In this document: positions 1-64,000 of the stretch, piece after piece | Position numbering within the stretch: position 1 is the first letter of the stretch | Layout: each line of letters begins with the position of its first letter | DNA from: Bacilli bacterium | Lineage (GTDB): Bacteria > Bacillota_I > Bacilli_A > RF39 > UBA660 | Assembly: GCA_017511805.1 (NCBI GenBank) | Contig: JAFWJA010000021.1 | Coordinates: 65,956 to 129,955 of the forward strand | DNA: 64,000 nucleotides | Direction: 5' to 3' | Program-made: the position numbers and the translations under genes | Notes under the pieces: model-generated | What the model saw: the letters and a program-made list of their open reading frames with translations, nothing else | Databases searched by the model: none | Told to the model about the DNA's origin: nothing

Positions 1-11
1 TTCTAAATAAA

Positions 12-548
12 ATGAAAAGACAAATTAGAGTTAATGGAGAAAAGCATACAGCAACATATCACTATATGAATAAGTATCAATATGTTCCTTTATGGATTTT
101 AGTAAAAGTTCTTTCATTTGGGCTTATTAATGAGTTATATGGAATATTAAAACCAGAAGATAAGGAAGAAATAGCTAGTTTTTATAAAATGAGTTCAGAA
201 GATTTAAAAGTATATCTTCAGTTACTTGCAAATTATAGAAATTTATGCGCACATGAAGATATAGTATATGATCATAGGACTCAAACATTTATTAGTGATA
301 CAAAGTATCATAAATTATTAAATATTGAACAAAATGAGTTAGGTGAATATATTCAAGGTAAAAATGATTTGTTTGCGGTTGTTATTATATTTAAACAAAT
401 GCTAGATAAAAATAGATTTAAAGATTTTATGAAGGAAATAAAGAATAGTTTTGATGAGTTTGATTTGAATGTTGATATTATAACAAATGAAAACTTATTA
501 AAGAGAATGGGATTCCCTAAAAATTATATGGATATTAAAGATTTATAG
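12..548 (+). CDS. Abi_2 (AbiD/AbiF-like) abortive-infection family protein, probably 5'-truncated by the window edge
   Basis: The translation carries the YRNLCAHED motif typical of the Abi_2 family (YRNxxAH). The reading frame is open back to nt 3, and the motif lies only about 75 aa from the first Met, so the N-terminal part is probably off-window. Confidence 0.6.
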   Translation: MKRQIRVNGEKHTATYHYMNKYQYVPLWILVKVLSFGLINELYGILKPEDKEEIASFYKMSSEDLKVYLQLLANYRNLCAHEDIVYDHRTQTFISDTKYHKLLNIEQNELGEYIQGKNDLFAVVIIFKQMLDKNRFKDFMKEIKNSFDEFDLNVDIITNENLLKRMGFPKNYMDIKDL

Positions 549-557
549 GAGGATTTT

Positions 558-1724
558 ATGGAAGATAATGAAAAGAAAGAAGTTGTAAAAAAGGCTCCAG
601 TAAAGAAAAAAGTTGAAAAGAAGGAACCTGTTATAACTGAACCAGTAGTATATCAAAAGAAGAAAAATAATTTTTTTAAATATTTCTTATTTTATTTGAT
701 AACTGTAGCAAGTGCAGTAGGAGCAGCTATATTAGTTGTTAAACTTTGTCCAATTGAATCAAAAGTAATAACTGAAACAGTTAATAAGACAATGGTTAGT
801 GAAGAAGGAATAGAAGAAGCTATTACTGGAGTATATGATGCAGTTGTTACTGTTAAGACAAGTAGTTATGGTTCGTTAGTATCAACTGGATCTGGTTTTG
901 TATATAAGAAAGAAGATAATGTAGGTTATATAATTACAAATAACCATGTTATAGAAGATGGAGATTCATATTCAGTAGTTCTTCAAAATGGTGAAGAGGT
1001 TGAAGCTAAACTACTAGGATGTGATAAGTATTCTGATTTAGCAGTTTTATCTATTGATGGAGATAAAGTAGTAAAAGTAGCTAAATTAGGTGATGATAGT
1101 TTATTAAAAATAGGTAATACAGTATTTACTGTAGGTAGTCCTATGGGTAGTGAATATAGTGGATCTGTTACTAGAGGTATAATATCTGCTACTGATAGAA
1201 CAGTAGAATCAGATGATATAGTTACAAATGTTATACAAACAGATGCTGCTATTAATCCTGGTAATTCAGGTGGACCACTTGTTAATATGGCAGGTGAAGT
1301 AATAGGTATTACTTCTAGTAAGTTATCAGCAACGCAAATAGAAGGTATGGGATTTGCAATACCTATAAATGATGCTATGGCTTATGTTAAGAGTCTTGAA
1401 AAAGGTGAAAAGATTAGTAGACCAGTAATTGGTGTATCATTAATAGCAGTAACTGATAGATATAAATTATTCTATTATGGTATTAATGTTGACAGAAGTA
1501 TAGAAAAAGGATTAGTTGTTGCTAGGGTAGAAAAAGGTAGTCCTGCAGCTAAATCTGGTCTAGAAGAAGGCGATGTAATACTAGAAATAAATGGTAAAGA
1601 AGTAGAAAGTTTATCTAAATTTAGATATTACTTGTTTCAACATAAAATTGGTGATAAAATATCTATTAAATATATAAGAAACAAAAAAGAAATGACAACA
1701 GACATCGTATTAGAAGGAGATTAG
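558..1724 (+). CDS. htrA: HtrA/DegP-family trypsin-like serine protease with N-terminal TM segment and one PDZ domain
   Basis: Catalytic Ser motif GNSGGPLVN, His in NNHVIED and a C-terminal PDZ-like region. RBS AGGAGG lies 6 nt upstream; the gap to the Abi_2 gene is 10 nt. Confidence 0.85.
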   Translation: MEDNEKKEVVKKAPVKKKVEKKEPVITEPVVYQKKKNNFFKYFLFYLITVASAVGAAILVVKLCPIESKVITETVNKTMVSEEGIEEAITGVYDAVVTVKTSSYGSLVSTGSGFVYKKEDNVGYIITNNHVIEDGDSYSVVLQNGEEVEAKLLGCDKYSDLAVLSIDGDKVVKVAKLGDDSLLKIGNTVFTVGSPMGSEYSGSVTRGIISATDRTVESDDIVTNVIQTDAAINPGNSGGPLVNMAGEVIGITSSKLSATQIEGMGFAIPINDAMAYVKSLEKGEKISRPVIGVSLIAVTDRYKLFYYGINVDRSIEKGLVVARVEKGSPAAKSGLEEGDVILEINGKEVESLSKFRYYLFQHKIGDKISIKYIRNKKEMTTDIVLEGD

Positions 1725-1725
1725 T

Positions 1726-2124
1726 ATGAAGACTAAAAAAATTATTATTATATCTATAATTGTTTTACTTGTATTATTTATTGGATTTTTAGTAATAAAT
1801 AAATTTATAGATTGGAATCCTAAAAAGACAGCAGAAAACAAATTAAATGATTTAGCAGATACTTTTTATGATCATTATTATGATGGTAAGTTAGATGAAT
1901 TAGGAAGTGCTGAAGAAGTTGCTAAGTTCTTAGCAGAATATAAAGATCTAGGATTAACAATAACTTTAGAAGACTTACAATATTATTTAGATAACTTTAA
2001 AATAGAAGATTATTCTGCATTTAAAAAATGTAATAAATCTGGGACTAAAGTAACTGTTATTCCTATAGAACCATATGGTAAGAAAGATTATAGTAAAACA
2101 TTTACTTTAAATTGTGATTTTTAA
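1726..2124 (+). CDS. Small membrane-anchored hypothetical protein
   Basis: N-terminal hydrophobic segment IIIISIIVLLVLFIGFLVI. Its start overlaps the htrA stop (TAGTATG). Confidence 0.5.
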   Translation: MKTKKIIIISIIVLLVLFIGFLVINKFIDWNPKKTAENKLNDLADTFYDHYYDGKLDELGSAEEVAKFLAEYKDLGLTITLEDLQYYLDNFKIEDYSAFKKCNKSGTKVTVIPIEPYGKKDYSKTFTLNCDF

Positions 2125-2136
2125 TAGAAAGAAAAA

Positions 2137-2163
2137 GAAAGGAGTAAACCTTTCTTTTTTTTT
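2137..2163. terminator. Bidirectional intrinsic terminator between convergent genes
   Basis: Hairpin gaaagg-agtaaa-cctttc followed by a T9 run. Confidence 0.7.
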
Positions 2164-3751
2164 ATATAAATAAACATACTATACCAGCTATAGCTAATAT
2201 AGAGAATAATACTAATGATATTTTGTAAGTCCATACTTTTTTAACTTGACCATCTATTGTATATTGATATATTTCAATATATGGAACTGGACTTCTTCTA
2301 TACCAACCAGTTACTTTTATTTCTTTACCAACATATTTACCTGATTTAAATAAAGCAAATATTTTATTTATTATGAACATAGGTTGGTTATAATCTAAGA
2401 ACATAATACCTGTTTTATCTTTAATTACAAAATCTTCACTAAATATACAACCAGGATCACCTTTACCTATGATAGTACCTTCTACTATAGCAGGAACTGA
2501 TGTAACTTGTGAAACATTTACTTCACCTAATAAATCTTCAACTGTAGTTTCTTTATAACCTGTTTTGTGTGCTCTTTTAAACTTAATAAATAATAATAAA
2601 CTTGTTACTAATAAACCTGCACCAATAATTTTCCACATATAATCTTGAATTGTTATTGCTAATATAGTAGTTGTTATTATACTTATCCAAGGAAGAATAA
2701 CTAGTAATAACTCAAATAAAAAGTTATCAACATAGCTTTGATCTTTCTTTAAATCAAATACTATATATGGTTTCATATTCATAGATTCTGCGATAGAAGA
2801 TATTCTATTAATTCTTTTTGAGATAAGAGGATGTGTAGAATTTAATTCAAACCATTTTGCCCATGGATTCCACATTTCCCATTTCATAGCATTTTTAATC
2901 TTATCTTTATTAATACCTTTTTCATCTATAGCAGATACTGCCATAGCTTTAGATGCACTTTTATCAAAGATACCTAAAGCATTTCTCTTTGAAACATCTT
3001 GATATTTTTTTCCTTTTTCAGTTTCTGGTTTAGATGAAGTACTTAAACCAAAACCAATTTTTACTAAAGCTTCTGCTAGTGCATTTGGTTTTCCTGTTTC
3101 TTGTACAGAGAATTCATCTGCATAGTATTCTCTTGTTCTAGATAGCCATAATATAAAGTATTGACTTATGATATATAAAACAAATGCTATATAACCAACA
3201 ATGGCAGCTTTACTATCATCACTATCACTACTACTTCTATTGTCTGCTAATAATTCATATATTGCATACATAACAAGTGGTACTACTTGAACAGCAGTCA
3301 TAACAAGCATATCCATATGAACAATATGTCCCATTTCATGACCAACAACAGCTTTAACTTCATCTTCAGTTAATAATTCAAAAATACCTCTAGTTAATAC
3401 TAATCTAGCATCCTTTTTAGTTCTTCCATAAGTAAATGCATTTGGTGCTCCATCTTCGATAATTCCTATTTTTGGATATTTAACATTATACTTAGTACAT
3501 TCTTCTTCAATAAACTTCTTTAAATAATCTGGTATTTCTTTATCAAATTTAGCTTTATAGAAAAATCTCATTGATAAGTCTGTTAACCATGGAGCTATTA
3601 AAAATTGAACTGCTATTATAACTATACCTGCGATAATAGCAATTAATACATTACCTCCTAGTAATAATGTAGCAAGTATAATAATACCTGCAAGTAAACC
3701 ATATAAACAAGTTATAGTAAATAATGATACCCCTAAAACTTTACTTTTCAT
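2162..3751 (-). CDS. M48-family Zn metallopeptidase (HtpX-like) with extra C-terminal membrane/OB-like extension
   Basis: HEMGH zinc-binding motif flanked by multiple TM helices. The extra C-terminal region of about 200 aa has 2 further hydrophobic segments. Confidence 0.75.
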   Translation of the reverse strand: MKSKVLGVSLFTITCLYGLLAGIIILATLLLGGNVLIAIIAGIVIIAVQFLIAPWLTDLSMRFFYKAKFDKEIPDYLKKFIEEECTKYNVKYPKIGIIEDGAPNAFTYGRTKKDARLVLTRGIFELLTEDEVKAVVGHEMGHIVHMDMLVMTAVQVVPLVMYAIYELLADNRSSSDSDDSKAAIVGYIAFVLYIISQYFILWLSRTREYYADEFSVQETGKPNALAEALVKIGFGLSTSSKPETEKGKKYQDVSKRNALGIFDKSASKAMAVSAIDEKGINKDKIKNAMKWEMWNPWAKWFELNSTHPLISKRINRISSIAESMNMKPYIVFDLKKDQSYVDNFLFELLLVILPWISIITTTILAITIQDYMWKIIGAGLLVTSLLLFIKFKRAHKTGYKETTVEDLLGEVNVSQVTSVPAIVEGTIIGKGDPGCIFSEDFVIKDKTGIMFLDYNQPMFIINKIFALFKSGKYVGKEIKVTGWYRRSPVPYIEIYQYTIDGQVKKVWTYKISLVLFSILAIAGIVCLFI

Positions 3752-3834
3752 ACATACTCCTTTCTACTAAATATATTATCATTTTTTTATATAAATAACA
3801 ATTATAATATGATATAATTATTATAGGTGAAAAT

Positions 3835-4068
3835 ATGAATAAAGATGACTTTATAGAATACCTTTTTGTAACAGGTCAATTAGATGATACATTTGATTTC
3901 AAAAATATTCTTAAATGTCCTGTTTGTAATAGTGAACTATTTATATATGAAGATAATCTTCTATATTGTAAGAAATGTGATCAGTTTTGTACGAATAGAT
4001 CAAGAAAGAAAATATCGAATAAAACATTAACTTATATAGAAAAAAAAGATATAAGAGATAGAATGTGA
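3835..4068 (+). CDS. Small zinc-ribbon protein (CxxC...CxxC)
   Basis: CPVCNSE ... CKKCDQFC pairs. Confidence 0.5.
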   Translation: MNKDDFIEYLFVTGQLDDTFDFKNILKCPVCNSELFIYEDNLLYCKKCDQFCTNRSRKKISNKTLTYIEKKDIRDRM

Positions 4069-4077
4069 GGTAGTACC

Positions 4078-6105
4078 ATGGATAAGAAAATAGAATATTT
4101 AAAGAAATATGTAGATTATTTAGAAAGAGGGGGTATGTCCTCGACTAGAGATGAATTAGAAGCTAAATATTATGTAGAAAATGATCCTGAATTATCAAAA
4201 GTTGTTAAGGATATAAATGAATCTAAAACTAGAGATGAAATGTTACAATCTATTGAAGCCTATAAAAAATCAGTAATAGCTAAACAAGATGAATTAGAAA
4301 GAATAAGAGAAGCTTGTAGTAGAGTATTTGGTATTTCATTAGATAAAGTTGAGCATAAAAGATTAAAATCAGGTATTGATATAATTGCTTTTTATGATGC
4401 TAAATTAGGTAGAAAAAGAATAATTGATTATAGTTATGCTAAATCATTAATTAATGAATTTACTAATATTCAAAATAGTGATAAAGATTTTCAAACTGAA
4501 GATGATGCGATGAATGCGGAAGCTATTGCTAAAAAAGAAGCTGATAGTAATTTAAAAAGAGAACTTGATTTGATTGATATAGAAAGAGCAAAAAATGAAT
4601 ATACAGAACTAATTAAAAGAGTACCTAATCAAGATCCTAAAAAGATAAGTAGTATTTTAAAGATATTAGCGGAAGCTGGTAAGAGAAATATTAAATATAT
4701 AAACTTTGAAAATATGGTTGCTTTAGATGATAAAGGTAATATTATTGAATCTTATTATAATGAAAAAACAAATGAAGTAGTTATGGAAAGTCCTGAAGAT
4801 TATGATTCATTTGTTGCTTATAGAGATGAAGAATCTCCAGCTCCTTTAGAAGAAAATCCTGATACTTTAGAACAAGAACAAAAAGAAGAGGAAGAGATAA
4901 AGGATAACGAAGATGAACTTAAGGTATATAAACAAAATCCTAGTCAACCAGTTATAAATAGAACACAAACTAGTACAACTCCTAATTTAGAAACTTATAT
5001 ACCTAATACTAGTGGAGTAGTAGTAGCTGCACCTAATTCTGCTAAGGGTCATTTACAAAGAGCAGTTGATGCAGAAGGTGCTTTAAATAATATGTTTAAA
5101 GAAAAAACAGTTGCAGCTATAGATGCAAAGGGTAAAATAGCATTAGCTCAAAAAATAGAAACTGCTAGAGCAGCTTTACAAAGAATAGCATCTAGTTTAA
5201 TGTCTACTTTAGAATTAAGAGGTGATTCTGAATCACAATTAGCAGCTAGTAAATTAAGAGGTATAGTAGCTGGTTTAGATTCAGAAAAAGGTGGTATAGA
5301 ATTATATACCATATACGATAGAATAATTGATGCTTTAACAGGTACGGATCTATTAAATAAGTCATTAGATTCTCAATTAATGGGTTATCAAGATCAAATT
5401 AAAAATTGTTTAGTAATGTTAGAAAGAAATTTTGGTGAAGTAGATCCAAAAACATTTACATCAAAGGACATGAGTGAAAAAACAGATTTTTATAAAATAG
5501 AATCTGAAAATGCAGACGCAGAATTAAAGATAATTGAAGATAATGCAACAGAAGATACAAAGGCTGCTATCAATATACTAAAGAGTATTGGTAAATCATT
5601 ATATGAACAACCTGCAGATTTTAGTTCACTTGATAGAGATGGTAAAACATTAGAAGAATATATGGATGAGAAATATGCGGAAAACAATATAGGAAATGAA
5701 ATAACTCCAAATGTAGTTCTTGATCCTAATCAAGTAGAAGTAGATCCAATTGATTTTGAATTAAAAGAACAAGTAGTAACACCAGAAGAATTAGATTTAG
5801 AAAATGAAATGAAAGTATGTTCTATAAATAAAGATAAAGATGAATTATATAAAAGAATTCAAGAATATGCAAAGAATATGGCTCAATTAGATGATGATTT
5901 TGAAAAACAAAGAATTAGTAAAGAAGAATTTGACTTCTATGAATTAATGAGTAAAAGGTACATAGAAAAATTACAATTAAAAAAAGTTAGAGTTAAAACA
6001 TTAGAGTATGATCCGAATAAAGAAGGTGGATCAGTTGCTTTAATGGTAGTAGCGGCTATTACAATAATTGTTTCTATTATAGTATTAATAGTAATGCATA
6101 AATAA
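4078..6105 (+). CDS. Large acidic coiled-coil hypothetical protein with C-terminal tail anchor
   Basis: 675 aa, rich in E/K/D, with a single C-terminal hydrophobic helix VALMVVAAITIIVSIIVLIV. No recognisable catalytic motif. Confidence 0.5.
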   Translation: MDKKIEYLKKYVDYLERGGMSSTRDELEAKYYVENDPELSKVVKDINESKTRDEMLQSIEAYKKSVIAKQDELERIREACSRVFGISLDKVEHKRLKSGIDIIAFYDAKLGRKRIIDYSYAKSLINEFTNIQNSDKDFQTEDDAMNAEAIAKKEADSNLKRELDLIDIERAKNEYTELIKRVPNQDPKKISSILKILAEAGKRNIKYINFENMVALDDKGNIIESYYNEKTNEVVMESPEDYDSFVAYRDEESPAPLEENPDTLEQEQKEEEEIKDNEDELKVYKQNPSQPVINRTQTSTTPNLETYIPNTSGVVVAAPNSAKGHLQRAVDAEGALNNMFKEKTVAAIDAKGKIALAQKIETARAALQRIASSLMSTLELRGDSESQLAASKLRGIVAGLDSEKGGIELYTIYDRIIDALTGTDLLNKSLDSQLMGYQDQIKNCLVMLERNFGEVDPKTFTSKDMSEKTDFYKIESENADAELKIIEDNATEDTKAAINILKSIGKSLYEQPADFSSLDRDGKTLEEYMDEKYAENNIGNEITPNVVLDPNQVEVDPIDFELKEQVVTPEELDLENEMKVCSINKDKDELYKRIQEYAKNMAQLDDDFEKQRISKEEFDFYELMSKRYIEKLQLKKVRVKTLEYDPNKEGGSVALMVVAAITIIVSIIVLIVMHK

Positions 6106-6117
6106 GGAGGTGAATAT

Positions 6118-6339
6118 ATGAAAAAATGTTCTGAATGTAATGTTGAAATGATTGAAGGTGTTGAAGTTTCTGGGCAACAACATTTAGAAATTGGTCCTGA
6201 AAGTCAATCAACTATTTATCTTAATATTCCAACTGGTAAAAAGTTTCTAGGATTTGATAGAACAACAAGAGTTAAACCACTAGCTAGAATATGCCCTAAA
6301 TGTGGTAAAGTAGAATTATATGTAAATATAGAAGAATAA
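6118..6339 (+). CDS. Small zinc-ribbon protein
   Basis: CSECN ... CPKCG. RBS AGGAGGTG upstream. Confidence 0.5.
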   Translation: MKKCSECNVEMIEGVEVSGQQHLEIGPESQSTIYLNIPTGKKFLGFDRTTRVKPLARICPKCGKVELYVNIEE

Positions 6340-6340
6340 A

Positions 6341-6368
6341 ATGAGAAAAGATTTCTCATTTTTTTATT
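6341..6368 (+). terminator. Intrinsic terminator
   Basis: Hairpin tgagaaa-aga-tttctca followed by T-run ttttttt. Confidence 0.7.
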
Positions 6369-6390
6369 ATGTGTTATAATATGTTTAACA

Positions 6391-6515
6391 TCTTATAAAG
6401 AGAGACGGAGTGACATGGCACTGTGAAGTCTCACCAACCTATTAAGTTAGGTGGTAAAGCCTGATCTATAAGATAACTAATAAGACTCAAAGTTATCTTT
6501 GAGTCTTTTATATTT
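6391..6515 (+). promoter_or_regulatory. SAM-I (S-box) riboswitch with antiterminator/terminator expression platform
   Basis: P1 TCTTATA (6391-6397) pairs with TATAAGA (6467-6473). Conserved segments AGAGAGacGGAG, GA, GGC, TGAA, CACCAACC, GGTGgtAA and CCTG match the SAM-I consensus. Alternative helix AAGATAACT (6471-6479) pairs with AGTTATCTT (6491-6499) as an antiterminator. Terminator agactcaaag-ttat-ctttgagtct (6483-6506) plus T-run. Extended -10 TGTTATAAT at 6372-6380. Confidence 0.75.
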
Positions 6516-6539
6516 ATAGGATGTTAGGAAGGAGGATAT

Positions 6540-6794
6540 ATGCGTACTCAATATTTTGTACAAGAACATGGATACTATGAAAGAGGGGCATTCTATGAAT
6601 ATATACATAATAAATATAAATTAAAAGATTTGTTTTTTAATAAAGATTATATGTCTAGTAGTAGTTTTCCATTTGTAATTGATTTTAAAAAGAAATATTT
6701 AACTGTATGTGAAAGTATAACATGTTGTGCAATGGCTGTACAAAATAAAAGAATAATGAATGTAGAAGAATTTAAAAAGAAAGAAGGTAAATAA
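6540..6794 (+). CDS. Hypothetical 84-aa protein, first gene under the SAM riboswitch
   Basis: Strong RBS GGAGG 8 nt upstream. Stop and start of the next gene overlap (TAATG). Confidence 0.5.
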   Translation: MRTQYFVQEHGYYERGAFYEYIHNKYKLKDLFFNKDYMSSSSFPFVIDFKKKYLTVCESITCCAMAVQNKRIMNVEEFKKKEGK

Positions 6795-7576
6795 TGATAG
6801 AGAAAGTTAATCCATCTCATCCAGATAAAGTAGCGGATAGAATAGCGGGTGCTATAGTAGATTTAGCATATACTAAATCTAGTACACCTAAGATTGCTGT
6901 GGAAATATTACTAGGGCATGGTAATTGTCATATAATAATAGAAACTAGTGAAGAATTTAAATATGAAGAAATAGATAAAATAGTAAAAAGAATAGGGGGT
7001 AATTTAAAACTAGATTTACAAATAGTAAAACAAGATCCTCATTTAGCACATAATCAAGATAGTCTAATTAGATGTGGAGATAATGGTATATTTAAAGGAG
7101 TACCATTAAGAGAAGAAGATAAGAAATTATCTAAGATAGCTCATGATATATATGATATATCTTCTAGTGATGGTAAATATGTTTTAGATGGTGATAAATT
7201 AATAATTTGCCAAAGTAATGTAATTAGTTCTGAATTACAAAAACTCTTCCCAAATGCCCAAATAAATCCATTAGGAGATTGGACTGGAGGTTCAGACGTT
7301 GACTCGGGAGCCACTAATCGTAAATTAGGTTCAGATATGGCAGAATCTGTTACTGGTGGAGGACTACATGGTAAAGATTTATCTAAGTCAGATGTCGCAA
7401 TTAATATATATGTATTTTTAAAAGCACAAGAACTAAATAAAGAAGTAAAATTATCTTGTGCGATAGGAGATGAATATGTTGATAATAGACCATATTCTGA
7501 AATAGTAGATATAGCAAGAGATTATATTAATAAAATAGGTGGATTTGAGAAATTAGCTGAATGGGGATTGTATTAA
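6794..7576 (+). CDS. Shortened S-adenosylmethionine synthetase (MetK/MAT)-like protein, 260 aa
   Basis: N-terminal NPSHPDKVADRIAGAIVD resembles MetK GHPDKIADQISDA. GDNGIFKG resembles GAGDQGLMFGYA. DSGATNRKLGSDMAESVTGGGLHGKDLSKSDVAINIY resembles [39 protein letters not shown]. About 130 aa of the canonical 380-390 aa enzyme are missing. Confidence 0.6.
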   Translation: MIEKVNPSHPDKVADRIAGAIVDLAYTKSSTPKIAVEILLGHGNCHIIIETSEEFKYEEIDKIVKRIGGNLKLDLQIVKQDPHLAHNQDSLIRCGDNGIFKGVPLREEDKKLSKIAHDIYDISSSDGKYVLDGDKLIICQSNVISSELQKLFPNAQINPLGDWTGGSDVDSGATNRKLGSDMAESVTGGGLHGKDLSKSDVAINIYVFLKAQELNKEVKLSCAIGDEYVDNRPYSEIVDIARDYINKIGGFEKLAEWGLY

Positions 7577-7581
7577 AAAAA

Positions 7582-7612
7582 AATAACTAATTTATTTAGT
7601 TATTTTATTTTT
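7582..7612. terminator. Bidirectional intrinsic terminator
   Basis: 9-bp stem aataactaa-tttat-ttagttatt followed by T-run; it overlaps the stop of the minus-strand gene. Confidence 0.7.
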
Positions 7613-8332
7613 TAAAGCCATAGGTCTTTTTTCACTTAATGTTTTGTAGCAATATCCATTTTCATCATAAAATCCTTTAACTGGATCATGATTATATAGT
7701 CTATCTTTTACAGCAAGAACTGTAGCAGGAGATTTTGCAAACATATTAAATAAGACATCATGTCCTACACATAATCCTAAAATAATATTTAATTTAGTTT
7801 CTTGTTCATTTATAAATAAAGCTTGCGCAATTGGATTACACATAGGAACAGATGCACTATCAAAACCTGTTAAGCCTAATTTTTCTCTTTCTACAGAACC
7901 CATCTTACACATTAGAGATTCAAGTTTAAATCTAACTTTATTCTTTTCTTCTTCACTTAAATCTTCATCTGAAGTAGGGGATAATACAGTTTTTGTTCCT
8001 AAAGTAACATCCACTAAATTAGCGAATAATCTAGCTTCTTCTCGTAATGCATAACAAAAAACTAGTCCAACTTTTTTATAATCCATTTTTCTTATAAACT
8101 CTATAGTTTCTTCTATTCTTGATTTTCCACCATATCTTCCAACAGCAACTTCAGCTGAAACTTTAGCAATTTTTAAACATTCACCTTCATATTTACTTAA
8201 AATTTCATTAAGTCTTTCTTGTTCGTTTAATGTAGGACAATTAGGCATCTTAACTGTATCCATTTCATTATGATAACAACCTCTATAAGGACATAATGCA
8301 CAGTTGTATTTTCCTTTTTCACATTTTTCCAT
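7592..8332 (-). CDS. DUF1847-like metal-binding (Cys-rich N-terminus) protein
   Basis: N-terminal CEKGKYNCALCPYRGC Cys cluster and overall similarity to the uncharacterised metal-binding DUF1847 family. Confidence 0.45.
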   Translation of the reverse strand: MEKCEKGKYNCALCPYRGCYHNEMDTVKMPNCPTLNEQERLNEILSKYEGECLKIAKVSAEVAVGRYGGKSRIEETIEFIRKMDYKKVGLVFCYALREEARLFANLVDVTLGTKTVLSPTSDEDLSEEEKNKVRFKLESLMCKMGSVEREKLGLTGFDSASVPMCNPIAQALFINEQETKLNIILGLCVGHDVLFNMFAKSPATVLAVKDRLYNHDPVKGFYDENGYCYKTLSEKRPMALKNKITK

Positions 8333-8403
8333 ACTATCACCTCTTAGTTCACTATATTATAGTCAATAAAAATAATAAGTCAAGTGAAACACTGAAAGAG
8401 TTA

Positions 8404-8437
8404 TACAAAAAAGCAAACTACTAATTAAGTAGTTTGC
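8404..8437 (-). terminator. Intrinsic terminator (minus strand) overlapping the last codons of the upstream gene
   Basis: 10-bp perfect stem gcaaactact-aatta-agtagtttgc, then a T-run on the minus strand. Confidence 0.7.
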
Positions 8438-8900
8438 ATTCGTGATCATATAAGAATTCATTCACTTTATTGATATCAAATATCTTCTCTTTAAAACAAA
8501 ATCTAATTATTAAATCAAAAGTAGTGTTCATAGGTAATGAATAAGAAGCACTTTTTAAAAGATCTTCTATTTCAGATTCATCTAGTTCTAATGCTAATCC
8601 TAAAAGTATTATTGTTTCTTTTGATGGATGATAATCTTTATTACTTCTAATCTTACTAAATAGTCTTCTATCTATATCAACTTTATTATATACATCTGAA
8701 TCTTTTAATTCTTTATCATCTATATATTTAAATAACTTAGTTTGAAAAGTATCATCTTCTTTATTATCATCTATATAACTATTTATATCAGCACAAGCAC
8801 ATTCAAAAGAACTAGTTCTCATTCTAGAAGATTTAAAAGCAACTTGTCCATCAACTAAATAACTATTTAAATACTCATCTAATTTCTTTTTTATATTCAT
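8421..8900 (-). CDS. XRE-like HTH-domain protein (Firmicutes family with the 'IDRRLFSKIRS..YHPSK' motif)
   Basis: Segment VYNKVDIDRRLFSKIRSNKDYHPSKETIILLGLALELDESEIEDLLKSASYSL is a helix-turn-helix-like signature. The likely start is ATG at 8900 (MNIKKK) with RBS GGAGA 5 nt upstream; the ORF track begins at GTG 8930. Confidence 0.45.
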   Translation of the reverse strand: MNIKKKLDEYLNSYLVDGQVAFKSSRMRTSSFECACADINSYIDDNKEDDTFQTKLFKYIDDKELKDSDVYNKVDIDRRLFSKIRSNKDYHPSKETIILLGLALELDESEIEDLLKSASYSLPMNTTFDLIIRFCFKEKIFDINKVNEFLYDHECKLLN

Positions 8901-8974
8901 AAAATGTCTCCTTTTATGCGACCAAATCACTTTTTATATACGATATTATTATATCAGAAAAGGAGAGGAAAGAT

Positions 8975-9586
8975 ATGAAAAAAGAAAAAAAATTAGATGT
9001 TGTCTTTATATTAGACAAAAGTGGATCTATGGGAGGTCAAGAAGAAAATACTATTAGTAGTTTTAATGAATATTTAGAAAAGGAAAAAAAGAATAAGTAT
9101 GAAACAAACATAACAACAGTACTATTTAGTGATAGATTTAATGTTATACATGATAGAGTTCCTGTTTCTAAAGTTAAGAAACTAACTAATAAAGAATACT
9201 TTGTAGGGGGTTGTACTGCTTTATATGATGCATTAGGTAATACTATTAATCATTTTGAAAGTTTAGATACAGATAAAGTATTATTTATAATAATTACTGA
9301 TGGTTATGAAAATGCATCTAGAGAATATAAGAATGAAGATATTAAGAGATTAATAAAGAAACATAAAGATTATGAATTCATTTATATTGGCGCAGATATA
9401 GATTCATATGCTGCCGGTAGTTCTATAGGTATAAGAAAGAACAACATAGCTAATTTCAAGAAAGATGAAAGAGGTACAAAAACACTATTTAGAGCAGCTA
9501 AAGCATTTGAATGTTCTTTAATGGATGAATCTGACTCATCTAATTGGAAACAAGAACTAGATGAATACTTAGATGAAAATAAATAA
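8975..9586 (+). CDS. Stand-alone cytoplasmic von Willebrand factor A (VWA) domain protein
   Basis: MIDAS motif DVVFILDKSGSMGG plus GGCTALYDALG and IIITDGYEN. No signal peptide. Confidence 0.75.
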   Translation: MKKEKKLDVVFILDKSGSMGGQEENTISSFNEYLEKEKKNKYETNITTVLFSDRFNVIHDRVPVSKVKKLTNKEYFVGGCTALYDALGNTINHFESLDTDKVLFIIITDGYENASREYKNEDIKRLIKKHKDYEFIYIGADIDSYAAGSSIGIRKNNIANFKKDERGTKTLFRAAKAFECSLMDESDSSNWKQELDEYLDENK

Positions 9587-9613
9587 GAAAGTAATATTAC
9601 TTTCTTATTTTTT
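9585..9613. terminator. Bidirectional intrinsic terminator between convergent genes
   Basis: 9-bp stem aagaaagta-atat-tactttctt with T-runs on both strands. Confidence 0.7.
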
Positions 9614-10376
9614 AATTTTGAGTTGCGGGTATTGATCTATAACATTGACTACCATTTAATAAGTATCCATCATCACATGAATAATATTTATTATGAAGTG
9701 GATAACAATAATTTTTATCAGGTTCTCCAAAACTAATCATTTTTAATGAACCATATCCACCAGGGCATTCTTCTGTATCACTTTCATACCCTTCTGATAA
9801 GGATATACAATATGTATCAGAGGTAATATCAACATTCCCATAATCAGTTGTACCATCCGGACATACCCAATTAGCACTAACTACACTAGTACATGTTGTA
9901 CCATCTAATGAATAACCATCAGGACAAGAATAAGTAATAGTAGGTGTTTGTGGTTCAGGTGTTGGAGTAGGAGTAGGTTGTGGTGTAGGATTTGAATTAG
10001 TATTTTGTGATTGCCCTTGATTATTTGATTGACTTTGATTATTAGACTGATTTTGGTTATTAGATTGACTTTGTGAATTAGTTTGATTATTATTAGTTGT
10101 TTGATTCTGATTTTGTTCTTGTTTTTTATTACTATCAGTTTTTGTCTCAGTCTTACTATCAGTTTTGGTATCTTTTTTAGTATCATTATTATTAGTATTA
10201 GTATCTACTTTCTGATTAGCATTTGTACCTTTATTATTACCTTTTTTATTGTTATCATTCTTAGGTCTTAATACTAATATTAAAGACATTATAACAATTA
10301 AAGCTACAATACTAGAAACAATAATTATAATTATTGTTTTCTTATTCTTTTCATTTTTCTTATTATTCTTTCCCAT
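9612..10376 (-). CDS. Signal-anchored membrane protein with Q/N/S/T low-complexity linker and C-terminal Cys-rich repeat domain
   Basis: N-terminal TM TIIIIIVSSIVALIVIMSLILVL. Long SNNQNQSNNQSQ and TPTPTPEP linker. Four degenerate modules C-P-D-G-Y-x-L-D-G-T-x-C (12 Cys in the last 110 aa). Confidence 0.55.
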   Translation of the reverse strand: MGKNNKKNEKNKKTIIIIIVSSIVALIVIMSLILVLRPKNDNNKKGNNKGTNANQKVDTNTNNNDTKKDTKTDSKTETKTDSNKKQEQNQNQTTNNNQTNSQSQSNNQNQSNNQSQSNNQGQSQNTNSNPTPQPTPTPTPEPQTPTITYSCPDGYSLDGTTCTSVVSANWVCPDGTTDYGNVDITSDTYCISLSEGYESDTEECPGGYGSLKMISFGEPDKNYCYPLHNKYYSCDDGYLLNGSQCYRSIPATQN

Positions 10377-10483
10377 ATTATTACTTCCTTTTATTAAATT
10401 ATAACACTAAATAACAAAACTATAATTTTTTTAGTTATATAGATTTACACTTTATGCTATAATCATAATAAGAGGTGACTTGT

Positions 10484-10711
10484 ATGGGATTATTTGGAGA
10501 TGATAAAAAAAAGAAGAAGCAGCAACAAGATATTGGGGCACTATTCTTCATGAACGATGCATTAAATGATAATGAGTATGATGATGAAGAGTTAGATGAA
10601 TATGGATTAACAGAAGAAGAAAAGGAACAAGTTAAAAAAGGTGAAAATGATCCATGGAACTTTGATGAAGAAGATTTAGAAGACGATGACTATTATAATG
10701 AAGATGATTAA
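10484..10711 (+). CDS. Small highly acidic (D/E-rich) hypothetical protein
   Basis: RBS AGAGGTG lies 7 nt upstream of ATG 10484. The ORF track starts at GTG 10475. Confidence 0.45.
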   Translation: MGLFGDDKKKKKQQQDIGALFFMNDALNDNEYDDEELDEYGLTEEEKEQVKKGENDPWNFDEEDLEDDDYYNEDD

Positions 10712-10773
10712 TCATCTTTTTTAGGTTGATATTATATTTCTTTTATTTTTTCCACCATATAATAAATTGAAAG

Positions 10774-11103
10774 GTGGTAGTAAAAATAAAAAGAATAACA
10801 TTTATTATTTTAAATACTGGTTTTAAAAAGTATAACCAAGCATTAGTTAAAGTATATGATACTTGTAATAATCTTATATATCATGAAGAAACTTATAATG
10901 GTAGATTAGATTTATTATTAAAAGAAAAAGATGTTTATAAAGTAGAAATAATTAAAAATAATAGTATTATTAAAAGTTCTATATATGTAGTAAAAGATAA
11001 ATATATATTTTCATTTAGTAGAACTATCACTTTTCTTTTAAGAGATGCAAATTATTATAATTTGCCTATAAAGAAAGGGGAGATAATACTATGGCAAAAA
11101 TAA
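10774..11103 (+). CDS. Hypothetical protein (GTG start)
   Basis: Open frame with GAAAGG RBS and no recognisable motif. Confidence 0.35.
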   Translation: MVVKIKRITFIILNTGFKKYNQALVKVYDTCNNLIYHEETYNGRLDLLLKEKDVYKVEIIKNNSIIKSSIYVVKDKYIFSFSRTITFLLRDANYYNLPIKKGEIILWQK

Positions 11104-11627
11104 TTAATATTATTGATGGAACAGGTACTGGTGAATTAATAAATGATACATATACAGTAACAGCATCTGTTCCTGGTTATGAAAATAGTTCTATTAATCC
11201 TAGTAGTGTATCTATAGTAGAAGGAACAAATAGTTATAGTTTTTCTATTAGCGCAACTGGTACTTTAACTCTTCATGTTACTGAAGATGGTACCTCTACT
11301 GGTACTCCAGTAGTAGGGGCAACATTCTTTAGAACAGATAGTACTGGTACTGAATATGGTACCGCTATTACTACTGATACTAATGGTGATGCTGTATTTG
11401 ATAATGTTCCATTTGATCAAACTAATGCACCAGTTATTTATTTTAAACAAACTGCATCAGATGGTGATCATGAGTTTGATTCTACAGTTCAAAATACTAC
11501 TATGACAACAAGTACTAGTACAATAGAAATACAAAACCCAGTAGGAGCAACTAGAACAATTACTTTAACTGATTCTAACTATGATAATTTACCCATATCA
11601 TCTGGATCATTAACTTTAACAAACTAA
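11091..11627 (+). CDS. Thr/Ser-rich protein with CnaB/transthyretin-like (prealbumin fold) segment
   Basis: GATFFRTDSTGTEYGTAITTDTNGDAVFDNVPFD fits the G-x-F-x-L...TTD-NG-x-F-x-L pattern of CnaB/carboxypeptidase-regulatory-like domains. No signal peptide. Confidence 0.4.
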   Translation: MAKIINIIDGTGTGELINDTYTVTASVPGYENSSINPSSVSIVEGTNSYSFSISATGTLTLHVTEDGTSTGTPVVGATFFRTDSTGTEYGTAITTDTNGDAVFDNVPFDQTNAPVIYFKQTASDGDHEFDSTVQNTTMTTSTSTIEIQNPVGATRTITLTDSNYDNLPISSGSLTLTN

Positions 11628-11655
11628 AAAGAGTGGATTATTCCACTCTTTTTCA
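11628..11655. terminator. Bidirectional intrinsic terminator
   Basis: 10-bp stem aaagagtgga-ttat-tccactcttt followed by a T-run. Confidence 0.75.
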
Positions 11656-11667
11656 TATACCAAATAA

Positions 11668-12201
11668 TTATTTATAATATTCTAAATCTTCATTACTATA
11701 TAATACTAAATCTATATTAATATCTTTATCTTTAATAAAATCTTTAATCATATTAGGTACAAATTTACCTACTTCAACATGACCAAAACCATAAAAACCA
11801 GTACCTAAAGATGGAATAAGTATATTCTTATACTTATTCTTTTCTATTTCATTAAACATATTATTATAAGTATTCTTTAATATATCTAATGAATCATCAC
11901 TATCCCATTTTTTAGGACCTTGTACAAACATAATATCCATATTTAAATTAAAACCAGGTGTTATTCTAATATCACCAGTTTTCATTAAATTATCTCTATT
12001 AAAATCTTTAGATAAATAATTAATATTAAACTCTTTTTGAGTATACTCCTCCAGCTTATCTACATCAGCTTTCTTGAAAATAGCTCCGGAAACTCCAGAT
12101 CCTGATAACATAGCAGGATTAGAGGGATTAACTATTAAGTCATGACCTTTTAATATTTTATCACTAGTTATATCACCAACTAGTATTCTAAAATTACCCA
12201 T
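11668..12201 (-). CDS. Macro-domain protein (ADP-ribose binding / O-acetyl-ADP-ribose deacetylase-like)
   Basis: ILVGDITS..DLIVNPSNP..GSGVSGAIFKKA..ILIPSLGTGFYGF are macro-domain signature segments. RBS GGAGGT; extended -10 TGTTATAAT about 25 nt upstream. Confidence 0.75.
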   Translation of the reverse strand: MGNFRILVGDITSDKILKGHDLIVNPSNPAMLSGSGVSGAIFKKADVDKLEEYTQKEFNINYLSKDFNRDNLMKTGDIRITPGFNLNMDIMFVQGPKKWDSDDSLDILKNTYNNMFNEIEKNKYKNILIPSLGTGFYGFGHVEVGKFVPNMIKDFIKDKDINIDLVLYSNEDLEYYK

Positions 12202-12311
12202 ATAATTACCTCCAGTACAATAAACATTATAACATATATAGAAAGACAGGGGATATCCGGAGCCACATATGAAGACTAGTACAGGATGATAGAGAGGGGA
12301 ATAGGTTTTAC

Positions 12312-13049
12312 TTATTTTAGTTCTATAATTTTATCATATAAACATTTGAATTTATCAAATGTATCTAAATCATTCTTATGATAATGTCCGAAAAACCATT
12401 CTTTGAATTTTGTTTTATTCTTTATTTCTTCCAAATAATCTGTTAATTCGTTGATAGGATAATACTTATTAAAATAATTTTGAATAGTAGTGGGTGCACA
12501 ATGGGTGATAACATAATCTACTTCATAATTATTCTTTTTAAGATTGTTTAAACCATTTTTATATTCATTAATTGTAGGCATTTCTAAGTCCCACCAATTA
12601 ATATTTCTGATTCTATAAGAAGATTTATTGCTTTTTAATTCTTCAATTTTATTAATATCATCTATATTTATAACACCATCTTTAATGTCATGCGAAGCAG
12701 CTCCTCCAAAAACAAATATTTTTCTCCCTTCTATTTCATAGATTTCTCCTCTCATTAAATGGAATATGGATGAATTTATTTTATGAACTTTACCTCCATG
12801 CCATTCTATAACAGGATATTTATTTAATCTATTAAAGTTTTCATGATTACCATCCACAAATAGAGTAGTGAACTTCATTTTAGATAGCTCTTTTAAGTTT
12901 ATTTTCTCTTGTCTAGGTATTTTCTTATCATGCCAGATTCCCCCAAAGTCACCACAAATAATTACATAATCTTCTTTTGTTAGAATAGAGAAGTTCTCTT
13001 TTTTAAATCTACTAAAATCTCCATGACAATCTCCAGTTATATAGATCAT
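12312..13049 (-). CDS. Calcineurin-like metallophosphoesterase
   Basis: Metal-ligand motifs GDCHGD, GDFGG, GNHEN and GHYH in canonical order. Confidence 0.75.
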   Translation of the reverse strand: MIYITGDCHGDFSRFKKENFSILTKEDYVIICGDFGGIWHDKKIPRQEKINLKELSKMKFTTLFVDGNHENFNRLNKYPVIEWHGGKVHKINSSIFHLMRGEIYEIEGRKIFVFGGAASHDIKDGVINIDDINKIEELKSNKSSYRIRNINWWDLEMPTINEYKNGLNNLKKNNYEVDYVITHCAPTTIQNYFNKYYPINELTDYLEEIKNKTKFKEWFFGHYHKNDLDTFDKFKCLYDKIIELK

Positions 13050-13151
13050 GTTATCACCTCCGTCTTATTTATTTAAAATTCTATCTATATCCCTTTCTAC
13101 TTTCAAATTAATTCTATTTAATTTTTCTATGTACCTAGTATTTTTGTTATA

Positions 13152-14507
13152 TCACACTTCAACATTAACCAAATTACTCTCCCAGTTATTTATTACATTT
13201 AGTATATTCTTATCTTCTATTTCATTATTATATTTCCCTAAAGCCATTGTAACACTATTATCTATTACTTCTATTGTTACTAATGATTTATCAGGTTTAT
13301 CTTTTTCTCTTAAGAAATAAACTTGGCTATTAGAATATAGTATATTGTCATAATAAGTTCTTACACAATTATGCATTTGAAAACTTTCTTCTATTAAATC
13401 ATTTAAATTATGTGGTGGATAAATAATATATTTATCATCTTCATATTTATTAAAATCTAACATATCCCCCACAGCATTTAATTTATTATTAATATCTTTA
13501 TTATTTAATAAAAGATATTTTGTATATACTTCATTATATGCTTTATTAAAATCCTTTGGAAAAAGCACATTATTATCATCTAAATCTAATTTAATTTCTA
13601 AACAAAAAGAATAATAATCTAAATAGGAAAATAATAGTGATTCATCTTTTAAAAATAAATCCCCTAATTTATCAAATACTTTTTTAATAGTTTTTTTATC
13701 CATTTTAGAATCATTTATTAGATCAATGTAATAACCAATAAGTTTTAATAATTTTAAATTATCTGTTTTATATATTTTTAATGCCTTATACATATCACTA
13801 TCAATATCATTTTCCACCATAAATTTATAATATTTCTTTTCTAAACCAAATGTATCTATAAAATTACCTTTAAATTTTATTTCTTCTGGAAATGATAACG
13901 CTAATGAATATAGTTTTAAATTAACTAAATATTCAAATTCTTTATGATATAAAGGATTATATGTAATATCTAATATATTAATTTTTTTAGTAGCAAATAT
14001 ATCTTTTAACATCCATAATTTTGTATATTTATACATACTAGTATTTTTTAATTCTTCTAAATTATCTGTATATAAATAACCACTTGGAATTTCAGTGAAA
14101 AAGTAATAAAAATCCCATTCATCATTATCTTCCACACCTTGAGTTTTATACTTATTATAATACTTATATGAACATGATTTATTACTAATGGTGTCTATTA
14201 TTAAATTATCATAAACTCTAAATCTATTTATTAAAGAAATACTGTTTTTCATATACGAATTAATACAGAAATCACTTTTATAATTTATATTAGATCTATA
14301 AATATTTATATAAACTTCATCACATGAAACTACATCAAAATAGTAATAATTAAAAGAAGCACTTGTCTTTTTAATATCATTATCTTCACCTTTTACCATA
14401 TTTATTTCATCAAAATCTATATGTTTGTTATAATTACTACAATACTTATTATCATTCATATCAATATATTTATTCTTCATTTGACTTTTTATATAATCAA
14501 AAACCAT
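13152..14507 (-). CDS. PcfJ-like domain protein (C-terminal), large N-terminal region of unknown function
   Basis: C-terminal QMHNCVRTYYDNILYSNSQVYFLRE resembles the PcfJ-like core (hNCV..Y...h.....hhFLR). Confidence 0.5.
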   Translation of the reverse strand: MVFDYIKSQMKNKYIDMNDNKYCSNYNKHIDFDEINMVKGEDNDIKKTSASFNYYYFDVVSCDEVYINIYRSNINYKSDFCINSYMKNSISLINRFRVYDNLIIDTISNKSCSYKYYNKYKTQGVEDNDEWDFYYFFTEIPSGYLYTDNLEELKNTSMYKYTKLWMLKDIFATKKINILDITYNPLYHKEFEYLVNLKLYSLALSFPEEIKFKGNFIDTFGLEKKYYKFMVENDIDSDMYKALKIYKTDNLKLLKLIGYYIDLINDSKMDKKTIKKVFDKLGDLFLKDESLLFSYLDYYSFCLEIKLDLDDNNVLFPKDFNKAYNEVYTKYLLLNNKDINNKLNAVGDMLDFNKYEDDKYIIYPPHNLNDLIEESFQMHNCVRTYYDNILYSNSQVYFLREKDKPDKSLVTIEVIDNSVTMALGKYNNEIEDKNILNVINNWESNLVNVEV

Positions 14508-14985
14508 AACACCACCTCTAATTAGAATATAACATAAATAAAAAAAGAAAAATACTGATTCTGAATTAGAAATAGCAAAAAATCTATTTTACCCTTTATT
14601 TATATCAAATAATTTTTTTCATAAATAATTCTCCTTTTCTTCCTGGGTGACCATATATTAACACATAGACTTCTTAATCAACCTGATAACTTTTTAATCA
14701 TAATGATTATTTTTTAGTAGAAAGAAAATAATCCAATAAATTATCTGAGTTTTATTAATTGTTCCAATTAGCTTGATGGTAGTAGTTGAGTGGTTCAAAA
14801 GGTAAAAGAATGAACAGTATTATTTAAAAAAATCATTCGACTATGAAAGCAAGTAATATTACCATAATAAAATTACTATTAGAAAGAGATGAAATAAATG
14901 AATTTAAAGAATTAAAAAAAGGAAATGACATTTATCGACAAATTATGCTATAATCTGAATAGAGATTATACATGGGAGTAGGAAT

Positions 14986-16092
14986 ATGGCAGAGAATAGA
15001 AAATTTTTATCAGAACAGATTATTACATATATAGGTAACAAAAGATCGTTATTAGACTTTATTGGAAAATCAGTAAAACTGGTAAAAAAAGAACTTGGTA
15101 AAGACAAACTAAAGACAGCAGATTTATTTTCAGGATCGGGAATTGTAGCAAGATATTTGAAACAGTATAGTACAGATCTATATGTAAATGATTTGGAGAA
15201 TTATGCTAGTACAATAAATAAGTGTTACTTGACTAATAAATCTAGTATTGATAAGAAAGAATTAAATAGGTGGTATAAATATTTAAAAAGTAATCTTTCA
15301 GATGATAATTTAAAATCTGGTTTTATCACTGAATTATATAGTCCTAAAGATGATAGTGATATAAAAGAGGGTGAAAGAGTTTTCTACAAGTCTAGAAATG
15401 CCAAATACATAGATACTGAGCGTAAATTAATAAAAAGAATTCCAAATAAGTATAAAAACTTGTTTCTTGGTCCACTTTTATATGAAGCTTCTAATAAGAC
15501 TAATACATCTGGTGTCTTCAAAGGTTTTTACAAAAATTCTGATACTAATATAGGTCAATTTGGTGGAAACGGTAAAAATGCATTAAAAAGAATATTGTCT
15601 GATATTGAAGTAAAAAAACCAGTATTGAGTAATTACGATTGCAATGTGAAAGTATATCAAGAGGATACAGTAATACTCGCAAAAAAACTACCTGAAATGG
15701 ATCTTGTTTATTTAGATCCACCTTATAATCAACATCCTTATGGGTCAAATTACTTTATGTTGAACTTAATTAATGATTATAAAAAACCTACAAAAATAAG
15801 TAAGGTATCAGGCATTCCAGAGAATTGGAATAAAAGTGATTTTAATAAAAAATCATCGTCCTTAGCAATGATGAATTCAATTTGTAAAGATTTAAAAACA
15901 AAATATATATTGATTTCATTTAATTCTGAGGGGTTTATTACGTATAACGAAATGGTAAAAATGTTGTCTAAATATGGAACTGTAAGAGTATTTGACAAAA
16001 AATATAATGCTTTTAAAGCTAGTAGAAATCTTAATAAAAGAGATTTATATGTAGATGAGTATTTATTCTTATTAAAGAAGGAGAGTGAATAA
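14986..16092 (+). CDS. D12-class (Dam-like) N6-adenine DNA methyltransferase
   Basis: N-terminal YIGNKRSLLDFI (Dam Y/W-x-G-x-K), motif I DLFSGSG and motif IV DPPYN. Extended -10 TGCTATAAT upstream. Confidence 0.8.
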   Translation: MAENRKFLSEQIITYIGNKRSLLDFIGKSVKLVKKELGKDKLKTADLFSGSGIVARYLKQYSTDLYVNDLENYASTINKCYLTNKSSIDKKELNRWYKYLKSNLSDDNLKSGFITELYSPKDDSDIKEGERVFYKSRNAKYIDTERKLIKRIPNKYKNLFLGPLLYEASNKTNTSGVFKGFYKNSDTNIGQFGGNGKNALKRILSDIEVKKPVLSNYDCNVKVYQEDTVILAKKLPEMDLVYLDPPYNQHPYGSNYFMLNLINDYKKPTKISKVSGIPENWNKSDFNKKSSSLAMMNSICKDLKTKYILISFNSEGFITYNEMVKMLSKYGTVRVFDKKYNAFKASRNLNKRDLYVDEYLFLLKKESE

Positions 16093-16094
16093 TA

Positions 16095-16496
16095 ATGCTG
16101 GGAGATGTATTAAAATCAAGAATCAAAGAATTATCTAAAGCATCAACAAAAAAAGTTGGAGATGATGCTTTTTGGGTAATTCTTAGAAATATTGCAAAAG
16201 ATGAGATAATAGAATTATATCCTAAAAAGGTTGATAGCGATACTATAGTACCTATTTATTTCGAAATATTATCATCAAATGAAACTTATATTCCTAAATA
16301 TTTTAAGGAAAAGTTAGATTCAAATCATCAAGAAAGATATAGAGTAATAAATAGGAATTTGTTTACAAGCAACGCATTTCATCCTGATGGCTTAGCAAAT
16401 CAGGAGGGAATTACTGCATATAAGGATTTTAATGAGAGTAAAAAAGGTGAAAGAATAGTATATCAAGGAGATGTTAATTATGCTAATAAACAATAA
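16095..16496 (+). CDS. Hypothetical 133-aa protein in the MTase/GmrSD-like operon
   Basis: Starts 3 nt after the MTase stop and overlaps the next gene by 26 nt. No recognisable motif. Confidence 0.4.
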   Translation: MLGDVLKSRIKELSKASTKKVGDDAFWVILRNIAKDEIIELYPKKVDSDTIVPIYFEILSSNETYIPKYFKEKLDSNHQERYRVINRNLFTSNAFHPDGLANQEGITAYKDFNESKKGERIVYQGDVNYANKQ

Positions 16497-18057
16497 AGAC
16501 GTGGATAACGATTATATTAATTTATATTCATTAAGTGATAAAAAAATAGGAATTCCAATTTTTCAAAGATTTTATGCATGGAAGGAAAATCATATTAAGA
16601 CACTATTAGAAGATATAACAAATGCAATTAACAGTGATAAGGAATTATATTTGTTAGATTTTATATATTATAAAGAAAATGGTAAGATAATGCTTGCGGA
16701 TGGCCAACAAAGAATAGTTACAATAAATCTATTAATCAAGGCAATAAATGAAAAAATAGAAGTGTTAAATGAATCCGTTGATCAAATAAAACCGTTTGAT
16801 ATAAGTTATGATATTAAAGAAAATGATGATAGTTATAATGAATCATATCACAATTATATAAAATCACCATTTAAGAATGTTTATACTTGCATTTCAAATT
16901 TTATTGATGTTAATGTTGATAATCTACAGAAAATACGAGAAATAATCACAAAAAGAATATTTATCTATTTTAAAAAATGTTCTAATGCAGATGATGCTTT
17001 TTCAATATTTACTCAAATAAATACTGGTGGGAAACCATTAACTAAGGAAGAAATAATAAAAACAGCATTAGATCAATATTCAAAAATATATGATGTTAAA
17101 ATTAATACACTAAATATTAAGGATCTTAGACAGGATGTGGTTAGTTATTATAAAATAGTCGAAGATAATTATTCTATTAACTTTGATCAGATGACTATAA
17201 TGACATTCTTTAAAGAATATGTTACTAAAGACAAAGAAAGTTTTATAAAATTTAAAGAAGCAATAAACTCGTTAGATAAAATTAAGAATAATCCTTTAAG
17301 ATACATTATTAAATATATTAATAGACCAATTTTATTTGATGTAATGAATGTTTTGACTATGAAAGGTATAGATTTGAAGCTTAATAGAAAGTATGTAGAG
17401 AAAGTAATGTTACCACTATGCTTTGCATCTATAACAATGTCTTTTAAATTAAGTAATCCCTCTTTAATTAATCATTTAACAACAGATTTGATTAAAAAAA
17501 TAAAAAAAGATGAAAGTGTAAATGATTTAGAACTTTATATTGCGGAATTTATAGATGATAATTCTGCTGGATTTAAAATGACAAATGAAGAATTCTCTAA
17601 AGCATTAGGAGAACACAATAATGGTTATAGAAATATTAAAAAAGCATTAATGATAATGGATGTAATATATAGAAATACTGCTGGAGAATTAAATGTTGAG
17701 TCTATTAATTTAGAACATATTTATCCACAGAAACCAGATACTGAATGGGCAACAAAAGGGTGGCCAACAAGCCATGATGAACAAATTGAATTAATTGATA
17801 ATATAGGTAATTATTTGTTATTAAATGAAGCAATAAACAAGCGAGTACAGAATAAATATATAACATACAAAGTTCCAGAATATAATAACATTATTCCAAA
17901 AGATCTTATGTTACAAACAGAAATTAATACAGTGAATTTTGATGACTTTGAAACCAAAAAAGAAGAGTATATTTATGAAAGACAAGTAGAAATAGCTAAA
18001 AAAATTAGAACGGGTTTACCATTTGGTCAAAAACTAATTGTAAGTCAAAGAGTATAA
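16471..18057 (+). CDS. DUF262 (ParB/GmrS-like NTPase) + DUF1524 (GmrD/His-Me-like nuclease) fusion; GmrSD/SspE/BrxU-type defence nuclease
   Basis: IGIPIFQRFYAW and LADGQQRIVT are the DUF262 hallmarks (I-P-x-Y-Q-R, DGQQR). C-terminal LEHIYPQKP..GNYLLLNEAINKR is the DUF1524 hallmark. Confidence 0.8.
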   Translation: MLIMLINNKDVDNDYINLYSLSDKKIGIPIFQRFYAWKENHIKTLLEDITNAINSDKELYLLDFIYYKENGKIMLADGQQRIVTINLLIKAINEKIEVLNESVDQIKPFDISYDIKENDDSYNESYHNYIKSPFKNVYTCISNFIDVNVDNLQKIREIITKRIFIYFKKCSNADDAFSIFTQINTGGKPLTKEEIIKTALDQYSKIYDVKINTLNIKDLRQDVVSYYKIVEDNYSINFDQMTIMTFFKEYVTKDKESFIKFKEAINSLDKIKNNPLRYIIKYINRPILFDVMNVLTMKGIDLKLNRKYVEKVMLPLCFASITMSFKLSNPSLINHLTTDLIKKIKKDESVNDLELYIAEFIDDNSAGFKMTNEEFSKALGEHNNGYRNIKKALMIMDVIYRNTAGELNVESINLEHIYPQKPDTEWATKGWPTSHDEQIELIDNIGNYLLLNEAINKRVQNKYITYKVPEYNNIIPKDLMLQTEINTVNFDDFETKKEEYIYERQVEIAKKIRTGLPFGQKLIVSQRV

Positions 18058-18072
18058 TTTTAAAAAAATAAG

Positions 18073-18108
18073 AAGCAAAATTAATTGCTTCCTTTTTCTT
18101 CCTTTTTT
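18073..18108 (+). terminator. Intrinsic terminator
   Basis: Stem gaagcaa-attaa-ttgcttc, then ctttttcttcctttttt. Confidence 0.7.
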
Positions 18109-18160
18109 ATAGTGCCTCTGATTTGCCGTTCGCTACATAAAAACATACACTTTTTAAACA

Positions 18161-18212
18161 TACCGATAACGGTATAAAACATATTGACAAATACTACCGA
18201 TAACGGTATAAT
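18161..18212 (+). promoter_or_regulatory. Consensus sigma-A promoter (TTGACA-N17-TATAAT) with two identical 16-bp operator-like repeats TACCGATAACGGTATA
   Basis: -35 TTGACA at 18184-18189, a 17-nt spacer, and -10 TATAAT at 18207-18212. The repeat occurs at 18161-18176 and 18195-18210; the second copy overlaps the spacer and -10. Each repeat is a 14-bp imperfect dyad (TACCGAT/AACGGTA). Confidence 0.7.
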
Positions 18213-18231
18213 ATAAACAGAGGTGAAAATT

Positions 18232-19158
18232 ATGGAATTTATGACTACAAAAGAAGCTGTGCAAAAATGGAATATTAGTGAAAGAAGAATAAGACAATTA
18301 TTACAAGATGGAAGAATTGAAGGTGCTGTTAAAGTAGGTAATAATTGGAATATTCCTATTAATGCTAATAAACCAGCTGATAAAAGAAGTGTTAAACTAG
18401 ATAATACTGAATTTAAATTTGATTTACCCGATAATTATTTTGATAAAGTTGATAAATTAAATAAAGAATTAAATTCAAAAAGACCTATATCAAAAGAAAC
18501 TTTAAAATCTTTAAAAGAATCTATTAATTTAGAGTGGACTTATAATAGTAACGGTATAGAAGGAAACACATTAACTTTAAGAGAAACACAAATTGTTTTA
18601 GAAGGTATTACTGTTGGAGGTAAATCTTTAAAAGAACATTTAGAGGTTATAAATCATGAACAAGCAATATTATTCTTAGATGATCTTATTAAAGATAAAG
18701 AACCTGTAACAGAATGGAATATAAAAAATATTCATCAATTAGTATTAAAAGAAATAGATGATGATAACGCTGGTAAATATAGAGATGAAAATGTAAAAAT
18801 AAAAGGTGCTACACATATTCCACCAGATTATTTAATAGTTCCAGAATTAATGGAAAAATTAATTATTAATTTTGAAGATTGGAAGAAATATCATCCGATT
18901 ATTAGAGCAGCATTATTACATGGTGAATTAGTTAAGATACATCCATTTGTTGATGGTAATGGTAGAACTTCAAGATTAGTTATGAACTTATCTTTAATGA
19001 ATAGTGGATATCTTCCAGTAATTGTAAAAAAAGAAAAAAGATTAGAATATTATAATGCTTTAGATAAAGCACATACTACTGGAGATTATACAGACTTTGT
19101 TAAATTAGTTAATAAATTAGAAATTGAAATGTTAAATAAATATCTAGAATTGTTGTAG
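18232..19158 (+). CDS. Fic-family protein with N-terminal MerR/excisionase-type HTH
   Basis: Canonical Fic motif HPFVDGNGRTSR. N-terminal inhibitory-helix-like motif SNGIEGN (S-x-x-x-E-G). N-terminal MTTKEAVQKWNISERRIRQLLQDGRIEG is an HTH. Likely start is ATG 18232 with RBS GAGGTG; the ORF track starts at GTG 18223. Confidence 0.8.
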   Translation: MEFMTTKEAVQKWNISERRIRQLLQDGRIEGAVKVGNNWNIPINANKPADKRSVKLDNTEFKFDLPDNYFDKVDKLNKELNSKRPISKETLKSLKESINLEWTYNSNGIEGNTLTLRETQIVLEGITVGGKSLKEHLEVINHEQAILFLDDLIKDKEPVTEWNIKNIHQLVLKEIDDDNAGKYRDENVKIKGATHIPPDYLIVPELMEKLIINFEDWKKYHPIIRAALLHGELVKIHPFVDGNGRTSRLVMNLSLMNSGYLPVIVKKEKRLEYYNALDKAHTTGDYTDFVKLVNKLEIEMLNKYLELL

Positions 19159-19168
19159 GAGGTATTAT

Positions 19169-21511
19169 ATGACAAGTAGAATTTTAAATGATTCCAGTAT
19201 TTGGGATTTACATATCCATACGTGCAATAGTCCAAAATCATCCGGTGAATTTCAGAAAATGGACATAGATAAGTATATCAATACATTATTAGATGTATTT
19301 AAGGATTATCCAGATTTGTCTTTAATTTCTTTTACGGATCATAACATTATTTCTTATGATGTTTACAAAGCTTTCATAGATAGAAAAACTGATATTAATA
19401 TTATACCTGGAATCGAAATAGATGTTGATATTGATGGAATAAAAGATAGCAAGCATATGTTATTTTATTTTAATATTGATTTAGAAAAATTAGAAGATTT
19501 TTCTAAAAAAATAAATGACTATATGAATAATAGAAAAAGTGTTAAAATTGAAAATATTTTGGATTTCTTGATATCAAATAAAATAGAATTTATTATTAGT
19601 CCACATGCTTTTAAACAAGGAAAACGTGGAATTGAATATGATTGGAATGATGAAGATTCCGCTGGTTCAAATGCTCATAAGTTTATGGATCAATTGTTTT
19701 GTTTTTGGGAAGCGTCTGGACATTCTGACATAGCTAATGCTATAGAATTTTTAAGACGAATTGATAAAGAAGATATAATATCTGTTATTTCTTTTTCAGA
19801 TTCATCAGATGAAAAAAAATTAAGAGAATATTTATCAAATCCTCCTCAATACTTTAAATCATTACCAAATTATAAAGGATTGCAATTAGCTGGTACAGAT
19901 TGTAGAAGAATTTTAAAAGAAAAGAAATGCATTAATGAAGATAATACTGGTAATTTTATTGGTAGTGTTTTTATAAATGGTGAAGAAATAAAATTATCAG
20001 ATAGATTAAATACAATAGTTGGTGGTAGAGGTAGTGGGAAATCTTTATTATTGGACAATATGGCACTGTCTATGGATAGTTCAATAAGAGAAAATAAAGT
20101 TCTTAAAGATGATAGAATTGATTTTTTAGATACAATTAATATTCAATTAAAAAACTTAGATGGAACAATTATAGATTTAGATAACAAAAAAATTGATTTT
20201 TTTGATCAATCATATGTTTCGAAAATTTTTACTTCAAATAACATAAGTGAAGAAATAGAAACATATTTCGCTGATGAATTTAAAAACATTGAAAATATAG
20301 ATAAAGAATACGAACTACAACTTATAAAATCAAAATATGAGGAGTACTTAAAAAAGGATATTATTACTAAACCTACAAGTAATATTTCAAATTTTGTTGG
20401 TAAGTATAAAAAAATAGATGAAAAATCCGTTGGATTAAAGATTAGAAAAACTGATATACATACTTTAAATAAAATAGATTACAGTATCGATGAAGCAATA
20501 AAGTATGCCAATAATGGTTGTAAACTTATTCCTAAAGATTTAAAAGGAAATAAAAATATAAACAATGCATTATTAAATTTTATAAAGGTAGTAACAGCAG
20601 AAGCACATGATTATAATAATGAACGAATAAAAGAAAACTTAGAGGATATTATTAAGGAAAAATGTTTGAGTCAAGATGAAGAAAAAAATAAAGAATTAAA
20701 AGTAAGAAATACTGAGGAAGAATTATTTGTTAATCATTTAAAATTTGAATGTGATCCATATGTTGAAAGAACAAATATTGTAAATTCTATTTTGAAATTA
20801 CAGGTAGATTATAAAGAAGAAAAAAATAAATATGATATAAAAGATGGAGTAGATGATAGTAAATTTAAATTTGAAAAAAAGATTATATTTGAAAGCCCTT
20901 TGCAATATTTTAGGAAAATGTGCGAGAAATATATTGGAGTAAAAGCTAAATCATATAGTGATAAAGAGCTATATCATGCATTTATATATGAAATAAATGA
21001 TCTTATTAAAGATTCAAAAACTGTATCTGATTTTATCAGCGACTTAAAAAGTTTGAAAGATTATGAAGTGAAGTATGAAAGTAATATTCTTTATGGCAAA
21101 GATATTGAAAATCTAGAAAATATAGTCAAGATGTCACCAGGAACTCAAACAAATATTTTAATGGAATACATAGTATCAAAACAAACTGAAATTCCACTAT
21201 TGATTGATCAACCAGAAGATAATATAGATAATGAAACTATATATACTAAATTAACAGAATGGTTTGAAAAATTAAAATTAAAAAGACAAGTTATTGTAGT
21301 CACTCATGATGCAAATATTGTTATAAATGCAGATGCTGAAAATGTAATTATAGCTAACAAAAATGAGAAAAATGAATTTACTTATACTTATGGGGCTTTA
21401 GAGTATAATGGAATTCTTGAAAGAATCTCAGTTATTTTAGACGGTGGTGTTGAGGCTGTAGAAAGAAGGTTAAAGAAATATGGAAGAAAAAAAGATAATA
21501 GTAACAATTGA
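19169..21511 (+). CDS. Fusion protein: N-terminal PHP phosphoesterase domain + split SMC/RecN-type ABC ATPase
   Basis: PHP motifs WDLHIHTCNS, FTDHN, PGIEID and ISPHAF. RecF/RecN-like N-terminal ATPase entry FINGEEIKLSDRLNTIVGGRGSGKSLL (Walker A). C-terminal signature-like MSPGTQT, Walker B LLIDQPEDNID and H-loop VVTHDANIV, separated by about 330 aa of K/E-rich probable coiled coil. Starts 10 nt after the Fic stop. Confidence 0.6.
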   Translation: MTSRILNDSSIWDLHIHTCNSPKSSGEFQKMDIDKYINTLLDVFKDYPDLSLISFTDHNIISYDVYKAFIDRKTDINIIPGIEIDVDIDGIKDSKHMLFYFNIDLEKLEDFSKKINDYMNNRKSVKIENILDFLISNKIEFIISPHAFKQGKRGIEYDWNDEDSAGSNAHKFMDQLFCFWEASGHSDIANAIEFLRRIDKEDIISVISFSDSSDEKKLREYLSNPPQYFKSLPNYKGLQLAGTDCRRILKEKKCINEDNTGNFIGSVFINGEEIKLSDRLNTIVGGRGSGKSLLLDNMALSMDSSIRENKVLKDDRIDFLDTINIQLKNLDGTIIDLDNKKIDFFDQSYVSKIFTSNNISEEIETYFADEFKNIENIDKEYELQLIKSKYEEYLKKDIITKPTSNISNFVGKYKKIDEKSVGLKIRKTDIHTLNKIDYSIDEAIKYANNGCKLIPKDLKGNKNINNALLNFIKVVTAEAHDYNNERIKENLEDIIKEKCLSQDEEKNKELKVRNTEEELFVNHLKFECDPYVERTNIVNSILKLQVDYKEEKNKYDIKDGVDDSKFKFEKKIIFESPLQYFRKMCEKYIGVKAKSYSDKELYHAFIYEINDLIKDSKTVSDFISDLKSLKDYEVKYESNILYGKDIENLENIVKMSPGTQTNILMEYIVSKQTEIPLLIDQPEDNIDNETIYTKLTEWFEKLKLKRQVIVVTHDANIVINADAENVIIANKNEKNEFTYTYGALEYNGILERISVILDGGVEAVERRLKKYGRKKDNSNN

Positions 21512-21764
21512 TAAAACAAAAGTTGAATTACAATCAAATAATCCTAACATTAAGAATCTAGTTGAAAAAATATTAGATCAAGATGAAAAGTTTGATTTTA
21601 ATAATATAGAAATAGAATGTTCTGATGATAATTTTGATAAAGATAGTTTTAAAAAAATTATAGTTGATTCAGTGTTTGAATTTAAAAAACAGTTAATTAT
21701 CGAAGAAAAAGATAATAATGATAAAATTGAAAAAATAGAAAAAGAAAAGAAAAATAATGAATAA
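21480..21764 (+). CDS. Small K/E-rich hypothetical protein overlapping the 3' end of the PHP-ATPase gene
   Basis: 94-aa ORF with a 32-nt overlap to the upstream gene and an intrinsic terminator immediately after it. Confidence 0.4.
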   Translation: MEEKKIIVTIDKTKVELQSNNPNIKNLVEKILDQDEKFDFNNIEIECSDDNFDKDSFKKIIVDSVFEFKKQLIIEEKDNNDKIEKIEKEKKNNE

Positions 21765-21766
21765 AA

Positions 21767-21806
21767 AAGAGCATATATAGCTACGTAACCTATATATGCT
21801 TTTCTT
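21767..21806 (+). terminator. Intrinsic terminator of the Fic/PHP-ATPase operon
   Basis: Stem gcatatata (x2 inverted) with an 11-nt loop, followed by ttttctt. Confidence 0.6.
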
Positions 21807-22073
21807 ATGTCTGCACAGTTTTTGCACAACAATTTAGTTAAATTGTTGTGTAAAAAATTATATTTTTTTAAACTGTTTATACTATAAAGCGTTGATTTTA
21901 AAGGGTTTGTATTAATATGATTAACCCAACTTTTTGGGCCCCTGAAGAGAGCAACTCTAGTCTTTTTATCCACAAGATTTATTATAATATTTTTATAGAT
22001 ATAATAATTTTACTTTTTTGATAGCATAAATTATATAATAAGTGGTATAATGAAAAATAAAGGCAGTGTATTT

Positions 22074-24416
22074 ATGAATATGAAAGTATTATTAAAGAAA
22101 TTTGTAAATATAGTTAGAAAACATTATATTATTATAATGTTCTTTTTGCTATTTTTTTGTACAAGTACAAAGGCATATGCTTTGAGTTTTGAAATAGAGG
22201 ATGTTTCTATTAGTGATAAGAGTTCTACTGTTAGTACTGATACTATTAGTTATACTAGTAATGAAATTAGTAGTAATGTTACATTTAATTCAATAGATGA
22301 TTATGTTGTTTATGATATAAAGATAAAGAATAACGAAGATAAGTTGTTTAAAATAGAATCAATTAGTGATAATACTACTAATGATAATTTAGTTATTGGG
22401 TATGAAAAAGAGTCTGAGATAAAAGCTAAAAGTAGTTCTACTATTAGGTTAATTATGACTTATAAGAATAAACTTGTTAATAAGAATATTACATTAGATA
22501 ATTTAGAAATCACAATTAATTTTGTTGATGAGGGTGGAGAAGATAGTACTATAATAATTAATCCTGTTACAGGAGATAATATAGTTAGTTATTTAGTTTT
22601 ATTAATTATTTCATTAGTTGGTATAGGTTTTATTATAACTAATAAGAGATTAAAGCATTTAAAAATAGGAATTATTATTTTGGCTATATGTGTTATAAGT
22701 ATTCCTTTTGTTACTTTTGCGATTGAAGATTATAAATTTAGTTTTAAATTTAGTGATGTTGTTATTAATGGGGAGTTTGAGGAATATGATATTACGCTAG
22801 TAGATCAAGGGTCAAGCACATCTTTTAAAAGAACTTATGGAGAGGTATTAGGTACATTACCTAGTGCTTTTAAAGTAGGACATACATTTGATGGTTGGTA
22901 TAGTAATAATGTTTTAGTTAATGATAATACTGTTGTTAAGGGTCCTATGACAATAGAATCTAGATTTATTCCTAATAAACATACATTAACTATTAATGAT
23001 AGTGAATATGTTGAAACAGATACTCCTAGTGGAGAATATGATTATGGAACTGAAATAACTTTAAAGGCAAAGAATAGATTAGGCTATACTTTTGTTAAAT
23101 GGTCTAATGATAATACTGATACAGAGATAACATTTACTATTACTAGTGATATAGAAATTGGTCCTATTTATAGTCAAGATGTTTATACTATTATTTTTGA
23201 TTCTAAAGGTGGATCAGATGTTAGTAATAAAACTGGAACATATAATCAAGCATTAGGAACTTTAGAAAATCCTACTAAGCATAAATATAATTTTGATGGT
23301 TGGTATACTTTAGAAGATGGTGGAGAAAAAATAACATCTGATACTAAGATAACAGGTAATACTACTTATTATGCTCATTGGGATCCTATTGGATTTAATA
23401 CAGTATTTTCTCATGAAGGAGCATGTACATTTAATGCATATGATAATATAACTGGAGATGAATGTTCTGAATATTGGGATACTAATTATATAAATACTGG
23501 TATTGCTTTATTTAGTGAGGAAAATAATGGTAAAGATTTTGAGGCAGGATTTACTATAGTATCATATAATTCTGGTGATCAAACTAGTGAAAAGAATCAA
23601 GTATTTATGAGTGATAAAAAAGAAACTGGTGGAACTGCTATTGTACCTGGTATAGTAGCAAGAAGAAGTTCACAACCTAGTACTGCTATAGATATATCAT
23701 TTGGTAAAAATGGTAATAAAACAGGTGTTGATTTAACTACTACAATAAATACAATTAAGATGTTTAGAATTGATGGTAATATATATTATTCTATAAATGA
23801 TGGAGAAAAGGTTTTATTAAATAGTAATATTAGTGATTCAGATGTATTTAATGTACCTTTAACATTTGGTGCAGGATATACAGTTGATGGTTCAATATTA
23901 AGACCTGTTAAAGCTACTTTATCAAATATGTATGTAAAACTAGGTTATGTAGATTTAGATGACTATTATAAGATTACATACGATGGAACTGATGGATCTT
24001 TAGTAACTAATAGTAAATCTATATTAAAAGGTGATAAAATTGGTAATTTCCCTACTGGTACTAAAAATAAAAGTTATATAGCAGGATGGTCTTTAGAAAA
24101 TGGTAGCACTGATTATATTAATTCAAATTATGTACCAGATAGTGATATAACTTTATATGCTACATGGAAAAAGTCTATTGAAGTATTAAATGTTTCTAAT
24201 ACAAGCATTTCATTAAATGTAGGTGAAACAGAAAGTATAGTTATTACTAATCCAACTGAAGTAGAAGAAGAGTACTATTTTACTTCCAGTGATAACTCAA
24301 AAGCATCTGTTGATACAAATGGAGTTATAACTGCGAAAGCATCTGGTTCTGTAAATATATATTTGAGAGGTAGAGCATCAGGTAAATCAAAGACAATTAG
24401 AGTAACAGTTAATTAA
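22074..24416 (+). CDS. Cell-surface protein: signal peptide, about 130-aa N-terminal domain, internal NPVTGD sorting signal + TM + basic stretch, internal signal-peptide-like segment, InlB B-repeat (Listeria-Bacteroides repeat) domains, C-terminal Big_2 domain
   Basis: The ATG at 22050 lies inside the extended -10 TGGTATAAT, so the start is probably ATG 22074 (RBS AAAGG). Repeats GHTFDGWY..., GYTFVKWS... and YNFDGWY...YYAHW / LYATW are of the InlB B-repeat type. C-terminal SLNVGETESIVITN...SVDTNGVITAKASGSVNIY is Big_2-like. Confidence 0.65.
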   Translation: MNMKVLLKKFVNIVRKHYIIIMFFLLFFCTSTKAYALSFEIEDVSISDKSSTVSTDTISYTSNEISSNVTFNSIDDYVVYDIKIKNNEDKLFKIESISDNTTNDNLVIGYEKESEIKAKSSSTIRLIMTYKNKLVNKNITLDNLEITINFVDEGGEDSTIIINPVTGDNIVSYLVLLIISLVGIGFIITNKRLKHLKIGIIILAICVISIPFVTFAIEDYKFSFKFSDVVINGEFEEYDITLVDQGSSTSFKRTYGEVLGTLPSAFKVGHTFDGWYSNNVLVNDNTVVKGPMTIESRFIPNKHTLTINDSEYVETDTPSGEYDYGTEITLKAKNRLGYTFVKWSNDNTDTEITFTITSDIEIGPIYSQDVYTIIFDSKGGSDVSNKTGTYNQALGTLENPTKHKYNFDGWYTLEDGGEKITSDTKITGNTTYYAHWDPIGFNTVFSHEGACTFNAYDNITGDECSEYWDTNYINTGIALFSEENNGKDFEAGFTIVSYNSGDQTSEKNQVFMSDKKETGGTAIVPGIVARRSSQPSTAIDISFGKNGNKTGVDLTTTINTIKMFRIDGNIYYSINDGEKVLLNSNISDSDVFNVPLTFGAGYTVDGSILRPVKATLSNMYVKLGYVDLDDYYKITYDGTDGSLVTNSKSILKGDKIGNFPTGTKNKSYIAGWSLENGSTDYINSNYVPDSDITLYATWKKSIEVLNVSNTSISLNVGETESIVITNPTEVEEEYYFTSSDNSKASVDTNGVITAKASGSVNIYLRGRASGKSKTIRVTVN

Positions 24417-24446
24417 AAAGAAGTTAAAAATAACTTCTTTTTTTTG
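24417..24446 (+). terminator. Intrinsic terminator
   Basis: Stem aaagaagtt-aaaaat-aacttcttt, then a T-run. Confidence 0.75.
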
Positions 24447-24509
24447 TTGTTGAAAGACATTTTAATTTTTAGTATAATTAAATTAGATTGTATGATAGGA
24501 GGTGAGGGT

Positions 24510-24893
24510 ATGAAGAGAGTATTAAGTTTATTAATGGTATTTGTTGCTGTATTTAGTGTAACTATGTTAGTTGGTTGTGGAAGTAAAGCTGATTTAAGTA
24601 AATATGCTGGTACATATGAAGGACAATATACTAAGTTAGTTGGTGATGATACTAAGGATACATCTGATAAGTTCTCAGTTGAATTAAAAGAAGATGGTAC
24701 TGGTAGTTCTACTAGAGATGGTGCTACTTATGATATAACTTGGTCTATGGATGGAGATAAGTTTGAAATGACTGAGAAGTTTGCTGGTATGAAAATTGAA
24801 TATACTGGTACTTTAAAGAATGGTGAATTAAATATATTTAATGGACCAGAAGATGATGATTGGACTTATAATTACGTTTATAAAAAGAAATAA
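24510..24893 (+). CDS. Small lipoprotein
   Basis: Signal peptide with lipobox LVGCGSK. RBS GGAGGTGAGGG. Start ATG 24510 is in frame with the longer ORF that begins at 24444. Confidence 0.65.
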   Translation: MKRVLSLLMVFVAVFSVTMLVGCGSKADLSKYAGTYEGQYTKLVGDDTKDTSDKFSVELKEDGTGSSTRDGATYDITWSMDGDKFEMTEKFAGMKIEYTGTLKNGELNIFNGPEDDDWTYNYVYKKK

Positions 24894-24898
24894 TATAT

Positions 24899-24927
24899 AA
24901 CTAATGCTTAGCATTAGTTTTTTTTTG
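24899..24927 (+). terminator. Intrinsic terminator
   Basis: Stem aactaatgc-tta-gcattagtt plus T9. Confidence 0.8.
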
Positions 24928-25047
24928 GTAATAATTAGTAAAGTAATTTTAAAAAACTTGAGTAAAATAAGAATATAGTAGTTTTAGTATTGTTTAAATA
25001 TTGAAATTATGTTATGATTAATTAAGATAGTAGAGGTGTTTGTAGTA

Positions 25048-28000
25048 ATGGTAAAAAGGAAGAATAAGCTATCGATTCTTTTTATTTTTACAGTTATGAT
25101 TTCCGTATTATTTATAGGGAAAGTTTTTGCGTCTTCAAACATCATTAAACTTACAAACATCCAAATAAAAGATCAAACTTCGGGAGTAGATGCGAGTATA
25201 GATAGTTATAATGCGAATACTGTTAATACTAGTAATGATTACCATGCGGTTAATAATTATGTAGAGTATATTTTAACAATATTAAATACTGATTCTAAAC
25301 CATATTCAATTAAGTCTATTAGTGATACTAATACTAATCCGAATATTAAATATGATTATTATGATTATAAAGATAAGATTTTAAAACCTAATTCTACAGT
25401 ACAAATATTAATTAGAGAAACTTATAATACAGAGAATGCTGATTTAACTAATAGAAGTTCTTCAAATAGTGTTAAGTTCTTATTTAATCTGGTTGATGAA
25501 GATGGAGTAGAGATATATTATGATGGTGATAATCCTACTACTGGTGATCAGATTATGAAATATGTTATTATATTTGGAATATCAATAGTAGCGTTAATTG
25601 CTTTAATATTTATAATCTGGAAATTTAAGAAGGGTAAAAAGTTAATGGTTCTTCTACTATTTGGATTATTAATGATACCTGGATTTGTTAGAGCAGAAGA
25701 TGTAGAAGCTACTATAACATTTAATAATAATATCGATTTATTAGATAAAGTAAAAGTAACATTTAATTATAACGGAGTAACTAGAGAGTCTATTATACAA
25801 TACGATAGCAGTGTAACAGAGCCTAGTGTTCCTAATAAGAATGGATATATATTCTTAGGTTGGTTCAATAATGGAAACTTATTTGATTTTAGTACAAGAT
25901 TAACTAGTGATATAACACTTGAAGCTGATTACTTAAAAGAAAGTTATACAATAACATATGACTTAGATGGCGGTAATGCTTCTAATCCTGGTGTATATAA
26001 AGTAACTGAATTACCGATAGCACTTAATAATCCAGTTAAAGATGGATATACATTTATAGGATGGACTGGTAGTAATGGTACAACACCTCAAAAAGACTTA
26101 ACTATTACTAACAAGAGTGAAAATTTAAATTATAAAGCAAATTATACTATAAACACTTATACAATAGCTTATGAAGGATTAACTGAAGCAGAAATGACTA
26201 CTTTAAATAATCCAGATACTTATAATATAGAAGATACAATAACATTAAATAATCCAGCGAATAGATTAGATAATGATGGAGATCTAGCATATAGATTTAT
26301 AGGTTGGAAAAATGATACAAATGATGTTTCAAAAACAATTACTATAACTAATAATACTGGTGTTAAATCATATGAAGCTGTATGGTTACCAGTTGCACCT
26401 GATACTTACACAATTACTTATGAATTACATGATGGAACTATCGATGGTACTAATCCGTTAACTTTTAACAAGTTAACTCCAAGTTTTACCTTACTTAATC
26501 CTACAAAGAGAGGTTACTCATTTGATGGATGGATAGGGAGTAATGGTGATGTACCACAAACTAGTGTTACTATTAATCAAGGAACTAAACAAGATTTAGA
26601 GTTTGAAGCTATATTCACTAAAATAGATTATCCGATAGCATATGATCTAGATGGTGGATCAGTAGCAGTAGCTAATCCTGTTACTTATACAGTAACAGAT
26701 ACAGTTACATTAAATAATCCTACTAAGAGAGGATATAATTTCTTAGGATGGTCTGGTACAGATATAGAGGGAATGAGTACTAGTGTTACTATTCCAGTTA
26801 ATTCTATAGGAGAAAGATCATATAAAGCTAATTATGAAATAATAGAATATACAATTACTTATGATTTAGATGGAGGAGCAGTTACTGGTAATCCAACTAC
26901 TTATAAAGTTACAGATACAATTAATTTATTAGCACCTACTAAATTAGGACATATATTTACTGGTTGGACAGGTAGTAACGGACAAACACCTCAAACTAAT
27001 GTTACTATTACTAATTCAATAGGTAATTTAAGTTATACTGCTAATTATGAAGGTGGAGCATATTATGTTCATTTTGATAAGAATGATTCTTTAGCAACAG
27101 GTACTATGGAAGATGAACAAATGCAAGTAGATCTTTCTAAAGCATTAACATCAAATAAGTTCTATAAGAAAGATTATGTATTTGATGGATGGACTACAAA
27201 TCAAGATGGTACAGGTACTGTATATGCTGATGGTGAATCAGTTACTAATTTAGTTATGAGTGGTACTATTACACTATATGCTAAATGGAGACCTGTTAAG
27301 AAAGCTATATTTGATACAGGATCTAAAGTAAATATTAGAATGAAGACTTTATCTGGACAAAGTGGTGCCGCAACAGGAACTAATAATAGTATTATTAAAA
27401 AGGTTAAGTATGTGGATCCAGTACCACAAGATAAACAAATAACTGATAATATTATATCTAGTGCTGCTAGTCAGTATAAGGTATATATGTGGTATGATTC
27501 AGATGAAAAGATTATATATTATGGTAAAGAAGATGACGCAGATGAGATTTATTTAGGTAAAGATGGAGCATACATGTTCAATTACCTATATGAATGTACA
27601 GAAATAGATACTAACTTTAGAACAGATGATACACAAAACTTTACTCAAATGTTCTGGAGAGACGTTAATCTAGAAGTATTAGATGTTAGTCACTTTAAGA
27701 CAAATGAAGCGAAGAGTTTCTCTTCTATGTTTGGTGAGTGTGCTAAGATTCCATCATTTGATTTAAGTGGATGGGATGTTAGTGGTGCTAAAACATTTAC
27801 ATTTATGTTTAACCAATGTGCATCTATAACAGAGTTAGATTTAACTAATTGGGTTACAACAAGTGCAGAAACTATGAAGAATATGTTTAGTAGTACTACT
27901 AACTTAAGTACTTTAAAAATACCTAATTTTGTAACATCAAATGTTACAGATATGCAAAAGATGTTTGATAACATGCCTAGCATACAATCTTTAGATCTTA

Positions 28001-28407
28001 GTCATTTTGATACATCTAAAGTTACTGCTATGAACCAAATGTTTGAGAACATGACAAGTTTAACAAGTTTAAATATTTCAAGTTTTAATACAGCTAAGGT
28101 TAAGAACATGGAAAAAATGTTTAAAGGAACAAATCAATTACAAACACTTGATATTAGTAGCTTTAATACATCAATAGTTACTAATATGAATAATATGTTT
28201 AGTGAAATGAGTGCATTAACAACAATTTATGTTAGCTCATCATTCACAACTTCTTCAGTTACGTCAACTCCAGTAATGTTTGCATCAGATACAAACTTAG
28301 TTGGTGGAGCTGGAACTCATTGGAGTTCATCAAATACTAAGAAGGATTATGCAAGAATAGATAGACCTGATCTTAGTCAACCAGGTTATTTCACAGAAAA
28401 ACAATAA
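25048..28407 (+). CDS. Large cell-surface protein: signal peptide, N-terminal domain paralogous to the 22074 gene, internal NPTTGD sorting signal + TM + KFKKGKK, internal signal-peptide-like segment (..GFVRA/ED), about 7 InlB B-repeat domains, C-terminal DUF285/'26-residue surface-protein repeat' array
   Basis: RBS AGAGGTG lies 9 nt upstream of ATG 25048. Repeats GYIFLGWFNNG, GYTFIGWTGSNGTTPQ, GYSFDGWIGSNG, GYNFLGWSG, GHIFTGWTGSNG and FDGWTTNQDG...LYAKW. C-terminal repeats FDLSGWDVSGAKTFTFMFNQCASITELDLTNW, SNVTDMQKMF and TSKVTAMNQMF are of the DUF285 type. Confidence 0.7.
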   Translation: MVKRKNKLSILFIFTVMISVLFIGKVFASSNIIKLTNIQIKDQTSGVDASIDSYNANTVNTSNDYHAVNNYVEYILTILNTDSKPYSIKSISDTNTNPNIKYDYYDYKDKILKPNSTVQILIRETYNTENADLTNRSSSNSVKFLFNLVDEDGVEIYYDGDNPTTGDQIMKYVIIFGISIVALIALIFIIWKFKKGKKLMVLLLFGLLMIPGFVRAEDVEATITFNNNIDLLDKVKVTFNYNGVTRESIIQYDSSVTEPSVPNKNGYIFLGWFNNGNLFDFSTRLTSDITLEADYLKESYTITYDLDGGNASNPGVYKVTELPIALNNPVKDGYTFIGWTGSNGTTPQKDLTITNKSENLNYKANYTINTYTIAYEGLTEAEMTTLNNPDTYNIEDTITLNNPANRLDNDGDLAYRFIGWKNDTNDVSKTITITNNTGVKSYEAVWLPVAPDTYTITYELHDGTIDGTNPLTFNKLTPSFTLLNPTKRGYSFDGWIGSNGDVPQTSVTINQGTKQDLEFEAIFTKIDYPIAYDLDGGSVAVANPVTYTVTDTVTLNNPTKRGYNFLGWSGTDIEGMSTSVTIPVNSIGERSYKANYEIIEYTITYDLDGGAVTGNPTTYKVTDTINLLAPTKLGHIFTGWTGSNGQTPQTNVTITNSIGNLSYTANYEGGAYYVHFDKNDSLATGTMEDEQMQVDLSKALTSNKFYKKDYVFDGWTTNQDGTGTVYADGESVTNLVMSGTITLYAKWRPVKKAIFDTGSKVNIRMKTLSGQSGAATGTNNSIIKKVKYVDPVPQDKQITDNIISSAASQYKVYMWYDSDEKIIYYGKEDDADEIYLGKDGAYMFNYLYECTEIDTNFRTDDTQNFTQMFWRDVNLEVLDVSHFKTNEAKSFSSMFGECAKIPSFDLSGWDVSGAKTFTFMFNQCASITELDLTNWVTTSAETMKNMFSSTTNLSTLKIPNFVTSNVTDMQKMFDNMPSIQSLDLSHFDTSKVTAMNQMFENMTSLTSLNISSFNTAKVKNMEKMFKGTNQLQTLDISSFNTSIVTNMNNMFSEMSALTTIYVSSSFTTSSVTSTPVMFASDTNLVGGAGTHWSSSNTKKDYARIDRPDLSQPGYFTEKQ

Positions 28408-28428
28408 AAACTATAAAGGAGGACACTT

Positions 28429-31400
28429 ATGGATACAGTAAAACATTATATTAAATATTTTGTTTTAGCTATCGCTTTATTACTACTAGTTAATATTGGT
28501 AGTGCTAAAGCTGCTACTGACGTTATATTGAAATTTACAGATGCCGGTATTGAAGAAACTGTATCTGGAAGTGGATATATAATAAACGGTACATCTCTTG
28601 AAATAATAAATTCTGGAACATATATTATTAAAGGAAGTTGTACTGAAGGTAATATTTCCGTTAAAAAGGGAACAACAGGTGTAACAATAGTTTTAGAAGA
28701 CTTACAATTATCGTCTTCTAAAACTGCACCTATTACAGTTAAAAAAGATGGAGCACAGGTTGATTTCTGGTTAAATGGACATTCTGTTATCGTAGATAAT
28801 GAGGATCCATCTCAAGAATTCTCTCCTGATCCAGAAGTAGCAGATCTATATGAAGGAGCTGCTATAAAAGTAAAATCTGGTTCTAGTGTCTCATTTGCAG
28901 GTGCTGGAATTATAGATATTGAAAGTAGACATAATAACGCTATTAAAGGTGCATCAGAAGCATCAATTACATTTAATACAGGTATCTTTAATATAAGTGC
29001 AGGTAATAGTGGTGTATCTTGTGATGGTACTATTACTCTTAACAATGGACACTTAACTATAGATGCTGCTAATGAAGGTATTAAATTATCTCCTAATGAA
29101 GATGATACTACATCACTAGCTAAATTCGTTAATAATGGTGGAAAAGTTGTTATTTCTGCAGGACAAGATGGTATACAAGCACAAGGTGATATAGAAATAA
29201 ATGGATGGTCTGAAATAGAAATAGATTCTAAAGAGGATGCTATCCAAACTAGATCAAACTTTACTATGACTAATGGTAGAGTAGTAATTCATACATTTGA
29301 AGGATATAATACACCTAACTTTGATCCAGATATTATGAGTGCTAAAGGTATTAAAGCAGCTAAAACAGATGAACAAACAGAAGATGCCACTAATACAATT
29401 AATATCACAGGTGGAACTATATATATAGATTCAAGTGATGATGCTATTCACTCAGATGCATATGTTAATATTACTAGAGGTACTGTTACAGCATTATCTG
29501 GTGATGATGGTATACATGCTGATACTAAATTAGTAATAGGTAGTCAAGGTGGTCTTAGTAGAGACCCAGAAATAACAATAAGAGAAAGTGTTGAAGGTAT
29601 TGAAGCTGGAAACATTTATGTATATTCTGGTAAAACTAGTGTATATGCAATAGATGATGGTATGAACGCTGCTGGTGGAGCTTCATCAGGTGGTGGAAAA
29701 GAACATGGTGAACACTTTAATCCAGACACAGGACAAATGGAAGAAAATTATGCTATATATGTATATGGTGGAAATATCTATGTTAACTGTGAAGGTGATG
29801 GATTAGATGCCAATGGTAGTTTATATTTATATGGTGGTACACAAATAATTTATCACCAAGATGCTCAAGGTAATAACTCAGCTCTAGATAGAGACCATAA
29901 ATTAGTTATTGATGGAGCTACAGTATTTGCAGCAGGTGGTGTTGCAGATAATGGACGTATTGATTCAACAGGTAGTTCACAAAAAATAATAATTGATGAT
30001 ACAACAGATTATTCTGCTAATAGTAAGGTAGTTGTTAGTGATAATGGAACTCCAGTATTTAATGATCAAATACCAAAGAGATCAGTTTATACATTCTATT
30101 CGAGTCCAAGTCTTGATAATGGTTCTATTAGTACAACAAGTACAATAGCAGATTTAAATAATAATCCATGGAATCATAATTTTGATGATGGTGTTATAAC
30201 TACACCTGCTACTCCTAGTACACCAGGAGTTATAACTTATACATGTCAAGATGATGGTTATACAGAATCTAAAACATATTTCTATAAAGGTGAAGTAACA
30301 TTTACTTTCGTTAATAAAACAAATGGACAAGCAAGTATAACAGTAGGTTCTACTACAAGTAGTACAAACTTTGTAACTAACGAACCAGATGAATTTATAT
30401 ATATGACTACTACTGAAGACGTAGAGTTAATAGCTACTAAAGATGGATTAGATTATCAAACTATGTTCCCAGAATCAACAAGTGATCCAAATACTGTTAG
30501 ATTCCATGCAAATCCATCTACTACAAAGACATTCTATGTAGTATTAGATGGTGATGTTAATATGGATGGAGTAGCAGATATAGATGACTCTACTATTATA
30601 GCTAGATCATTATTATCTAGTAGTGATCCTAGATATGTAGAATTATCATTAATACAAAAAGTTTTAGCGGATATTAATGATGATGGATTAATAAATTCTC
30701 ATGATGGTTTAGCAATTATAAAAGATTTAACAGGAACAGATAAATATGATGAAAGTTACTTTGGTATTACATCTATAGATCCAGTTATATTAGATGGAGA
30801 ACATGATGGAGAAGCAACAGTTTCATTCTATACTAAGAAAGCTATATTTATAGACGCAATGGATGGTAGATATTCACCATCAAAAGAATATCCAAGTACA
30901 AATGGATATCTTGAATTAAGTGATATTCAAGGTTCATATGATCAAGTACAATATTCATTAATAGATGTTAATAGTGGATTTGCTGGCGCAGTTGATACTA
31001 ACGGATTAAGCATTCCAAAAGACACTGTACTAGTTACATTAAAATATAAAGTTGATAAAGATACTCCAACTGGTACATATCCAGTTAAATTAAGAATTGA
31101 TTCAGTAACTGCTCATGATTCAAAGATACCAACATCATTTGAAATAAAAGCAGATGTAATTGTTAAAGGACAAAATACTCCAACAAGTGCATTCTTTGTT
31201 GCAGATGATGGAGTAGCAGGTATTGATGTATATCATACACAAGATTATTCTCATTCAGATGAAGTAGATGTTACTTCTACTGCTATTAGGGATTCTGTTA
31301 CTGGAGAATTAATTCCACCTGGTGGAGAAGGACAATTAAATTTCTTAGTTAAACCAAAAATGGGTTATATAGTAACAAATGTTGAAGTAACTCCATCAGC

Positions 31401-34400
31401 ACACTTTAAACAAGTAAAAGGACCTGCTGATACAGATCAACCAAATACTTTTAGAGTTACTAAAGTAACTGGTGATATAGAAGTAGTAGTTACTACTAAA
31501 AAAGCTAGTGAATTTACTGCAACATTTGATATTGATGAAAATAAAATAGAAGCAATTGATGTATATTATACACAAGATTATACTACTCCAGATGAAACAG
31601 GAGTAACAGAGACTCTAGTAAGAAATGGAGATACTGGTGCAATAGATATATCTGGTGATGGACAAGTTAACTTCAAAGTTATACCAAAACCAGGATATAA
31701 AGTAGATTCTGTTAAAGTATCTGGTACTTATAAGAATATTAAAGATCAAGGCAATAATATTTATCGTGTTACTAAGGTTAGTGGAGATATTATAATTAAG
31801 GTTAAGGGAGCTGAAAAAGAAACAATAGTTCCTGAAGTAACTGGATATTCTCCAAGTCATGTTTATACTGGTTCTAAGATAAAACCAGCTATAACAGTTA
31901 ATATCGCAGGTACAGAAACTACATTAGTTAAGAATACAGATTATACTATTGAATATGGTACTAATAAAGATGTAGGTACTGGTACAATTACTATTAATCC
32001 AGTAATGACAAGTGCATATTTATTTAATCCAACTACTGTTACATTTGATATTACTCCATATACATTAACAAGTTCTAATGTTGAAGTACCAAGTGCAATT
32101 GTTTATACAGGAGATCCATTATCTCCAGAAGTAACAGTTACTCATGGAAGTACTACTTTAGTAGAAGGTACAGACTATGAAGTATCATATGCTAACCAAG
32201 ATGGCATGGTAGGAGAATCTGTAAATGTTATTGTTACAGGTAAAGGAAACTTTACTGGTGTAGTAAATGATAAAGAAGTACCTATTACTGCTAAAGCTAC
32301 TCAAACTATAGTATTTGAACATGATGAAATAACTAAGATATATGGTAGTGATTTCACACAAGTAGCTAACTTAGTTGTAGGTGATGGTACTATTACATAT
32401 TCATCATCTAACCCAGCAGCTGCTACTGTTGATCCAGTAACTGGTGCTGTAACATTAGTAGCAACAGGACAAACTTATATCCGTGCTACTGCTAGTGAAA
32501 CAGAAAACTATGCTGAAACAACTGTAAGATATAAATTAATTGTTAAGAAAGCAGATATAGCTATAACAGGTGTTACTGTATCTGATAAAGATTATGATGG
32601 TACTAAGACTGCTACTGTTACTGGTGTAACATTTAGTGGATTAGTTAAATCAGAAGAGTTAGTAATGGGTACTGATTATACAGTAACAGGATTATTTAGC
32701 GATGCTGAAATAGGTACTGATAAAGAAGTAACTGTTACAGTAGATTTATCTGTAGCAACTTTATCTAGATATGCATTAGCTAATAATACCGCAATAGGTA
32801 CTGCAAGTATTAATCCAATTTCTATAACAGAAAATGATATAACATTAAGTGATAGTACTTATGAATATGATGGTACTGAAAAGACTCCAACAGTTTCAGT
32901 AGTAACAGGTGGACAAACATTAGTAGAAAATGTTGATTATAAAGTAAGTTATATAGATAATGTTAATGAAGGAGAAGCATACGCTGTTATTGTTGGTATT
33001 GGTAATTATAGTACTAATACTCCAATAACTAAAGTATTTACTATTACTCCTAAAACTATAACTCCAACTATTGAAGCTATAGAAGATCAAGAGTTCACTG
33101 GTTCTGAAGTTCAACCAGCAATAGTAGTTAAAGATGGAACTACTACATTAGTAGAAGGTACTGATTATACAGTTTCTTATGCTAATAACATTGTAATAGG
33201 TACAGCAGATGTAACAATTAGTCCAGTTGATGGAGGTAATTATACATTTGATGATACTGATCCTAGTGCTAGTACAACATTTGATATAGTTCCATATACT
33301 ATTAAAGAAGAAGATATAACACTAGAATATACATTTGTTAAATATGATGGAAGTGCTAAAACACCATCTGTTACAGTAACATTAAATGGTAATGTATTAA
33401 CTGAAAATACTGATTATACAGTAGCATACAGTAATAACAATGTAGTTACTGAAACTGCTAAAGTAACAGTAACAGGACTTGCTCCTAATTATACTGGTAC
33501 TCCAGAAGTATTCTTTGAAATATCTGATAAAGACTTATTAACAATAAGTGGAATTAATAATCAATCAGTAACATATACTGGTGAAGAAGTAGAATTAGAA
33601 GGAACATTAACTGTTTCAGAAAATACAGATAATATAACTGTAGATGATTTAACAGTTAAATATTATGATAGTTCAGATAATGAAATAGAAAGACCAACTA
33701 ATGTAGGTGCTTACTATGTAGTATATAGTTATGATGGAGCTAATTATAAAGGTGAAACTAGAGTAGACTTTGAAATAACTAAAAAGGAATCTAGTATACC
33801 TAGTGAAGTAAGTTCTAACTTACAAGGTGTAGTTCATGATAGTTTAAATACAATAGTATTTACTACATCAGGACTTGCTTGGGAAGATGGAACTACTAGT
33901 ATAGCTCCAGAATCTAATACATATCCAGCTATATATACTGAAAACAATGATACAATTAATTACACTACAATAAATGTTAATATACCAGTTTATGGTAAAC
34001 AAGTAATTGATATTAATACAAGTGTTGATGGTGCAGGAGGAACAATTACAGACTCTATGAATGATGTAGTTGAAGGGACTCCTAAAACTATTACTTTAGA
34101 TCCTAATGAAGGATATGAAGTAGATGCAGTATATATCAATAATGAAGAAGTACCTGTTTCTAATAATCAATTAGAAATAACAGCGGGTTCATCTGATATG
34201 AATATTGTTGTTAAATTTAAAACTACTGAATATAGTATGAATATATCTGGTGATAATTCATATGTAGATCCATATGGTATTATTAATGTAGAACATAATT
34301 CTGCAATGGAATTAACTATATCTGCTAAACCAGGATATAGGTTATCATCAGTAAAAGTTAATAATGAAGAAAAAATAACAGATTTGACTAGTGATAAATT

Positions 34401-34884
34401 AACAGTAGGTAATATTACAGATGATACTAAAGTTTCTGCTACTGCAGAAAGAATTACTTATGAAGTAATTGAAGGTGCTAGACAAGAATATGTTATTAAT
34501 AGAGATACATATGCTAGATTTGTAATAAATGCTGATTATGATTTATTTGAAACAGGTGGAAAAGTATTAGTAGATGAAAAAGAAGTAGATGCTAAGTATT
34601 ATACTTCTGAATCTGGTAGTACAGTAATAGTATTTAACAGAGAATTCATGGATAGCTTATCATTAGGTGCTCATTCATTTAGAGTAGAATTTAATGATGG
34701 TGGTGAAGCATCTTGTACATTTAGAGTAGCGTTATTGAAATATCAAGATAAAGAAGATATTGTTAATCCTACTACTGGTGATACTATTACTAAAGTAATT
34801 AATATATTTATTATTAGTTTAATAGTAATAATTGGAATTATTTTAATAGCAAATAGAAAGACTATTAAGAAATTATTTAAATAA
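28429..34884 (+). CDS. Giant (2151 aa) sortase-anchored surface protein: signal peptide, beta-helix (Cthe_2159-like) domain, type-I dockerin, cohesin-like module, Ig-like and multiple MBG (YGX-type) repeats, C-terminal NPTTGD sorting signal + TM + basic tail
   Basis: RBS AAGGAGG 21 nt after the upstream stop, so it is co-transcribed. The dockerin has two 12-residue Ca-binding-like loops, DVNMDGVADIDD and DINDDGLINSHD. The cohesin-like stretch is VTLKYKVDKDTPTGTYPVKLRIDSV. MBG repeats follow the pattern TLVEGTDY(E/T)VSYAN...G.A.V.VTGKGNYTG. The C-terminus is VNPTTGDTITKVINIFIISLIVIIGIILIANRKTIKK. Confidence 0.65.
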   Translation: MDTVKHYIKYFVLAIALLLLVNIGSAKAATDVILKFTDAGIEETVSGSGYIINGTSLEIINSGTYIIKGSCTEGNISVKKGTTGVTIVLEDLQLSSSKTAPITVKKDGAQVDFWLNGHSVIVDNEDPSQEFSPDPEVADLYEGAAIKVKSGSSVSFAGAGIIDIESRHNNAIKGASEASITFNTGIFNISAGNSGVSCDGTITLNNGHLTIDAANEGIKLSPNEDDTTSLAKFVNNGGKVVISAGQDGIQAQGDIEINGWSEIEIDSKEDAIQTRSNFTMTNGRVVIHTFEGYNTPNFDPDIMSAKGIKAAKTDEQTEDATNTINITGGTIYIDSSDDAIHSDAYVNITRGTVTALSGDDGIHADTKLVIGSQGGLSRDPEITIRESVEGIEAGNIYVYSGKTSVYAIDDGMNAAGGASSGGGKEHGEHFNPDTGQMEENYAIYVYGGNIYVNCEGDGLDANGSLYLYGGTQIIYHQDAQGNNSALDRDHKLVIDGATVFAAGGVADNGRIDSTGSSQKIIIDDTTDYSANSKVVVSDNGTPVFNDQIPKRSVYTFYSSPSLDNGSISTTSTIADLNNNPWNHNFDDGVITTPATPSTPGVITYTCQDDGYTESKTYFYKGEVTFTFVNKTNGQASITVGSTTSSTNFVTNEPDEFIYMTTTEDVELIATKDGLDYQTMFPESTSDPNTVRFHANPSTTKTFYVVLDGDVNMDGVADIDDSTIIARSLLSSSDPRYVELSLIQKVLADINDDGLINSHDGLAIIKDLTGTDKYDESYFGITSIDPVILDGEHDGEATVSFYTKKAIFIDAMDGRYSPSKEYPSTNGYLELSDIQGSYDQVQYSLIDVNSGFAGAVDTNGLSIPKDTVLVTLKYKVDKDTPTGTYPVKLRIDSVTAHDSKIPTSFEIKADVIVKGQNTPTSAFFVADDGVAGIDVYHTQDYSHSDEVDVTSTAIRDSVTGELIPPGGEGQLNFLVKPKMGYIVTNVEVTPSAHFKQVKGPADTDQPNTFRVTKVTGDIEVVVTTKKASEFTATFDIDENKIEAIDVYYTQDYTTPDETGVTETLVRNGDTGAIDISGDGQVNFKVIPKPGYKVDSVKVSGTYKNIKDQGNNIYRVTKVSGDIIIKVKGAEKETIVPEVTGYSPSHVYTGSKIKPAITVNIAGTETTLVKNTDYTIEYGTNKDVGTGTITINPVMTSAYLFNPTTVTFDITPYTLTSSNVEVPSAIVYTGDPLSPEVTVTHGSTTLVEGTDYEVSYANQDGMVGESVNVIVTGKGNFTGVVNDKEVPITAKATQTIVFEHDEITKIYGSDFTQVANLVVGDGTITYSSSNPAAATVDPVTGAVTLVATGQTYIRATASETENYAETTVRYKLIVKKADIAITGVTVSDKDYDGTKTATVTGVTFSGLVKSEELVMGTDYTVTGLFSDAEIGTDKEVTVTVDLSVATLSRYALANNTAIGTASINPISITENDITLSDSTYEYDGTEKTPTVSVVTGGQTLVENVDYKVSYIDNVNEGEAYAVIVGIGNYSTNTPITKVFTITPKTITPTIEAIEDQEFTGSEVQPAIVVKDGTTTLVEGTDYTVSYANNIVIGTADVTISPVDGGNYTFDDTDPSASTTFDIVPYTIKEEDITLEYTFVKYDGSAKTPSVTVTLNGNVLTENTDYTVAYSNNNVVTETAKVTVTGLAPNYTGTPEVFFEISDKDLLTISGINNQSVTYTGEEVELEGTLTVSENTDNITVDDLTVKYYDSSDNEIERPTNVGAYYVVYSYDGANYKGETRVDFEITKKESSIPSEVSSNLQGVVHDSLNTIVFTTSGLAWEDGTTSIAPESNTYPAIYTENNDTINYTTINVNIPVYGKQVIDINTSVDGAGGTITDSMNDVVEGTPKTITLDPNEGYEVDAVYINNEEVPVSNNQLEITAGSSDMNIVVKFKTTEYSMNISGDNSYVDPYGIINVEHNSAMELTISAKPGYRLSSVKVNNEEKITDLTSDKLTVGNITDDTKVSATAERITYEVIEGARQEYVINRDTYARFVINADYDLFETGGKVLVDEKEVDAKYYTSESGSTVIVFNREFMDSLSLGAHSFRVEFNDGGEASCTFRVALLKYQDKEDIVNPTTGDTITKVINIFIISLIVIIGIILIANRKTIKKLFK

Positions 34885-34925
34885 TAGGACTAGCTAATGC
34901 TAGTCCTTGTTTGTATGGAGGACTT

Positions 34926-36122
34926 ATGGAAGAAAAAAAGAAACCTACAAAGAAAAAAAGTACTAGTTCTGTAACTAAGAAAAAGACTACTACAGTAAAG
35001 AAGACTACTACTCCTAAAAAGAAAACAACAACTACAAAGAAAAGTACACCTACTAAAAAGGTAACTACTGTTAAAAAGACTACTGTAGTAAAAAAGACAA
35101 CTACTCCTAAGAAGAAACCAGTTGTTAAAAAGGTTGTAGTAAAAAAAGAAGTAGAGCCAGTTGAAGAACATAAAGTAGTAAAAATAGTAGTTAAAAGAAA
35201 ACCTAGTACTAGAACTAAAAAGAAGGTTACTGATAGTAAAACTAACGCTATTAATGATATAAATAAGATTATTAATAGTATTGAAGATGTAGCAGAGAAA
35301 TATGATGAAAAAGTAGAATATACTCCAGAACCAGAAGTTCATGAAAAACCAAAAATTGAATTTGATGATATAACTCCTGCAGAGGAAGATTATAAGTATG
35401 AGGGACCAGCAGAGGAACCAAAGATTACTTTTGATGATATAGCTCCAGCAGAGGAAGACTATAAGTATGAGGAACCAGCAGAGGAACCAAAGATTACTTT
35501 TGATGATATAGAACCTGCAGAAGAAGATTTTAAGTATGAAGGTCCAGTTATAGAAGAAACAAATACTATTTTTGATGAACCTATGGATGAAGTAGTTATA
35601 GAACAAGCTACTAAAGAAAAATTAACACCTCAAACAGACTCTATAGAAGAACAAGTAGATATAACTCCTGTAAAAACTAAAACAAAGTTAAAACCAGCTT
35701 CTAAAATAGTTATATTCTTGTTATTACTTGGGTTAATAGGTTTTGCTGTATATATTGGTATGGATCATAAAAAAGTAGGTAAAGAGATAGTTAATAATTC
35801 AAGTTATTCTAATAATCTTGGTGTAGTTGAATTTAAATGTGTTAATAAAAAATTAAACAATGTTATTATCAATAGTAATATGATTAATGACATGAAGAAT
35901 AAAGATAGTAAATATACTAAAAAAATAAAAGCTGTACTTAAAGATACAAATAGTAATTCATATTTAGTTACTAATATAAAAAATGCTTTAGAATTAAAAA
36001 TAATTACTGAAAATGATACATTAACAGAATACTATTACAAGGTATTAGGTTTTGATAATTTAGATGATTTAATAAGTTTATTTGAGGAAACAATAGATAG
36101 CTTAAAAAAGAACCAAAAATAG
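34926..36122 (+). CDS. Lys/Thr-rich basic low-complexity protein with three tandem 23-aa repeats and one TM segment
   Basis: RBS GGAGG at 34917-34921. N-terminal KKTTT..KKKTTTTKK low complexity. Repeats PKITFDDIAPAEEDYKYEEPAEE x3. TM segment IVIFLLLLGLIGFAVYIGM. Confidence 0.55.
   Translation: MEEKKKPTKKKSTSSVTKKKTTTVKKTTTPKKKTTTTKKSTPTKKVTTVKKTTVVKKTTTPKKKPVVKKVVVKKEVEPVEEHKVVKIVVKRKPSTRTKKKVTDSKTNAINDINKIINSIEDVAEKYDEKVEYTPEPEVHEKPKIEFDDITPAEEDYKYEGPAEEPKITFDDIAPAEEDYKYEEPAEEPKITFDDIEPAEEDFKYEGPVIEETNTIFDEPMDEVVIEQATKEKLTPQTDSIEEQVDITPVKTKTKLKPASKIVIFLLLLGLIGFAVYIGMDHKKVGKEIVNNSSYSNNLGVVEFKCVNKKLNNVIINSNMINDMKNKDSKYTKKIKAVLKDTNSNSYLVTNIKNALELKIITENDTLTEYYYKVLGFDNLDDLISLFEETIDSLKKNQK
35352..35558 (+). 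repeat. 3 x 69-bp near-identical tandem coding repeat
   Basis: The unit aagattacttttgatgatatagctccagcagaggaagactataagtatgaggaaccagcagaggaacca is repeated directly with few substitutions. Confidence 0.8.
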
Positions 36123-36135
36123 GTTCTTTTATTTT
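36108..36135 (+). terminator. Intrinsic terminator
   Basis: Stem aagaacc-aaaaata-ggttctt, then ttattttg. Confidence 0.7.
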
Positions 36136-36203
36136 GAATTCATATTTGACTTTTTTTACTATTTATATTACTATATTTTTACTTTCAAAAAGGAGGGGAT
36201 TCT

Positions 36204-37919
36204 ATGGATTCTATAACTAAATTAATGAGCAAATATGATGACGATTTAAGTAGTACTATAGGGGACTGTGATTTATCATCCTTAACTGATCAACAAGTAA
36301 AATTTATAAAAGAATTAATTGAATTACAAGATAGAAATAAAGGAAAGATAAAAATATATTTAAATAAAGAAAACAATATTTCTATAAGTGTAAATGGTGA
36401 TGTTGATAAACTTGATTTGCCAGATTCATTTTTAATTTTAGCTGAAAAAGTTGGCAATTATTGTCCACATAATGAATATTCTTTATTTTATAATTTTAAA
36501 TATGTAAATGATATAGATATATTAAAGTCCAAAGTATCAGATGATGGTGTTGAATCAGATATTAATAGTATAATTAGATATTATAATAAAAAAATGGTTC
36601 TTGTTAAAGAACTAGTTGAAGATAATAAAGGTAACGTATATGCGTATTTTGATGCTACATATCCATTTGAAGCACATATTGCCTATACTATTCAATGGTC
36701 TAAATTAAATACTAATCATGAATTTGGATATTACTTTGACAATATGCATATAATTGGAACAAATGATAGATGTTATTCAGTTGCTATTGAACATGATACT
36801 TATCTTAGATGTCTTTCAAATTCTTTTACTAAGACTATTGGAGATTATGGTGATTTAATAGTAGAAAGATATGATGATTCTTTTTTTAATCCAATTAAAT
36901 ATGCTTCAAATAAGATTAAAGATGAGTATATCGATTCAACTTTAAAACAAGGTAAAATATTAGATAATAATCAAAGAGAATTAGTTAAGAAAGAACTTAA
37001 AAATGAATACAAAAAAATAAAAAAAGATACAAAAAGAATTGCTAGATTAAGAAAATTAAGTAACAACGCAAAAAAATGTATTGCTGGTATTACTTTGCTT
37101 GCAGCTTTAGCACCAGTTCCTTTTTTAGTAAAAACAAGTAAATATCATGATACTATAGTAACAACAATGAATAGTAATGGAGTAGAAAAAAATGAAGAAA
37201 TACTTCAAATGTATGAAGAGGGAAAAGCAACTTTTATTGATATGGTATCAATTATGAAAGATTCAACTAAGGAAGCAAATGGAATAATATCAGATGTATC
37301 AAAAAGAGTACATAGTGAGTTAAAAGTATATTTACCATATGAAAAGAATATCGATGGAAGCTATTCCAGAAACGTTATTACATATGATATAAGCAAATTA
37401 GAAGAGGACAAGGTAAAAGATTTCTTTACTAATTATGACTATTTTATAGAAAACTATTCTAATATATTAGGAGAACCAATAAGTATAGATTCAGTTACAA
37501 AAGATAATATTACAGAAGAAGAATTAAATAAGGGAATAAGTGCTGAAGCTAAAATTTTATCAGAAGGAAAAGAAAAAGAAGTTACTTATTTTGATTATAT
37601 TATATTAGTTCTTATGGGATTATTAGCCACTGCTGCTTATCATATAGCGGATTTTGCGATTGATGGATATTCATTGCAAAGAAGAATAGAGGATATTTAC
37701 TTTAAATATAATACTACTTTAGATATGCGCAATATGCTAGAAATTATAAAAGCAGAATTAAATCTTTTAAAAAATCATCCTAATAGAAATATAACTAACA
37801 GACAAATGACTTTAGATGAAATAGAAAAGTTAGCTATTGTTAAGCAACCTAATATTTCACCAGAAGAATTATGTAAAACTGTACAAAAAGAATTATTGTA
37901 TAAGCCAATAAAAGAATAA
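36204..37919 (+). CDS. Hypothetical 571-aa protein with central and C-terminal hydrophobic segments
   Basis: RBS AAAGGAGGGG. TM-like segments CIAGITLLAALAPVPFLV and YIILVLMGLLATAAYHI. No catalytic motif recognised. Confidence 0.45.
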   Translation: MDSITKLMSKYDDDLSSTIGDCDLSSLTDQQVKFIKELIELQDRNKGKIKIYLNKENNISISVNGDVDKLDLPDSFLILAEKVGNYCPHNEYSLFYNFKYVNDIDILKSKVSDDGVESDINSIIRYYNKKMVLVKELVEDNKGNVYAYFDATYPFEAHIAYTIQWSKLNTNHEFGYYFDNMHIIGTNDRCYSVAIEHDTYLRCLSNSFTKTIGDYGDLIVERYDDSFFNPIKYASNKIKDEYIDSTLKQGKILDNNQRELVKKELKNEYKKIKKDTKRIARLRKLSNNAKKCIAGITLLAALAPVPFLVKTSKYHDTIVTTMNSNGVEKNEEILQMYEEGKATFIDMVSIMKDSTKEANGIISDVSKRVHSELKVYLPYEKNIDGSYSRNVITYDISKLEEDKVKDFFTNYDYFIENYSNILGEPISIDSVTKDNITEEELNKGISAEAKILSEGKEKEVTYFDYIILVLMGLLATAAYHIADFAIDGYSLQRRIEDIYFKYNTTLDMRNMLEIIKAELNLLKNHPNRNITNRQMTLDEIEKLAIVKQPNISPEELCKTVQKELLYKPIKE

Positions 37920-37922
37920 TGA

Positions 37923-37950
37923 GAATCAATTATTGATTCCCTTTATTTTA
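37923..37950. terminator. Bidirectional intrinsic terminator
   Basis: Stem gaatcaa-tta-ttgattc, then ccctttatttt. Confidence 0.65.
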
Positions 37951-38643
37951 CTAATAATTTTTAAATGCATCCAAATATTTTTTTAAGTAAGTATCTTTAC
38001 TATTATAATTATATTGCATAATAAACCTAGGATGTTCAAGTGGCACTATTTTATTAAAGAATTTGTATTCTTTATTTATTTTTAATAAATATTCATAATT
38101 TTTTCCAGATCCTATATAGTAACATACTGAGGTATCTATATTAAAAGATAATATTTCTTTTATTGAATTTATTATATATTTAGATAGTTTTTCTTCAAAA
38201 TCTTTTATTTCATAATAATTAACATTAGATTCTTTTCCTTTAGAATTAATTTTAGATATTCCTAGAGGAAACACAAAATTCATATAAAAATCACTATAAA
38301 ATTTAGTACATCCGCCATATTCTTCAATTACATCATAAAGAAAGTTTGAAGATAATTTATTTATATAAAAATTATCTATGGATATTCCTATTTCATTTTG
38401 AAGGTGTGCTGCATCTTCATATGGAACTCCTGTAACAGCAGTTCCTCTTCTAGCTGGATTGCTACCTATTATCAATCTTCTTTTTTTATTGTCATTATAA
38501 TATTTATTATAAAATTTAGTAGTTATTTCATTTACTCTTTTATTATTATATGGATTAATAAATTTATAATTATTAAAAGGTTTAATATTTATTTTTGATA
38601 ATTTATCACAATAATTTAGTATTCTTTCTGAGTTTTTTTTCAT
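37951..38643 (-). CDS. Uracil-DNA glycosylase superfamily-like protein (divergent)
   Basis: LIIGSNPARRGTAVTGVPYED resembles the UDG motif A (G-x-x-P-G...G-x-P-F). C-terminal VPLEHPRF resembles the HPS motif B. Low-confidence family call. Confidence 0.4.
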   Translation of the reverse strand: MKKNSERILNYCDKLSKINIKPFNNYKFINPYNNKRVNEITTKFYNKYYNDNKKRRLIIGSNPARRGTAVTGVPYEDAAHLQNEIGISIDNFYINKLSSNFLYDVIEEYGGCTKFYSDFYMNFVFPLGISKINSKGKESNVNYYEIKDFEEKLSKYIINSIKEILSFNIDTSVCYYIGSGKNYEYLLKINKEYKFFNKIVPLEHPRFIMQYNYNSKDTYLKKYLDAFKNY

Positions 38644-38736
38644 CTTTTTATCATCCCTATATTTAATTTATCATGAAAATTTTTTTGTGTCAAAAATAGG
38701 TATATATCATAGTATAATCTAGGGGAGGTTATACTA

Positions 38737-39963
38737 ATGATTGTAATTGACGCAGGTCATGGAGGAGTAGATAAAGGTGCTTCAGGTAATGGTTTATTTG
38801 AAAGTGACTATACTTTATTAATAAGTAAATATATGAAAGATAGGTTTGATGAACTAGGTATTCCGGCTAAATTAACCAGAGATAGCGATGAAACATTAAC
38901 TCCAAATGAAAGAGTAAATAGAATATTAAGTGCTTATGGTAATGATCCAGGAGTTTTAGTTATTTCTAATCATTTAAATGCTGGTGGTGGAGAAGGGGCA
39001 GAAGTTATATATGCACTTCGAAATAATGATACTTTAGCAAAATCCATCCTTGAAGGATTAGGAAGTGCAGGTCAACCTGTTAGAAAAGTGTACCAAAGAA
39101 GGTTACCAAGTGATCAAACTAAGGATTATTACTTTATCCACAGAAATACTGGAGTAACAGAACCATTAATTATAGAATATGGCTTCATAGATAACCAAAA
39201 TGACGCCAAAAGGATCAAAAACAATTATAAAAAGTATGCTGAAGAGGTAGTTAAAACTATTGCTAATGCAAAGGGATTTACGTACACACCACCAAGAGTT
39301 CAAAATGAATACGTAGTAGAACGTGGTGATACGCTTTGGAATATATCAAAAAAGCTAGATACTACTGTTGAAGAGATAAAAAAACTGAATAATTTGAATA
39401 GTAATTTACTTTATATTGGTCAAGTATTAAAAGTACCAAATTATAATACTGTTACTGACACTAATATAACTTATGTTGTTAAGAAGGGAGATACTCTTTA
39501 TTCAATCGCATCTAAAAATAATATATCTGTTAATAGGTTAAAAGAAGTAAATAATCTAAAAACTGATGATCTATCTATTGGTCAATCTTTAATAATTCCA
39601 GAAACAGAATCTATTGTTCTTCCAAAAGAAGATGAAATAATAAATGAAGGAAGCGTTTACGTAGTAGAAAAAGGAGATACTTTATATTCAATCGCTAAGA
39701 AATTTAATACTACTGTGGACAAGTTAAAAGAAACAAACTCTATTATTAATGATATCCTAACTATTGGTATGAATTTGTTAATACCTTCATCAGGTTCTAC
39801 CTTACAAGATATCATTATACATACGGTAGAACCAGGTGATAGTTTGTGGTCTATATCTAGAAAATATAATACTACAGTTAATGATATAAAACAGTTAAAT
39901 AATTTAGATACTGATTTATTAGTAGTAGGACAAGAACTACAGGTCAAAAGAAATACAAAATAG
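38737..39963 (+). CDS. N-acetylmuramoyl-L-alanine amidase (Amidase_3/CwlD-like catalytic domain) with four LysM repeats
   Basis: MIVIDAGHGGVDKGASGNG. LysM repeats YVVERGDTLWNISKK, YVVKKGDTLYSIASK, YVVEKGDTLYSIAKK and HTVEPGDSLWSISRK. RBS GGGGAGG; -10 TAGTATAAT. Confidence 0.85.
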   Translation: MIVIDAGHGGVDKGASGNGLFESDYTLLISKYMKDRFDELGIPAKLTRDSDETLTPNERVNRILSAYGNDPGVLVISNHLNAGGGEGAEVIYALRNNDTLAKSILEGLGSAGQPVRKVYQRRLPSDQTKDYYFIHRNTGVTEPLIIEYGFIDNQNDAKRIKNNYKKYAEEVVKTIANAKGFTYTPPRVQNEYVVERGDTLWNISKKLDTTVEEIKKLNNLNSNLLYIGQVLKVPNYNTVTDTNITYVVKKGDTLYSIASKNNISVNRLKEVNNLKTDDLSIGQSLIIPETESIVLPKEDEIINEGSVYVVEKGDTLYSIAKKFNTTVDKLKETNSIINDILTIGMNLLIPSSGSTLQDIIIHTVEPGDSLWSISRKYNTTVNDIKQLNNLDTDLLVVGQELQVKRNTK

Positions 39964-39977
39964 TATTTCTTTTTTTG
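39947..39977 (+). terminator. Intrinsic terminator overlapping the amidase stop
   Basis: Stem gaaatac-aaaata-gtatttc plus a T-run. Confidence 0.7.
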
Positions 39978-40016
39978 ATATTTATGATATAATACTTCGT
40001 GTTTGAAGGGGATATA

Positions 40017-41159
40017 ATGTTAGAAAGAACACAGTTTAAAAAAGATGAAAAAAGAAATATATTCATTGATAAAGATGCATTAGTAGAAAGAAAAGAGTCT
40101 TTAGATGATTTTGTTACTAATGAACCATTACTTAATAAATCAAAGTTTAGTAAATCAGATTTTCCACAAGAAATTAAGTTTAATAATGCAATTGAAGGAA
40201 TTGATGATGATGTTAATGAGATTAGTTCATTATTAAGCAGAATGTTTGTTAGTGTTAATAGAGATAAAAAAAGAATTACTAATGTATATAAAGCATATAA
40301 ATATATTTTAAGTAAAAAGAATATAAATAAGGATTCATTAAAGAAATTATATTCTATATTAAGTGATGGATTATTACAGTCATGTGATTCTAGAAGGATG
40401 GGAGAGTATTATAGACAGGGTGATGTTTATATAATGAGAGGCATAAGTATGGAAAGATTTTTCCGTGGAGTAGAGCCTGAACATGTTTCTGAATATATGG
40501 ATATATTATTTGATTATATAAATAATGATAATAGTGATAAAACAGATATAGATTCATTTATTAAGTCTCAAATAATACATGCTTATTGTGTATATATTCA
40601 TCCATATTTTGATGTTAATGGTAGAACATCTAGAACTCTAGGTATGTGGTATTTATTAAATAAAAAAGACCTAAATTATATTACATTTAATAGATCAATA
40701 TCATTTTTAAAGAGTAAATATGAAAAAAGTCTTATTGAATTAAGAGATAGGGGAGATATGACTCCATTTTTGAAATATATGTTAGATGCTGAAAGATTGG
40801 AATTAGAAAAAGAATATATCATTAATAATGTTGAAAAGAATATTGGTAAAAAATTAACCAATGAAGAATATCTTACTTTAGAATATTTTTTAAGTTTAAA
40901 TGGTAGATTAACTTTACTTGATTTAATACATATTTATAATGATTACAATGCTAAGAAAAAGAAGTTAGAAGTATTAGATGAAAAGATAAATCCATTATTA
41001 GAAAAAGGAATATTAAAAAAGACTTTTGATACTAAACATTTTATATCATCTGATCTACCTAATTCTAGAATAGTATTAAATAGAGAATTATTAGATGTAG
41101 ATGAAAAGAAAATTAAAAAACTAAGACTTGAACATTATACAAAAGAAAACCAAGATTAA
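40017..41159 (+). CDS. Fic-family protein with non-canonical motif HPYFDVNGRTSR
   Basis: H-P-Y-F-D-V-N-G-R replaces the canonical H-P-F-x-(D/E)-G-N-G-R (Gly changed to Val before NGR). RBS GAAGGGG upstream of ATG 40017; extended -10 TGATATAAT. The ORF track starts at GTG 39999. Confidence 0.7.
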   Translation: MLERTQFKKDEKRNIFIDKDALVERKESLDDFVTNEPLLNKSKFSKSDFPQEIKFNNAIEGIDDDVNEISSLLSRMFVSVNRDKKRITNVYKAYKYILSKKNINKDSLKKLYSILSDGLLQSCDSRRMGEYYRQGDVYIMRGISMERFFRGVEPEHVSEYMDILFDYINNDNSDKTDIDSFIKSQIIHAYCVYIHPYFDVNGRTSRTLGMWYLLNKKDLNYITFNRSISFLKSKYEKSLIELRDRGDMTPFLKYMLDAERLELEKEYIINNVEKNIGKKLTNEEYLTLEYFLSLNGRLTLLDLIHIYNDYNAKKKKLEVLDEKINPLLEKGILKKTFDTKHFISSDLPNSRIVLNRELLDVDEKKIKKLRLEHYTKENQD

Positions 41160-41596
41160 TATAATCTTGGACATGTACCTTGACTTGGTTTATAGAAACA
41201 ATGACTTTTATATCTGCCAGAATTTGCTTGGTTATACCATGTACTTCTACATGAATTAGAAGAACCTGGTGCATAGAACCATAATGCATTAGTCGCAGGA
41301 TAAAAGTCTTCACCATCAATAACTCGCTTTGCGAGTTTCTTTTCTTTTGTAGTAGCAGAACTATTAAATAGACTACTATTAACACCAGAAAAACCTCCTG
41401 GAGATTGATAAACCATATCAGTTATAGATCTTATATTTTTAAAATCTATACAATTACAGATAACTCTATTTATACAAACATTACCTACCATAAGCATACC
41501 TAAATCACCTTCACCAAGTGCTTCTGCGCGCATAAGTCTAGCAAGTAAGTCTAATTCTTTCGTATTATAAGCAACAACTCCCATATTCTTCACCAA
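41156..41596 (-). CDS. SleB/CwlJ-family cell-wall hydrolase (Hydrolase_2)
   Basis: LDLLARLMRAEALGEG..GMLMVGNVCINRV..YQSPGGFSGVN..ALWFYAP are characteristic of the SleB cortex-lytic enzyme catalytic domain. Confidence 0.7.
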   Translation of the reverse strand: MVKNMGVVAYNTKELDLLARLMRAEALGEGDLGMLMVGNVCINRVICNCIDFKNIRSITDMVYQSPGGFSGVNSSLFNSSATTKEKKLAKRVIDGEDFYPATNALWFYAPGSSNSCRSTWYNQANSGRYKSHCFYKPSQGTCPRLY

Positions 41597-41658
41597 TATA
41601 TTATATGTTTTTCTTGATAAAAAGTTAAAACTATGATATTATTAATTTGTCCTGATTT

Positions 41659-41732
41659 AGGGGTGTAGTTAAATGGTATAATAGGAGTCTCCAAAACTTT
41701 TGTTGGGAGTTCGATTCTCTCCACCCCTGCCA
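41659..41732 (+). tRNA. trnW: tRNA-Trp (anticodon CCA)
   Basis: Cloverleaf folded by hand: acceptor AGGGGTG/CACCCCT, D-stem GTTA/TAAT, anticodon stem GGAGT/ACTTT with loop CTCCAAA (U33, CCA, A37), T-arm GGGAG-TTCGATT-CTCTC, discriminator G, encoded CCA. Confidence 0.85.
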
Positions 41733-41742
41733 TTTAGAAATT

Positions 41743-41780
41743 AAAACACTAACAATTTGTTAGTGTTTTATTTTTTTTCT
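41743..41780. terminator. Bidirectional intrinsic terminator after the tRNA
   Basis: 11-bp stem aaaacactaac-aattt-gttagtgtttt plus T10. Confidence 0.8.
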
Positions 41781-41899
41781 TTTCTAACTTGCATTAAGTA
41801 ATATAATCCAATGATATCTATAAAATCATCAATAGTATTTCTCTTTTTCAAAATATCATCTCATATTCTTTATTATTTATTTTTATTATATCATATTTT

Positions 41900-44800
41900 T
41901 TATTCTACGCTTTTTAATGACTCAATTAAGTGTATTTTCTTTAGAGTATAATGTACTCCAATACTTACTATAAATGTGAATAGAATCATAAATCCAAATG
42001 TCTGTAAGTAACTATCTAGATGTATATCTTTTATATATTGCATTGTATTTATTTCTAATGAATCTATAAGTTTATATGCATATAATGTACCTGCGCCAAG
42101 ACCTACTAAAATACCTATTACTGTTATTATTATTTCTTCTTTCATTATGTATAAATCTATTTCTTGATAATAGAAACCTAGTACTTTTAGAGTAGCTATT
42201 TCTCTTTGTCTTTCACTAATATTAATATAAGCTAGACTATAGAATACTACAAATGATAGAGCACCAGAGAATATTATTAATACATATACTATTAGATTTA
42301 ATGATTTAAATAATGTATCTGCTTCTTTTTTAGCATTTATTATAGAAATAGTACTTAGAATATGTGGATTCTTCTTTTTTAAATTGCTTATTATTTTGTT
42401 TTCTTCATTTATATCATTAAATCTTATATACTGTGCATTTATATTATATTTTCCTATATCTTTTGTATATAAATCTTTTGACATATATATGTAGTCTCCA
42501 ATATAGTTTTCACATATATTAGTTATTTTAAAATCATAAGTAGCGTTGTTATTCTCAAGTATTGTAATTGTATCTCCAACTTTTAAATCAAAGTAACCCG
42601 CTAATTTTTCAGTTAAGACTACTGTATTTTCTTTTAATGTTACTTCATCTTTTGTATCGCTATCAATTATAGTTAATGCTTTTTTAAATTCATCTTTATC
42701 ATCTGGTGTTATTAAAGATACTCTTTTATTTCCTAGTTCAACTTGATCTATTTTAGCGTAAACACTAAAATCTAAGTTCTCATTATCAACATAAATGCTT
42801 AATTCTTTTGAATCTAGTTTTCCATCTAATGATATTAATGCGTCATTATGATTAATCTCATTATATTGTTTCTCAACAACATACGCAATTGAGTCTTTAA
42901 TTCCGTATCCAGCGAGTAATATCATAGTACAAGATGCTATTCCAAATATAGACATTAGAACTCTTCTTTTATATCTAAATATATTTCTAATAGTTAATTT
43001 ATTTGAATATTTTAATCTATTCCATAAGAATGGTATTTTTTCTAACCATATTTTTTTACCTATAGGAGGTGCGATAGGTCTTAATAATGTTGTCGTTTTT
43101 TCTCTTACTAAATTATTAATAGTAAATAGAGTAGAACCTACTATACATATTAAACTAATAATTATTCCAATTACTATAGGCATATAATTAGTACTATAAA
43201 CTGTTACTGGTATATTATGTATTATTTTAAATACTTCAATAATTATATTAGGAATAACTAAATATCCAATAAGAGCACCTATAATACCACCTATTAGAGT
43301 CGCTAATAGAGAGTAGATAAAGTATTTTAATCTAACTTCTTTATTAGTAAAACCAAGTGCTTTTAAAGTACCTATTTCACTTCTATTTTCAATAGCCATT
43401 CTAGCCATTGATAGTAAACTTATCATAATTGATACTATAAAGAATATAATAGGGAATATATTTGATAGATTTTCAACACTATCATAACTACTTAGATATG
43501 TTATATATTCATTATTATTTTCTCTTGTTTGTATAAACCATTTAGCTTTTTCAATTTTTTTAAGTTCTTCCTTAGCGGAATCTAATTCTTTTTTTACTTT
43601 TATTTTATTGTCTTCATATTCTTTATTACTTTTATTATATAGTTCTAAATTACTATTATATTCATTTAAACCAGAATTATAATTTGATAATCCTGCTTTA
43701 TATTCATCTAATCCTGTATTATATTTATTTAATCCATTATTGTATTCATTATTCGAATTATTTAATTTTTCTTCATTCTCACTTATTAATTTAGAATTCT
43801 TATCATATTCTATATAACCATTTTCTATATCTCTAATTCCATTAAATAGTTTTAAAATATCATCATTTTTATCTATATATTCATCTAAATATTTAATTAT
43901 ATCATCATAATGATCAATAGTTGTTGGTATACTTCCTTTAACCAAAATTATAAAGTTATCATCAAATATTAATTTTTTTATTTGATCAATAGTAGCTATA
44001 TCTATTAATTCACTTATTTTAACATCTGATTTATCTAATATATCCTGTTCAGTAATACCATATTTATTAAGCAGTTCTTCTAAGTTAATTCCATACATAT
44101 TAGCAACTATTTTTATATTAACTATACTACTTCTTATTGTTTCTTCTATATCTAAATCTTCACCAAAAATCTTAATAATATCACTTAGAGAAAAAGATGC
44201 ACTATCATATTTTTCTACAAAGTTTTTTAATTTATCATATGTAATAATATTATTAGTATTATCTTTTAATTTATCTTCTATTTCTTTTTTACCATTATCT
44301 AGTTTTTGTTTAGCTTTTAATAGTTCTTCTTTAGCTTTATTTAATGAATCATATCCTTGTTCTATTTCAATGCGTCCATTATTTAATTCTATTTTAGCTT
44401 TATCTAATTCTTTTTTAGCGTTATCAAGTGTAATTTTGGTATTATCTAAAGTTATTTTTCCATTATCAAGTTCAGTTTTAAATTGATCTAATTGTTTTTT
44501 AGCTTTATCTAATTCTTCATTAGCTTTATCTTCTTCTTTTTTAATTTTTTCTTTAGCATCATTTAATAGTTTTTCATATCTATCATTTTGCCTATTATCT
44601 TTTATTTTATTAATTTCTTTTACATCATCATCTATTTCTTTTAGGTATTCGTCACTATTTGTTATATATTTATCTGCATCACTATCTAGTACATATATTT
44701 CTGTATAATATTCCATATTAAATAGTTCTTTGTTTACATATGAATAATACGCAACTTGTCCATTACCTAACGCTGTATTACCTCTACTTTGAGATACGCT

Positions 44801-45340
44801 ACTATTATTTACGTATTCAGGACTAATAACAATACCAACTATTTCTAGTTCATCCGTTTTAAGTGATTTATCATCTCCTTCTAGTTCTAGTTTAATTTTA
44901 TCCCCAATTTTATAATTTGTTTTATATTCTATTCCTTCTTCTACAACTATTTCATTATATTTTTCAGGCATTCTACCTTTAATAATTTCATAATCATTTA
45001 TATCATCAATCATTTCTTGCATTCTTATGACTGATTCATATTTTCCATCATTAAAAATAGCGTCTTTAGTATGTGACCCTACTACTTTAAAATTATTATT
45101 TAATTTTTTTATTTCTTTTACATCATCATTATCAAGTCCAAGAGTAGAAATTACTTTCAAATCATACATCTTATTATCATCATAATACTTATCTAATGAT
45201 TCCATCATTGTAGGTCCTGATGTTTTCATTCCTACAAAGAAAGATACTCCTAAAATACTAAGAATGCATAATGAGAAAAACCTCTTTTTTGATTTTTTGA
45301 TTTCTCTTAGACTCATAGTAATAAGTCTATTCTTTTTCAT
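41900..45340 (-). CDS. MacB/FtsX-type ABC transporter permease with two FtsX modules and a very long extracytoplasmic coiled-coil domain
   Basis: 1146 aa with two 4-TM FtsX-like permease blocks. About 350 aa of heptad-like KxELDxAK repeats lie between TM1 and TM2. The ATPase gene is immediately upstream. Confidence 0.75.
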   Translation of the reverse strand: MKKNRLITMSLREIKKSKKRFFSLCILSILGVSFFVGMKTSGPTMMESLDKYYDDNKMYDLKVISTLGLDNDDVKEIKKLNNNFKVVGSHTKDAIFNDGKYESVIRMQEMIDDINDYEIIKGRMPEKYNEIVVEEGIEYKTNYKIGDKIKLELEGDDKSLKTDELEIVGIVISPEYVNNSSVSQSRGNTALGNGQVAYYSYVNKELFNMEYYTEIYVLDSDADKYITNSDEYLKEIDDDVKEINKIKDNRQNDRYEKLLNDAKEKIKKEEDKANEELDKAKKQLDQFKTELDNGKITLDNTKITLDNAKKELDKAKIELNNGRIEIEQGYDSLNKAKEELLKAKQKLDNGKKEIEDKLKDNTNNIITYDKLKNFVEKYDSASFSLSDIIKIFGEDLDIEETIRSSIVNIKIVANMYGINLEELLNKYGITEQDILDKSDVKISELIDIATIDQIKKLIFDDNFIILVKGSIPTTIDHYDDIIKYLDEYIDKNDDILKLFNGIRDIENGYIEYDKNSKLISENEEKLNNSNNEYNNGLNKYNTGLDEYKAGLSNYNSGLNEYNSNLELYNKSNKEYEDNKIKVKKELDSAKEELKKIEKAKWFIQTRENNNEYITYLSSYDSVENLSNIFPIIFFIVSIMISLLSMARMAIENRSEIGTLKALGFTNKEVRLKYFIYSLLATLIGGIIGALIGYLVIPNIIIEVFKIIHNIPVTVYSTNYMPIVIGIIISLICIVGSTLFTINNLVREKTTTLLRPIAPPIGKKIWLEKIPFLWNRLKYSNKLTIRNIFRYKRRVLMSIFGIASCTMILLAGYGIKDSIAYVVEKQYNEINHNDALISLDGKLDSKELSIYVDNENLDFSVYAKIDQVELGNKRVSLITPDDKDEFKKALTIIDSDTKDEVTLKENTVVLTEKLAGYFDLKVGDTITILENNNATYDFKITNICENYIGDYIYMSKDLYTKDIGKYNINAQYIRFNDINEENKIISNLKKKNPHILSTISIINAKKEADTLFKSLNLIVYVLIIFSGALSFVVFYSLAYINISERQREIATLKVLGFYYQEIDLYIMKEEIIITVIGILVGLGAGTLYAYKLIDSLEINTMQYIKDIHLDSYLQTFGFMILFTFIVSIGVHYTLKKIHLIESLKSVE

Positions 45341-45344
45341 ACTC

Positions 45345-46055
45345 TTACCATTCTATTTCTTTAACACTAATAGGTTTTTTATTTAGAATTATATCCTCTG
45401 TCCTTCCATTTCTAAATTTTATTACTCTATCAGCCATAGGTGCTACTGCACTATTATGAGTTATTATTATAGTTGTAATTTTATCTTTTCTACAAGTCTT
45501 TTCTAGTAGTTCTAATATTTGTTTACCAGTTTTATAATCTAGAGCACCAGTTGGTTCATCCGCTAAAAGTATTTTAGGCTTTCTTGCTATTGCTCTTGCT
45601 ATAGATACTCTTTGTTGTTGACCACCAGACATTTGTGAAGGAAAGTTATCCATTCTATCTTCTAGACCTACTTTTTTTAATGCTTCTTTGGCGTCCATTG
45701 GATTCTTACACATTTGTGTACCTAATTCTATATTTTCTAATGCAGTTAAGTTTTGAACAAGGTTATAAAATTGAAAAACAAATCCTATATCATTTCTTCT
45801 ATATTTAATTAATTCTTTTTCTTTTATTTTTGTAATATTTACTTCATCTACTATTACATTCCCAGAGGTTACTTCATCCATACCACCTAATATATTTAGG
45901 CAAGTTGATTTACCTGAACCAGATTGACCTAGTATAACAACTAATTCACCTTTTTCAATCTCAAAACTAGCTTTATCTAAAGCCTTTAAATCCACTTCAC
46001 CCATTTTGTATATTTTATTAACATCTTTAAATTCTATATAGGCCATATTAGTCAC
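45345..46055 (-). CDS. ABC transporter ATP-binding protein (MacB-type partner)
   Basis: Walker A GQSGSGKST, signature LSGGQQQRVSIARA, Walker B LLADEPTGALD and H-loop ITHN. Confidence 0.9.
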   Translation of the reverse strand: MTNMAYIEFKDVNKIYKMGEVDLKALDKASFEIEKGELVVILGQSGSGKSTCLNILGGMDEVTSGNVIVDEVNITKIKEKELIKYRRNDIGFVFQFYNLVQNLTALENIELGTQMCKNPMDAKEALKKVGLEDRMDNFPSQMSGGQQQRVSIARAIARKPKILLADEPTGALDYKTGKQILELLEKTCRKDKITTIIITHNSAVAPMADRVIKFRNGRTEDIILNKKPISVKEIEW

Positions 46056-46188
46056 CTCGTATTATATATATTTATTCTAACATATAAAAGATAATTCTTC
46101 AATGTTTATAAACTGACAAGTAACTAGCATTTGCCTTGTTGAGAGACAGGTATTGTGTTATTATAAAGGTATATACTAGGAGGTCTAT

Positions 46189-48570
46189 ATGAAAAAATTA
46201 TTTTCAGTTTTAATAATTTTTGCTTTGTTATTTAATATGTTCTTTCCTAGTACCATAGTACTTGCGGATAGTATTAATTCTAGTGAAGCAATAGAAGGAA
46301 CTTATCAATATTCTTCTGATGAGGGAAGTAATATTCAAAGTCAAAATAGTTTTATATATAGAGATGATTGTTTTATTAGATCATCCTTTTTAGGTTGTAA
46401 GCATTTAGAAATATTATCAATGCAGGTAGCTAGCGCATCAGTTAGTTATTATGGACCTAATATAGATAAATATGAAATAGATTCAACAGTTAGTTCTCAT
46501 AATTTAGTTAAAATGTTACAAGACATGAAGTTTAATAATGTTTCAATAAATAAGTATTATACGACTGAAAAACATGAGAATTCTATGGGAGTAGCGGTTG
46601 CTCAAAAAGAAATAATTCAATCTGGTGAAAAATATACTCTTTTAGCAATAGTTCCAAGAAGTGCTGGTTATAAAGAGGAATGGGCTGGTAATTTTACTGT
46701 TGGTGATATGGATATACATGATGGATTTAAACAAGCTAGAGATGAAATATTAAGATTTGTAAAAAAATATATTAATGAAAATAATATAGAAGGAAGTTTG
46801 AAAGTTTGGATTCCTGGTTGGAGTAGAGGAGCAGCTGTTGCTAATATGCTTGGTGGTTTCTTCGCTGGTGGTGGAATTGAATACTTTGGTGATAATGTAT
46901 CTATTAATCCAGAAGATATTTATTGTTATTCAATGGGTACTCCAAGTACAGTTAAAAATGGTTTAGATAAAAATGTAGAACTTAGTGTAAGTGGTAAACG
47001 TAGTAATCCAGAGTATATAGATGACACTGAAGGAGAATCTTATTCTTATACAAAAGGTGGAACAGTAGATGTAACTGATCCAATATATAATGGTATTAGA
47101 AGTATCATTGATCCAGATGATTTCTTTCCATTATTACCTCCAGAAGATTGGGGTTTTACTCACTATGGAATAGTAATAGATCCTAATGATGGTTTAGATT
47201 ATGGATCATTCTTAAATGAACTAAATAGTATTAGTCCATATGTATATAGTATTTATACTGGTATTGGTGATTTAAAAGCATTACCTAAAAAGACATTTGA
47301 TTTAAAAACATTATCTACAGTTGATACTGGTGAAACAATCGCTATAGTTGATCTTTTAAAACAAAGAATAGCGGGTATGGTTAATGAAGTTAAAACTAAT
47401 AAAGAATATAAAAATAATGGCTATGAAGAAGCTTTAACAGCGTTTGCTGGTGTATTTGGAATGGGACTAGTATTCTTATTTGATAGTTCAGAATCAGGAC
47501 TAGATTCTAATTCCGCAATTAGTGCACTTGCTTATAGTTATCTTGCTTATGTATCAGAACTTCTTCAAGAAGAAGGAAAAGCAGATAATGAAAATAGCGC
47601 AATTACTTTAGCTTTAGAAGATGTATTAACTTATTTCACAGGAGAAGAAATAGATGATTCTACTTTTACTGTGGATAGTTTCTTAGAATTATTTGCTAAA
47701 TATATTTCAGAAAATGAAAATGAACCAGTTGCGGATGCGGTTATTAATGGAATAATGAATATTGTTCCGGAAGAAAATAAAATATTCTTATCTGCTTTTA
47801 AATCATTTTATCCAACTGATGATCCAGATTCAATTACAATAGAAGATGGGTTAAAGGCATTTATTAAGGCATGTTACTATGGACCAGATCCAAATAGTAG
47901 TGTAGTAAATTATTATGAAAATGCTGAAAAAGTTAGAAGCTTATTATGTATTACTATGATTATGTTTCTTCAGTCGGATGATCCAGAGATTCAAGAAATG
48001 TTCACAGATGATGAAGGTAATATAACTGGTAAAGCTGCTAAATTTAGTGATGCTATTAGAAAAATTATGGATAGAATTAAAACAGTTAAAGATGATGAAG
48101 GTAATGTAATAAAAACATATAATGATATGAGTGAATTAGCTGATGATAAATTAATTGAAATGCTTGAAAATAATAAAGTAAATATGCTTACAAAGAGTGA
48201 AGAATTATATGGAGTAGATTATAAAAATGAATTAAGTAGACAAATAGATAAATTAGAGAATAATATAACTAATTTTAGAAAGATTATTTCTTCTTTATTC
48301 TTTTATTCAGAAAATGGTTATAGTACTAAAACAATTCTTGAAAATTGTATGAGTTTAGTAGGTAATGCAAGTGCTATTCCATTAATGCATTATAATGAAA
48401 TATATGTAGCTAAAGCAAGAACTTCGAATAGATATGAAAACCATGTTGATGAATCTGATATTATTAATCCAGCAACTGAAGATGGAGTTAAATCCTATAT
48501 CTTATTATTTTCATTAAGTATAATAGGTATTCTTATAATAAGAATAATAAAAATAAAAAAACTAACATAA
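46189..48570 (+). CDS. Secreted alpha/beta-hydrolase (lipase/esterase-like, GxSxG) with C-terminal membrane anchor
   Basis: Signal peptide MKKLFSVLIIFALLF. Nucleophile elbow GWSRGAAVAN. C-terminal hydrophobic tail SYILLFSLSIIGILII followed by KIKK. Confidence 0.4.
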   Translation: MKKLFSVLIIFALLFNMFFPSTIVLADSINSSEAIEGTYQYSSDEGSNIQSQNSFIYRDDCFIRSSFLGCKHLEILSMQVASASVSYYGPNIDKYEIDSTVSSHNLVKMLQDMKFNNVSINKYYTTEKHENSMGVAVAQKEIIQSGEKYTLLAIVPRSAGYKEEWAGNFTVGDMDIHDGFKQARDEILRFVKKYINENNIEGSLKVWIPGWSRGAAVANMLGGFFAGGGIEYFGDNVSINPEDIYCYSMGTPSTVKNGLDKNVELSVSGKRSNPEYIDDTEGESYSYTKGGTVDVTDPIYNGIRSIIDPDDFFPLLPPEDWGFTHYGIVIDPNDGLDYGSFLNELNSISPYVYSIYTGIGDLKALPKKTFDLKTLSTVDTGETIAIVDLLKQRIAGMVNEVKTNKEYKNNGYEEALTAFAGVFGMGLVFLFDSSESGLDSNSAISALAYSYLAYVSELLQEEGKADNENSAITLALEDVLTYFTGEEIDDSTFTVDSFLELFAKYISENENEPVADAVINGIMNIVPEENKIFLSAFKSFYPTDDPDSITIEDGLKAFIKACYYGPDPNSSVVNYYENAEKVRSLLCITMIMFLQSDDPEIQEMFTDDEGNITGKAAKFSDAIRKIMDRIKTVKDDEGNVIKTYNDMSELADDKLIEMLENNKVNMLTKSEELYGVDYKNELSRQIDKLENNITNFRKIISSLFFYSENGYSTKTILENCMSLVGNASAIPLMHYNEIYVAKARTSNRYENHVDESDIINPATEDGVKSYILLFSLSIIGILIIRIIKIKKLT

Positions 48571-48583
48571 GTTAGTTTTTTTA
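48555..48583. terminator. Bidirectional intrinsic terminator overlapping both convergent stop codons
   Basis: Stem aaaaaactaac-ataa-gttagtttttt. Confidence 0.75.
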
Positions 48584-49042
48584 TTGATTATGTTCTATAA
48601 ACTTAGTAAAGTTTTCTTGTTGATAAGGAATAGATTTTTCATTAATCTTTCCAAATAGCAAGTAATTTTTACCATCGTTTGTTTTAATAGATATTCTTTT
48701 TGTTTTAGAATTAAATAATGCATAGTTTTTAATAGTAATACTAGTTATATCTTCTTTTGGTATAAATATTATATCTCTTTCTTTATCTATTTCCATTTTG
48801 TTAATAGATTGAGTTAAGACTATACCACCTTGTTTTAAAGGAATCATAGCTAAACCTTTATTAGTTTCATTAACTATTAATCCTTCATAAGGGTATTCCA
48901 TACCACTAACCATACCACTAGACTTTTGCATATCTTTATAAACTATAAATATATTATTCTCATCATAATAATAATTACTTGTCTTGAATAGTTCAATTAC
49001 TTTTTCTAATGTATCAAATTCATTCATATTATTATCCTCCAA
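48581..49042 (-). CDS. Hypothetical 153-aa protein
   Basis: Open frame with RBS; no motif recognised. Confidence 0.4.
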   Translation of the reverse strand: MEDNNMNEFDTLEKVIELFKTSNYYYDENNIFIVYKDMQKSSGMVSGMEYPYEGLIVNETNKGLAMIPLKQGGIVLTQSINKMEIDKERDIIFIPKEDITSITIKNYALFNSKTKRISIKTNDGKNYLLFGKINEKSIPYQQENFTKFIEHNQ

Positions 49043-49105
49043 AAAATATTATATCATTCTTATATGCCTCAATATACTATTTTAATTAATTATTACAATT
49101 TCTTT

Positions 49106-49150
49106 ACTAAAAAAAGAATTATTATTTTCTTAATAATAATTCTTCTTTTT
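49106..49150 (-). terminator. Intrinsic terminator (12-bp stem) overlapping the stop of the 49122 gene
   Basis: Stem agaattattatt-ttctt-aataataattct with T-runs on both sides. Confidence 0.7.
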
Positions 49151-50432
49151 TAAATTCAATACCCCAATCAATTTTATAATCAGGAACTAATTTATTTTTG
49201 AATGGCATTACTCTAGGTATTAAGAATACTGCTTCACATGGCTCCATTTTCTTTAGTTCTTCAACACTAATTAATGGTTTCTTTTCTGATTCATTTCCAC
49301 ATAATTCAGATATTTTATCTAGTGTTTTTAGATCACTACTATATAGATATACTATATTAGCAATACATAGTCTTATAATTGCTAATTTTTCTCTTCCATA
49401 TGCGTTTTCTAGATTAACTATACCTTGAATTAAGAATGTGAATATTATACCTATACTTCTTGAATAATTAATTATTTCAGTAAAGTTTTTAATAGGATAT
49501 AAACTATCAAATTCATCAATTATAATATTTACCTTTTTATTCTTTTCTCCATATATATTAATAGCTTCAAATGCTTGATTTATAAATAAAGATACTAAAT
49601 TACTACTATAATCATTATAACCAGTTTTAATAAAGATAGCAGTCTTCTTATTAGAAATAGAACTCATATCAAAATCAGTCTTACTCATCATATTAGATAA
49701 GTTTTCTCTACTAACATATCTTTTAAGTTTTTGATTAAATACTGAAACTATACCTCCTCTTGTTTCTCTAGGTGATGTTAAAGTTCCAGATACACTATAG
49801 AATACTGGTGTATCTTTTCCAATTTCTTTTAAGAATTCTTCACAGCCCTTATCATCTAATAATTTATTAGCTAAATCAAATACATTTTTTAGAGTTACTT
49901 CTTCTTTATTCTTTTCTAGTAAATATAATGATAATCCAGTAAAGTAATCACTAGCAGAGTTAGTCCAGAATGGATCACTTTCATGACTAGTAGAACTAAA
50001 TAAATAGTATCCTAAATCTTCTAATATAGTTACACATTTATCTATATTCTTTTCATCATATAATCTTTTAGCTAAACTTAGTGGATTATAGTAATTACCA
50101 TATTTAGTTTCATCAAAATCAATTACTATTACATTGTAACCTCTATTACTAAACTCATTAGCAGTTTGTTCATATATTTCACTTTTAGTATCATTAATAA
50201 TAATAGATTCACCTGCTAGCATTGATAATTTAGTTAATGGTAATACTATAGTTTGTGTTTTACCAGAACCAGTAGCGCCAATTATCATTGAATGGTCATT
50301 ACCTTTAGTTGTATATACTGTATCTTTATCATAGATAACTGGTATACCTGATTTTTCAACCCCTTCTTTATATTTAATTTCTTGTAGTCTTTCTTTTAAG
50401 TCTGTTTCTTTTTCCCAACTAGAATAAATCAT
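49122..50432 (-). CDS. Soluble VirD4/TraG/TraD-like (type IV coupling protein family) P-loop ATPase lacking N-terminal TM helices
   Basis: HSMIIGATGSGKTQTIVLP (Walker A in the T4CP context), NIIIDEFDSL (Walker B) and RSIGIIFTFLIQGIVNLENAYG (resembles the T4CP RS.G.....QS..QL..YG motif). Confidence 0.5.
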   Translation of the reverse strand: MIYSSWEKETDLKERLQEIKYKEGVEKSGIPVIYDKDTVYTTKGNDHSMIIGATGSGKTQTIVLPLTKLSMLAGESIIINDTKSEIYEQTANEFSNRGYNVIVIDFDETKYGNYYNPLSLAKRLYDEKNIDKCVTILEDLGYYLFSSTSHESDPFWTNSASDYFTGLSLYLLEKNKEEVTLKNVFDLANKLLDDKGCEEFLKEIGKDTPVFYSVSGTLTSPRETRGGIVSVFNQKLKRYVSRENLSNMMSKTDFDMSSISNKKTAIFIKTGYNDYSSNLVSLFINQAFEAINIYGEKNKKVNIIIDEFDSLYPIKNFTEIINYSRSIGIIFTFLIQGIVNLENAYGREKLAIIRLCIANIVYLYSSDLKTLDKISELCGNESEKKPLISVEELKKMEPCEAVFLIPRVMPFKNKLVPDYKIDWGIEFKKEELLLRK

Positions 50433-50515
50433 ATTATTCCTCCTTTCAACCTAATCATAAATCTAATTCTATAGTAAAACTTAAACAATAGTGGTATAAT
50501 ATAGTTGGTGGTTAA

Positions 50516-50983
50516 ATGTATTCAAATAGTTTAGTATGTGACATTTTAGAATATATTGATATATATCTTCATACAAAAATAAGTATTGAAGATCTTGAAC
50601 GTGCTTTTTTTTATAACAGATATTATATAATGAAGTTATTTAAAAAAGAGATTGGTGTTACTATATTTGAATATATTAATAAACTTAGAATTAAGAATTC
50701 AATTGATGAAATAAATAGTACTGATAATTTAATGATTAATGTCGCAATTAATAATGGATTCTATTCTCTTGAATACTTTTCTGAAATCTTTAAAAAAGAA
50801 GTAAGTATATCTCCTAAAAGATATCAGACACTAATTAATAATAAGTTTTTGTCTTATGACAAGTTATATAAGATTACTAATAACGTTATTAATATAAATA
50901 AACTTATTGAATATACTAATCAGTATAAAAGGAGAAGAAAACCAGTAGTTAATCCTGTTAAGTCTTTATCTATATTTAATTAA
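50516..50983 (+). CDS. AraC-family HTH domain protein (DNA-binding domain only)
   Basis: ISIEDLERAFFYNRYYIMKLFKKEIGVTIFEYINKLRI...GFYSLEYFSEIFKKEVSISPKRYQ is a typical AraC-type double HTH. Confidence 0.7.
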   Translation: MYSNSLVCDILEYIDIYLHTKISIEDLERAFFYNRYYIMKLFKKEIGVTIFEYINKLRIKNSIDEINSTDNLMINVAINNGFYSLEYFSEIFKKEVSISPKRYQTLINNKFLSYDKLYKITNNVININKLIEYTNQYKRRRKPVVNPVKSLSIFN

Positions 50984-50994
50984 AAGAAATAACA

Positions 50995-51480
50995 TTAGTT
51001 AGTTCTTTTATTTTCCATTACTAAAATTGTTTCAGGATTGCCTATAGTATCAGTACCATCATATTCATCTATTATATTAAAACCAGCTTTTAAACTACAT
51101 TTAACTGATCTAATATTTCTTTTAAAAGGTCTTGCTATAATAGAATCTGCATCATAATCAGAATAAATCTTATTTATAATAAATACTTCTATTTTTGTTC
51201 CTAGTCCTTTTGATAGTAGTTCTTCTTCACCTATAAATAGATCAAATTCATAGATTTTTGGTTTATACTCATATATTTGTACAAAACCTATATCTCTATT
51301 ATTATATTGAATAATAAACATATCTTGATTACCTATTTTGTTTTTATATTTATTTCTTATTTCATCAAATGATAAAACTCTTTGTTCAAACCATTCATTT
51401 ACATGTTTTTTTGAACACCATTCATGCATTTTTTTATATTCAGATTCTTCATCTTTAAATTTTCTTAATGTAATAGCCAT
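50995..51480 (-). CDS. GNAT-family N-acetyltransferase (AAC(6')/Acetyltransf_8-like)
   Basis: Motif A-like LSKGLGTKI and NIRSVKCSLKAGF. Confidence 0.55.
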   Translation of the reverse strand: MAITLRKFKDEESEYKKMHEWCSKKHVNEWFEQRVLSFDEIRNKYKNKIGNQDMFIIQYNNRDIGFVQIYEYKPKIYEFDLFIGEEELLSKGLGTKIEVFIINKIYSDYDADSIIARPFKRNIRSVKCSLKAGFNIIDEYDGTDTIGNPETILVMENKRTN

Positions 51481-51675
51481 AATATCACCAAGTTAATTAT
51501 AACATATTCCTTGTAGGAATATAACATATCACTATTATGCAATTCACAATATAGCAAAACTGGCATATAATTTTTTTTAAAGAGGAGGTGTTAACTCATC
51601 TGGTTTAAGAATTAAACGAAAGAACATTAGATTTTAAAATTAAAATAATATGGTATAATTAATTCAGGTGATAAT

Positions 51676-52572
51676 ATGATTAAGAATAATATTAATTTAA
51701 ACTTATATAAGGTATTTTATGATGTATCAAAGTATGGTAGTTTTTCTAAAACAGCAGAATTTACTTATACAACACAATCTGCGATTAGTAAATCTATAAA
51801 GAAACTAGAAGAAGAGTTAGAAACTCAGTTATTTTATAGAAATTCTAATGGTATAGAGTTAACTGAAAGAGGAAGAGAATTACTATTTTATGTAGAAAAG
51901 TCTTATGGTAATTTATTAACAGCAGAAAGACTTATGTTAGAGTCTGAAAATCTAGAAAGAGGTACTTTAAATATAGGATTACCTTCACATATCGCATCAT
52001 TTTTCTTTTTTGATAAGATAATAGATTTTCATAATAAATATCCAAATATAGAAATAACTCTTATGAGTGCATCTACTAAACAGTTATTAGAGGCATTAGA
52101 TCTACATAAATTAGATTTTATTATAGATACATCTCCAGTTAATACTAATAATATGGATTTAAAGTTTATTAAGTTATCAACAGTAAAATATACATTTATA
52201 TGTAAGAAATCTTGTTATAACAAATATAAACATATTAAATCTATAAAAGATTTAGAGGATGTACCACTAGTATTACCAATACCAGGTACTAGTAATAGAA
52301 GAGCTCTTAATGAATTATTTATAAAAAATGAAGTAGAACCTAAAAAGGTAATGAATATACATACTAGTGAAGTTATACTTAATGCGGTTAATAATGATTT
52401 AGGTGTTGGATATGTAATATCTAAGTTAATTGAAAATGAAGATAATTACAAGATTATAGATGTTAAAGAATCTTTACCAACTACAGATATAATACTTGCT
52501 TATAATAAGAAATTCTTAACAAATGCACCTACTAAATTTATTGAAGATTTTATAAATTATGATATTAAATAG
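51676..52572 (+). CDS. LysR-family transcriptional regulator
   Basis: N-terminal HTH LYKVFYDVSKYGSFSKTAEFTYTTQSAISKSIKKLEEEL plus a substrate-binding domain. Extended -10 TGGTATAAT upstream. Confidence 0.85.
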   Translation: MIKNNINLNLYKVFYDVSKYGSFSKTAEFTYTTQSAISKSIKKLEEELETQLFYRNSNGIELTERGRELLFYVEKSYGNLLTAERLMLESENLERGTLNIGLPSHIASFFFFDKIIDFHNKYPNIEITLMSASTKQLLEALDLHKLDFIIDTSPVNTNNMDLKFIKLSTVKYTFICKKSCYNKYKHIKSIKDLEDVPLVLPIPGTSNRRALNELFIKNEVEPKKVMNIHTSEVILNAVNNDLGVGYVISKLIENEDNYKIIDVKESLPTTDIILAYNKKFLTNAPTKFIEDFINYDIK

Positions 52573-52673
52573 ATATTCCTGAATGGAATACCAAATATGC
52601 GTATTATTCGCTTTTCACTATATTATTTTTGTTTTATAATTAAATCATAAGCTATAAGAAGGAGTGCAGATTT

Positions 52674-53093
52674 ATGAAAGATTTAAAGAAGATGGAAGTA
52701 GTAGCAGCAGTTATTGTTAAAGATGGGAATATACTTGCTACTCAAAGAGGATATGGTGAGTTCAAAGGGAAATGGGAGTTTCCTGGTGGACAAATAGAAG
52801 ATGGAGAGTTTCAAGAAGAAGCATTAATTAGAGAGATAAAAGAAGAGTTAAATGCTGATATTAATGTTATTGACTTTTTAACAACTATTAGATGTGATTA
52901 CCCAGATTATCATTTAATTATGCATACTTATATTTGTACTTTAAAAAATAATATAGAATTTGTTTTCCACAATGAAAATGAGTTAGAACACGATAATATG
53001 ATATGGTTAGAAAAGGATGATCTAGATCATTTAGATTGGTTACCTGCTGATATAACAGCGGTTAATGCATATAAGAGACTAAGAAGAATTTAA
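52674..53093 (+). CDS. Nudix hydrolase (MutT-like)
   Basis: Nudix box GKWEFPGGQIEDGEFQEEALIREIKEEL. Confidence 0.8.
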   Translation: MKDLKKMEVVAAVIVKDGNILATQRGYGEFKGKWEFPGGQIEDGEFQEEALIREIKEELNADINVIDFLTTIRCDYPDYHLIMHTYICTLKNNIEFVFHNENELEHDNMIWLEKDDLDHLDWLPADITAVNAYKRLRRI

Positions 53094-53107
53094 CACAGGA
53101 GGTTTAT

Positions 53108-53680
53108 ATGGACGAATTCAATATTAGTGAAGAATTCTTAGGGGGAAAAAGAGAAGGAACTATTAGTGCTCATGAAGCTGCAATGCTTACTGCTATTTCA
53201 TGGTCATTAATGAGTAAAGATCCATCTACTCAAGTAGGAGCGTGCATTACTAATACTTCTAATAGAGTACTTACTACTGGTTATAATGGAACACCTATTG
53301 GTTGGAGTGATGATGAATTTCCTTGGGCTTATAAAGAGGGTGTTGAAAACTCTAAATATACATATGTAGTACATGCTGAAGAAAATGCAATTGCTAATTA
53401 TAAAGGTTCTGTTGAACACTTTAAAGATGCTACTATATATGTCACTTTATTTCCTTGTAGTAATTGTTCTAAAAAGATAATTCAATCTGGTATTAAAAGA
53501 GTTGTATATTTATTTGATGATAGAAAAGATACTAAGGATAATATTGCAGCAAAATATATGCTTAATAAAGCTGGAGTAGAGTTTATTAGTTTTGAAGAAT
53601 TAAGAAAGATAGATGAAGTAGATATATCATTTGATTCTATGCCTAATGAATATGTTAAAAAACTAGTTAGAAAATTATAA
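53108..53680 (+). CDS. dCMP deaminase / ComEB-type cytidine-deoxycytidylate deaminase
   Basis: Zinc motifs HAEENAI and PCSNCSKKI. Confidence 0.8.
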   Translation: MDEFNISEEFLGGKREGTISAHEAAMLTAISWSLMSKDPSTQVGACITNTSNRVLTTGYNGTPIGWSDDEFPWAYKEGVENSKYTYVVHAEENAIANYKGSVEHFKDATIYVTLFPCSNCSKKIIQSGIKRVVYLFDDRKDTKDNIAAKYMLNKAGVEFISFEELRKIDEVDISFDSMPNEYVKKLVRKL

Positions 53681-53681
53681 A

Positions 53682-53712
53682 AAAGAGTTACATTTTGTAA
53701 CTCTTTTATTTA
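53682..53712. terminator. Bidirectional intrinsic terminator
   Basis: Stem aaagagttac-atttt-gtaactcttt. Confidence 0.75.
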
Positions 53713-55148
53713 TATTTCTTTTCAAAATATTCAATTATAGGTCTTGTTTCTAAATCTTTACCACATACTCTTTTAGCTACTTCAAATATATTATAAGTAC
53801 CAGCATATTTATGTATGTTTTCATTTAAGAACTTAGTTATTTCATTTATTTTACCTGTCTTTAATAGTTCATCTACCTTACCTATCTTTTCATATAGCAT
53901 TCCATCAAATATAGTTCCTAATAGGTAATCTGGAAAGTATCCAAATGAAGCATCTGACCAGTGAGTATCTTGAAGTATTCCTTCTTTATCTTCTTTAACA
54001 GTAACTCCTAAATAGTCATAATACTTTTTATTCCAAATACTAGGTAATTCATCTAGATTAGTAATATTACCATTAAATATATCTCTTTCTATTTCATATC
54101 TTATTATTATATGAAGACAGTAAGTTAATTCATCTGCGTATATTCTTACTAATGATGGTTTAGCATCATTTAAATAGTCCATATATTCATCAAGAGATAT
54201 ATTTAAATGAGCCATTTTCTTAATATCATCATATATTGGTATCCAGAAATTCTTATTTCTTCCTAGTATATTTTCATAGAATCTAGATTGACTTTCATGT
54301 AGTGCAAGTAAATTATTATCACAAATATTTAATTCACTAAATTCATCAGCTTGTCTTTGTTCAAATATACCATGTCCACCTTCATGAATAATAGTAGTAA
54401 CTAAATCAATTACATCTTTAGCATCATACGCAATTCTTACATCATCTTTTGATATAGTACTAGTATATCCATGAGTATAATTACCTAGAGCTCCTCTATT
54501 ATTATCAAAACCTATATAATTAAGAACATATCTAGCTATTTTAAATTCAGTTTCTTTATCTAGTTTTTCTAATTTATCTAATTTCTTTGGTTTTAAATCT
54601 TTAATTATGGGTATAATACCAGTTTTTAATTCTTCAAATAATCTATCTACATCTTCAGATTTAATACCTTTTTCATAATCACTAAGCATCGCATCATATA
54701 AAACATCATAATCTGGTTTTTTATATTTATAGTATTCCTTAGTCATTTCAATATTCTTTTCTAGATATGGTTTAAATATTGAATAATCACTTTTTTCTTT
54801 AGATTCAGCCCATTTTACTTTTGCAGTACTTCTTTGTTTAACTAAATCTCTATAAAAATCTTTAGGTATTCTTTTATCTTCTTCATATTCTTCTTTTAAA
54901 TTAATATAGTATCTTTGTTTATGTTCTTCTAATTTATTAAATTCATCTGAATTAATTGCGTTATTTAATAATTCTATATATTTATCTGATGTTCTCATAT
55001 CATTAATCTCAGATGATATTTTAGTAATCATATCTATATATAAATCAATAGATTTTTCTGGTGCGATAGTATCTACTTCCCAGTTTAAAATACTATTTAT
55101 AGTTCTCTTTTCATTTATTTCGTTTAAATATTTTATTAGTTCTTCCAT
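53706..55148 (-). CDS. M32 carboxypeptidase (Taq-like) family metallopeptidase
   Basis: HEGGHGIFEQ zinc motif (M32 HEGGHA) and a downstream HESQSRFYE. Confidence 0.7.
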   Translation of the reverse strand: MEELIKYLNEINEKRTINSILNWEVDTIAPEKSIDLYIDMITKISSEINDMRTSDKYIELLNNAINSDEFNKLEEHKQRYYINLKEEYEEDKRIPKDFYRDLVKQRSTAKVKWAESKEKSDYSIFKPYLEKNIEMTKEYYKYKKPDYDVLYDAMLSDYEKGIKSEDVDRLFEELKTGIIPIIKDLKPKKLDKLEKLDKETEFKIARYVLNYIGFDNNRGALGNYTHGYTSTISKDDVRIAYDAKDVIDLVTTIIHEGGHGIFEQRQADEFSELNICDNNLLALHESQSRFYENILGRNKNFWIPIYDDIKKMAHLNISLDEYMDYLNDAKPSLVRIYADELTYCLHIIIRYEIERDIFNGNITNLDELPSIWNKKYYDYLGVTVKEDKEGILQDTHWSDASFGYFPDYLLGTIFDGMLYEKIGKVDELLKTGKINEITKFLNENIHKYAGTYNIFEVAKRVCGKDLETRPIIEYFEKKYK

Positions 55149-55665
55149 TTTTCTTTTCCTTTCTATTTTTAATATATGCGATTATAGTAGTAGTTATTGT
55201 TATTACTTCAAATATAATTGCAAAGTATGATCCTACAACAATTGCGTATATAAACCAACAGGTTGCTCCTACTATACCAATTAATCTTATAAAGTTTTCA
55301 TCATCTTTAGTAAATGATAATAGTGATAAAACAGATGCTATTATTGGGAATATAGAATATATATTTTCATATGTTAAAAGAGATATTACTACTAGTATAG
55401 GAATAAGTATAAATACTAATAGATTCTTTTTTTTAGGTATATAGTAATCAAATATATAGATTAGTATTAATGATATGAGTCCTAATATATTACACATAGT
55501 TCCAGTTCTAGCCATAAGCATTGAATAGTGAACAGTAAATAATATATATGCTAGTATCTGAATAGCAAGTATACTTTTTTTAGTCTTTTTAAAATAACTA
55601 AGTGCGATTACTAAATACGCTAAAGCACCTATTCCTTGAGTTATTATTTCATGCATAATTATCAC
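55111..55665 (-). CDS. Small polytopic membrane protein (YgjV-like?)
   Basis: Five or six hydrophobic helices in 184 aa. Overlaps the M32 gene start by 38 nt. Confidence 0.4.
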   Translation of the reverse strand: MIIMHEIITQGIGALAYLVIALSYFKKTKKSILAIQILAYILFTVHYSMLMARTGTMCNILGLISLILIYIFDYYIPKKKNLLVFILIPILVVISLLTYENIYSIFPIIASVLSLLSFTKDDENFIRLIGIVGATCWFIYAIVVGSYFAIIFEVITITTTIIAYIKNRKEKKNGRTNKIFKRNK

Positions 55666-55740
55666 CTAAAAACATTATATCATAATTGACAAAATATAAG
55701 TTATGGAATATACTATAAAACTAGTTCGATAGGAGATATT

Positions 55741-56502
55741 ATGACTCATAGATATTATTTTTTAAATGGTAAAAAAGGAACAGGGAAAACATTATTTTTA
55801 CCTGAAAATGAAGAAGTAAGAAGAGATTTTACTGATATATCAAATATAGATCTTATTACTATGAATTTAAAAGGAGAACAAAAACGTGAATTTATTGGTA
55901 AATATAATCCAGATGAAGAATTAAATGGATTATATTATGTTGCGTCTTATCCACATGGTATATATAAGAAAGAAGATAATACTTATGTTTATCCAGCATT
56001 CTTTGATATATCTAATGAAAAAACTATATATTATTTAGAAAAATTAAAAGAATATGCTGAAGAAAGAAAATGGAAGGCAGAACATGGTGAATCTATTAGA
56101 TTAGATGATACACCATCTTTTGAAAAATTTCGTGAAGATTTAATGTATAAAGTATTTGATATAAATGATACTAGAATAACTCATCCAGATTCATTAGTAG
56201 CATTAAAATTAAAAGATGAAATAAAAAAAAGATATTTAGAACATTCTGATATGGATACAACTCAATTTATAAAATCTAGATCAGAAATAATAAAAAATAT
56301 TTTAAGTAATTATACTCAATTAAGATTATTTATAATGGAATATATGTGTTTAAAAAGTGGAGAATATAATTATAAATTAAGAAATTCTATGAATAATATA
56401 GCTAGTTGGAAACATGAAAAAATGACTCCCGCTACTAAAGATATGAAGAAAAAAGAAATTTATAAACAATTAGTTCTATCTGATTTTATAGATTTAAAAT
56501 AG
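55741..56502 (+). CDS. Hypothetical 253-aa protein
   Basis: Open frame with no motif recognised. Confidence 0.4.
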   Translation: MTHRYYFLNGKKGTGKTLFLPENEEVRRDFTDISNIDLITMNLKGEQKREFIGKYNPDEELNGLYYVASYPHGIYKKEDNTYVYPAFFDISNEKTIYYLEKLKEYAEERKWKAEHGESIRLDDTPSFEKFREDLMYKVFDINDTRITHPDSLVALKLKDEIKKRYLEHSDMDTTQFIKSRSEIIKNILSNYTQLRLFIMEYMCLKSGEYNYKLRNSMNNIASWKHEKMTPATKDMKKKEIYKQLVLSDFIDLK

Positions 56503-56554
56503 TAGTTTAAACCACTATTTTTTTATGTTATAATTGTAATATAGGAGGATGTGT

Positions 56555-57979
56555 ATGTTTAGAGAGATATCAGATGCGATTAATAAAACTAGTGAAAAGC
56601 ACCCAGAATATACTATGTCATCTCAGTTATATGGTGCATTAAATAAGTATTATAATGTTCTAAAAAATGAACAAGATCCAGTCGCAGCACTTAATGAATT
56701 TTATAAATGCTTTTCTAAATATGATAAAGATGGTCATCCTCTTCGTGAAAAGCTTGAAGGTATAATGTTAGACCATGATAGAGATGGTGCATTAGAACTA
56801 TATAGATTTGTTTATCAAATGAGTCTTATGTTATTAAGACATCATTCTAGTAGACAATTAACTGACCCAGAATTAACTAGATATACACTTTATTATGTTA
56901 AAGAATTTGAATCTTTGAATAAGGGATATGACCTTAATAGTATAAGAGATAAAATATATAATAATCCAAAACTAATTAATGGTCTAAATAATATAATATT
57001 TCCTATTTTAGAACATATATGTATTTTAATTAAACCTAAAGAAGCAATAAATAGGGAAGTAAAATCAGGTATTGTATTTAACGTTATAACAGATACAGCT
57101 GGTATTAGAATTACAAATGTAAAAGAAAATAAAATAGAGAATTCTTTTGGAGCAGTATTAGATCAAGGAAGAATACAATTAGCAGCATATGTAGGTAATA
57201 ATAAAACTACTCAAGAAGATGCTGTACTATCTATGAGAAGAGAAGATTGTACTTTAAACGTAGTAGCGGATGGTATGGGTGGATATGCTGGTGGAGATAA
57301 AGCTAGTATGTTAGTTGTTAGAGAATTAGCAAACTGGTTTAGTAGACTAGATTTATCATATGTACCTAGAAGATTTACTACAGTTCAAAGGGCAGAAAAT
57401 AATACTTTATTTGGAATGATAGGTAATAAATTACAAGAAATAAATGATATGATAAATGAAACTTATTATGCTGGAAAAAAGACACCAGGAAGTACAGTAG
57501 TTTTATCATTTAGTACTCCAGAATATACATTAATAGTTAATATTGGTGATTCTACTGCATATTTAAAAACTGATAGAGATTATGAATTAATATCTACTAT
57601 AGATGCATCGCCTAGTATAAGTAAAAGAATAGTTGAAGATTATGAATTATATAGAAATATACAAGGAAATAATATAATTGGTAATTGTTTAGGAGCAAAT
57701 ACAAGAATAGTAAATCCACATGGTCATGTAATAGATCATTGTGTTAGAAGAAAGATAATCTTATCAAGTGATGGAATAACAGATTTAATAAATGAAGAAA
57801 ACTTTAGAAGATTGTTCTTGGGTAAAGCTACAGCAATAGATTTTGTAGATAAAGCTCTTAATCCGGATAAACATGTTAGACCTGCTAATGGAGAATATGA
57901 TAGATTATCTGAAAAAGAAAGCGATAATATATCTGCAATATTAATGGATATTCCTAAGTATACAGGAAGGAAGTTGTAA
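56555..57979 (+). CDS. PP2C-family Ser/Thr phosphatase domain protein with about 220-aa N-terminal unknown domain
   Basis: VVADGMGGYAGGDKASMLVVREL (PP2C motif D-G-x-G-G...AS). IVNIGDSTAYL and LSSDGITD are further metal-ligand blocks. RBS GGAGG lies 7 nt before ATG 56555. Confidence 0.65.
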   Translation: MFREISDAINKTSEKHPEYTMSSQLYGALNKYYNVLKNEQDPVAALNEFYKCFSKYDKDGHPLREKLEGIMLDHDRDGALELYRFVYQMSLMLLRHHSSRQLTDPELTRYTLYYVKEFESLNKGYDLNSIRDKIYNNPKLINGLNNIIFPILEHICILIKPKEAINREVKSGIVFNVITDTAGIRITNVKENKIENSFGAVLDQGRIQLAAYVGNNKTTQEDAVLSMRREDCTLNVVADGMGGYAGGDKASMLVVRELANWFSRLDLSYVPRRFTTVQRAENNTLFGMIGNKLQEINDMINETYYAGKKTPGSTVVLSFSTPEYTLIVNIGDSTAYLKTDRDYELISTIDASPSISKRIVEDYELYRNIQGNNIIGNCLGANTRIVNPHGHVIDHCVRRKIILSSDGITDLINEENFRRLFLGKATAIDFVDKALNPDKHVRPANGEYDRLSEKESDNISAILMDIPKYTGRKL

Positions 57980-57980
57980 T

Positions 57981-58244
57981 ATGGAGAGAGATTTATTAGT
58001 TTTAACACTAGAAAATGGTGAAAAAAAAGAGTATTTTAAGTTAGCAGAATTCAAAAGTATGAACACCCATAAGAGTTATGTAATGTTTACTGATAAAGAA
58101 GAACTAGATACTAACCATATATACTTCAGTATTATTAAAAATGATGGCCAAAATATTATATTTGAGAAGATAACTTCAGAAGAAGATATAAACGAATGTA
58201 AAAAGGCACTAGATGATCTAGTTGAGAGATTAAAAAAAGAATAG
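57981..58244 (+). CDS. DUF1292-like small acidic protein
   Basis: Pattern LVLTLENGEKKEYFKLAEFKSMNTHKSYVMF..DGQNIIFEKITSEE matches the DUF1292 arrangement (ITL.DE.G.E.EFEVL..FE.DGK.YVVL). Confidence 0.45.
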   Translation: MERDLLVLTLENGEKKEYFKLAEFKSMNTHKSYVMFTDKEELDTNHIYFSIIKNDGQNIIFEKITSEEDINECKKALDDLVERLKKE

Positions 58245-58268
58245 TTATAAACTATTCTTTTTATTTTA
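58236..58268. terminator. Bidirectional intrinsic terminator
   Basis: Stem agaatagtt-ataa-aactattct plus a T-run. Confidence 0.75.
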
Positions 58269-58746
58269 TTGATTGCATATTCTTTTGTTCACCTTTAGTC
58301 TTATCATATTTATCATTACTAAATGCTATTATTGGTAGTCCTACAAATGGAACTAAAGCTACTAATAACCAAAAGTAACCTTGTCTATTAAATTTCTTAC
58401 ATAATGAAATGCTTGTTACTATTGACAAAGCTAAAGCTGCTAGTGGACCAATATATCTAATTACAGGTATAAATGAAACATAACTGATTAAACTCATCCA
58501 TCCTGGAAATCCAGATATTTCAAATAAAGTCCATCCACTATAAAAAGGTATAATAGCTTCCCAACCATCTTTACCAGCTTTTATAAATAATTTCCATCTA
58601 TATACTGCTGTAAATGCTATTAAAGCAAGTCCTAAAAATGATGCTAGTAATATTAACCCTATACCTAAACCAGCATAAAAATCGTTAGTCCATAAGTCAG
58701 CATTTATAGTTTTTGCTAGAGTATACATGTAATCACCCAAAGACAT
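58261..58746 (-). CDS. Polytopic membrane protein, function unknown
   Basis: Four hydrophobic helices. Confidence 0.4.
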   Translation of the reverse strand: MSLGDYMYTLAKTINADLWTNDFYAGLGIGLILLASFLGLALIAFTAVYRWKLFIKAGKDGWEAIIPFYSGWTLFEISGFPGWMSLISYVSFIPVIRYIGPLAALALSIVTSISLCKKFNRQGYFWLLVALVPFVGLPIIAFSNDKYDKTKGEQKNMQSIK

Positions 58747-58830
58747 TATATCATAAATTATTTATAATTAATATATAATATTAGTACTTTACTATTATTT
58801 TATGTGGTAAAATGAGTATAGGTGATAGTT

Positions 58831-60297
58831 ATGGTAAATATTTCTAAATCTTTATATTGTAATTATGTTCAATGTAAGAAACTAGTTTGGTTATTAAAAA
58901 ATAAACCAGATGAATATGAAGAAACTAAAAATGATGTAGTTCTTGCTAATGGAAATAGAGTAGGAGACCTAGCTAGATCTTACTTTGGTAAGTATGCATT
59001 AGTTAAATATGATGAAGTACTAATCAATATGATAATGGAAACTAAAAAGTATTTAAAAACAGATTCTATTATATGTGAAGCCTCATTTAAATTTAATAAT
59101 CTATTTGCGAGTATAGATATACTTAAGATTGAAGATGATGGTCTTACTATATATGAAGTAAAGAGTTCTACTGAAGTAAAAGATATATATTTAGATGATG
59201 CATCTTTTCAAGCATATATATTAAAAAAACTGGGATATAAAGTTAAATCTGTTAATATAATGCATGTTAATGGTGATTATGTTTTAGGAGATAAATTTGA
59301 TATTAATTCATATTTTGTTATTGAAGATATTACAGATACATCAATAGAAAAAGAGTCTGAATTAGAAGAAAATGTTAAAGAACTAAATGAGATTTTAGAT
59401 AGTAATAAAGAACCTAATATTGATATTGGTATGCATTGTTCTAATCCATATAAATGTCCTTATTATAAGTATTGTACTAAGCATTTACCAGAACCTAATG
59501 TCTTTGATATAAATGGTCTAAATAAGAAACAAAAGTTTAAGTATTATTATGAGGGTAAAATAACTTTTGAGGATCTAATTCATGAAGATTTAAATAATAA
59601 ATACTTGGAACAAATAAATTTTGAAATAAATGATTTAAAACCGAAGATAAATAAAGAAGCTATAAAAGAGTTAATGTCTACGTTAAAATATCCTTTATAT
59701 TTCTTAGATTATGAGACATGTCAGTTTGCAATACCTGAAATAAAGGGTACTAAACCATATCAAGTACTTACATTTCAGTATTCATTACATATAATGGATG
59801 AAAAAGGTAATCTAACTCATAAAGAGTTCTTAGCAGATTCAAGTGATACAGATTTTGTTAGACATTTTGCAGAGAGTCTTATTAAAGACATACCAGATGA
59901 TGGTAGCGTAATTATTTATAATAAGTCTTTTGAACCAGCTAGAAATAGAGAAATAATTAAGATGTATCCTGAATATAAAGAAGGATTAGAAAGAATAAAT
60001 AATAATATAGTAGATTTTATGGATCCATTTAATGATAGAGATTATTATACTAAGGAGATGAAAGGTTCATACTCAATAAAGTATGTTTTACCAGCACTTT
60101 ATCCAAATGATCCTAGTTTAGATTATCATAATTTACCTCTTGTTCATAATGGAGAAGAAGCATCAACTACTTTTGTAGAATTAAGAGATATGCCAAAAGA
60201 AAAACAAGAGGAAATAAGAAAAGGACTTCTTGTATACTGTGAACTAGATACTTATGCGATGGTTAAAATATATGAAAAGTTTAAAGAACTAGTATAA
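58831..60297 (+). CDS. DUF2779-like (RecB/PD-(D/E)xK-like nuclease superfamily) protein
   Basis: N-terminal ISKSLYCNYVQCKKLVWL matches the DUF2779 start (LSKS.F..G.QC.K.LWL). Contains IDILKIEDDGLTIYEVKSST (a D...E-x-K-like block). RBS AGGTGA before ATG 58831. Confidence 0.45.
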   Translation: MVNISKSLYCNYVQCKKLVWLLKNKPDEYEETKNDVVLANGNRVGDLARSYFGKYALVKYDEVLINMIMETKKYLKTDSIICEASFKFNNLFASIDILKIEDDGLTIYEVKSSTEVKDIYLDDASFQAYILKKLGYKVKSVNIMHVNGDYVLGDKFDINSYFVIEDITDTSIEKESELEENVKELNEILDSNKEPNIDIGMHCSNPYKCPYYKYCTKHLPEPNVFDINGLNKKQKFKYYYEGKITFEDLIHEDLNNKYLEQINFEINDLKPKINKEAIKELMSTLKYPLYFLDYETCQFAIPEIKGTKPYQVLTFQYSLHIMDEKGNLTHKEFLADSSDTDFVRHFAESLIKDIPDDGSVIIYNKSFEPARNREIIKMYPEYKEGLERINNNIVDFMDPFNDRDYYTKEMKGSYSIKYVLPALYPNDPSLDYHNLPLVHNGEEASTTFVELRDMPKEKQEEIRKGLLVYCELDTYAMVKIYEKFKELV

Positions 60298-60335
60298 AAT
60301 ATTTATAAATACATATTATTCATTAGGTGAATAAT

Positions 60336-60794
60336 ATGGAAATAAAAGTACAAGGTAAGAATAAAAAATATAATGAGTTGTTATTACTTAATTACTGCGG
60401 TAAATTTAGTGATCTAACAACTTTTTTATTGTTTAAATATGAGTATTATTTATTTTATAAAACAGATACATACTTCTCTAGTAATATGAATAAATTGGCA
60501 TCTGATTCCTTAACTCATTTAGATATATTTGGTAAATTAATACTATTACTTGGTGGTAAACCAGATCATAATACCTTTAAGATAAATGAACTATTTTATG
60601 AAACAAATAAAGAAAAACTAATAGAAATAAATATAAGAGTAATTAAAGAAAAAATAATACTTTATACTAATCATTTGAATCAAATAGAAGATCAATATAT
60701 TAAAGAAATATTAACTAATTTTATTATAGAAGAGAGAAAAAATTTAGAAATAGTAGAATTATTACAAATAAAATACAAAAGAGAGCATTTTTAA
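60336..60794 (+). CDS. Hypothetical 152-aa protein
   Basis: RBS TAGGTGA before ATG 60336. Confidence 0.35.
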   Translation: MEIKVQGKNKKYNELLLLNYCGKFSDLTTFLLFKYEYYLFYKTDTYFSSNMNKLASDSLTHLDIFGKLILLLGGKPDHNTFKINELFYETNKEKLIEINIRVIKEKIILYTNHLNQIEDQYIKEILTNFIIEERKNLEIVELLQIKYKREHF

Positions 60795-60844
60795 TGTAGA
60801 AAAAAGGGTTATTTATGTTATAATGAGTAAGGAGGAATGTTTAC

Positions 60845-61357
60845 ATGAAGAAGATTAGTTTATTATTAGTAATAGCATTAGTGTTATTTATACCAATTTT
60901 TACTACAGTAAGAGCAGTTGAAAAACAAAAAGTAACTGTTTATTTATTTAGAGGAGAAGGATGTCCTCATTGTGCTGAAGCAGAAGAATTCTTTGAAGAA
61001 TTAAAGAATGATGAAGAATATGGTAAATACTTTGTTGTTAAAGATTATGAAGTATGGTATGACGAAGATAATGCTGCATTAATGCAAGAAGTAGCTGAAA
61101 AATTAGATACTACTGCTAGCGGAGTTCCATTTATAGTAATTGGAGAAAAGTTTCATAGTGGTTTTTCTTCAAAAATGGTAGATACTATAAAAGATGAAAT
61201 CAAGACTTACTATGAAAGTCAAGAAATAGTTGATGTAGTAAATGGAAATTCTGTAGTAGAAAAAGAAGAAAGTAATAAGATAATTCCTATAGTAATAGTA
61301 TCAGTAATAGCTATTGGTACTGTTATAGGATTAGTATTCTTAACAAGAGAAAAATAG
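60845..61357 (+). CDS. Secreted/membrane-anchored thioredoxin-fold protein (CxxC)
   Basis: Signal peptide, redox motif GCPHC, and C-terminal TM IIPIVIVSVIAIGTVIGLVF. Confidence 0.6.
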   Translation: MKKISLLLVIALVLFIPIFTTVRAVEKQKVTVYLFRGEGCPHCAEAEEFFEELKNDEEYGKYFVVKDYEVWYDEDNAALMQEVAEKLDTTASGVPFIVIGEKFHSGFSSKMVDTIKDEIKTYYESQEIVDVVNGNSVVEKEESNKIIPIVIVSVIAIGTVIGLVFLTREK

Positions 61358-61376
61358 ACAATAGTCTATTTTTACT

Positions 61377-61452
61377 GGCCTGTTGGTGAAGCGGTTAACA
61401 CATTGCCCTCTCAAGGCAACATTCATGGGTTCAAGTCCCATACAGGTCACCA
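61377..61452 (+). tRNA. tRNA-Glu (anticodon CUC)
   Basis: Hand-folded cloverleaf: acceptor GGCCTGT/ACAGGTC, D-arm GTGA-AGCGGTTA-ACAC, anticodon stem TTGCC/GGCAA with loop CTCTCAA, T-arm ATGGG-TTCAAGT-CCCAT, discriminator A, encoded CCA. The backbone resembles Firmicutes tRNA-Glu but the anticodon is CTC, not TTC. Confidence 0.8.
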
Positions 61453-61462
61453 GTTTAATAAT

Positions 61463-61490
61463 AAAGAAACTTTTTAGTTTCTTTTTTTGT
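61463..61490 (+). terminator. Intrinsic terminator after tRNA-Glu
   Basis: Stem aagaaact-tttt-agtttctt plus T7. Confidence 0.75.
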
Positions 61491-61552
61491 TCTATTGTTA
61501 TTAGTATTTATTTATGTTAAAATTAATATGTAACATAGGTTAGGGGGATTAT

Positions 61553-62629
61553 ATGGAAACTAGAACTGATAATTTAAAAATAGTTGTTATGGATAATATA
61601 AGGGGTATTGGTAATGAAATTGATGAATATTTAAGAAATAAGTATGATGTAGAACAATCATTTATATTACCAATTACTAATGATAGATTTAATAACGGTG
61701 AAGGTAAAATAACAATAGACACTACTATAAGAGATAAAGATATATTTATATTATCTGATGTGGGTAATTATTCTGTTACTTATAAGATGCATGGTATGGA
61801 TGTTCCTATGGGACCAGATGAGCACTTTCAAGACATAAAAAGATGTATAAGTGCATTATCTGGTTATCCAAGAAGAATAACTGTAATTATGCCACTTTTA
61901 TATCAATCTAGACAGGATAAAAGAAAGAATAGAGAATCACTTGATTGTGCACTTGCTCTTCAAGAGTTAGAAAGTTTAAAAGTAAATCATATAGTTACTT
62001 TTGATGCTCATAACAAGGTAGTTGCAAATGCAATACCTAATATTCCTTTTGAAAATTTTTATCCAACAAATATAATATTAGAAGAATTAATACAAAAAGA
62101 AGATATAAATAATGTACTTGTAATAAGTCCTGATATGGGTGCTATGGAAAGAGCTAGATACTATGCAGATATGCTTAAATGTGATGTAGGTATGTTTTAT
62201 AAAAGAAGAGATTTAAGTAAAGTAGTAGATGGAAAAAATCCAATAGTAGAACATGCTTATATGGGTGCTAATGTAGAAGGTAAAACTGCTATTGTAGTAG
62301 ATGATATGATCGCATCAGGTTCTTCTATGATAGAAGTAGGTCAAAAACTAAGAGAAAAGAAAGCAGATAAAATATTCTTTATATCAACATTTGCATTATT
62401 CACATCAGGTATTGAAGTATTTAAAAAAGCAAAAGAAGAAAAAGCATTTGATAAACTATATACAACTAATCTTAGTTATATACCAGAACAATATAAAGAA
62501 AATGAATGGTTAAATATAGTTAATTGTTCTTCTAGAATTGCAGAAATAATAGATCATATTCATAATGGTCAATCACTTAGAAATATAGTTCATAATAATA
62601 AAAAAGTATTAAAATTATTAAATAGATAA
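61553..62629 (+). CDS. prs: Ribose-phosphate pyrophosphokinase (PRPP synthetase)-family protein
   Basis: PRPP-binding loop VVDDMIASGSSM. Also TFDAHNKVV and MPLLYQSRQDKR. Confidence 0.7.
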   Translation: METRTDNLKIVVMDNIRGIGNEIDEYLRNKYDVEQSFILPITNDRFNNGEGKITIDTTIRDKDIFILSDVGNYSVTYKMHGMDVPMGPDEHFQDIKRCISALSGYPRRITVIMPLLYQSRQDKRKNRESLDCALALQELESLKVNHIVTFDAHNKVVANAIPNIPFENFYPTNIILEELIQKEDINNVLVISPDMGAMERARYYADMLKCDVGMFYKRRDLSKVVDGKNPIVEHAYMGANVEGKTAIVVDDMIASGSSMIEVGQKLREKKADKIFFISTFALFTSGIEVFKKAKEEKAFDKLYTTNLSYIPEQYKENEWLNIVNCSSRIAEIIDHIHNGQSLRNIVHNNKKVLKLLNR

Positions 62630-62641
62630 AAAGGAGTATAT

Positions 62642-63001
62642 ATGAGAGATTTAGATATTTTAAAAAAGTTTGTAGATGAAAGAGAATTTAGAAACTATGT
62701 TCAATATAAGTTATATAAAATGGGATATAAAACTATTAAAATAGATGATGAAAGAATTAGTGATGAAGATATATTAAATGATAATGATATGAAAGGTGAA
62801 ATAAGTAAGACTTGTACTGTTCAAACTTTTTTAAATACTAAAGTTGGTAAAAGAGAAATAGATGAAACATCTTTAGATATGTATGAAGAAAAAGTAGATT
62901 TTGGTATTATTATATCTACTAAAAATGTATCTATGTTTACTAAAAGAAGAGCTATTAAAAAGAATATTATTATATTAGGAGAAGAATTCTTTGAAGATTA
63001 A
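62642..63001 (+). CDS. Small Mrr-cat-like (restriction-endonuclease-fold) protein
   Basis: CTVQTFLNTKVG and GIIISTKNVSMFTKRRA resemble the Mrr_cat blocks (..QCK...V and GI.iTT..FT..A). Confidence 0.35.
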   Translation: MRDLDILKKFVDEREFRNYVQYKLYKMGYKTIKIDDERISDEDILNDNDMKGEISKTCTVQTFLNTKVGKREIDETSLDMYEEKVDFGIIISTKNVSMFTKRRAIKKNIIILGEEFFED

Positions 63002-63018
63002 TAATCTTCTTTTTTTAT
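62994..63018 (+). terminator. Intrinsic terminator
   Basis: Stem gaagatt-aat-aatcttc plus T7. Confidence 0.7.
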
Positions 63019-63040
63019 GCATAAAATTAATTGGTGATAT

Positions 63041-64000
63041 TATGGTTGTTATTGATGCTTATAGAGGCGGAGATGATATAGGTTATACCGGAAACGGTAT
63101 AAAAGAAAAAGATTTTAATCTAAATATTAGTAAGTACATAGATAAAAGGTTAAAAGAACTAGGTATAAATACTTATCTAACTAGAGATACAGATACTAAT
63201 TTAAATATTAATCAAAGATCTGATTTAATAAAAGCTGCAGGTAATAATTCAAATGCAATAGCTATATCAAATAGATTAAACTATGGAGAAGATACTGGAG
63301 TAGAAATAATGTACTCGTTAAAGAATAGTAATGCATTAGCTAATAAACTAGAACAAGCTTTTAATGATAGAGGTATTAGTGTTAATAAGGTTTATCAAAG
63401 AAGAGATGAAAATGATACTAGTAAAGACTATGATGATTTACTAAAGAATACTGGTAATGTACAAACTATTGTAATTAGTTATGGATATATTAATAATGAA
63501 ACAGGTTTTAATAACTATGATAAGTATGCAGAACCAGTTATTAAAGTAATTGCTGATTATTATAATGTTCCTTATACCTATACTTTAGAGAATGAATATA
63601 TTGTGAAAAAAGGAGATAGTCTTTGGTCTATATCAAGAAAATATAATACTAGTGTAGATGAATTAAAAAGACTTAATAATCTTACCAGTAATACTCTTAG
63701 AATAGGTCAAATAATTAAATTACCTTCAAGTAATCTAAATACTAGTTCTAATACTTATACGGTAGCAAAAGGTGATAGCTTGTGGTCCATTTCTAGGAAG
63801 TTTGGAACAACGGTTGATGAGTTAAAGAATTTAAATAATTTAACCAGTAATGTACTTAGTATAGGTCAGATATTAATTATTCCTGGTTCATATTATATTG
63901 TGGAAAAAGGAGATAGTTTATGGTCTATATCAAGAAAGTTTAATACTACTGTGGATAATATTAAAAAACTTAATAATCTTAGTTCTAATATATTATCCAT
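63041..64000 (+). CDS. Second N-acetylmuramoyl-L-alanine amidase + LysM repeat protein (3'-partial, runs off window; not in ORF track)
   Basis: MVVIDAYRGGDDIGYTGNGIKEKDF... amidase_3-like N-terminus, then LysM repeats YIVKKGDSLWSISRKYNTSVDELKRLNNL, YTVAKGDSLWSISRKFGTT and YIVEKGDSLWSISRKFNTT. Paralogous to the 38737 gene. Confidence 0.75.

Follow-up and report, generated by a model that had tools for sequence, protein, structure and literature searches.

The window analysed here, a 64,000-nt stretch of DNA from the MAG of a ruminant-gut Bacilli bacterium, carries a chromosomal operon of two genes that follow an S-adenosylmethionine (SAM) riboswitch (Table 1). The first gene encodes an 84-aa protein, p84, and the second a shortened MetK-like protein that we call mini-MAT; the preliminary description had read the same two open reading frames as a riboswitch-controlled operon, and this arrangement stands. 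The interval that it gave for the unit, 6341-7576, does hold the operon, but the first ~25 bases are a terminator-like hairpin that ends an upstream gene for a 73-aa zinc-ribbon protein and lies outside the riboswitch; the hairpin is unlisted by the terminator scan because it has fewer than three G-C pairs. Translational coupling had likewise been proposed from the TAATG in which the two reading frames share one base. That overlap is present in the window but is not conserved among relatives, where the two genes overlap by 35 nt in locus L096 and stand ~10 nt apart in L105. Downstream, a second AT-rich hairpin lies between the operon and a convergent DUF1847 gene, and is possibly a bidirectional terminator. 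The surroundings hold mobile/defence-type genes (Abi_2, PcfJ, a Dam-type methylase and GmrSD), which we have counted against the explanation that we favour, and no DNA nearly identical to the window was found in phage or plasmid collections. One protein of the window, encoded at 53706-55145 on the minus strand, proved not to be on record.

Table 1. Features of the operon and its leader, in window coordinates.
Feature	Position	Strand	Description
Terminator-like AT-rich hairpin	6341..6365	+	ATGAGAAA / TTTCTCAT + T run; read from sequence
Promoter-like site	6353..6380	+	-35 TTCTCA (6353-6358), 16-nt spacer, TG-extended -10 TATAAT (6375-6380)
SAM-I aptamer, P4-less	6390..6474	+	RF00162 match
Aptamer P1	6390-6396/6468-6474		
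Aptamer P2a	6402-6406/6428-6432		with K-turn
Aptamer P2b	6410-6412/6419-6421		
Aptamer P3	6433-6441/6448-6455		
Aptamer pseudoknot	6414-6418 with 6460-6463		
Antiterminator helix	6470..6499	+	AAGAUAACU (6470-6478) pairs with AGUUAUCUU (6491-6499)
Intrinsic terminator	6482..6517	+	11-bp stem (hairpin 6482-6507), 4-nt loop, then UUAUAUUUAU
Second P1 3'-strand copy	6513..6522	+	UUUAUAGGAU; can pair with P1 5' strand in read-through RNA
Shine-Dalgarno of 84-aa gene	6530..6535	+	AGGAGG; read from sequence
p84	6540..6794	+	84-aa protein; MBR3117404.1
mini-MAT	6794..7576	+	260 aa; phrog_1569 family; MBR3117405.1
AT-rich hairpin	7581..7605	.	AAATAACTAA / TTAGTTATTT; sequence reading only, weak

The SAM-I riboswitch had been recognised by eye and an Infernal search proposed; cmscan with RF00162 (SAM-I) returns a match of 64.7 bits (E 9.4e-13) for a gathering score of 44.4, and finds no other SAM riboswitch in the window. 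RF00162 scores in all 18 of the related loci checked fall between 53.7 and 69.2 bits, above the gathering score in every case. In a 33-species alignment (A2) the aptamer structure is 99.9% paired, with four pairs changed on both sides, in the pseudoknot (pair 34-80, U-A to C-G; pair 35-79, A-U to G-C) and in P2 (P2a pair 21-49, with three pair types; P2b pair 29-38), and the observed score was reached by none of 500 shuffles. The K-turn sequence GGA...UGAAG in P2 aligns to the RF00162 model. The promoter-like site is the best match of the scan (10/12, with TG) and is a consensus match only; a TGTTATAAT box also precedes the aptamers of L096 and L097.

The P4 helix is deleted from this aptamer, 17 positions of the RF00162 model being gone, and a four-way P1-P4 junction is hence absent. 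P4 is deleted in all 33 aligned related species as well, and in the P4-less aptamers just four variable nucleotides lead from the pseudoknot strand to P1. Compared with the S-box metK leaders of the Firmicutes, e.g. that of Bacillus subtilis, the RNA has the same core (P1, P2 with K-turn, P3 and the P2-loop/J3-4 pseudoknot), the same terminator/antiterminator platform and OFF logic, and a SAM synthetase gene as its target; it differs in forming a three-way junction of 84-85 nt, in that the target enzyme is not a canonical MetK, and in the extra small gene of the operon. The lack of P4 inside the junction is shared with SAM-IV (RF00634) and with the short- or no-P4 SAM-I RNAs of Actinomycetota. 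However, the hosts here are low-GC gut Bacilli and, unlike SAM-IV, the RNA retains the SAM-I K-turn and PK-1. The P3 loop and the 3' tail have a stretch of complementarity (UAUUA/UAAUA) that might form a PK-2 like that of SAM-IV, but it is not conserved in the 33-species alignment, and a search of the P4-less aptamers for a conserved PK-2 or P5 found none. We considered the P4-less aptamer as a new riboswitch class and rejected this, natural P4-less SAM-I variants having already been noted (PMC12714719). Those natural variants, with a short P4 or none, were reported for Actinomycetota; such aptamers are stated to remain functional, and P4 loss is reported to lower SAM affinity (PMC12714719), a point also counted against our favoured explanation.

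Beyond the aptamer, the leader contains the mutually exclusive terminator and antiterminator helices that had been traced by eye. Two terminator-like hairpins were found, the one at 6482-6507 with its U tract among them, against 0.3 in shuffles. The antiterminator takes up bases of the P1 3' strand as well as of the terminator. Its pairing across 33 species is 98.7%, L076 and L077 carrying a single compensatory change, C-G to U-A; terminator and antiterminator are both conserved among related leaders. This arrangement supports the earlier prediction that the operon switches off when SAM is high. We posit that SAM would then bind the aptamer and lock P1, upon which the terminator would form and transcription would stop before the genes; at low SAM, the P1 3' strand would instead pair with 6491-6499, giving the antiterminator and allowing the operon to be transcribed. 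In the minimum-free-energy fold the second P1 3'-strand copy is paired, and across species its pairing is 85.8%, as against 41-56% in slid controls, with covariation absent.

SAM synthetase is a near-universal and highly conserved enzyme. The preliminary description had noted that the regulated protein keeps the MetK signature blocks and lacks about a third of the length; the motifs are located at residues 9-15, 95-100, 170-179 and 188-200, and mini-MAT, at 260 aa, is about 32% shorter than the 384-aa MetK of Escherichia coli. Profile models match it only in part. Of the Pfam domain models, that of the N domain (PF00438) matches at 43.6 bits and those of the M and C domains fail to match, and the score of the curated metK equivalog model TIGR01034 is 43.8 bits for a cutoff of 309.4. 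The failure with TIGR01034, the lack of an M/C match and the 17-21% identity of mini-MAT to solved MATs were all counted against the explanation that we favour.

At the level of structure, the AF2 model (pLDDT 95.7, pTM 0.93), whose confidence dips at residues 81-90, where MATs carry the gating loop, has nothing but MATs among its top 50 Foldseek matches in the PDB, the best being E. coli MetK 7loo (E 2e-19, TMq 0.77), and the superposition spans ~350 columns of the 377-aa MetK, across the three-domain MAT fold. The BFVD viral structure library gave no match to the model. Set against canonical MATs (TIGR01034; 7loo, 1xra, 2p02; 380-400 aa), mini-MAT has the same three-domain fold (TMq 0.70-0.79), with loops and the last ~40 residues deleted. 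Alignment by hhalign (probability 98.7 over MetK residues 8-344) pairs E. coli H14/D16/K17/E42/E55/Q98/D118 with mini-MAT H9/D11/K12/E37/E50/Q80/D96, and F230/D238/R244/K245/K265/K269/D271 with W163/D170/R176/K177/K194/K198/D200, so that the aligned catalytic positions, and with them the ATP and methionine ligand residues on which the earlier proposal depended, are retained. In a family alignment covering 38-88% identity, H9, D11, K12, E50, D96, R176, K194, K198 and D200 are conserved in at least 90% of members, and E37, Q80 and D170 in most rows. The equivalent of E. coli K165 is ambiguous in the alignment and is probably K128, in an invariant DGK. Two signature motifs are altered (CGDNG for GAGDQG; GGGLHGKD for GGGAFSGKD), and at E <= 0.001 just 1,210 of 1.8 billion library representatives match. 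Our literature search for a biochemical or structural study of this short MAT family found none, only auxiliary-gene annotations of the KEGG style.

Mini-MAT is a member of phrog_1569 (224.5 bits, E 4.9e-66) and is 62-68% identical to 24 phage records of about 260 aa. The family is best known from, and mostly carried by, Heliusvirales prophages, where it stands beside DNA methyltransferases; PMC11283538 counts it, as "S-adenosylmethionine synthetase" (KEGG K00789), among the auxiliary metabolic genes and gives its frequency in Heliusvirales genomes as 58.9%. In the copies of Ca. Heliusvirales and of the Streptococcus Javan phages, which belong to the same protein family, the order is terS-like gene, mini-MAT, DNA methyltransferase, with no riboswitch. 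In contrast, the gene in the window is chromosomal and riboswitch-controlled and has no adjacent methylase; in place of a prophage context it has p84 upstream and the convergent DUF1847 gene downstream. No riboswitch was found at the prophage mini-MAT loci, and a scan of IMG/VR with the exact leader pattern came back empty.

The 46 riboswitch-linked mini-MAT copies form one clade (an MRCA clade of 50 tips), nested within prophage-type copies that are flanked by terS-like and methyltransferase genes. None of the 46 has such a neighbour; the annotated copies adjoin genes for MTA/SAH nucleosidase, PS decarboxylase, LDH, UppS, NrdD and QueH, or an L21 leader, and the clade spans more than 40 species-level loci in varied housekeeping contexts. 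Judging by clade, neighbours and the lack of a riboswitch in phages, all of them sequence comparisons, the riboswitch-linked mini-MAT is a host gene and not a prophage gene. The direction of transfer between phage and host is not proven by this tree, a simple neighbour-joining distance tree whose deepest branches have uncharacterised contexts. One related locus, L100, has the P4-less leader followed by a p84 homologue of 84 aa, a genuine 340-aa metK that passes TIGR01034 (323.8 bits against the cutoff of 309.4), tmk and sigA, whereas metK is cleanly missing from this slot in L098 and L099, whose Tmk is 90% identical. Canonical metK is found in neither the window nor 1.2 Mb of fetched loci except in L100 and L101, which is weak evidence of absence because these loci cover flanks of +/-10 kb. 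Taken at the level of loci rather than whole genomes, these observations suggest that a phage-type mini-MAT replaced metK in the host clade.

By sequence comparison, p84 is a real new protein family, and nearly every homologous locus places it under a SAM riboswitch. It is an alpha/beta protein whose family has at least 331 clusters, with lengths of 79-105 aa throughout the 120 listed and a conserved motif, FPFxxD...ESxTxCA. Searches of Pfam, NCBIfam and PHROG gave no match beyond scattered weak ones, e.g. to Pox_E10 (E 0.005) for two of ten members. The riboswitch stands just upstream of p84 in 44 of 52 loci, and in most of the remaining eight the upstream DNA runs to the end of the contig.

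We suggest, with a probability of roughly 70%, that the locus combines a P4-less SAM-I switch with a chromosomal two-gene operon holding a captured phage-type mini-MAT, in an uncultured ruminant-gut Bacilli bacterium. Mini-MAT would be a working, pared-down methionine adenosyltransferase (ATP + methionine -> SAM), complete in its three MAT domains and catalytic residues and shorter by about 120 residues of loops and C-terminal tail. One branch of the mostly Heliusvirales family would have been captured by a gut Bacilli clade, under a host metK-type leader, and probably took over the role of metK, while p84 would be a separate small protein kept under the same riboswitch by this bacterial group.

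It is also conceivable that mini-MAT is an accessory, phage-derived extra copy, either a prophage remnant or an enzyme serving nearby methylases, with metK elsewhere in the genome and the riboswitch tuning a redundant gene. The prophage home of the family beside methyltransferases, its frequency as an auxiliary gene in Heliusvirales, the mobile and defence genes around the operon, and evidence on metK that reaches no further than the window and flanks all speak for such a copy. We nevertheless regard it as unlikely, since the riboswitch-linked clade occupies housekeeping contexts away from terS and methylase genes, the same leader drives a genuine metK in L100, that gene is gone from the slot in L098 and L099, and the fetched loci, weakly, agree. 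Less probable still is the other option offered by the preliminary description, a MetK-derived enzyme with different SAM-related chemistry (another substrate, tripolyphosphatase activity only, or SAM cleavage). A score far under the equivalog cutoff, altered motifs, a chain missing about one third of its length and a family so well separated from canonical MATs, as its small share of the library indicates, would fit it; yet mini-MAT still has the residues that line up with the contacts E. coli MetK makes to metal, triphosphate, adenine (by stacking) and methionine, control that turns OFF at high SAM fits a SAM producer and not a SAM degrader, mini-MAT sits where a genuine metK follows the same leader and p84, and the phage copies adjoin SAM-consuming methylases. 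Fold, residues, OFF switch and the metK of L100 hence make the compact SAM synthetase the better supported of the two enzymes.

The preliminary description had also proposed p84 as a subunit of the enzyme, and a dedicated MAT-binding subunit or regulator, comparable to MAT2B for MAT2A, would account for the coupling of the genes. The idea gains from the fact that p84 shares its riboswitch with MAT genes and adjoins two MAT types in either order: upstream of mini-MAT in the window, L096, L105, L108, L122, L137 and others, downstream of it in L014 and L021, and upstream of canonical metK in L100. We nonetheless find it doubtful, as no MAT gene adjoins p84 in roughly two thirds of its loci, which continue with unrelated genes (tmk, ydjM, rimM/trmD, ftsEX-like and others), p84 is missing beside mini-MAT at most riboswitch-linked loci and from the fetched flanks of prophage copies, and the 1-nt overlap is not conserved. 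A protein found behind the riboswitch in 44 of 52 loci, and often alone, is a member of the SAM regulon rather than an obligate subunit. MAT2B, an SDR-like protein of ~334 aa that serves mammalian MAT2A as its regulatory subunit, offers p84 an analogy only: the concept of a non-catalytic MAT partner is known, but p84 is an 84-aa alpha/beta protein and its partnership with MAT is putative. Our best guess for p84 is that it helps or regulates SAM synthesis. More tentatively, and somewhat short of even odds, the whole clade of uncultured gut and rumen Bacilli may have exchanged an essential metK for the phage-derived mini-MAT under a retained, ancestral P4-less S-box leader; p84 would then be a small, newly recognised SAM-regulon protein with a direct action on SAM synthesis, e.g. 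by activating or regulating MATs of both types.

Provided that its active site works, the 260-aa mini-MAT would define a minimal MAT scaffold, of use to enzymologists and in the production of SAM analogues. The riboswitch would moreover be independent evidence, from genetic logic, that a very common "SAM synthetase" auxiliary gene of gut phages really makes SAM. Replacement of host metK, if real, would give a clear-cut example of a phage gene recruited to an essential metabolic role and controlled by the host's own regulatory RNA; and if the clade-wide swap is true in full, it would place a phage auxiliary gene in core metabolism and add a new player to bacterial SAM homeostasis. With no known domain, an almost one-to-one association with a SAM riboswitch and hundreds of clusters, p84 is hence a directly testable candidate for a new role in SAM/methionine homeostasis.

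We conclude that the operon is real and that the preliminary description read it correctly in the main, as a SAM-I riboswitch controlling genes for an 84-aa protein (p84) and a shortened, 260-aa MetK-like protein (mini-MAT). Both parts belong to known kinds, the RNA being SAM-I and the enzyme a phage-type mini-MAT annotated as SAM synthetase. What is new is a host-chromosomal mini-MAT clade wired to an S-box leader without helix P4, together with evidence for this mini-MAT occupying the metK position and a widespread riboswitch-bound small protein, p84.

A cmscan search (Rfam 15) found a single SAM riboswitch in the whole window, a + strand match to RF00162 at 6390-6474 whose 64.7 bits exceed the gathering score of 44.4 (E 9.4e-13), which bears out the SAM-I assignment; the match omits the 17 model positions of P4, a helix that the aptamer does not have. 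A consensus scan returned two terminator-like sites, against 0.3 in shuffles. The antiterminator strand AGUUAUCUU runs from the last bases of the terminator's 5' arm through the loop into the first bases of the 3' arm, and since AAGAUAACU and AGUUAUCUU overlap P1 and the terminator, the three helices are mutually exclusive, as had been traced by eye. Both reading frames and their overlap were found as described. The interval had been started at 6341; its riboswitch and operon hold, but its first 25 nt are the hairpin of an upstream zinc-ribbon gene. The repeat UUUAUAGGAU is paired with the 5' strand of P1 in the MFE fold and, across 33 species, is 85.8% paired against 41-56% in slid controls, without covariation; a possible role is closing the leader when transcription reads through.

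Features of the window and small ORFs of related loci (L-numbers)
Feature	Location	Strand	Basis or detail
Hairpin ending the upstream 73-aa zinc-ribbon gene	6341-6365		
Promoter-like site, best of scan	-35 6353-6358; TG-extended TATAAT 6375-6380	+	consensus scan
Antiterminator	AAGAUAACU 6470-6478 with AGUUAUCUU 6491-6499	+	sequence; P1 3' strand and next bases, complementary to second segment
Terminator-like hairpin, 11 bp	6482-6507	+	consensus scan; U-rich tail after stem
Second copy of P1 3' strand, UUUAUAGGAU	6513-6522		between terminator and SD
p84 ORF, 84 aa	6540-6794	+	downstream of riboswitch, same strand
mini-MAT ORF, 260 aa	6794-7576	+	one base shared with p84 ORF (TAATG)
Small ORF in p84 slot	L012:222-431		
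Small ORF in p84 slot	L035:5795-5998		
Small ORF in p84 slot	L022/L024:5774-5998		
Small ORF in p84 slot	L042:5487-5720		

The leader RNA is a conserved structure under selection. A search for the 260-aa protein in one genome from each species returned 80 loci, and nhmmer placed a window-type leader directly upstream of the mini-MAT gene in some 33 species-level MAGs that carry the labels Bacilli, Bacillales or Erysipelotrichaceae. When these 33 leaders are aligned and scored for P1/P2a/P2b/P3 and the pseudoknot, 99.9% of cells are paired, falling to 27-46% when the partner is slid; both sides change at four pairs (P2a 21-49, as U-A, C-G and A-U; P2b 29-38; pseudoknot 34-80 and 35-79), and none of 500 shuffles reached the covariation score. 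The antiterminator is 98.7% paired across the 33 species, and in two of them a C-G pair has become U-A. P4 is missing from all 33, and such leaders at related loci score 60-69 bits in Rfam as 84-nt matches. We rejected a new riboswitch class, because P4-less natural SAM-I aptamers have already been described and reportedly work with reduced affinity (PMC12714719); the window RNA is therefore a lineage-specific variant. SAM-IV lacks the K-turn and SAM-I/IV lacks PK-1 (PMC6890682), whereas the window-type RNA retains each of them; no conserved second pseudoknot was seen in the 33-leader alignment. At one locus (L105:2651-2968), p84 and mini-MAT are preceded by two tandem riboswitch-like nhmmer matches, which may represent a duplicated leader.

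On its modelled fold, the 260-aa protein is a compact methionine adenosyltransferase (MAT), presumably active as such, which favours the compact SAM synthetase reading of the preliminary description. Sequence models capture it only in part: Pfam S-AdoMet_synt_N matches it at 43.6 bits and the curated metK model TIGR01034 at 43.8 bits, below its cutoff of 309.4; phrog_1569 ("unknown function") fits best, at 224 bits, and phmmer against PDB sequences matched MetK only at its N-terminal and GGG..GKD..K.D blocks. AlphaFold2, given 35 sequences of 38-88% identity, modelled the protein alone with pLDDT 95.7 and pTM 0.93, the sole dip (residues 81-90) falling where the protein aligns with the gating loop of MATs. 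The top 50 Foldseek matches in the PDB are all MATs, aligned along the length of the target, led by E. coli MetK 7loo (E 2e-19, TMq 0.77). The family aligns with E. coli MetK in hhalign (probability 98.7, MetK 8-344 covered), pairing H9, D11, K12, E37, E50, Q80, D96, W163, D170, R176, K177, K194, K198 and D200 with H14, D16, K17, E42, E55, Q98, D118, F230, D238, R244, K245, K265, K269 and D271, respectively (literature numbering). Conservation within the family is 90% or higher for most of these residues, and E37, Q80 and D170 are kept in the majority of rows. Mini-MAT is about 120 residues shorter than E. coli MetK, having lost loop segments from each domain as well as the final ~40 residues. 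Of 1.84 billion representative proteins, just 1,210 match it at E <= 0.001 (201 at E <= 1e-30), and full-length members are mostly 256-300 aa; the protein therefore belongs to a separate compact family, and truncation of a metK is rejected.

Genes 62-68% identical occur in 24 phage or prophage records (tblastn), including Streptococcus Javan phages, Gardnerella vB_Gva_AB1, Terrisporobacter TPDSL_ph1 and many Ca. Heliusvirales, mostly annotated "hypothetical protein" and set in a fixed order: helicase, regulator, HNH, terS-like, mini-MAT, DNA methyltransferase. The SAM synthetase annotation is not new, since NCBI so names the window protein (MBR3117405.1, "S-adenosylmethionine synthetase") and K00789, of the same name, is listed as an auxiliary metabolic gene in 58.9% of Heliusvirales genomes (PMC11283538); a literature search turned up no experimental study of these proteins. 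An azaaromatic (yjdF) riboswitch near one prophage-type locus (L043:10783-10880, 89 bits) is unrelated to the finding.

The window mini-MAT belongs to the host and is controlled by it. The window itself is chromosomal, with UvrA, Lgt, WhiA and HtrA just upstream, and contigs identical to it come from ruminant gut metagenomes. In a neighbour-joining tree of 98 locus-encoded proteins and 12 distant representatives, all 46 riboswitch-linked copies fall in one clade of 50 tips (the other four have no leader or have lost it), nested inside prophage-type copies, of which 29 have a methyltransferase neighbour and 28 of those a terS-like gene as well. Riboswitch-type loci lie among housekeeping genes (PS decarboxylase, LDH, UppS, NrdD, QueH, L21 leader). 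Rfam found no riboswitch at 14 other loci (four phage records, the rest leaderless genome loci), and a pattern scan for the leader had no match in IMG/VR. Three clade members (L030, L032, L046; mini-MAT at ~6001-6780) were negative for an upstream SAM riboswitch by Rfam and nhmmer, and may have lost or replaced it. An MTA/SAH nucleosidase (NF004079, 231 bits), a SAM-cycle neighbour, lies directly upstream of the unit at L093:7120-7809 and L094:3277-3966.

A p84 profile search led to a locus (L100) ordered DnaJ, tRNA, P4-less riboswitch (65.2 bits), p84 homologue, 340-aa MetK, tmk, sigA; this MetK passes TIGR01034 (323.8 bits) and shares 40% identity with E. coli MetK but just 26% with mini-MAT. 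Two independent contigs of a close relative (L098, L099; Tmk 90% identical) read riboswitch, p84, tmk, sigA: compared with L100:3350-4850, the metK ORF is precisely missing (L098:1-400 and L099) and the flanking promoter-like intergenic sequence is kept. Leader and p84 thus form a stable unit, behind which the MAT gene is canonical, mini or missing. Within the fetched loci, the pattern is consistent with, though not proof of, mini-MAT having displaced metK; no further canonical metK was found in the window or in 1.2 Mb of fetched flanks.

A word-based search gave seven p84 relatives and a profile of ten sequences at least 331 clusters; the 120 clusters listed (79-105 aa) all have no Pfam domain and, where named, are only "hypothetical protein". 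A P4-less riboswitch stands just upstream of p84 in 44 of 52 loci (in most others the upstream DNA ends at the contig end), and a MAT gene comes next in about one third (13 mini-MAT; two metK, of one locus type), the remainder having unrelated next genes such as tmk, ydjM, rimM/trmD or ftsEX-like. From these figures, p84 truly belongs to the SAM regulon, with frequent though not constant linkage to a MAT gene. The proposal that it is a subunit is only partly supported; an obligate subunit is not supported, MAT-less p84 loci (about two thirds) and p84-less mini-MAT loci (the majority) both being common. Our leading guess is a helper or regulator of SAM synthesis. In L014 and L021, p84 lies downstream of mini-MAT, and in other lineages unrelated ORFs of 67-77 aa, with no Pfam match, take its slot between riboswitch and mini-MAT.

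Window 2800-3800 and 7592-20000 are rich in mobile and defence-type genes (Abi_2 upstream; DUF1847, VWA, Macro, PcfJ, the Dam-type methylase MethyltransfD12 and GmrSD downstream). The region 18223-41600 has a run of very large putative surface proteins (780, 788, 1123 and 2151 aa; Flg_new, DUF285, Cthe_2159, Big_2) with a Fic-domain protein on each side, followed by a UDG, an Amidase_3/LysM protein and a 1146-aa permease of the FtsX type. Two tRNA genes lie at 41659-41729 and 61377-61449 (61.7 and 63.5 bits).

Follow-up and report, generated by a model that had tools for sequence, protein, structure and literature searches.

A strictly linked trio of adenine methyltransferase, winged-helix protein and GmrSD-family nuclease as a candidate methylation-marked-self defence system of uncultured gut bacteria

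Three adjacent genes from an uncultured member of the Bacilli, encoding a predicted N6-adenine DNA methyltransferase (MTase), a 133-aa winged-helix protein and a GmrSD-family nuclease, on balance probably constitute one self/non-self DNA defence system of the restriction-modification (R-M) type, in which self DNA would be marked by m6A. The trio is a real and strictly conserved unit of uncultured gut bacteria from many lineages, and all of its carriers are uncultured MAGs or metagenome contigs. The copy described here lies in a 64,000-nt stretch of contig JAFWJA010000021.1 (positions 65,956 to 129,955, forward strand), which is referred to below as the window and whose first nucleotide is position 1. 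A single promoter-to-terminator operon for the three proteins occupies positions 14925-18100 on the + strand of the window, and comprises the following features:

14925..14954, + strand: sigma-70-like promoter (ATGACA-18 nt-TATAAT, with TG before the -10), ~30 nt 5′ of the MTase ATG
14986..16092, + strand: D12/alpha-class N6-adenine MTase, 368 aa, as predicted by Pfam, PADLOC and motifs
16095..16496, + strand: 133-aa winged-helix protein, without a Pfam, NCBIfam or PADLOC model
16480..18057, + strand: GmrSD-family protein, 525 aa (Pfam GmrSD_N and GmrSD_C); 528 aa from the alternative ATG at 16471
18072..18100, + strand: intrinsic-terminator-like hairpin (18072-18091) and T run at the operon end

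A first-pass annotation of this DNA had placed three coupled open reading frames (ORFs) here in one operon, and all three are present at those positions on the + strand. The element at 14925-14954 presumably acts as the operon's promoter, a function predicted from the consensus match alone (11 of 12 hexamer positions, with an extended -10). At the opposite end, a hairpin with a 7-bp stem that includes three GC pairs is followed by CTTTTTCTTC. This hairpin is the only terminator-like site on the + strand within 14400-18300, and the region holds four such sites over both strands, against 0.4 expected. Between the MTase stop codon (16090-16092) and the ATG of the small ORF (16095), which is preceded by AAGGAG, there are 2 nt rather than the 3 nt originally reported. 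For the nuclease, the second available ATG (16480) is the most likely start, since AAGGAG lies 9 nt before it and this start agrees with the 525-aa database entry and with all homologues. From this ATG the small ORF and the nuclease gene overlap by 17 nt; the 26-nt overlap given earlier holds only if the first ATG (16471) is used. To judge from these signals, the three genes form a single transcription unit with coupled starts. The window region is also a small defence island that includes Fic and TrlF/Ppl-like genes. These downstream genes were considered as further parts of the system and were rejected, as they have their own promoter beyond a terminator and adjoin the cassette in no other locus inspected.

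The first gene product is predicted to be a D12-class (alpha-group) N6-adenine DNA methyltransferase, in agreement with its original domain call. It matches the Pfam family MethyltransfD12 (PF02086) over profile positions 1-252 of 253 (79.6 bits, cut-off 22, E=4e-22) and the PADLOC model MTase_II PDLC03257 over its full length (E=3e-119). Motif X (YIGNKR), motif I (DLFSGSG, residues 46-52) and motif IV (DPPYN, residues 253-257) are all seen in the translation, and the order is motif I, middle (target-recognition) region and motif IV. The DPPY block is 97% conserved over the cassette MTases. A phmmer search of the PDB gave no match at E<=0.01, and there is therefore no solved close relative to inform specificity. 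A k-mer analysis of the window and ~384 kb of cassette-bearing loci revealed generic depletion of GATC and CATG and mild depletion of TAATTA, with no depletion of GAATTC or CAATTG; no site stood out as clearly avoided. The nearest plasmid relative, 44% identical, is a Paracoccus marcusii MTase (pCP157_17) whose gene overlaps that of an EcoRI-family restriction endonuclease (REase). This pair shares with the cassette a block in the middle region of the MTase and an M-first operon of abutting genes. By this relationship, the MTase clade appears to include a classical protective R-M methylase.

The DUF262/DUF1524 (GmrSD-like) assignment of the third gene was likewise borne out, with Pfam matches to GmrSD_N (92 bits, cut-off 33.2, E=7e-26) and GmrSD_C (49.1 bits, cut-off 23, E=7e-13). 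The protein begins with a DUF262/ParB-like NTPase domain (motifs IPIFQRFYAW, ADGQQR and INTGGKPL) and ends with a DUF1524 His-Me finger nuclease domain (motifs NLEHIYP and NIGNYLLL..NK..N), and the region between them is helical. Alignment A2 shows no variation in ADGQQR, NLEHIYP (EHxxP) and NIGN..LL..NK..N over 24 clade members, and both active-site motifs of the window protein are intact. Defence by HEC-06 requires the NTPase and nuclease motifs that are shared here (bioRxiv 10.1101/2024.01.29.577857). Among PADLOC models, HEC-06, Orf5 and SspE were matched; HEC-06 was the best family (3e-32), but the match to it is broken into 2-3 stretches, and the best of these spans residues 21-98 only.

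Structural comparison points towards nucleases that are tied to phosphorothioate (PT) modification. The best Foldseek matches of the AF2 model (pLDDT 86.9) were to DndI (9jfl, 5.7e-12), SspE (7drr/7drs, ~3e-8) and BrxU (2e-6), although TM values to DndI and SspE were only 0.35-0.44 because of domain placement. A profile of the nuclease also found DndI among PDB sequences (E=1.5e-8). In DndI/SspE-type partners, PT is sensed by the Tyr of an N-terminal P-x-Y-Q-R patch (PMC11662687). This position is an invariant Phe in the nuclease clade (IPIFQRFYxW), and the annotated neighbours, both in the window and in the inspected loci, include no modification genes of the Dnd or Ssp type.

The 133-aa protein is modelled with high confidence as a winged-helix domain, with a putative recognition helix and loop (...QERYRVINRNLFTSNAFHPDGLANQ...). 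Searches of Pfam, NCBIfam, PADLOC and the PDB found nothing beyond a marginal PDB match (phmmer, 0.083) to the winged-helix protein AF_1382. At E<=10, no Pfam family was common to more than four of 34 members, and hhalign against an approximate N-terminal sequence of B. subtilis RpoE returned a probability of 0.2%. Membership in HARE-HTH or another Pfam winged-helix family was considered and set aside, there being no link at the sequence level. Alignment A1 contains no nuclease motifs, and the model has no PD-(D/E)XK, HNH, GIY-YIG or PLD fold or motif. Rare relatives (P0262, P0264, P0277 and P0278) combine this domain with an HNH nuclease in one fusion protein, whose gene lies directly 3′ of the cassette. 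Given the winged-helix fold and the HNH fusions, the small protein would behave as a nuclease-targeting module. It is predicted to be a reader of DNA or of methylation status, or an adaptor, for the nuclease. It is more likely to be the m6A reader than is the DUF262 domain itself, and it may both act as the reader and bind the nuclease.

Linkage of the three genes is far beyond chance: a search with the small protein yielded 26 loci, each with the MTase gene, the small ORF and the GmrSD gene in this order, while the nuclease, as an independent query, retrieved the small ORF in 28 of 28 loci and the MTase in all 26 that had enough upstream sequence. The neighbourhood comparison of nuclease homologues proposed earlier thus yields a recurrent MTase partner, and the nuclease does not behave as a stand-alone type IV enzyme, the MTase being directly upstream in 26 of 26 loci in each of the two retrievals. 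Throughout, the genes are adjacent, co-oriented, and overlapping or abutting in one operon. Branches that hold the trio have diverged to 39-46% identity at minimum; those that keep it include the divergent L084/L085 and L029/L030, the latter with a small protein that bears an additional zinc ribbon. Distant GmrSD homologues (n=19, 22-28% identity) have neither the MTase nor the small ORF alongside. L017, the sole decayed copy seen, retains the MTase but no longer the nuclease, and no MTase-less copy was found among the loci retrieved via the small protein or the nuclease. The cassette occurs in unrelated neighbourhoods and within an integrase-bearing element, and therefore appears to move as a unit. 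The small protein had zero matches in viral contigs, phage genomes and plasmids, and the nuclease matched only distant relatives on plasmids (<=39% identity over short N-terminal stretches, and 22% in one near-full-length match).

Genes for XRE-type helix-turn-helix (HTH) proteins adjoin many cassettes, a possible parallel to the controller genes of classical type II R-M systems. Such a gene occupies a controller-like position, either divergent from the cassette or directly upstream of it, in 27 of the 44 cassettes with enough upstream sequence (~60%), and its controller role is putative. The window copy has no XRE gene: tblastn with four HTH proteins found no remnant, and no ORF of at least 20 aa was found in 14508-14985, upstream of the MTase. 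Since the window copy and ~40% of cassettes are without an HTH gene, controller-type regulation is not universal.

For the system as a whole, the following mechanism is proposed. The alpha-class MTase would mark host DNA with m6A at a sequence motif, and the 133-aa winged-helix protein and the GmrSD-like enzyme would read the DNA at that motif or its methylation status. Within the enzyme, the DUF262 NTPase would serve as the switch and the DUF1524 His-Me finger would nick or cut unmarked DNA. The closest mechanistic template would be DndI, a constitutively active nuclease that is toxic without the modification genes and whose NTPase, once stimulated by the mark, releases it from marked self DNA (PMC11662687). 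Methylation would protect self DNA, and an NTPase-driven release step may exist. The first-pass annotation had offered two readings, one with a small REase beside an independent type IV enzyme and one with methylation-marked self analogous to Ssp and Dnd. The second is the better-supported direction because of the strict linkage, the placing of DndI and SspE ahead of BrxU, the protective R-M methylase within the MTase clade and the XRE genes that accompany many cassettes. Its description as a new R-M logic was overstated: the DndI/SspE logic is already known for phosphorothioate (PMC11662687), and so is McrBC-related R-M, in which type IV-like NTP-dependent machinery with its own MTases acts on unmodified sites (PMC12707154).

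The likeness to the IscS-DndBCDE-DndI system extends beyond the best structural and profile match to a shared pairing of DUF262 NTPase (DGQQR) with DUF1524 nuclease, and to a nuclease that is genetically tied to a host DNA-modification module, the mark of which, in Dnd, spares self DNA. In contrast, the Dnd mark is a backbone phosphorothioate made by Dnd proteins, whereas here the nuclease is paired with an N6-adenine MTase; DndI works on its own, while the cassette always interposes a winged-helix protein; and the PT-sensing Tyr is replaced by Phe, with sequence identity at ~17%. SspABCD-SspE offers the second-best structural match and, again, a GmrSD-family nuclease that is coupled to a modification of the host, read as self. 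It differs in that SspE is ~770 aa long, senses PT and needs the mark for activity (PMC11662687), and in that Ssp has neither an MTase nor a small partner protein. As neither DndI nor SspE needs a partner protein, the Dnd/Ssp analogy leaves the small protein unexplained. McrBC-related R-M resembles the cassette in that nucleases of a family known chiefly for modification-dependent restriction have been recruited as the restriction arm of a methylase-protected system. It differs in having the AAA+ McrBC in place of a ParB-like DUF262 domain with a His-Me nuclease, and in its MTases, and it is not known to have a winged-helix adaptor gene. The McrBC-related example cited in the literature is presumably LlaJI.

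Some cassettes add RAMA domains, which are fused to the GmrSD protein or carried on an adjoining nuclease and are predicted readers in N6A R-M systems (PMC4738411). Extended cassettes carry extra effectors of the kinds winged-helix (wH)-HNH, T5orf172-RAMA and GmrSD-RAMA. Recruitment of these predicted m6A readers would also suit a somewhat unlikely alternative, in which the nuclease is inert by itself and m6A on host DNA, sensed via the winged helix or DUF262, activates it against invaders, such that a cell deprived of the MTase would survive but lose its defence. SspE, the second-closest solved relative, works by such licensing (PMC11662687), and strict MTase linkage fits it equally well. However, XRE genes, the coupled M-first order, and the occurrence of one nuclease-less but no MTase-less copy together make up the pattern of a nuclease that is dangerous without methylation, and DndI, which is toxic without its mark, is the closer relative. 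As a more tentative extension of the preferred m6A-marked-self reading, the cassette could possibly be the first base-methylation counterpart of Dnd/Ssp. A winged-helix reader of m6A status would gate the GmrSD NTPase switch, self would be recognised actively (by mark-stimulated release or licensing) and not by steric blocking of sites, and the mark would be shared by the plug-in effectors (wH-HNH, T5orf172-RAMA and GmrSD-RAMA).

It is improbable that two separate modules merely travel together, namely an MTase with another role (protection from another REase, orphan or regulatory) and a two-protein type IV enzyme directed at phage DNA with a mark unlike host m6A. Canonical GmrSD, BrxU and HEC-06, which share both Pfam domains and the catalytic motifs with the window protein and are NTP-dependent nucleases of defence islands, are stand-alone (PMC12707154; bioRxiv 10.1101/2024.01.29.577857), and the island setting with Fic and TrlF/Ppl-like genes would suit such an arrangement. 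Whereas those enzymes are modification-dependent or single-gene, the window clade is never stand-alone and has three genes, with nuclease and MTase together in one operon at every locus examined (the decayed L017 apart), including divergent branches; BrxU also ranks below DndI and SspE as a structural match. In type IV enzymes of prokaryotes, a winged-helix domain can serve as an m6A-dependent reader, as in the fusion endonucleases DpnI and HhiV4I (PMC11037411), where it reads DNA or methylation status for a nuclease, and wH-HNH fusions exist for the cassette's own domain. Yet these relatives are stand-alone m6A-dependent enzymes with rare neighbouring MTases, and the same study takes a neighbouring MTase as a criterion against modification dependence (PMC11037411). 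The domain in the cassette is instead a separate polypeptide, always beside an MTase and without detectable sequence kinship to a described family. A classical REase partner for the MTase elsewhere had also been raised as a possibility; no other REase candidate was found among the window ORFs scanned.

Equally doubtful is a role for the 133-aa protein as the operon's transcriptional controller (the equivalent of a C protein), with the GmrSD-like protein alone as a methylation-sensitive nuclease. Fusion of the domain to an HNH nuclease in four relatives would be unusual for a pure regulator, and 27 of 44 loci have an XRE gene in addition to the small protein. The small protein is also more conserved than either enzyme (mean pairwise identity 0.61), and across loci its pairwise identity follows that of the nuclease (r=0.73) more closely than that of the MTase (r=0.42).

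A classical type II pair, in which the 133-aa protein would be the REase and the GmrSD-like gene a type IV gene that has no connection with the pair beside it (the other first-pass reading), is highly improbable despite the frequent REase-gene position directly after the MTase, which the related Paracoccus MTase exemplifies, given the high-confidence winged-helix model without nuclease fold or motif, the strict trio linkage in which the GmrSD gene is never absent (L017 apart), and the joining of catalysis to the domain only by fusion to a separate HNH domain. Under the preferred m6A-marked-self reading, the REase of a classical type II system is replaced by a two-gene module of winged helix and NTPase/His-Me nuclease. 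The only nuclease domain of the window cassette sits in a ParB-like NTPase fusion, and not in a known type II catalytic family. The intact NTPase motif implies nucleotide-dependent control, which is absent from orthodox type II enzymes.

In this clade, the GmrSD scaffold is permanently wired to an ordinary adenine methylase via a newly recognised winged-helix protein. If the proposed mechanism is confirmed, the sensed self-mark principle of DndI and SspE would be extended beyond phosphorothioate to the base modification that is commonest in bacteria, and the cassette would be a new three-gene defence system that is now split by tools into "orphan MTase" and "HEC-06-like" matches. It would also provide a new candidate reader domain for DNA or m6A status, and, with three small genes, a tractable system for the coupling of mark recognition to a nuclease via a ParB-like NTPase switch. 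Finally, it would help to account for the methylome and the phage resistance of Bacillota that are abundant in gut and rumen but uncultured.

The three open reading frames proposed in the first-pass annotation are present on the + strand at 14986-18057, and only small corrections to their coordinates are needed. The operon is organized as follows.

14925-14954: strong promoter-like site preceding the methyltransferase (MTase) gene (11/12 matches, extended -10)
Stop codon at 16090-16092, + strand: ORF 1, MTase, 368 aa
+ strand: ORF 2, small ORF, 133 aa, with AAGGAG upstream of its ATG
Start most likely at 16480, + strand: ORF 3, GmrSD-family nuclease with GmrSD_N (DUF262) and GmrSD_C (DUF1524) domains
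18072-18091, + strand: terminator-like hairpin 3′ of the nuclease gene, the only one on this strand

The MTase and small-ORF genes are closely adjacent, as had been claimed, but not with a spacing of 3 nt: the small-ORF ATG lies two bases past the MTase stop. Likewise, the small ORF and the nuclease gene do overlap, by 17 nt rather than 26 nt, since 16480 is the most likely start of the nuclease gene. This start follows an AAGGAG by 9 nt and agrees with a 525-aa database entry and with all homologues.

The trio is a conserved unit rather than a chance neighborhood. Homologues of the small protein number 243, with lengths of ~123-138 aa throughout and identities of 62-100% among the best 120 of the 243; the entry matching it exactly comes from a Bacilli MAG and is annotated as hypothetical. 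In all 26 loci collected (L001-L026; seven by exact protein look-up, 18 GTDB species representatives, and L008 via a GmrSD-RAMA fusion, P0197), the order MTase, small ORF, GmrSD is kept, with the genes co-oriented and abutting or overlapping. The carriers are all uncultured MAGs of Acholeplasmatales, Bacilli, Erysipelotrichaceae, Christensenellaceae or Clostridia. As a guard against ascertainment bias, the nuclease alignment was also used as a query against metagenome contigs, with a clade cut-off of at least 45% identity. The small ORF lay upstream in 28/28 clade members. A recurrent MTase partner, which had been suggested as something to look for beside DUF262/DUF1524 homologues, was found at 26/26 clade loci with enough sequence; among distant GmrSD-like genes of the same scan (22-28% identity), neither the small ORF (0/19) nor the MTase (0/19) was seen. 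The triad is also kept in divergent small-protein branches, namely L084/L085 and L029/L030, the latter encoding a 221-aa form with a C-terminal Cys4 ribbon. Genes flanking the cassette vary by locus (ribosomal protein, endonuclease I, sugar metabolism), and in L078/L079 it resides inside an integrase/Bro-N/excisionase element; the cassette therefore moves as a unit. It was not found among the viral contigs, phage genomes or plasmids searched.

Other features of the window are listed here.

9612-10376, - strand: 254-aa low-complexity protein, N/Q/T-rich, SQSNNQ-type repeats, Cys-rich C-terminus, overlapped by an antisense ORF
11668-14507, - strand: macro-domain, metallophosphoesterase and PcfJ-like genes, directly 5′ of the operon
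18161-18174 and 18195-18208: two copies of the palindrome TACCGATAACGGTA, the second overlapping the HTH-Fic -10
18184-18212: HTH-Fic promoter, a perfect TTGACA-17-TATAAT
18223-19158: HTH-Fic gene (Pfam Fic 2e-23; PADLOC PDC-S04 and SoFic)
19169-21764: 780-aa ATPase (sub-threshold NCBIfam TrlF-family match, 2e-71; Ppl-like C-terminus, PADLOC 2e-20), with a 94-aa ORF overlapping the end of its gene
39999-41159: second Fic-domain protein, 386 aa, with no evident operon link
49122-50432: T4SS coupling protein gene
58822-60297: DUF2779/Cas4-like nuclease-domain protein, 491 aa, with no evident operon link

The Fic and TrlF/Ppl-like neighbors were considered as parts of the system and rejected, being separate units past the terminator that are not conserved beside the cassette. 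The palindrome pair looks like an autorepressor operator for HTH-Fic. The 780-aa ATPase has no Pfam match, and a PHP-like N-terminus is a guess from its sequence supported by no search; with the 94-aa ORF it forms a candidate separate defense pair, not found beside the cassette elsewhere. The macro-domain, metallophosphoesterase and PcfJ-like genes, together with the coupling protein, suggest conjugative-element remnants; the region is otherwise chromosomal, with HtrA, an M48 peptidase and large surface repeat proteins. The low-complexity protein is probably secreted or surface-located.

Domain and motif tests place the cassette nuclease in the GmrSD family. The motifs IPIFQRFYxW, ADGQQR, INTGGKPL, NLEH(I/V)(Y/F)P and NIGN..LL..NK..N are invariant across 24 aligned members that are 46-69% identical to the window protein, so selection acts on the ParB-like NTPase and on the His-Me nuclease alike. 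Equivalent residues are required for defense by HEC-06, a single-gene GmrSD-like system (bioRxiv 10.1101/2024.01.29.577857). Structure matches to an AF2 model (pLDDT 86.9) ranked DndI first (9jfl, E=5.7e-12), followed by SspE (3e-8) and BrxU (2e-6); a sequence profile search also placed DndI first (1.5e-8) and SspE-like entries next, and did not recover BrxU. In DndI and SspE, the tyrosine of P-x-Y-Q-R senses phosphorothioate (PMC11662687). At this position the clade has an invariant phenylalanine (IPIFQRFYxW; window 16480-16600, residues 24-34; alignment A2 of the 24 nucleases), a substitution that might bear on the recognition of some other, hydrophobic mark.

The MTase was rightly called a D12-class N6-adenine enzyme: it matches Pfam PF02086 (E=4e-22) and, over its full length, the PADLOC type II MTase model (E=3e-119), and its translation carries YIGNKR, DLFSGSG and DPPYN in alpha-group order. 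A phmmer search of the PDB (E≤0.01) found no solved close relative. The gene of its best plasmid homologue (Paracoccus marcusii pCP157_17, 44% identity) runs one base into an EcoRI-family REase gene whose product keeps the EcoRI recognition segment GNAIER. Among cassettes the MTase is conserved to the same degree in its middle region as in the catalytic regions, and the block LGPLL..AS...NTSGVFKGFYKN..GQFGG within the middle region is common to the cassette and Paracoccus enzymes. These features suggest that specificity is constant among cassettes, possibly for a target with an AATT core, which is only a lead; k-mer avoidance analysis revealed no target motif. An XRE-type HTH gene, either divergent upstream or directly upstream and co-oriented, accompanies 27 of the 44 loci with enough sequence, and none occurs in the window.

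Taken together, strict linkage, operon coupling, mobility as a unit, an MTase of protective ancestry and the presence of controller-like genes indicate that the trio is most likely one modification-based self/non-self system. The pattern of decay points the same way. In L017 (6383-7953), the sole decayed copy among the cassettes seen, the GmrSD gene is broken into two ORFs (153 + 311 aa) while the MTase, small ORF and HTH gene are intact; the nuclease was lost and the MTase kept. A less likely alternative is SspE-like licensing, where the nuclease would become active only through methylation; it accounts for the linkage equally well but is a poorer fit to this R-M-like regulatory and decay pattern.

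Searches with the small protein against Pfam, NCBIfam, PADLOC and PDB sequences gave no match, and no sequence-level family was found. An exhaustive HMM search with its family against 1.84 billion representatives returned only 37 relatives, among them proteins of 320-322 aa that join the small-protein domain to a C-terminal HNH nuclease. Where context is known, genes for these winged-helix (wH)-HNH fusions lie directly 3′ of a complete cassette, and in some cases a gene for a GIY-YIG/Schlafen-type helicase or T5orf172-RAMA protein comes next. Such extended cassettes, with extra effector genes 3′ of GmrSD, are as follows.

L028, 1941-9051
L078/L079, 3733-8787
L080, 796-2614

In these, the 320-322-aa fusion is followed either by the helicase and a 440-aa protein or by a RAMA (DUF4357) protein, which is a T5orf172 (GIY-YIG-like) or other protein; in L078/L079 the whole array lies in the integrase/Bro-N/excisionase element. 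A reader function in N6A R-M systems has been proposed for the RAMA domain, whose fusion to ParB-type nucleases in such systems was noted by Iyer et al. (PMC4738411). A C-terminal RAMA/DUF4357 (…HSPSGAASFLAGYSINGYTFW…) is also present in P0197 (L008 1647-3593), a GmrSD-clade member of 48% identity within a usual cassette. Across loci, pairwise identity of the small protein follows that of the nuclease (r=0.73) more than that of the MTase (r=0.42), and its mean (0.61) is the highest of the three (MTase 0.58, nuclease 0.50). This tracking, the fusion to another nuclease and the high conservation support a reader role for the wH protein. A role purely as a transcription factor is possible and fits poorly with the nuclease fusions, while the earlier idea of a compact REase is contradicted by the predicted winged-helix fold.

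With respect to known systems, PADLOC called none on the cassette, giving an MTase_II match and only partial HEC-06, Orf5 and SspE matches. An orphan MTase beside an independent type IV enzyme is contradicted by the invariable co-occurrence of nuclease and MTase in one operon, and by the view that a neighboring MTase argues against modification dependence (PMC11037411). The cassette nuclease lacks the stand-alone character that defines type IV enzymes, and the cassette differs from classical type II systems in having no classical type II nuclease. It resembles R-M systems in which NTP-dependent, type IV-like machinery is paired with the systems' own MTases (PMC12707154). The cassette would work like DndI and SspE, partners of phosphorothioation systems, but no Dnd/Ssp modification genes lie among its annotated neighbors in the window and the loci inspected, and the sensing tyrosine is absent. 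No description of the three-gene arrangement was found in the literature searched on DUF262/DUF1524 or GmrSD with methyltransferase, 6mA or winged helix.

Because DndI and SspE are the nearest relatives of the nuclease, DndI is the best mechanistic template for a single self/non-self system. DndI is a constitutively active nickase, toxic when its mark is missing; stimulation of its NTPase by the mark leads to a conformational change that releases it from self DNA (PMC11662687). By analogy, m6A would replace phosphorothioate as the self mark, and the ever-present winged-helix protein would recognize DNA or its methylation status and bind the nuclease. Methylation would thereby protect self, with an NTPase release step freeing the nuclease from marked self DNA.

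Follow-up and report, generated by a model that had tools for sequence, protein, structure and literature searches.

The window, the whole stretch of 64,000 nucleotides analysed here (contig JAFWJA010000021.1 of assembly GCA_017511805.1, a Bacilli bacterium), carries a short operon headed by a gene whose product joins an N-terminal HTH domain to a Fic enzyme domain. Immediately upstream of this gene is a promoter that contains a short dyad twice, and a terminator scan placed an intrinsic terminator on either side of the unit. The features are as follows, in window positions:

18072-18101, + strand: intrinsic terminator, a stem at 18072-18091 followed by a T-run
18161-18174, no strand assigned: candidate distal operator O_D, TACCG-ATAA-CGGTA
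18184-18189, + strand: -35 hexamer TTGACA, near-invariant in 66 unique homologous promoters
18190-18206: promoter spacer of exactly 17 nt
18195-18208, no strand assigned: candidate proximal operator O_P, TACCG-ATAA-CGGTA
18207-18212, + strand: -10 hexamer TATAAT, 12/12 consensus together with the -35
18220-18225, + strand: Shine-Dalgarno GAGGTG, 6 nt 5' of the ATG, kept in homologous loci
18232-19158, + strand: HTH-Fic gene, 308 aa
18232-18366, + strand: winged HTH, residues 1-45 of the HTH-Fic protein
residues 46-92 of the HTH-Fic protein: variable linker
18547-18564, + strand: class II inhibitory motif S106-N-G-I-E110-G
18940-18975, + strand: Fic motif H237-PFVDGNGRTS-R248 (HPFVDGNGRTSR), residues 237-248
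19169-21511, + strand: first cargo gene, a Ppl-like PHP-plus-ATPase protein of 780 aa (PADLOC Ppl, 1.8e-20)
21480-21764, + strand: acidic 94-aa ORF, overlapping the end of the Ppl-like gene
21819-21856, + strand: intrinsic terminator closing the unit, a 17-pair stem followed by a T-run

The first terminator ends an upstream MTase/133-aa/GmrSD unit and insulates the Fic promoter from it. The Ppl-like gene begins 10 nt past the Fic stop codon with no terminator in between, and the 94-aa ORF, for which Pfam and PADLOC gave no family match, is probably the last gene of the HTH-Fic unit. The start codon of HTH-Fic is the ATG at 18232, in place of the GTG at 18223 in the ORF list, because the homologues align from M-E-F-M-T-T. 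Transcription from sigma-70/sigma-A promoters begins 6-8 nt 3' of the -10. We infer a start near 18219 and a leader of ~13 nt, which fits the distance of 19 nt from the end of the -10 to the ATG with the Shine-Dalgarno between them; the same distance of 19 nt is found in 88 loci.

The preliminary description had read TTGACA-N17-TATAAT at this position, which is correct to the base: the promoter passes the sigma-70/sigma-A test (17 ± 1 bp between the hexamers) with 12/12 matches and a 17-bp spacer. It had also pointed out two 16-mers 34 bp apart, one over the spacer and -10 and the other just 5' of the -35, and had noted an HTH at the N-terminus of the first gene product. All of this holds. The 16-mer TACCGATAACGGTATA occupies 18161-18176 and 18195-18210, 34 bp start-to-start, and the identity of the repeat extends to 17 nt (TACCGATAACGGTATAA). 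Each copy contains a dyad of 5-bp perfect arms around a 4-bp spacer. O_P fills the 3' two thirds of the 17-bp promoter spacer and the first two bases of the -10, and O_D ends 9 bp 5' of the -35 with its centre ~51 bp 5' of the predicted transcription start. The operon whose first gene encodes an HTH protein is in this way preceded by an inverted repeat over the core elements of its own promoter.

In 100 shuffles of the window, the exact 16-mer is expected 0.00 times, against 2 copies present. For TACCG-N4-CGGTA with at most one mismatch the expectation is 0.11, against 5 matches. The earlier statement that such a promoter is rare even in AT-rich genomes was right in that the perfect 12/12 promoter is unique in the window (0.10 expected), but the rarity is weaker than stated: 9 of 100 shuffles contain at least one, and by itself a perfect promoter is mildly unusual in DNA of 25% GC. 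Promoters with one mismatch allowed show no enrichment in the window, with 4 found and 2.8 expected. On these expectations the significance comes from the dyads and their conservation, not from the hexamers alone.

The HTH-Fic protein matches Pfam Fic at 1.7e-23 and carries both signatures of the class II Fic/Fido enzymes, HxFx(D/E)GNGRxxR and the N-terminal (S/T)xxxE(G/N). Both motifs are invariant across homologues; the inhibitory motif aligns with the inhibitory helix region of FICD, and human FICD is the closest solved Fic domain (1.7e-39). For the N-terminus, Pfam HTH_17 gives 3.8e-4 with the full-length protein and 5e-5 with the N-terminus alone, at 21.1-23.9 bits against a gathering cut-off of 27. 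MerR and MerR_1 are absent from the Pfam matches of the N-terminus, and WYL has no Pfam match in the protein. An AF2 model of the N-terminal 64 residues (pLDDT 81) has the order beta-alpha-alpha-beta-beta, and its top Foldseek matches are the DNA-bound Xis of lambda and Tn916, the MerR-type NmlR and BldC, with RdfS also found; the probability reaches 0.99 and the E value is no better than 0.07. As modelled, the N-terminus is a Xis/MerR-like winged helix. The full-length AF2 model is unreliable (pLDDT 48), so only the model of the N-terminal domain was used. Among 137 unique homologues, the HTH is as conserved as the catalytic core, with W-N-I-S-E-R-R-I-R invariant, and the linker between them is variable.

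Relatives were sought in one genome per species, which gave 201 places, and the best 80 of the 201 were followed. These 80 are 77-98% identical, and nearly all belong to MAGs of uncultured 'Bacilli' from the gut of humans, ruminants, rabbits and chickens. The consensus promoter with its proximal dyad stands directly 5' of the gene in 68 of the 79 loci with enough upstream DNA; in 9 of the other 11 it is found further 5', before one or two inserted ORFs or a longer leader. Across 66 unique homologous promoters, each of the ten half-site bases is identical in 63-66, and the central N4 bases are near background; all Fic loci fetched together contain 39 different N4 spacers. Of 168 homologous loci, 139 have a distal site (at most two mismatches), where 0.7% would be expected at random. 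Its offset is 33 bp in 85 loci and 34 bp in 52, and its right arm is often CGGAA.

The two copies of the dyad are seldom the same block repeated. Of 104 unique dual-site promoters, 21 have identical 14-mers and 77 differ in N4 between the copies; with so few identical pairs, selection acts on the half-sites and not on a duplicated block. The identical 16-mers of the preliminary description are therefore real in the window but are not the conserved feature, which is the dyad TACCG-N4-CGGTA. Judged from the aligned promoters, half-sites that are kept around a spacer that is free are the signature of a protein-binding dyad rather than of a sequence duplication.

A search for other copies of the repeat, suggested earlier, covered the window and 600 kb around the 80 homologues and found dyads nearly confined to Fic promoters: 96 of the 98 exact dyads in the 600 kb belong to promoters of the HTH-Fic operon, a count that takes in loci where other ORFs, one or two, have been inserted ahead of Fic. 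Around the homologues the flanking genes are highly diverse and form hundreds of unrelated clusters (serine recombinases, tyrosine integrases, SecA, LysM amidases and many others). Regulator and site are thus linked across genomes, with conserved half-sites and a free spacer. The two exact dyads away from promoters are L009:7907, which is intergenic with no ORF of 60 aa or more after it, and L036:279, within the Fic coding sequence. No further regulon targets were evident in the 64-kb window and the 600 kb of loci.

Two other interpretations of the repeats were considered and discarded. A third site in the window, TACCGGAAACGGTA at 63086-63099, falls within a LysM amidase gene, where it encodes G-Y-T-G-N-G-I; no amidase gene of the related loci has it, and we treat it as a codon by-product. 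The dyads could also be taken for an RNA hairpin, attenuator or terminator. The folding of 18150-18240 is unremarkable (z -1.75), the dyads lie 5' of the predicted transcription start, and their arms are invariant, not co-varying.

The promoter-dyad arrangement can be recognised from DNA alone. A metagenome scan with the pattern TTGACA-N5-TACCG-N4-CGGTATAAT, which used no protein information, gave at least 120 loci. Among the matches listed, HTH-Fic lies downstream on the same strand in 97 of 120, 3 are truncated AT-rich contigs with the same two-dyad promoter, and the remaining 20, of 34-58% GC, are unrelated contigs that have one dyad each. A scan of viral contigs for the promoter-dyad pattern gave no exact match.

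The HTH type also occurs without the enzyme. On one higher-GC contig (L133) the second gene of the operon, ~300 nt downstream, encodes a stand-alone HTH_17 protein of 78 aa with 45% identity to the Fic N-terminus; an HMM trained on Fic N-termini alone finds it at E 4.5e-6, and it passes the Pfam cut-off for HTH_17 (1.1e-9, 38.8 bits). L084, L115, L124, L129 and L144 have in common the promoter family TATACCG-N4-CGGTATA with variable N4, and their second or third gene is a weak HTH_17 match with the helix S-V-R-R-V-R. Two relatives of the L133 protein were also inspected: P0122 (helix S-T-R-R-I-R) has TACCG-CATG-CGGAC upstream, and P0123 (helix T-Y-V-R-I-N) has no such site upstream. On 13 of the 20 higher-GC contigs, which are short, HMM and tblastn searches found no HTH_17 gene. 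The motif therefore also serves other proteins, or it arises by chance near consensus promoters; these 13 contigs are the main loose end. Six of the odd higher-GC contigs gave no match in Rfam. The HTH type is widespread, with 3,082 cluster representatives at E up to 0.001, among them stand-alone proteins of 60-100 aa, tandem arrays and other fusions.

More distant homologues were sought by tblastn against annotated phage and plasmid records, which gave three full-length proteins: one in Streptococcus phage Javan422 (41% identity, flanked by the genes for terminase and portal), one in Mycoplasmopsis cynos (43% identity, 5' of a type I R-M hsdM gene) and one on a gut phage contig (31% identity). 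Each gene is preceded by a promoter with a 17-bp spacer and an element abutting the -10. The promoters read:

Javan422: TTGATA-TTG-TTCCGATAAGATGG-TATAAT
M. cynos: TTAATA-TTG-TTCCGATAAAATGT-TATAAT
gut phage contig: TTGATA-TTT-TGCCGATAATGTGT-TATAAT

The half-site in these homologues is TTCCGATAA or TGCCGATAA. Several direct copies of the element lie upstream in Javan422 and M. cynos, at steps of ~20 bp, and the upstream copy on the gut phage contig is a perfect dyad, TGCCG-CTAT-CGGCA. The recognition helices are SDRRVRILC in both Javan422 and M. cynos and SERSVRNYC in the gut phage protein, compared with SERRIRQLL in the window. On these alignments the half-site T-N-CCGATAA changes where the helix changes, a covariation of protein and site seen in three lineages. 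It is drawn from these three diverged lineages because half-sites and helix are both invariant within the close family. Enterococcus plasmids carry stand-alone HTH relatives with a repeat inside the spacer by the -10; one has a TTCCG element and the helix S-E-R-R-I-Q, another an unrelated TTCTT-N7-AAGAA dyad and the helix PPRWINYY. The theme of an in-spacer repeat is therefore general, and the 'code' between helix and site is not one-to-one.

It is likely, with a probability of about 0.8, that the dyads are operators through which HTH-Fic represses its own promoter by means of its own winged HTH. The preliminary description had proposed an autoregulatory operator, and four independent comparative lines support that proposal: (i) more than 150 loci keep the half-sites and the geometry while the spacer sequence varies freely, (ii) the dyad travels with the gene across unrelated contexts and is nearly absent elsewhere, (iii) the same dyad-promoter precedes stand-alone HTH homologues in unrelated DNA, (iv) in distant homologues an element remains at this place in the promoter, but its half-site differs and so does the recognition helix.

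In the proposed mechanism, a dimer formed through the Fic domain would place two HTH domains on each TACCG-N4-CGGTA. Occupation of the proximal dyad, which covers the spacer and the first -10 bases, would block RNA polymerase, and the distal dyad 33-34 bp upstream, often weaker with its CGGAA arm, would add cooperative binding. With the repressor itself encoded first in the operon, the result would be a negative feedback loop that keeps a potentially toxic enzyme low, at a level independent of copy number. The co-transcribed Ppl-like gene and 94-aa ORF would be held low too, up to the terminator at 21819-21856, and so, in about half of the related loci, would the varied cargo right behind Fic. 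A promoter of maximal strength would in this state be poised, giving a burst once the repressor leaves the DNA. Binding, repression, the stoichiometry of the dimer and the transcription start are what we infer from the sequence. By analogy with related enzymes it can be speculated that the DNA-bound dimer is enzymatically quiet, so that release would couple derepression to AMPylase activity. Two points of geometry speak against autoregulation: the half-site centres are just 9 bp apart, and the 33-34 bp between the dyads is a non-integral number of helical turns.

A separate regulator encoded by the host, for example a lineage-wide global repressor, might use the dyads instead, the Fic HTH binding elsewhere or nothing at all. 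The 13 unrelated contigs that have the promoter-dyad and no visible HTH_17 gene speak for such a regulator, as does the extra exact intergenic dyad in L009. However, the dyad moves with the gene through unrelated contexts, with 96 of 98 copies at Fic operon promoters, and recurs with stand-alone homologues of the same HTH in higher-GC DNA. Element and HTH also change together in the homologues of 31-43% identity from Streptococcus, Mycoplasmopsis and gut phage, and a host factor would need to be conserved, and to co-vary in like manner, across all these lineages. A host regulator is unlikely for these reasons.

A second possibility is that the protein is a MerR-type activator or dual regulator, which would bind in the spacer and switch the promoter on when the Fic domain senses a signal. 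In its N-terminal fold the protein belongs with the Xis/MerR-like winged helices, and MerR proteins do occupy a dyad between the -35 and -10. Activation of the MerR type depends on an over-long spacer of 19-20 bp, whereas the spacer here is already of the best length, 17 bp, and nearly all homologues have two consensus hexamers, which leaves nothing to activate. The protein has no MerR dimerisation coiled coil and its site overlaps the -10. It is not a member of the MerR family, with which it has only the winged-HTH fold in common, the spacer being 17 bp in the window and in the aligned homologues. We regard MerR-type control as very unlikely.

The dyads might also be architectural or recombination sites on which the Xis-like domain acts as a recombination directionality factor, the overlap with the promoter being secondary. 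The best structural matches are DNA-bound excisionases, the gene often lies beside a large serine recombinase or a tyrosine integrase, and the direct copies at ~20-bp steps in Javan422 and M. cynos recall Xis/BldC filaments. Against this, the sites of more than 150 loci keep the same distances, to the base, from both hexamers and the start codon, and many of these loci have no recombinase nearby; the stand-alone relatives on Enterococcus plasmids have an in-spacer repeat too, and no matching second att-like site was seen in the window. A primary role in recombination is hardly probable. Chance, that is, an AT-rich genome yielding a consensus promoter and a short functionless repeat, is a negligible explanation: a 12/12 promoter does turn up in 9 of 100 window shuffles, but the repeat never turns up in shuffles, and the conservation of the whole arrangement in more than 150 loci of different species already refutes it.

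That a toxic enzyme can be autorepressed through its own DNA-binding domain is established, and CccR of Yersinia pseudotuberculosis is the only characterised Fic example: it is a Fic toxin and autorepressor, the dimer of which binds palindromes at the -35 and -10 (PMC9755527). Like CccR, the window protein has a class II Fic enzyme fused to a DNA-binding domain, here with predicted autorepression. CccR has a C-terminal SoFic-type winged HTH and a single 10-N26-10 inverted repeat as its operator, and it is a T6SS effector; by contrast, the window protein has an N-terminal Xis/MerR-like HTH_17 (residues 1-45) and a FICD-like core, two 5-N4-5 dyads lie 33-34 bp apart, and the gene sits in defence islands of gut Bacilli. 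With its HTH N-terminal and of the HTH_17 type, and with candidate operators of the 5-N4-5 form, the protein falls outside the CccR-like group. What is new here is the combination of a Xis/MerR-like N-terminal HTH, a FICD-like core and two candidate 5-N4-5 operators in a consensus promoter.

The analogy for the enzymatic state comes from CbFic2 of Coxiella burnetii, in which DNA binding by the HTH leads to a dimer and turns the AMPylase into a deAMPylase (PMC10628234). In both FICD and CbFic2, deAMPylase activity belongs to the dimer or DNA-bound form and AMPylase activity to the monomer (PMC10628234). The window protein resembles both in being class II with an inhibitory glutamate, and its Fic domain is most similar to FICD. 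The differences are that CbFic2 has a C-terminal DeoR-type winged HTH, has no known sequence specificity and is not known to autoregulate, and that FICD is without a DNA-binding domain.

SoFic, a single-gene anti-phage system (PADLOC; PMC12249575), resembles the window gene in being a Fic AMP-transferase of defence islands. The window protein scores 6.2e-34 with the PADLOC SoFic model, but the match is limited to the core, profile positions 52-263 of 361, and the N-terminal HTH_17 is foreign to SoFic. The SoFic C-terminal domain is absent, since the window protein ends ~50 residues past the Fic motif, and the SoFic chains in the PDB match it weakly, at ~4e-5. Of the SoFic arrangement (DUF4172-type region, Fic core, C-terminal winged HTH) only the core is found, and the protein is not assigned to that family.

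In type II toxin-antitoxin systems such as Phd/Doc and AbiEi, a DNA-binding module on inverted repeats of the own promoter keeps a toxic enzyme low. Here, by contrast, there is no antitoxin gene: the repressor domain, inhibitory helix and enzyme are one polypeptide. Repressors of the BrxR, CapW and RptR kind are reported to head many different defence systems and to act from operators in their own promoter (PMC9122601, PMC9122588, PMC12255303). They are wHTH-WYL-WCX or other non-enzymatic repressors, whereas the window protein has a Fic domain with intact catalytic motifs. Without a WYL match it is not a WYL regulator of the BrxR/CapW type, and the likeness lies only in position. A literature search for HTH-Fic proteins that regulate defence islands turned up CccR, CbFic2, SoFic and the WYL/RptR regulators and no others.

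The genes behind HTH-Fic are varied and follow it tightly. Of 151 loci whose downstream sequence is long enough, 77 carry an ORF on the same strand within 60 nt of the Fic stop codon (68 of them within 20 nt), and in 76 of the 77 no terminator separates Fic from this cargo; 23 other loci of the 151 have a terminator-like hairpin right after Fic. The 77 cargo genes form 33 unrelated families. PADLOC matches were obtained for 8 of the 20 cargo representatives tested: GajA (7.6e-177, 11 loci), two OLD/AriA-like ATPase-Toprim families, DolA (5.4e-62), a ThsA-like SIR2 protein (5.2e-24), a NERD-type helicase (1.5e-178), QatA (2.1e-111) and PDC-M43A (2.6e-18). Of 10 cargo representatives scanned with Pfam, 7 had no match, and the other three gave Mrr_cat, HD_4 plus AAA_28, and sub-threshold TPR repeats. 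In at least two MAGs the module occurs twice, each time with other cargo (contigs CAKORH010000047/78 and CAKPMB010000004/8).

With cargo so varied and so close, the module looks like a conserved regulatory head for exchangeable defence genes, although the gene may instead simply flank a recombination hot spot. A wider proposal is that HTH-Fic is a regulator-enzyme heading a swap-in defence cassette, in which an infection cue acting through the Fic domain would fire both the promoter and the AMPylase. The DNA-bound dimer would hold cassette and AMPylase quiet together, and a cue through the Fic domain would free the dimer, so that promoter and enzyme fire at once. We put this forward tentatively, as a possible reading that has somewhat less than an even chance of being right. 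If it is true, genomes with several copies have a small regulon of defence cassettes under one common operator, the module marks new anti-phage genes in a poorly studied gut lineage with small genomes, and there is a bacterial model for the control of FICD-type AMPylases by DNA binding and oligomer state. About half of the cargo families tested have no match to a known defence or Pfam family. Autoregulation, the narrower reading, concerns a predicted operator kept to the base across more than 150 loci of uncultured gut Bacilli, and the system is fully specified and easily testable: a 14-bp site, a domain of 64 residues and a promoter of known strength.

A further feature of the surroundings is a LysM amidase gene accompanied by a small reverse-strand gene, found 1-3 kb downstream in many loci. 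The window has such a pair at 38737-41596.

A cargo gene lies within 60 nt 3' of HTH-Fic, the gene for a winged-helix HTH fused to a Fic domain, with no terminator between the two, in 77 of the 151 loci compared (the window, at 19169-21856, and loci from L001-L200). These 77 loci hold 33 unrelated cargo families, including GajA, QatA, DolA, SIR2/ThsA-like, OLD/AriA-like, NERD-type helicase and Ppl-like proteins. Many of the families have no match in PADLOC or Pfam, and new defence genes may be found in this slot.

Some loci also carry a gene on the other side of Fic. In L003, L004, L007, L010, L011 and L033, and in about 14 metagenome loci among the matches listed, an inserted ORF of 110-113 aa separates the operator-promoter from the Fic gene; here the promoter is found 345 nt 5' of the Fic ATG, and the stop codon of the inserted ORF abuts the Fic start. 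The ORF has no family match, and may encode a modulator or antitoxin-like partner of Fic. SoFic is accompanied by a small antitoxin, AS1, encoded downstream (PMC12249575).

The window encodes two LysM amidase paralogues, one within 38737-41596 and one at 62991-64000. In many other genomes, a LysM amidase paired with a small reverse-strand gene is located 1-3 kb 3' of Fic. Because the first amidase of the window belongs to this same pair, the variable slot between Fic and amidase here measures ∼19.6 kb. The features of this region are:
25036-28407 and 28429-34884, very large surface-protein-like ORFs within the slot
41156-41596 (reverse strand), small gene beside the first LysM amidase
41659-41732, tRNA-Trp near the first LysM amidase

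A second defence unit occupies window positions 14986-18057, directly upstream of the HTH-Fic promoter; it is listed here with the gene that precedes it:
13152-14507 (reverse strand), PcfJ-like protein (Pfam, 1.4e-19)
14925-14954, near-consensus promoter of the methyltransferase/GmrSD unit
14986-16092, D12-class N6-adenine DNA methyltransferase
16095-16496, 133-aa ORF with no assigned family
16471-18057, GmrSD-type (DUF262/DUF1524) restriction enzyme
18072-18091, terminator of the unit

The PcfJ-like gene sits just upstream of the defence genes and, since its family is known from conjugative plasmids, hints that the region is, or once was, part of a mobile element.

The candidate operator, the dyad TACCG-N4-CGGTA, also occurs away from Fic promoters. 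The third exact copy in the window (63086-63099, spacer GAAA) lies within the gene for a LysM N-acetylmuramoyl-L-alanine amidase, where it spans the codons G-Y-T-G-N-G-I; it is probably a coding by-product, as no such dyad was found in the amidase genes of related loci. The only extra exact dyad in intergenic DNA of related loci is L009:7907-7920 (TACCGAAAACGGTA). It is located 3.9 kb 3' of where Fic starts, and no ORF of at least 60 aa follows it.

The same dyad within a TTGACA promoter (TTGACA-N5-TACCG-N4-CGGTATAAT) is present on environmental contigs of 45-53% GC (L133:1198-1760, L115:26-1260, L124, L144, L129 and L084), where it precedes small operons encoding HTH_17 proteins. One of these proteins is a stand-alone domain of 78 aa; the others have 132-157 aa, with a C-terminal HTH and the helix SVRRVR. 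The operons resemble the early regions of phages or plasmids.

Among the matches listed, 13 higher-GC metagenome contigs have the promoter and dyad with no HTH_17 gene detectable on the contig (L082/L103, L083, L087/L125, L097, L099/L118/L154, L101/L136, L173, L181, L196). Their downstream genes are mutually unrelated (an S1-domain protein, a TlyC/CBS-type protein, small ORFs), and six of the 13 were searched against Rfam with no match.

In two distant HTH-Fic homologues, the upstream element consists of direct repeats of TAT(T/C)(A/G)TTCC(G/A) in steps of ∼20 bp:
L204:2340-2470, Streptococcus phage Javan422, six copies
L205:2400-2470, Mycoplasmopsis cynos

This arrangement is reminiscent of head-to-tail Xis/BldC binding more than of a simple dyad. 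Certain relatives of the Fic N-terminal HTH (P0124, P0125, P0126, P0138, P0162) comprise proteins with 3-6 tandem HTH domains (for example, six copies in 325 aa) and proteins of 577-640 aa with the domain in mid-protein.
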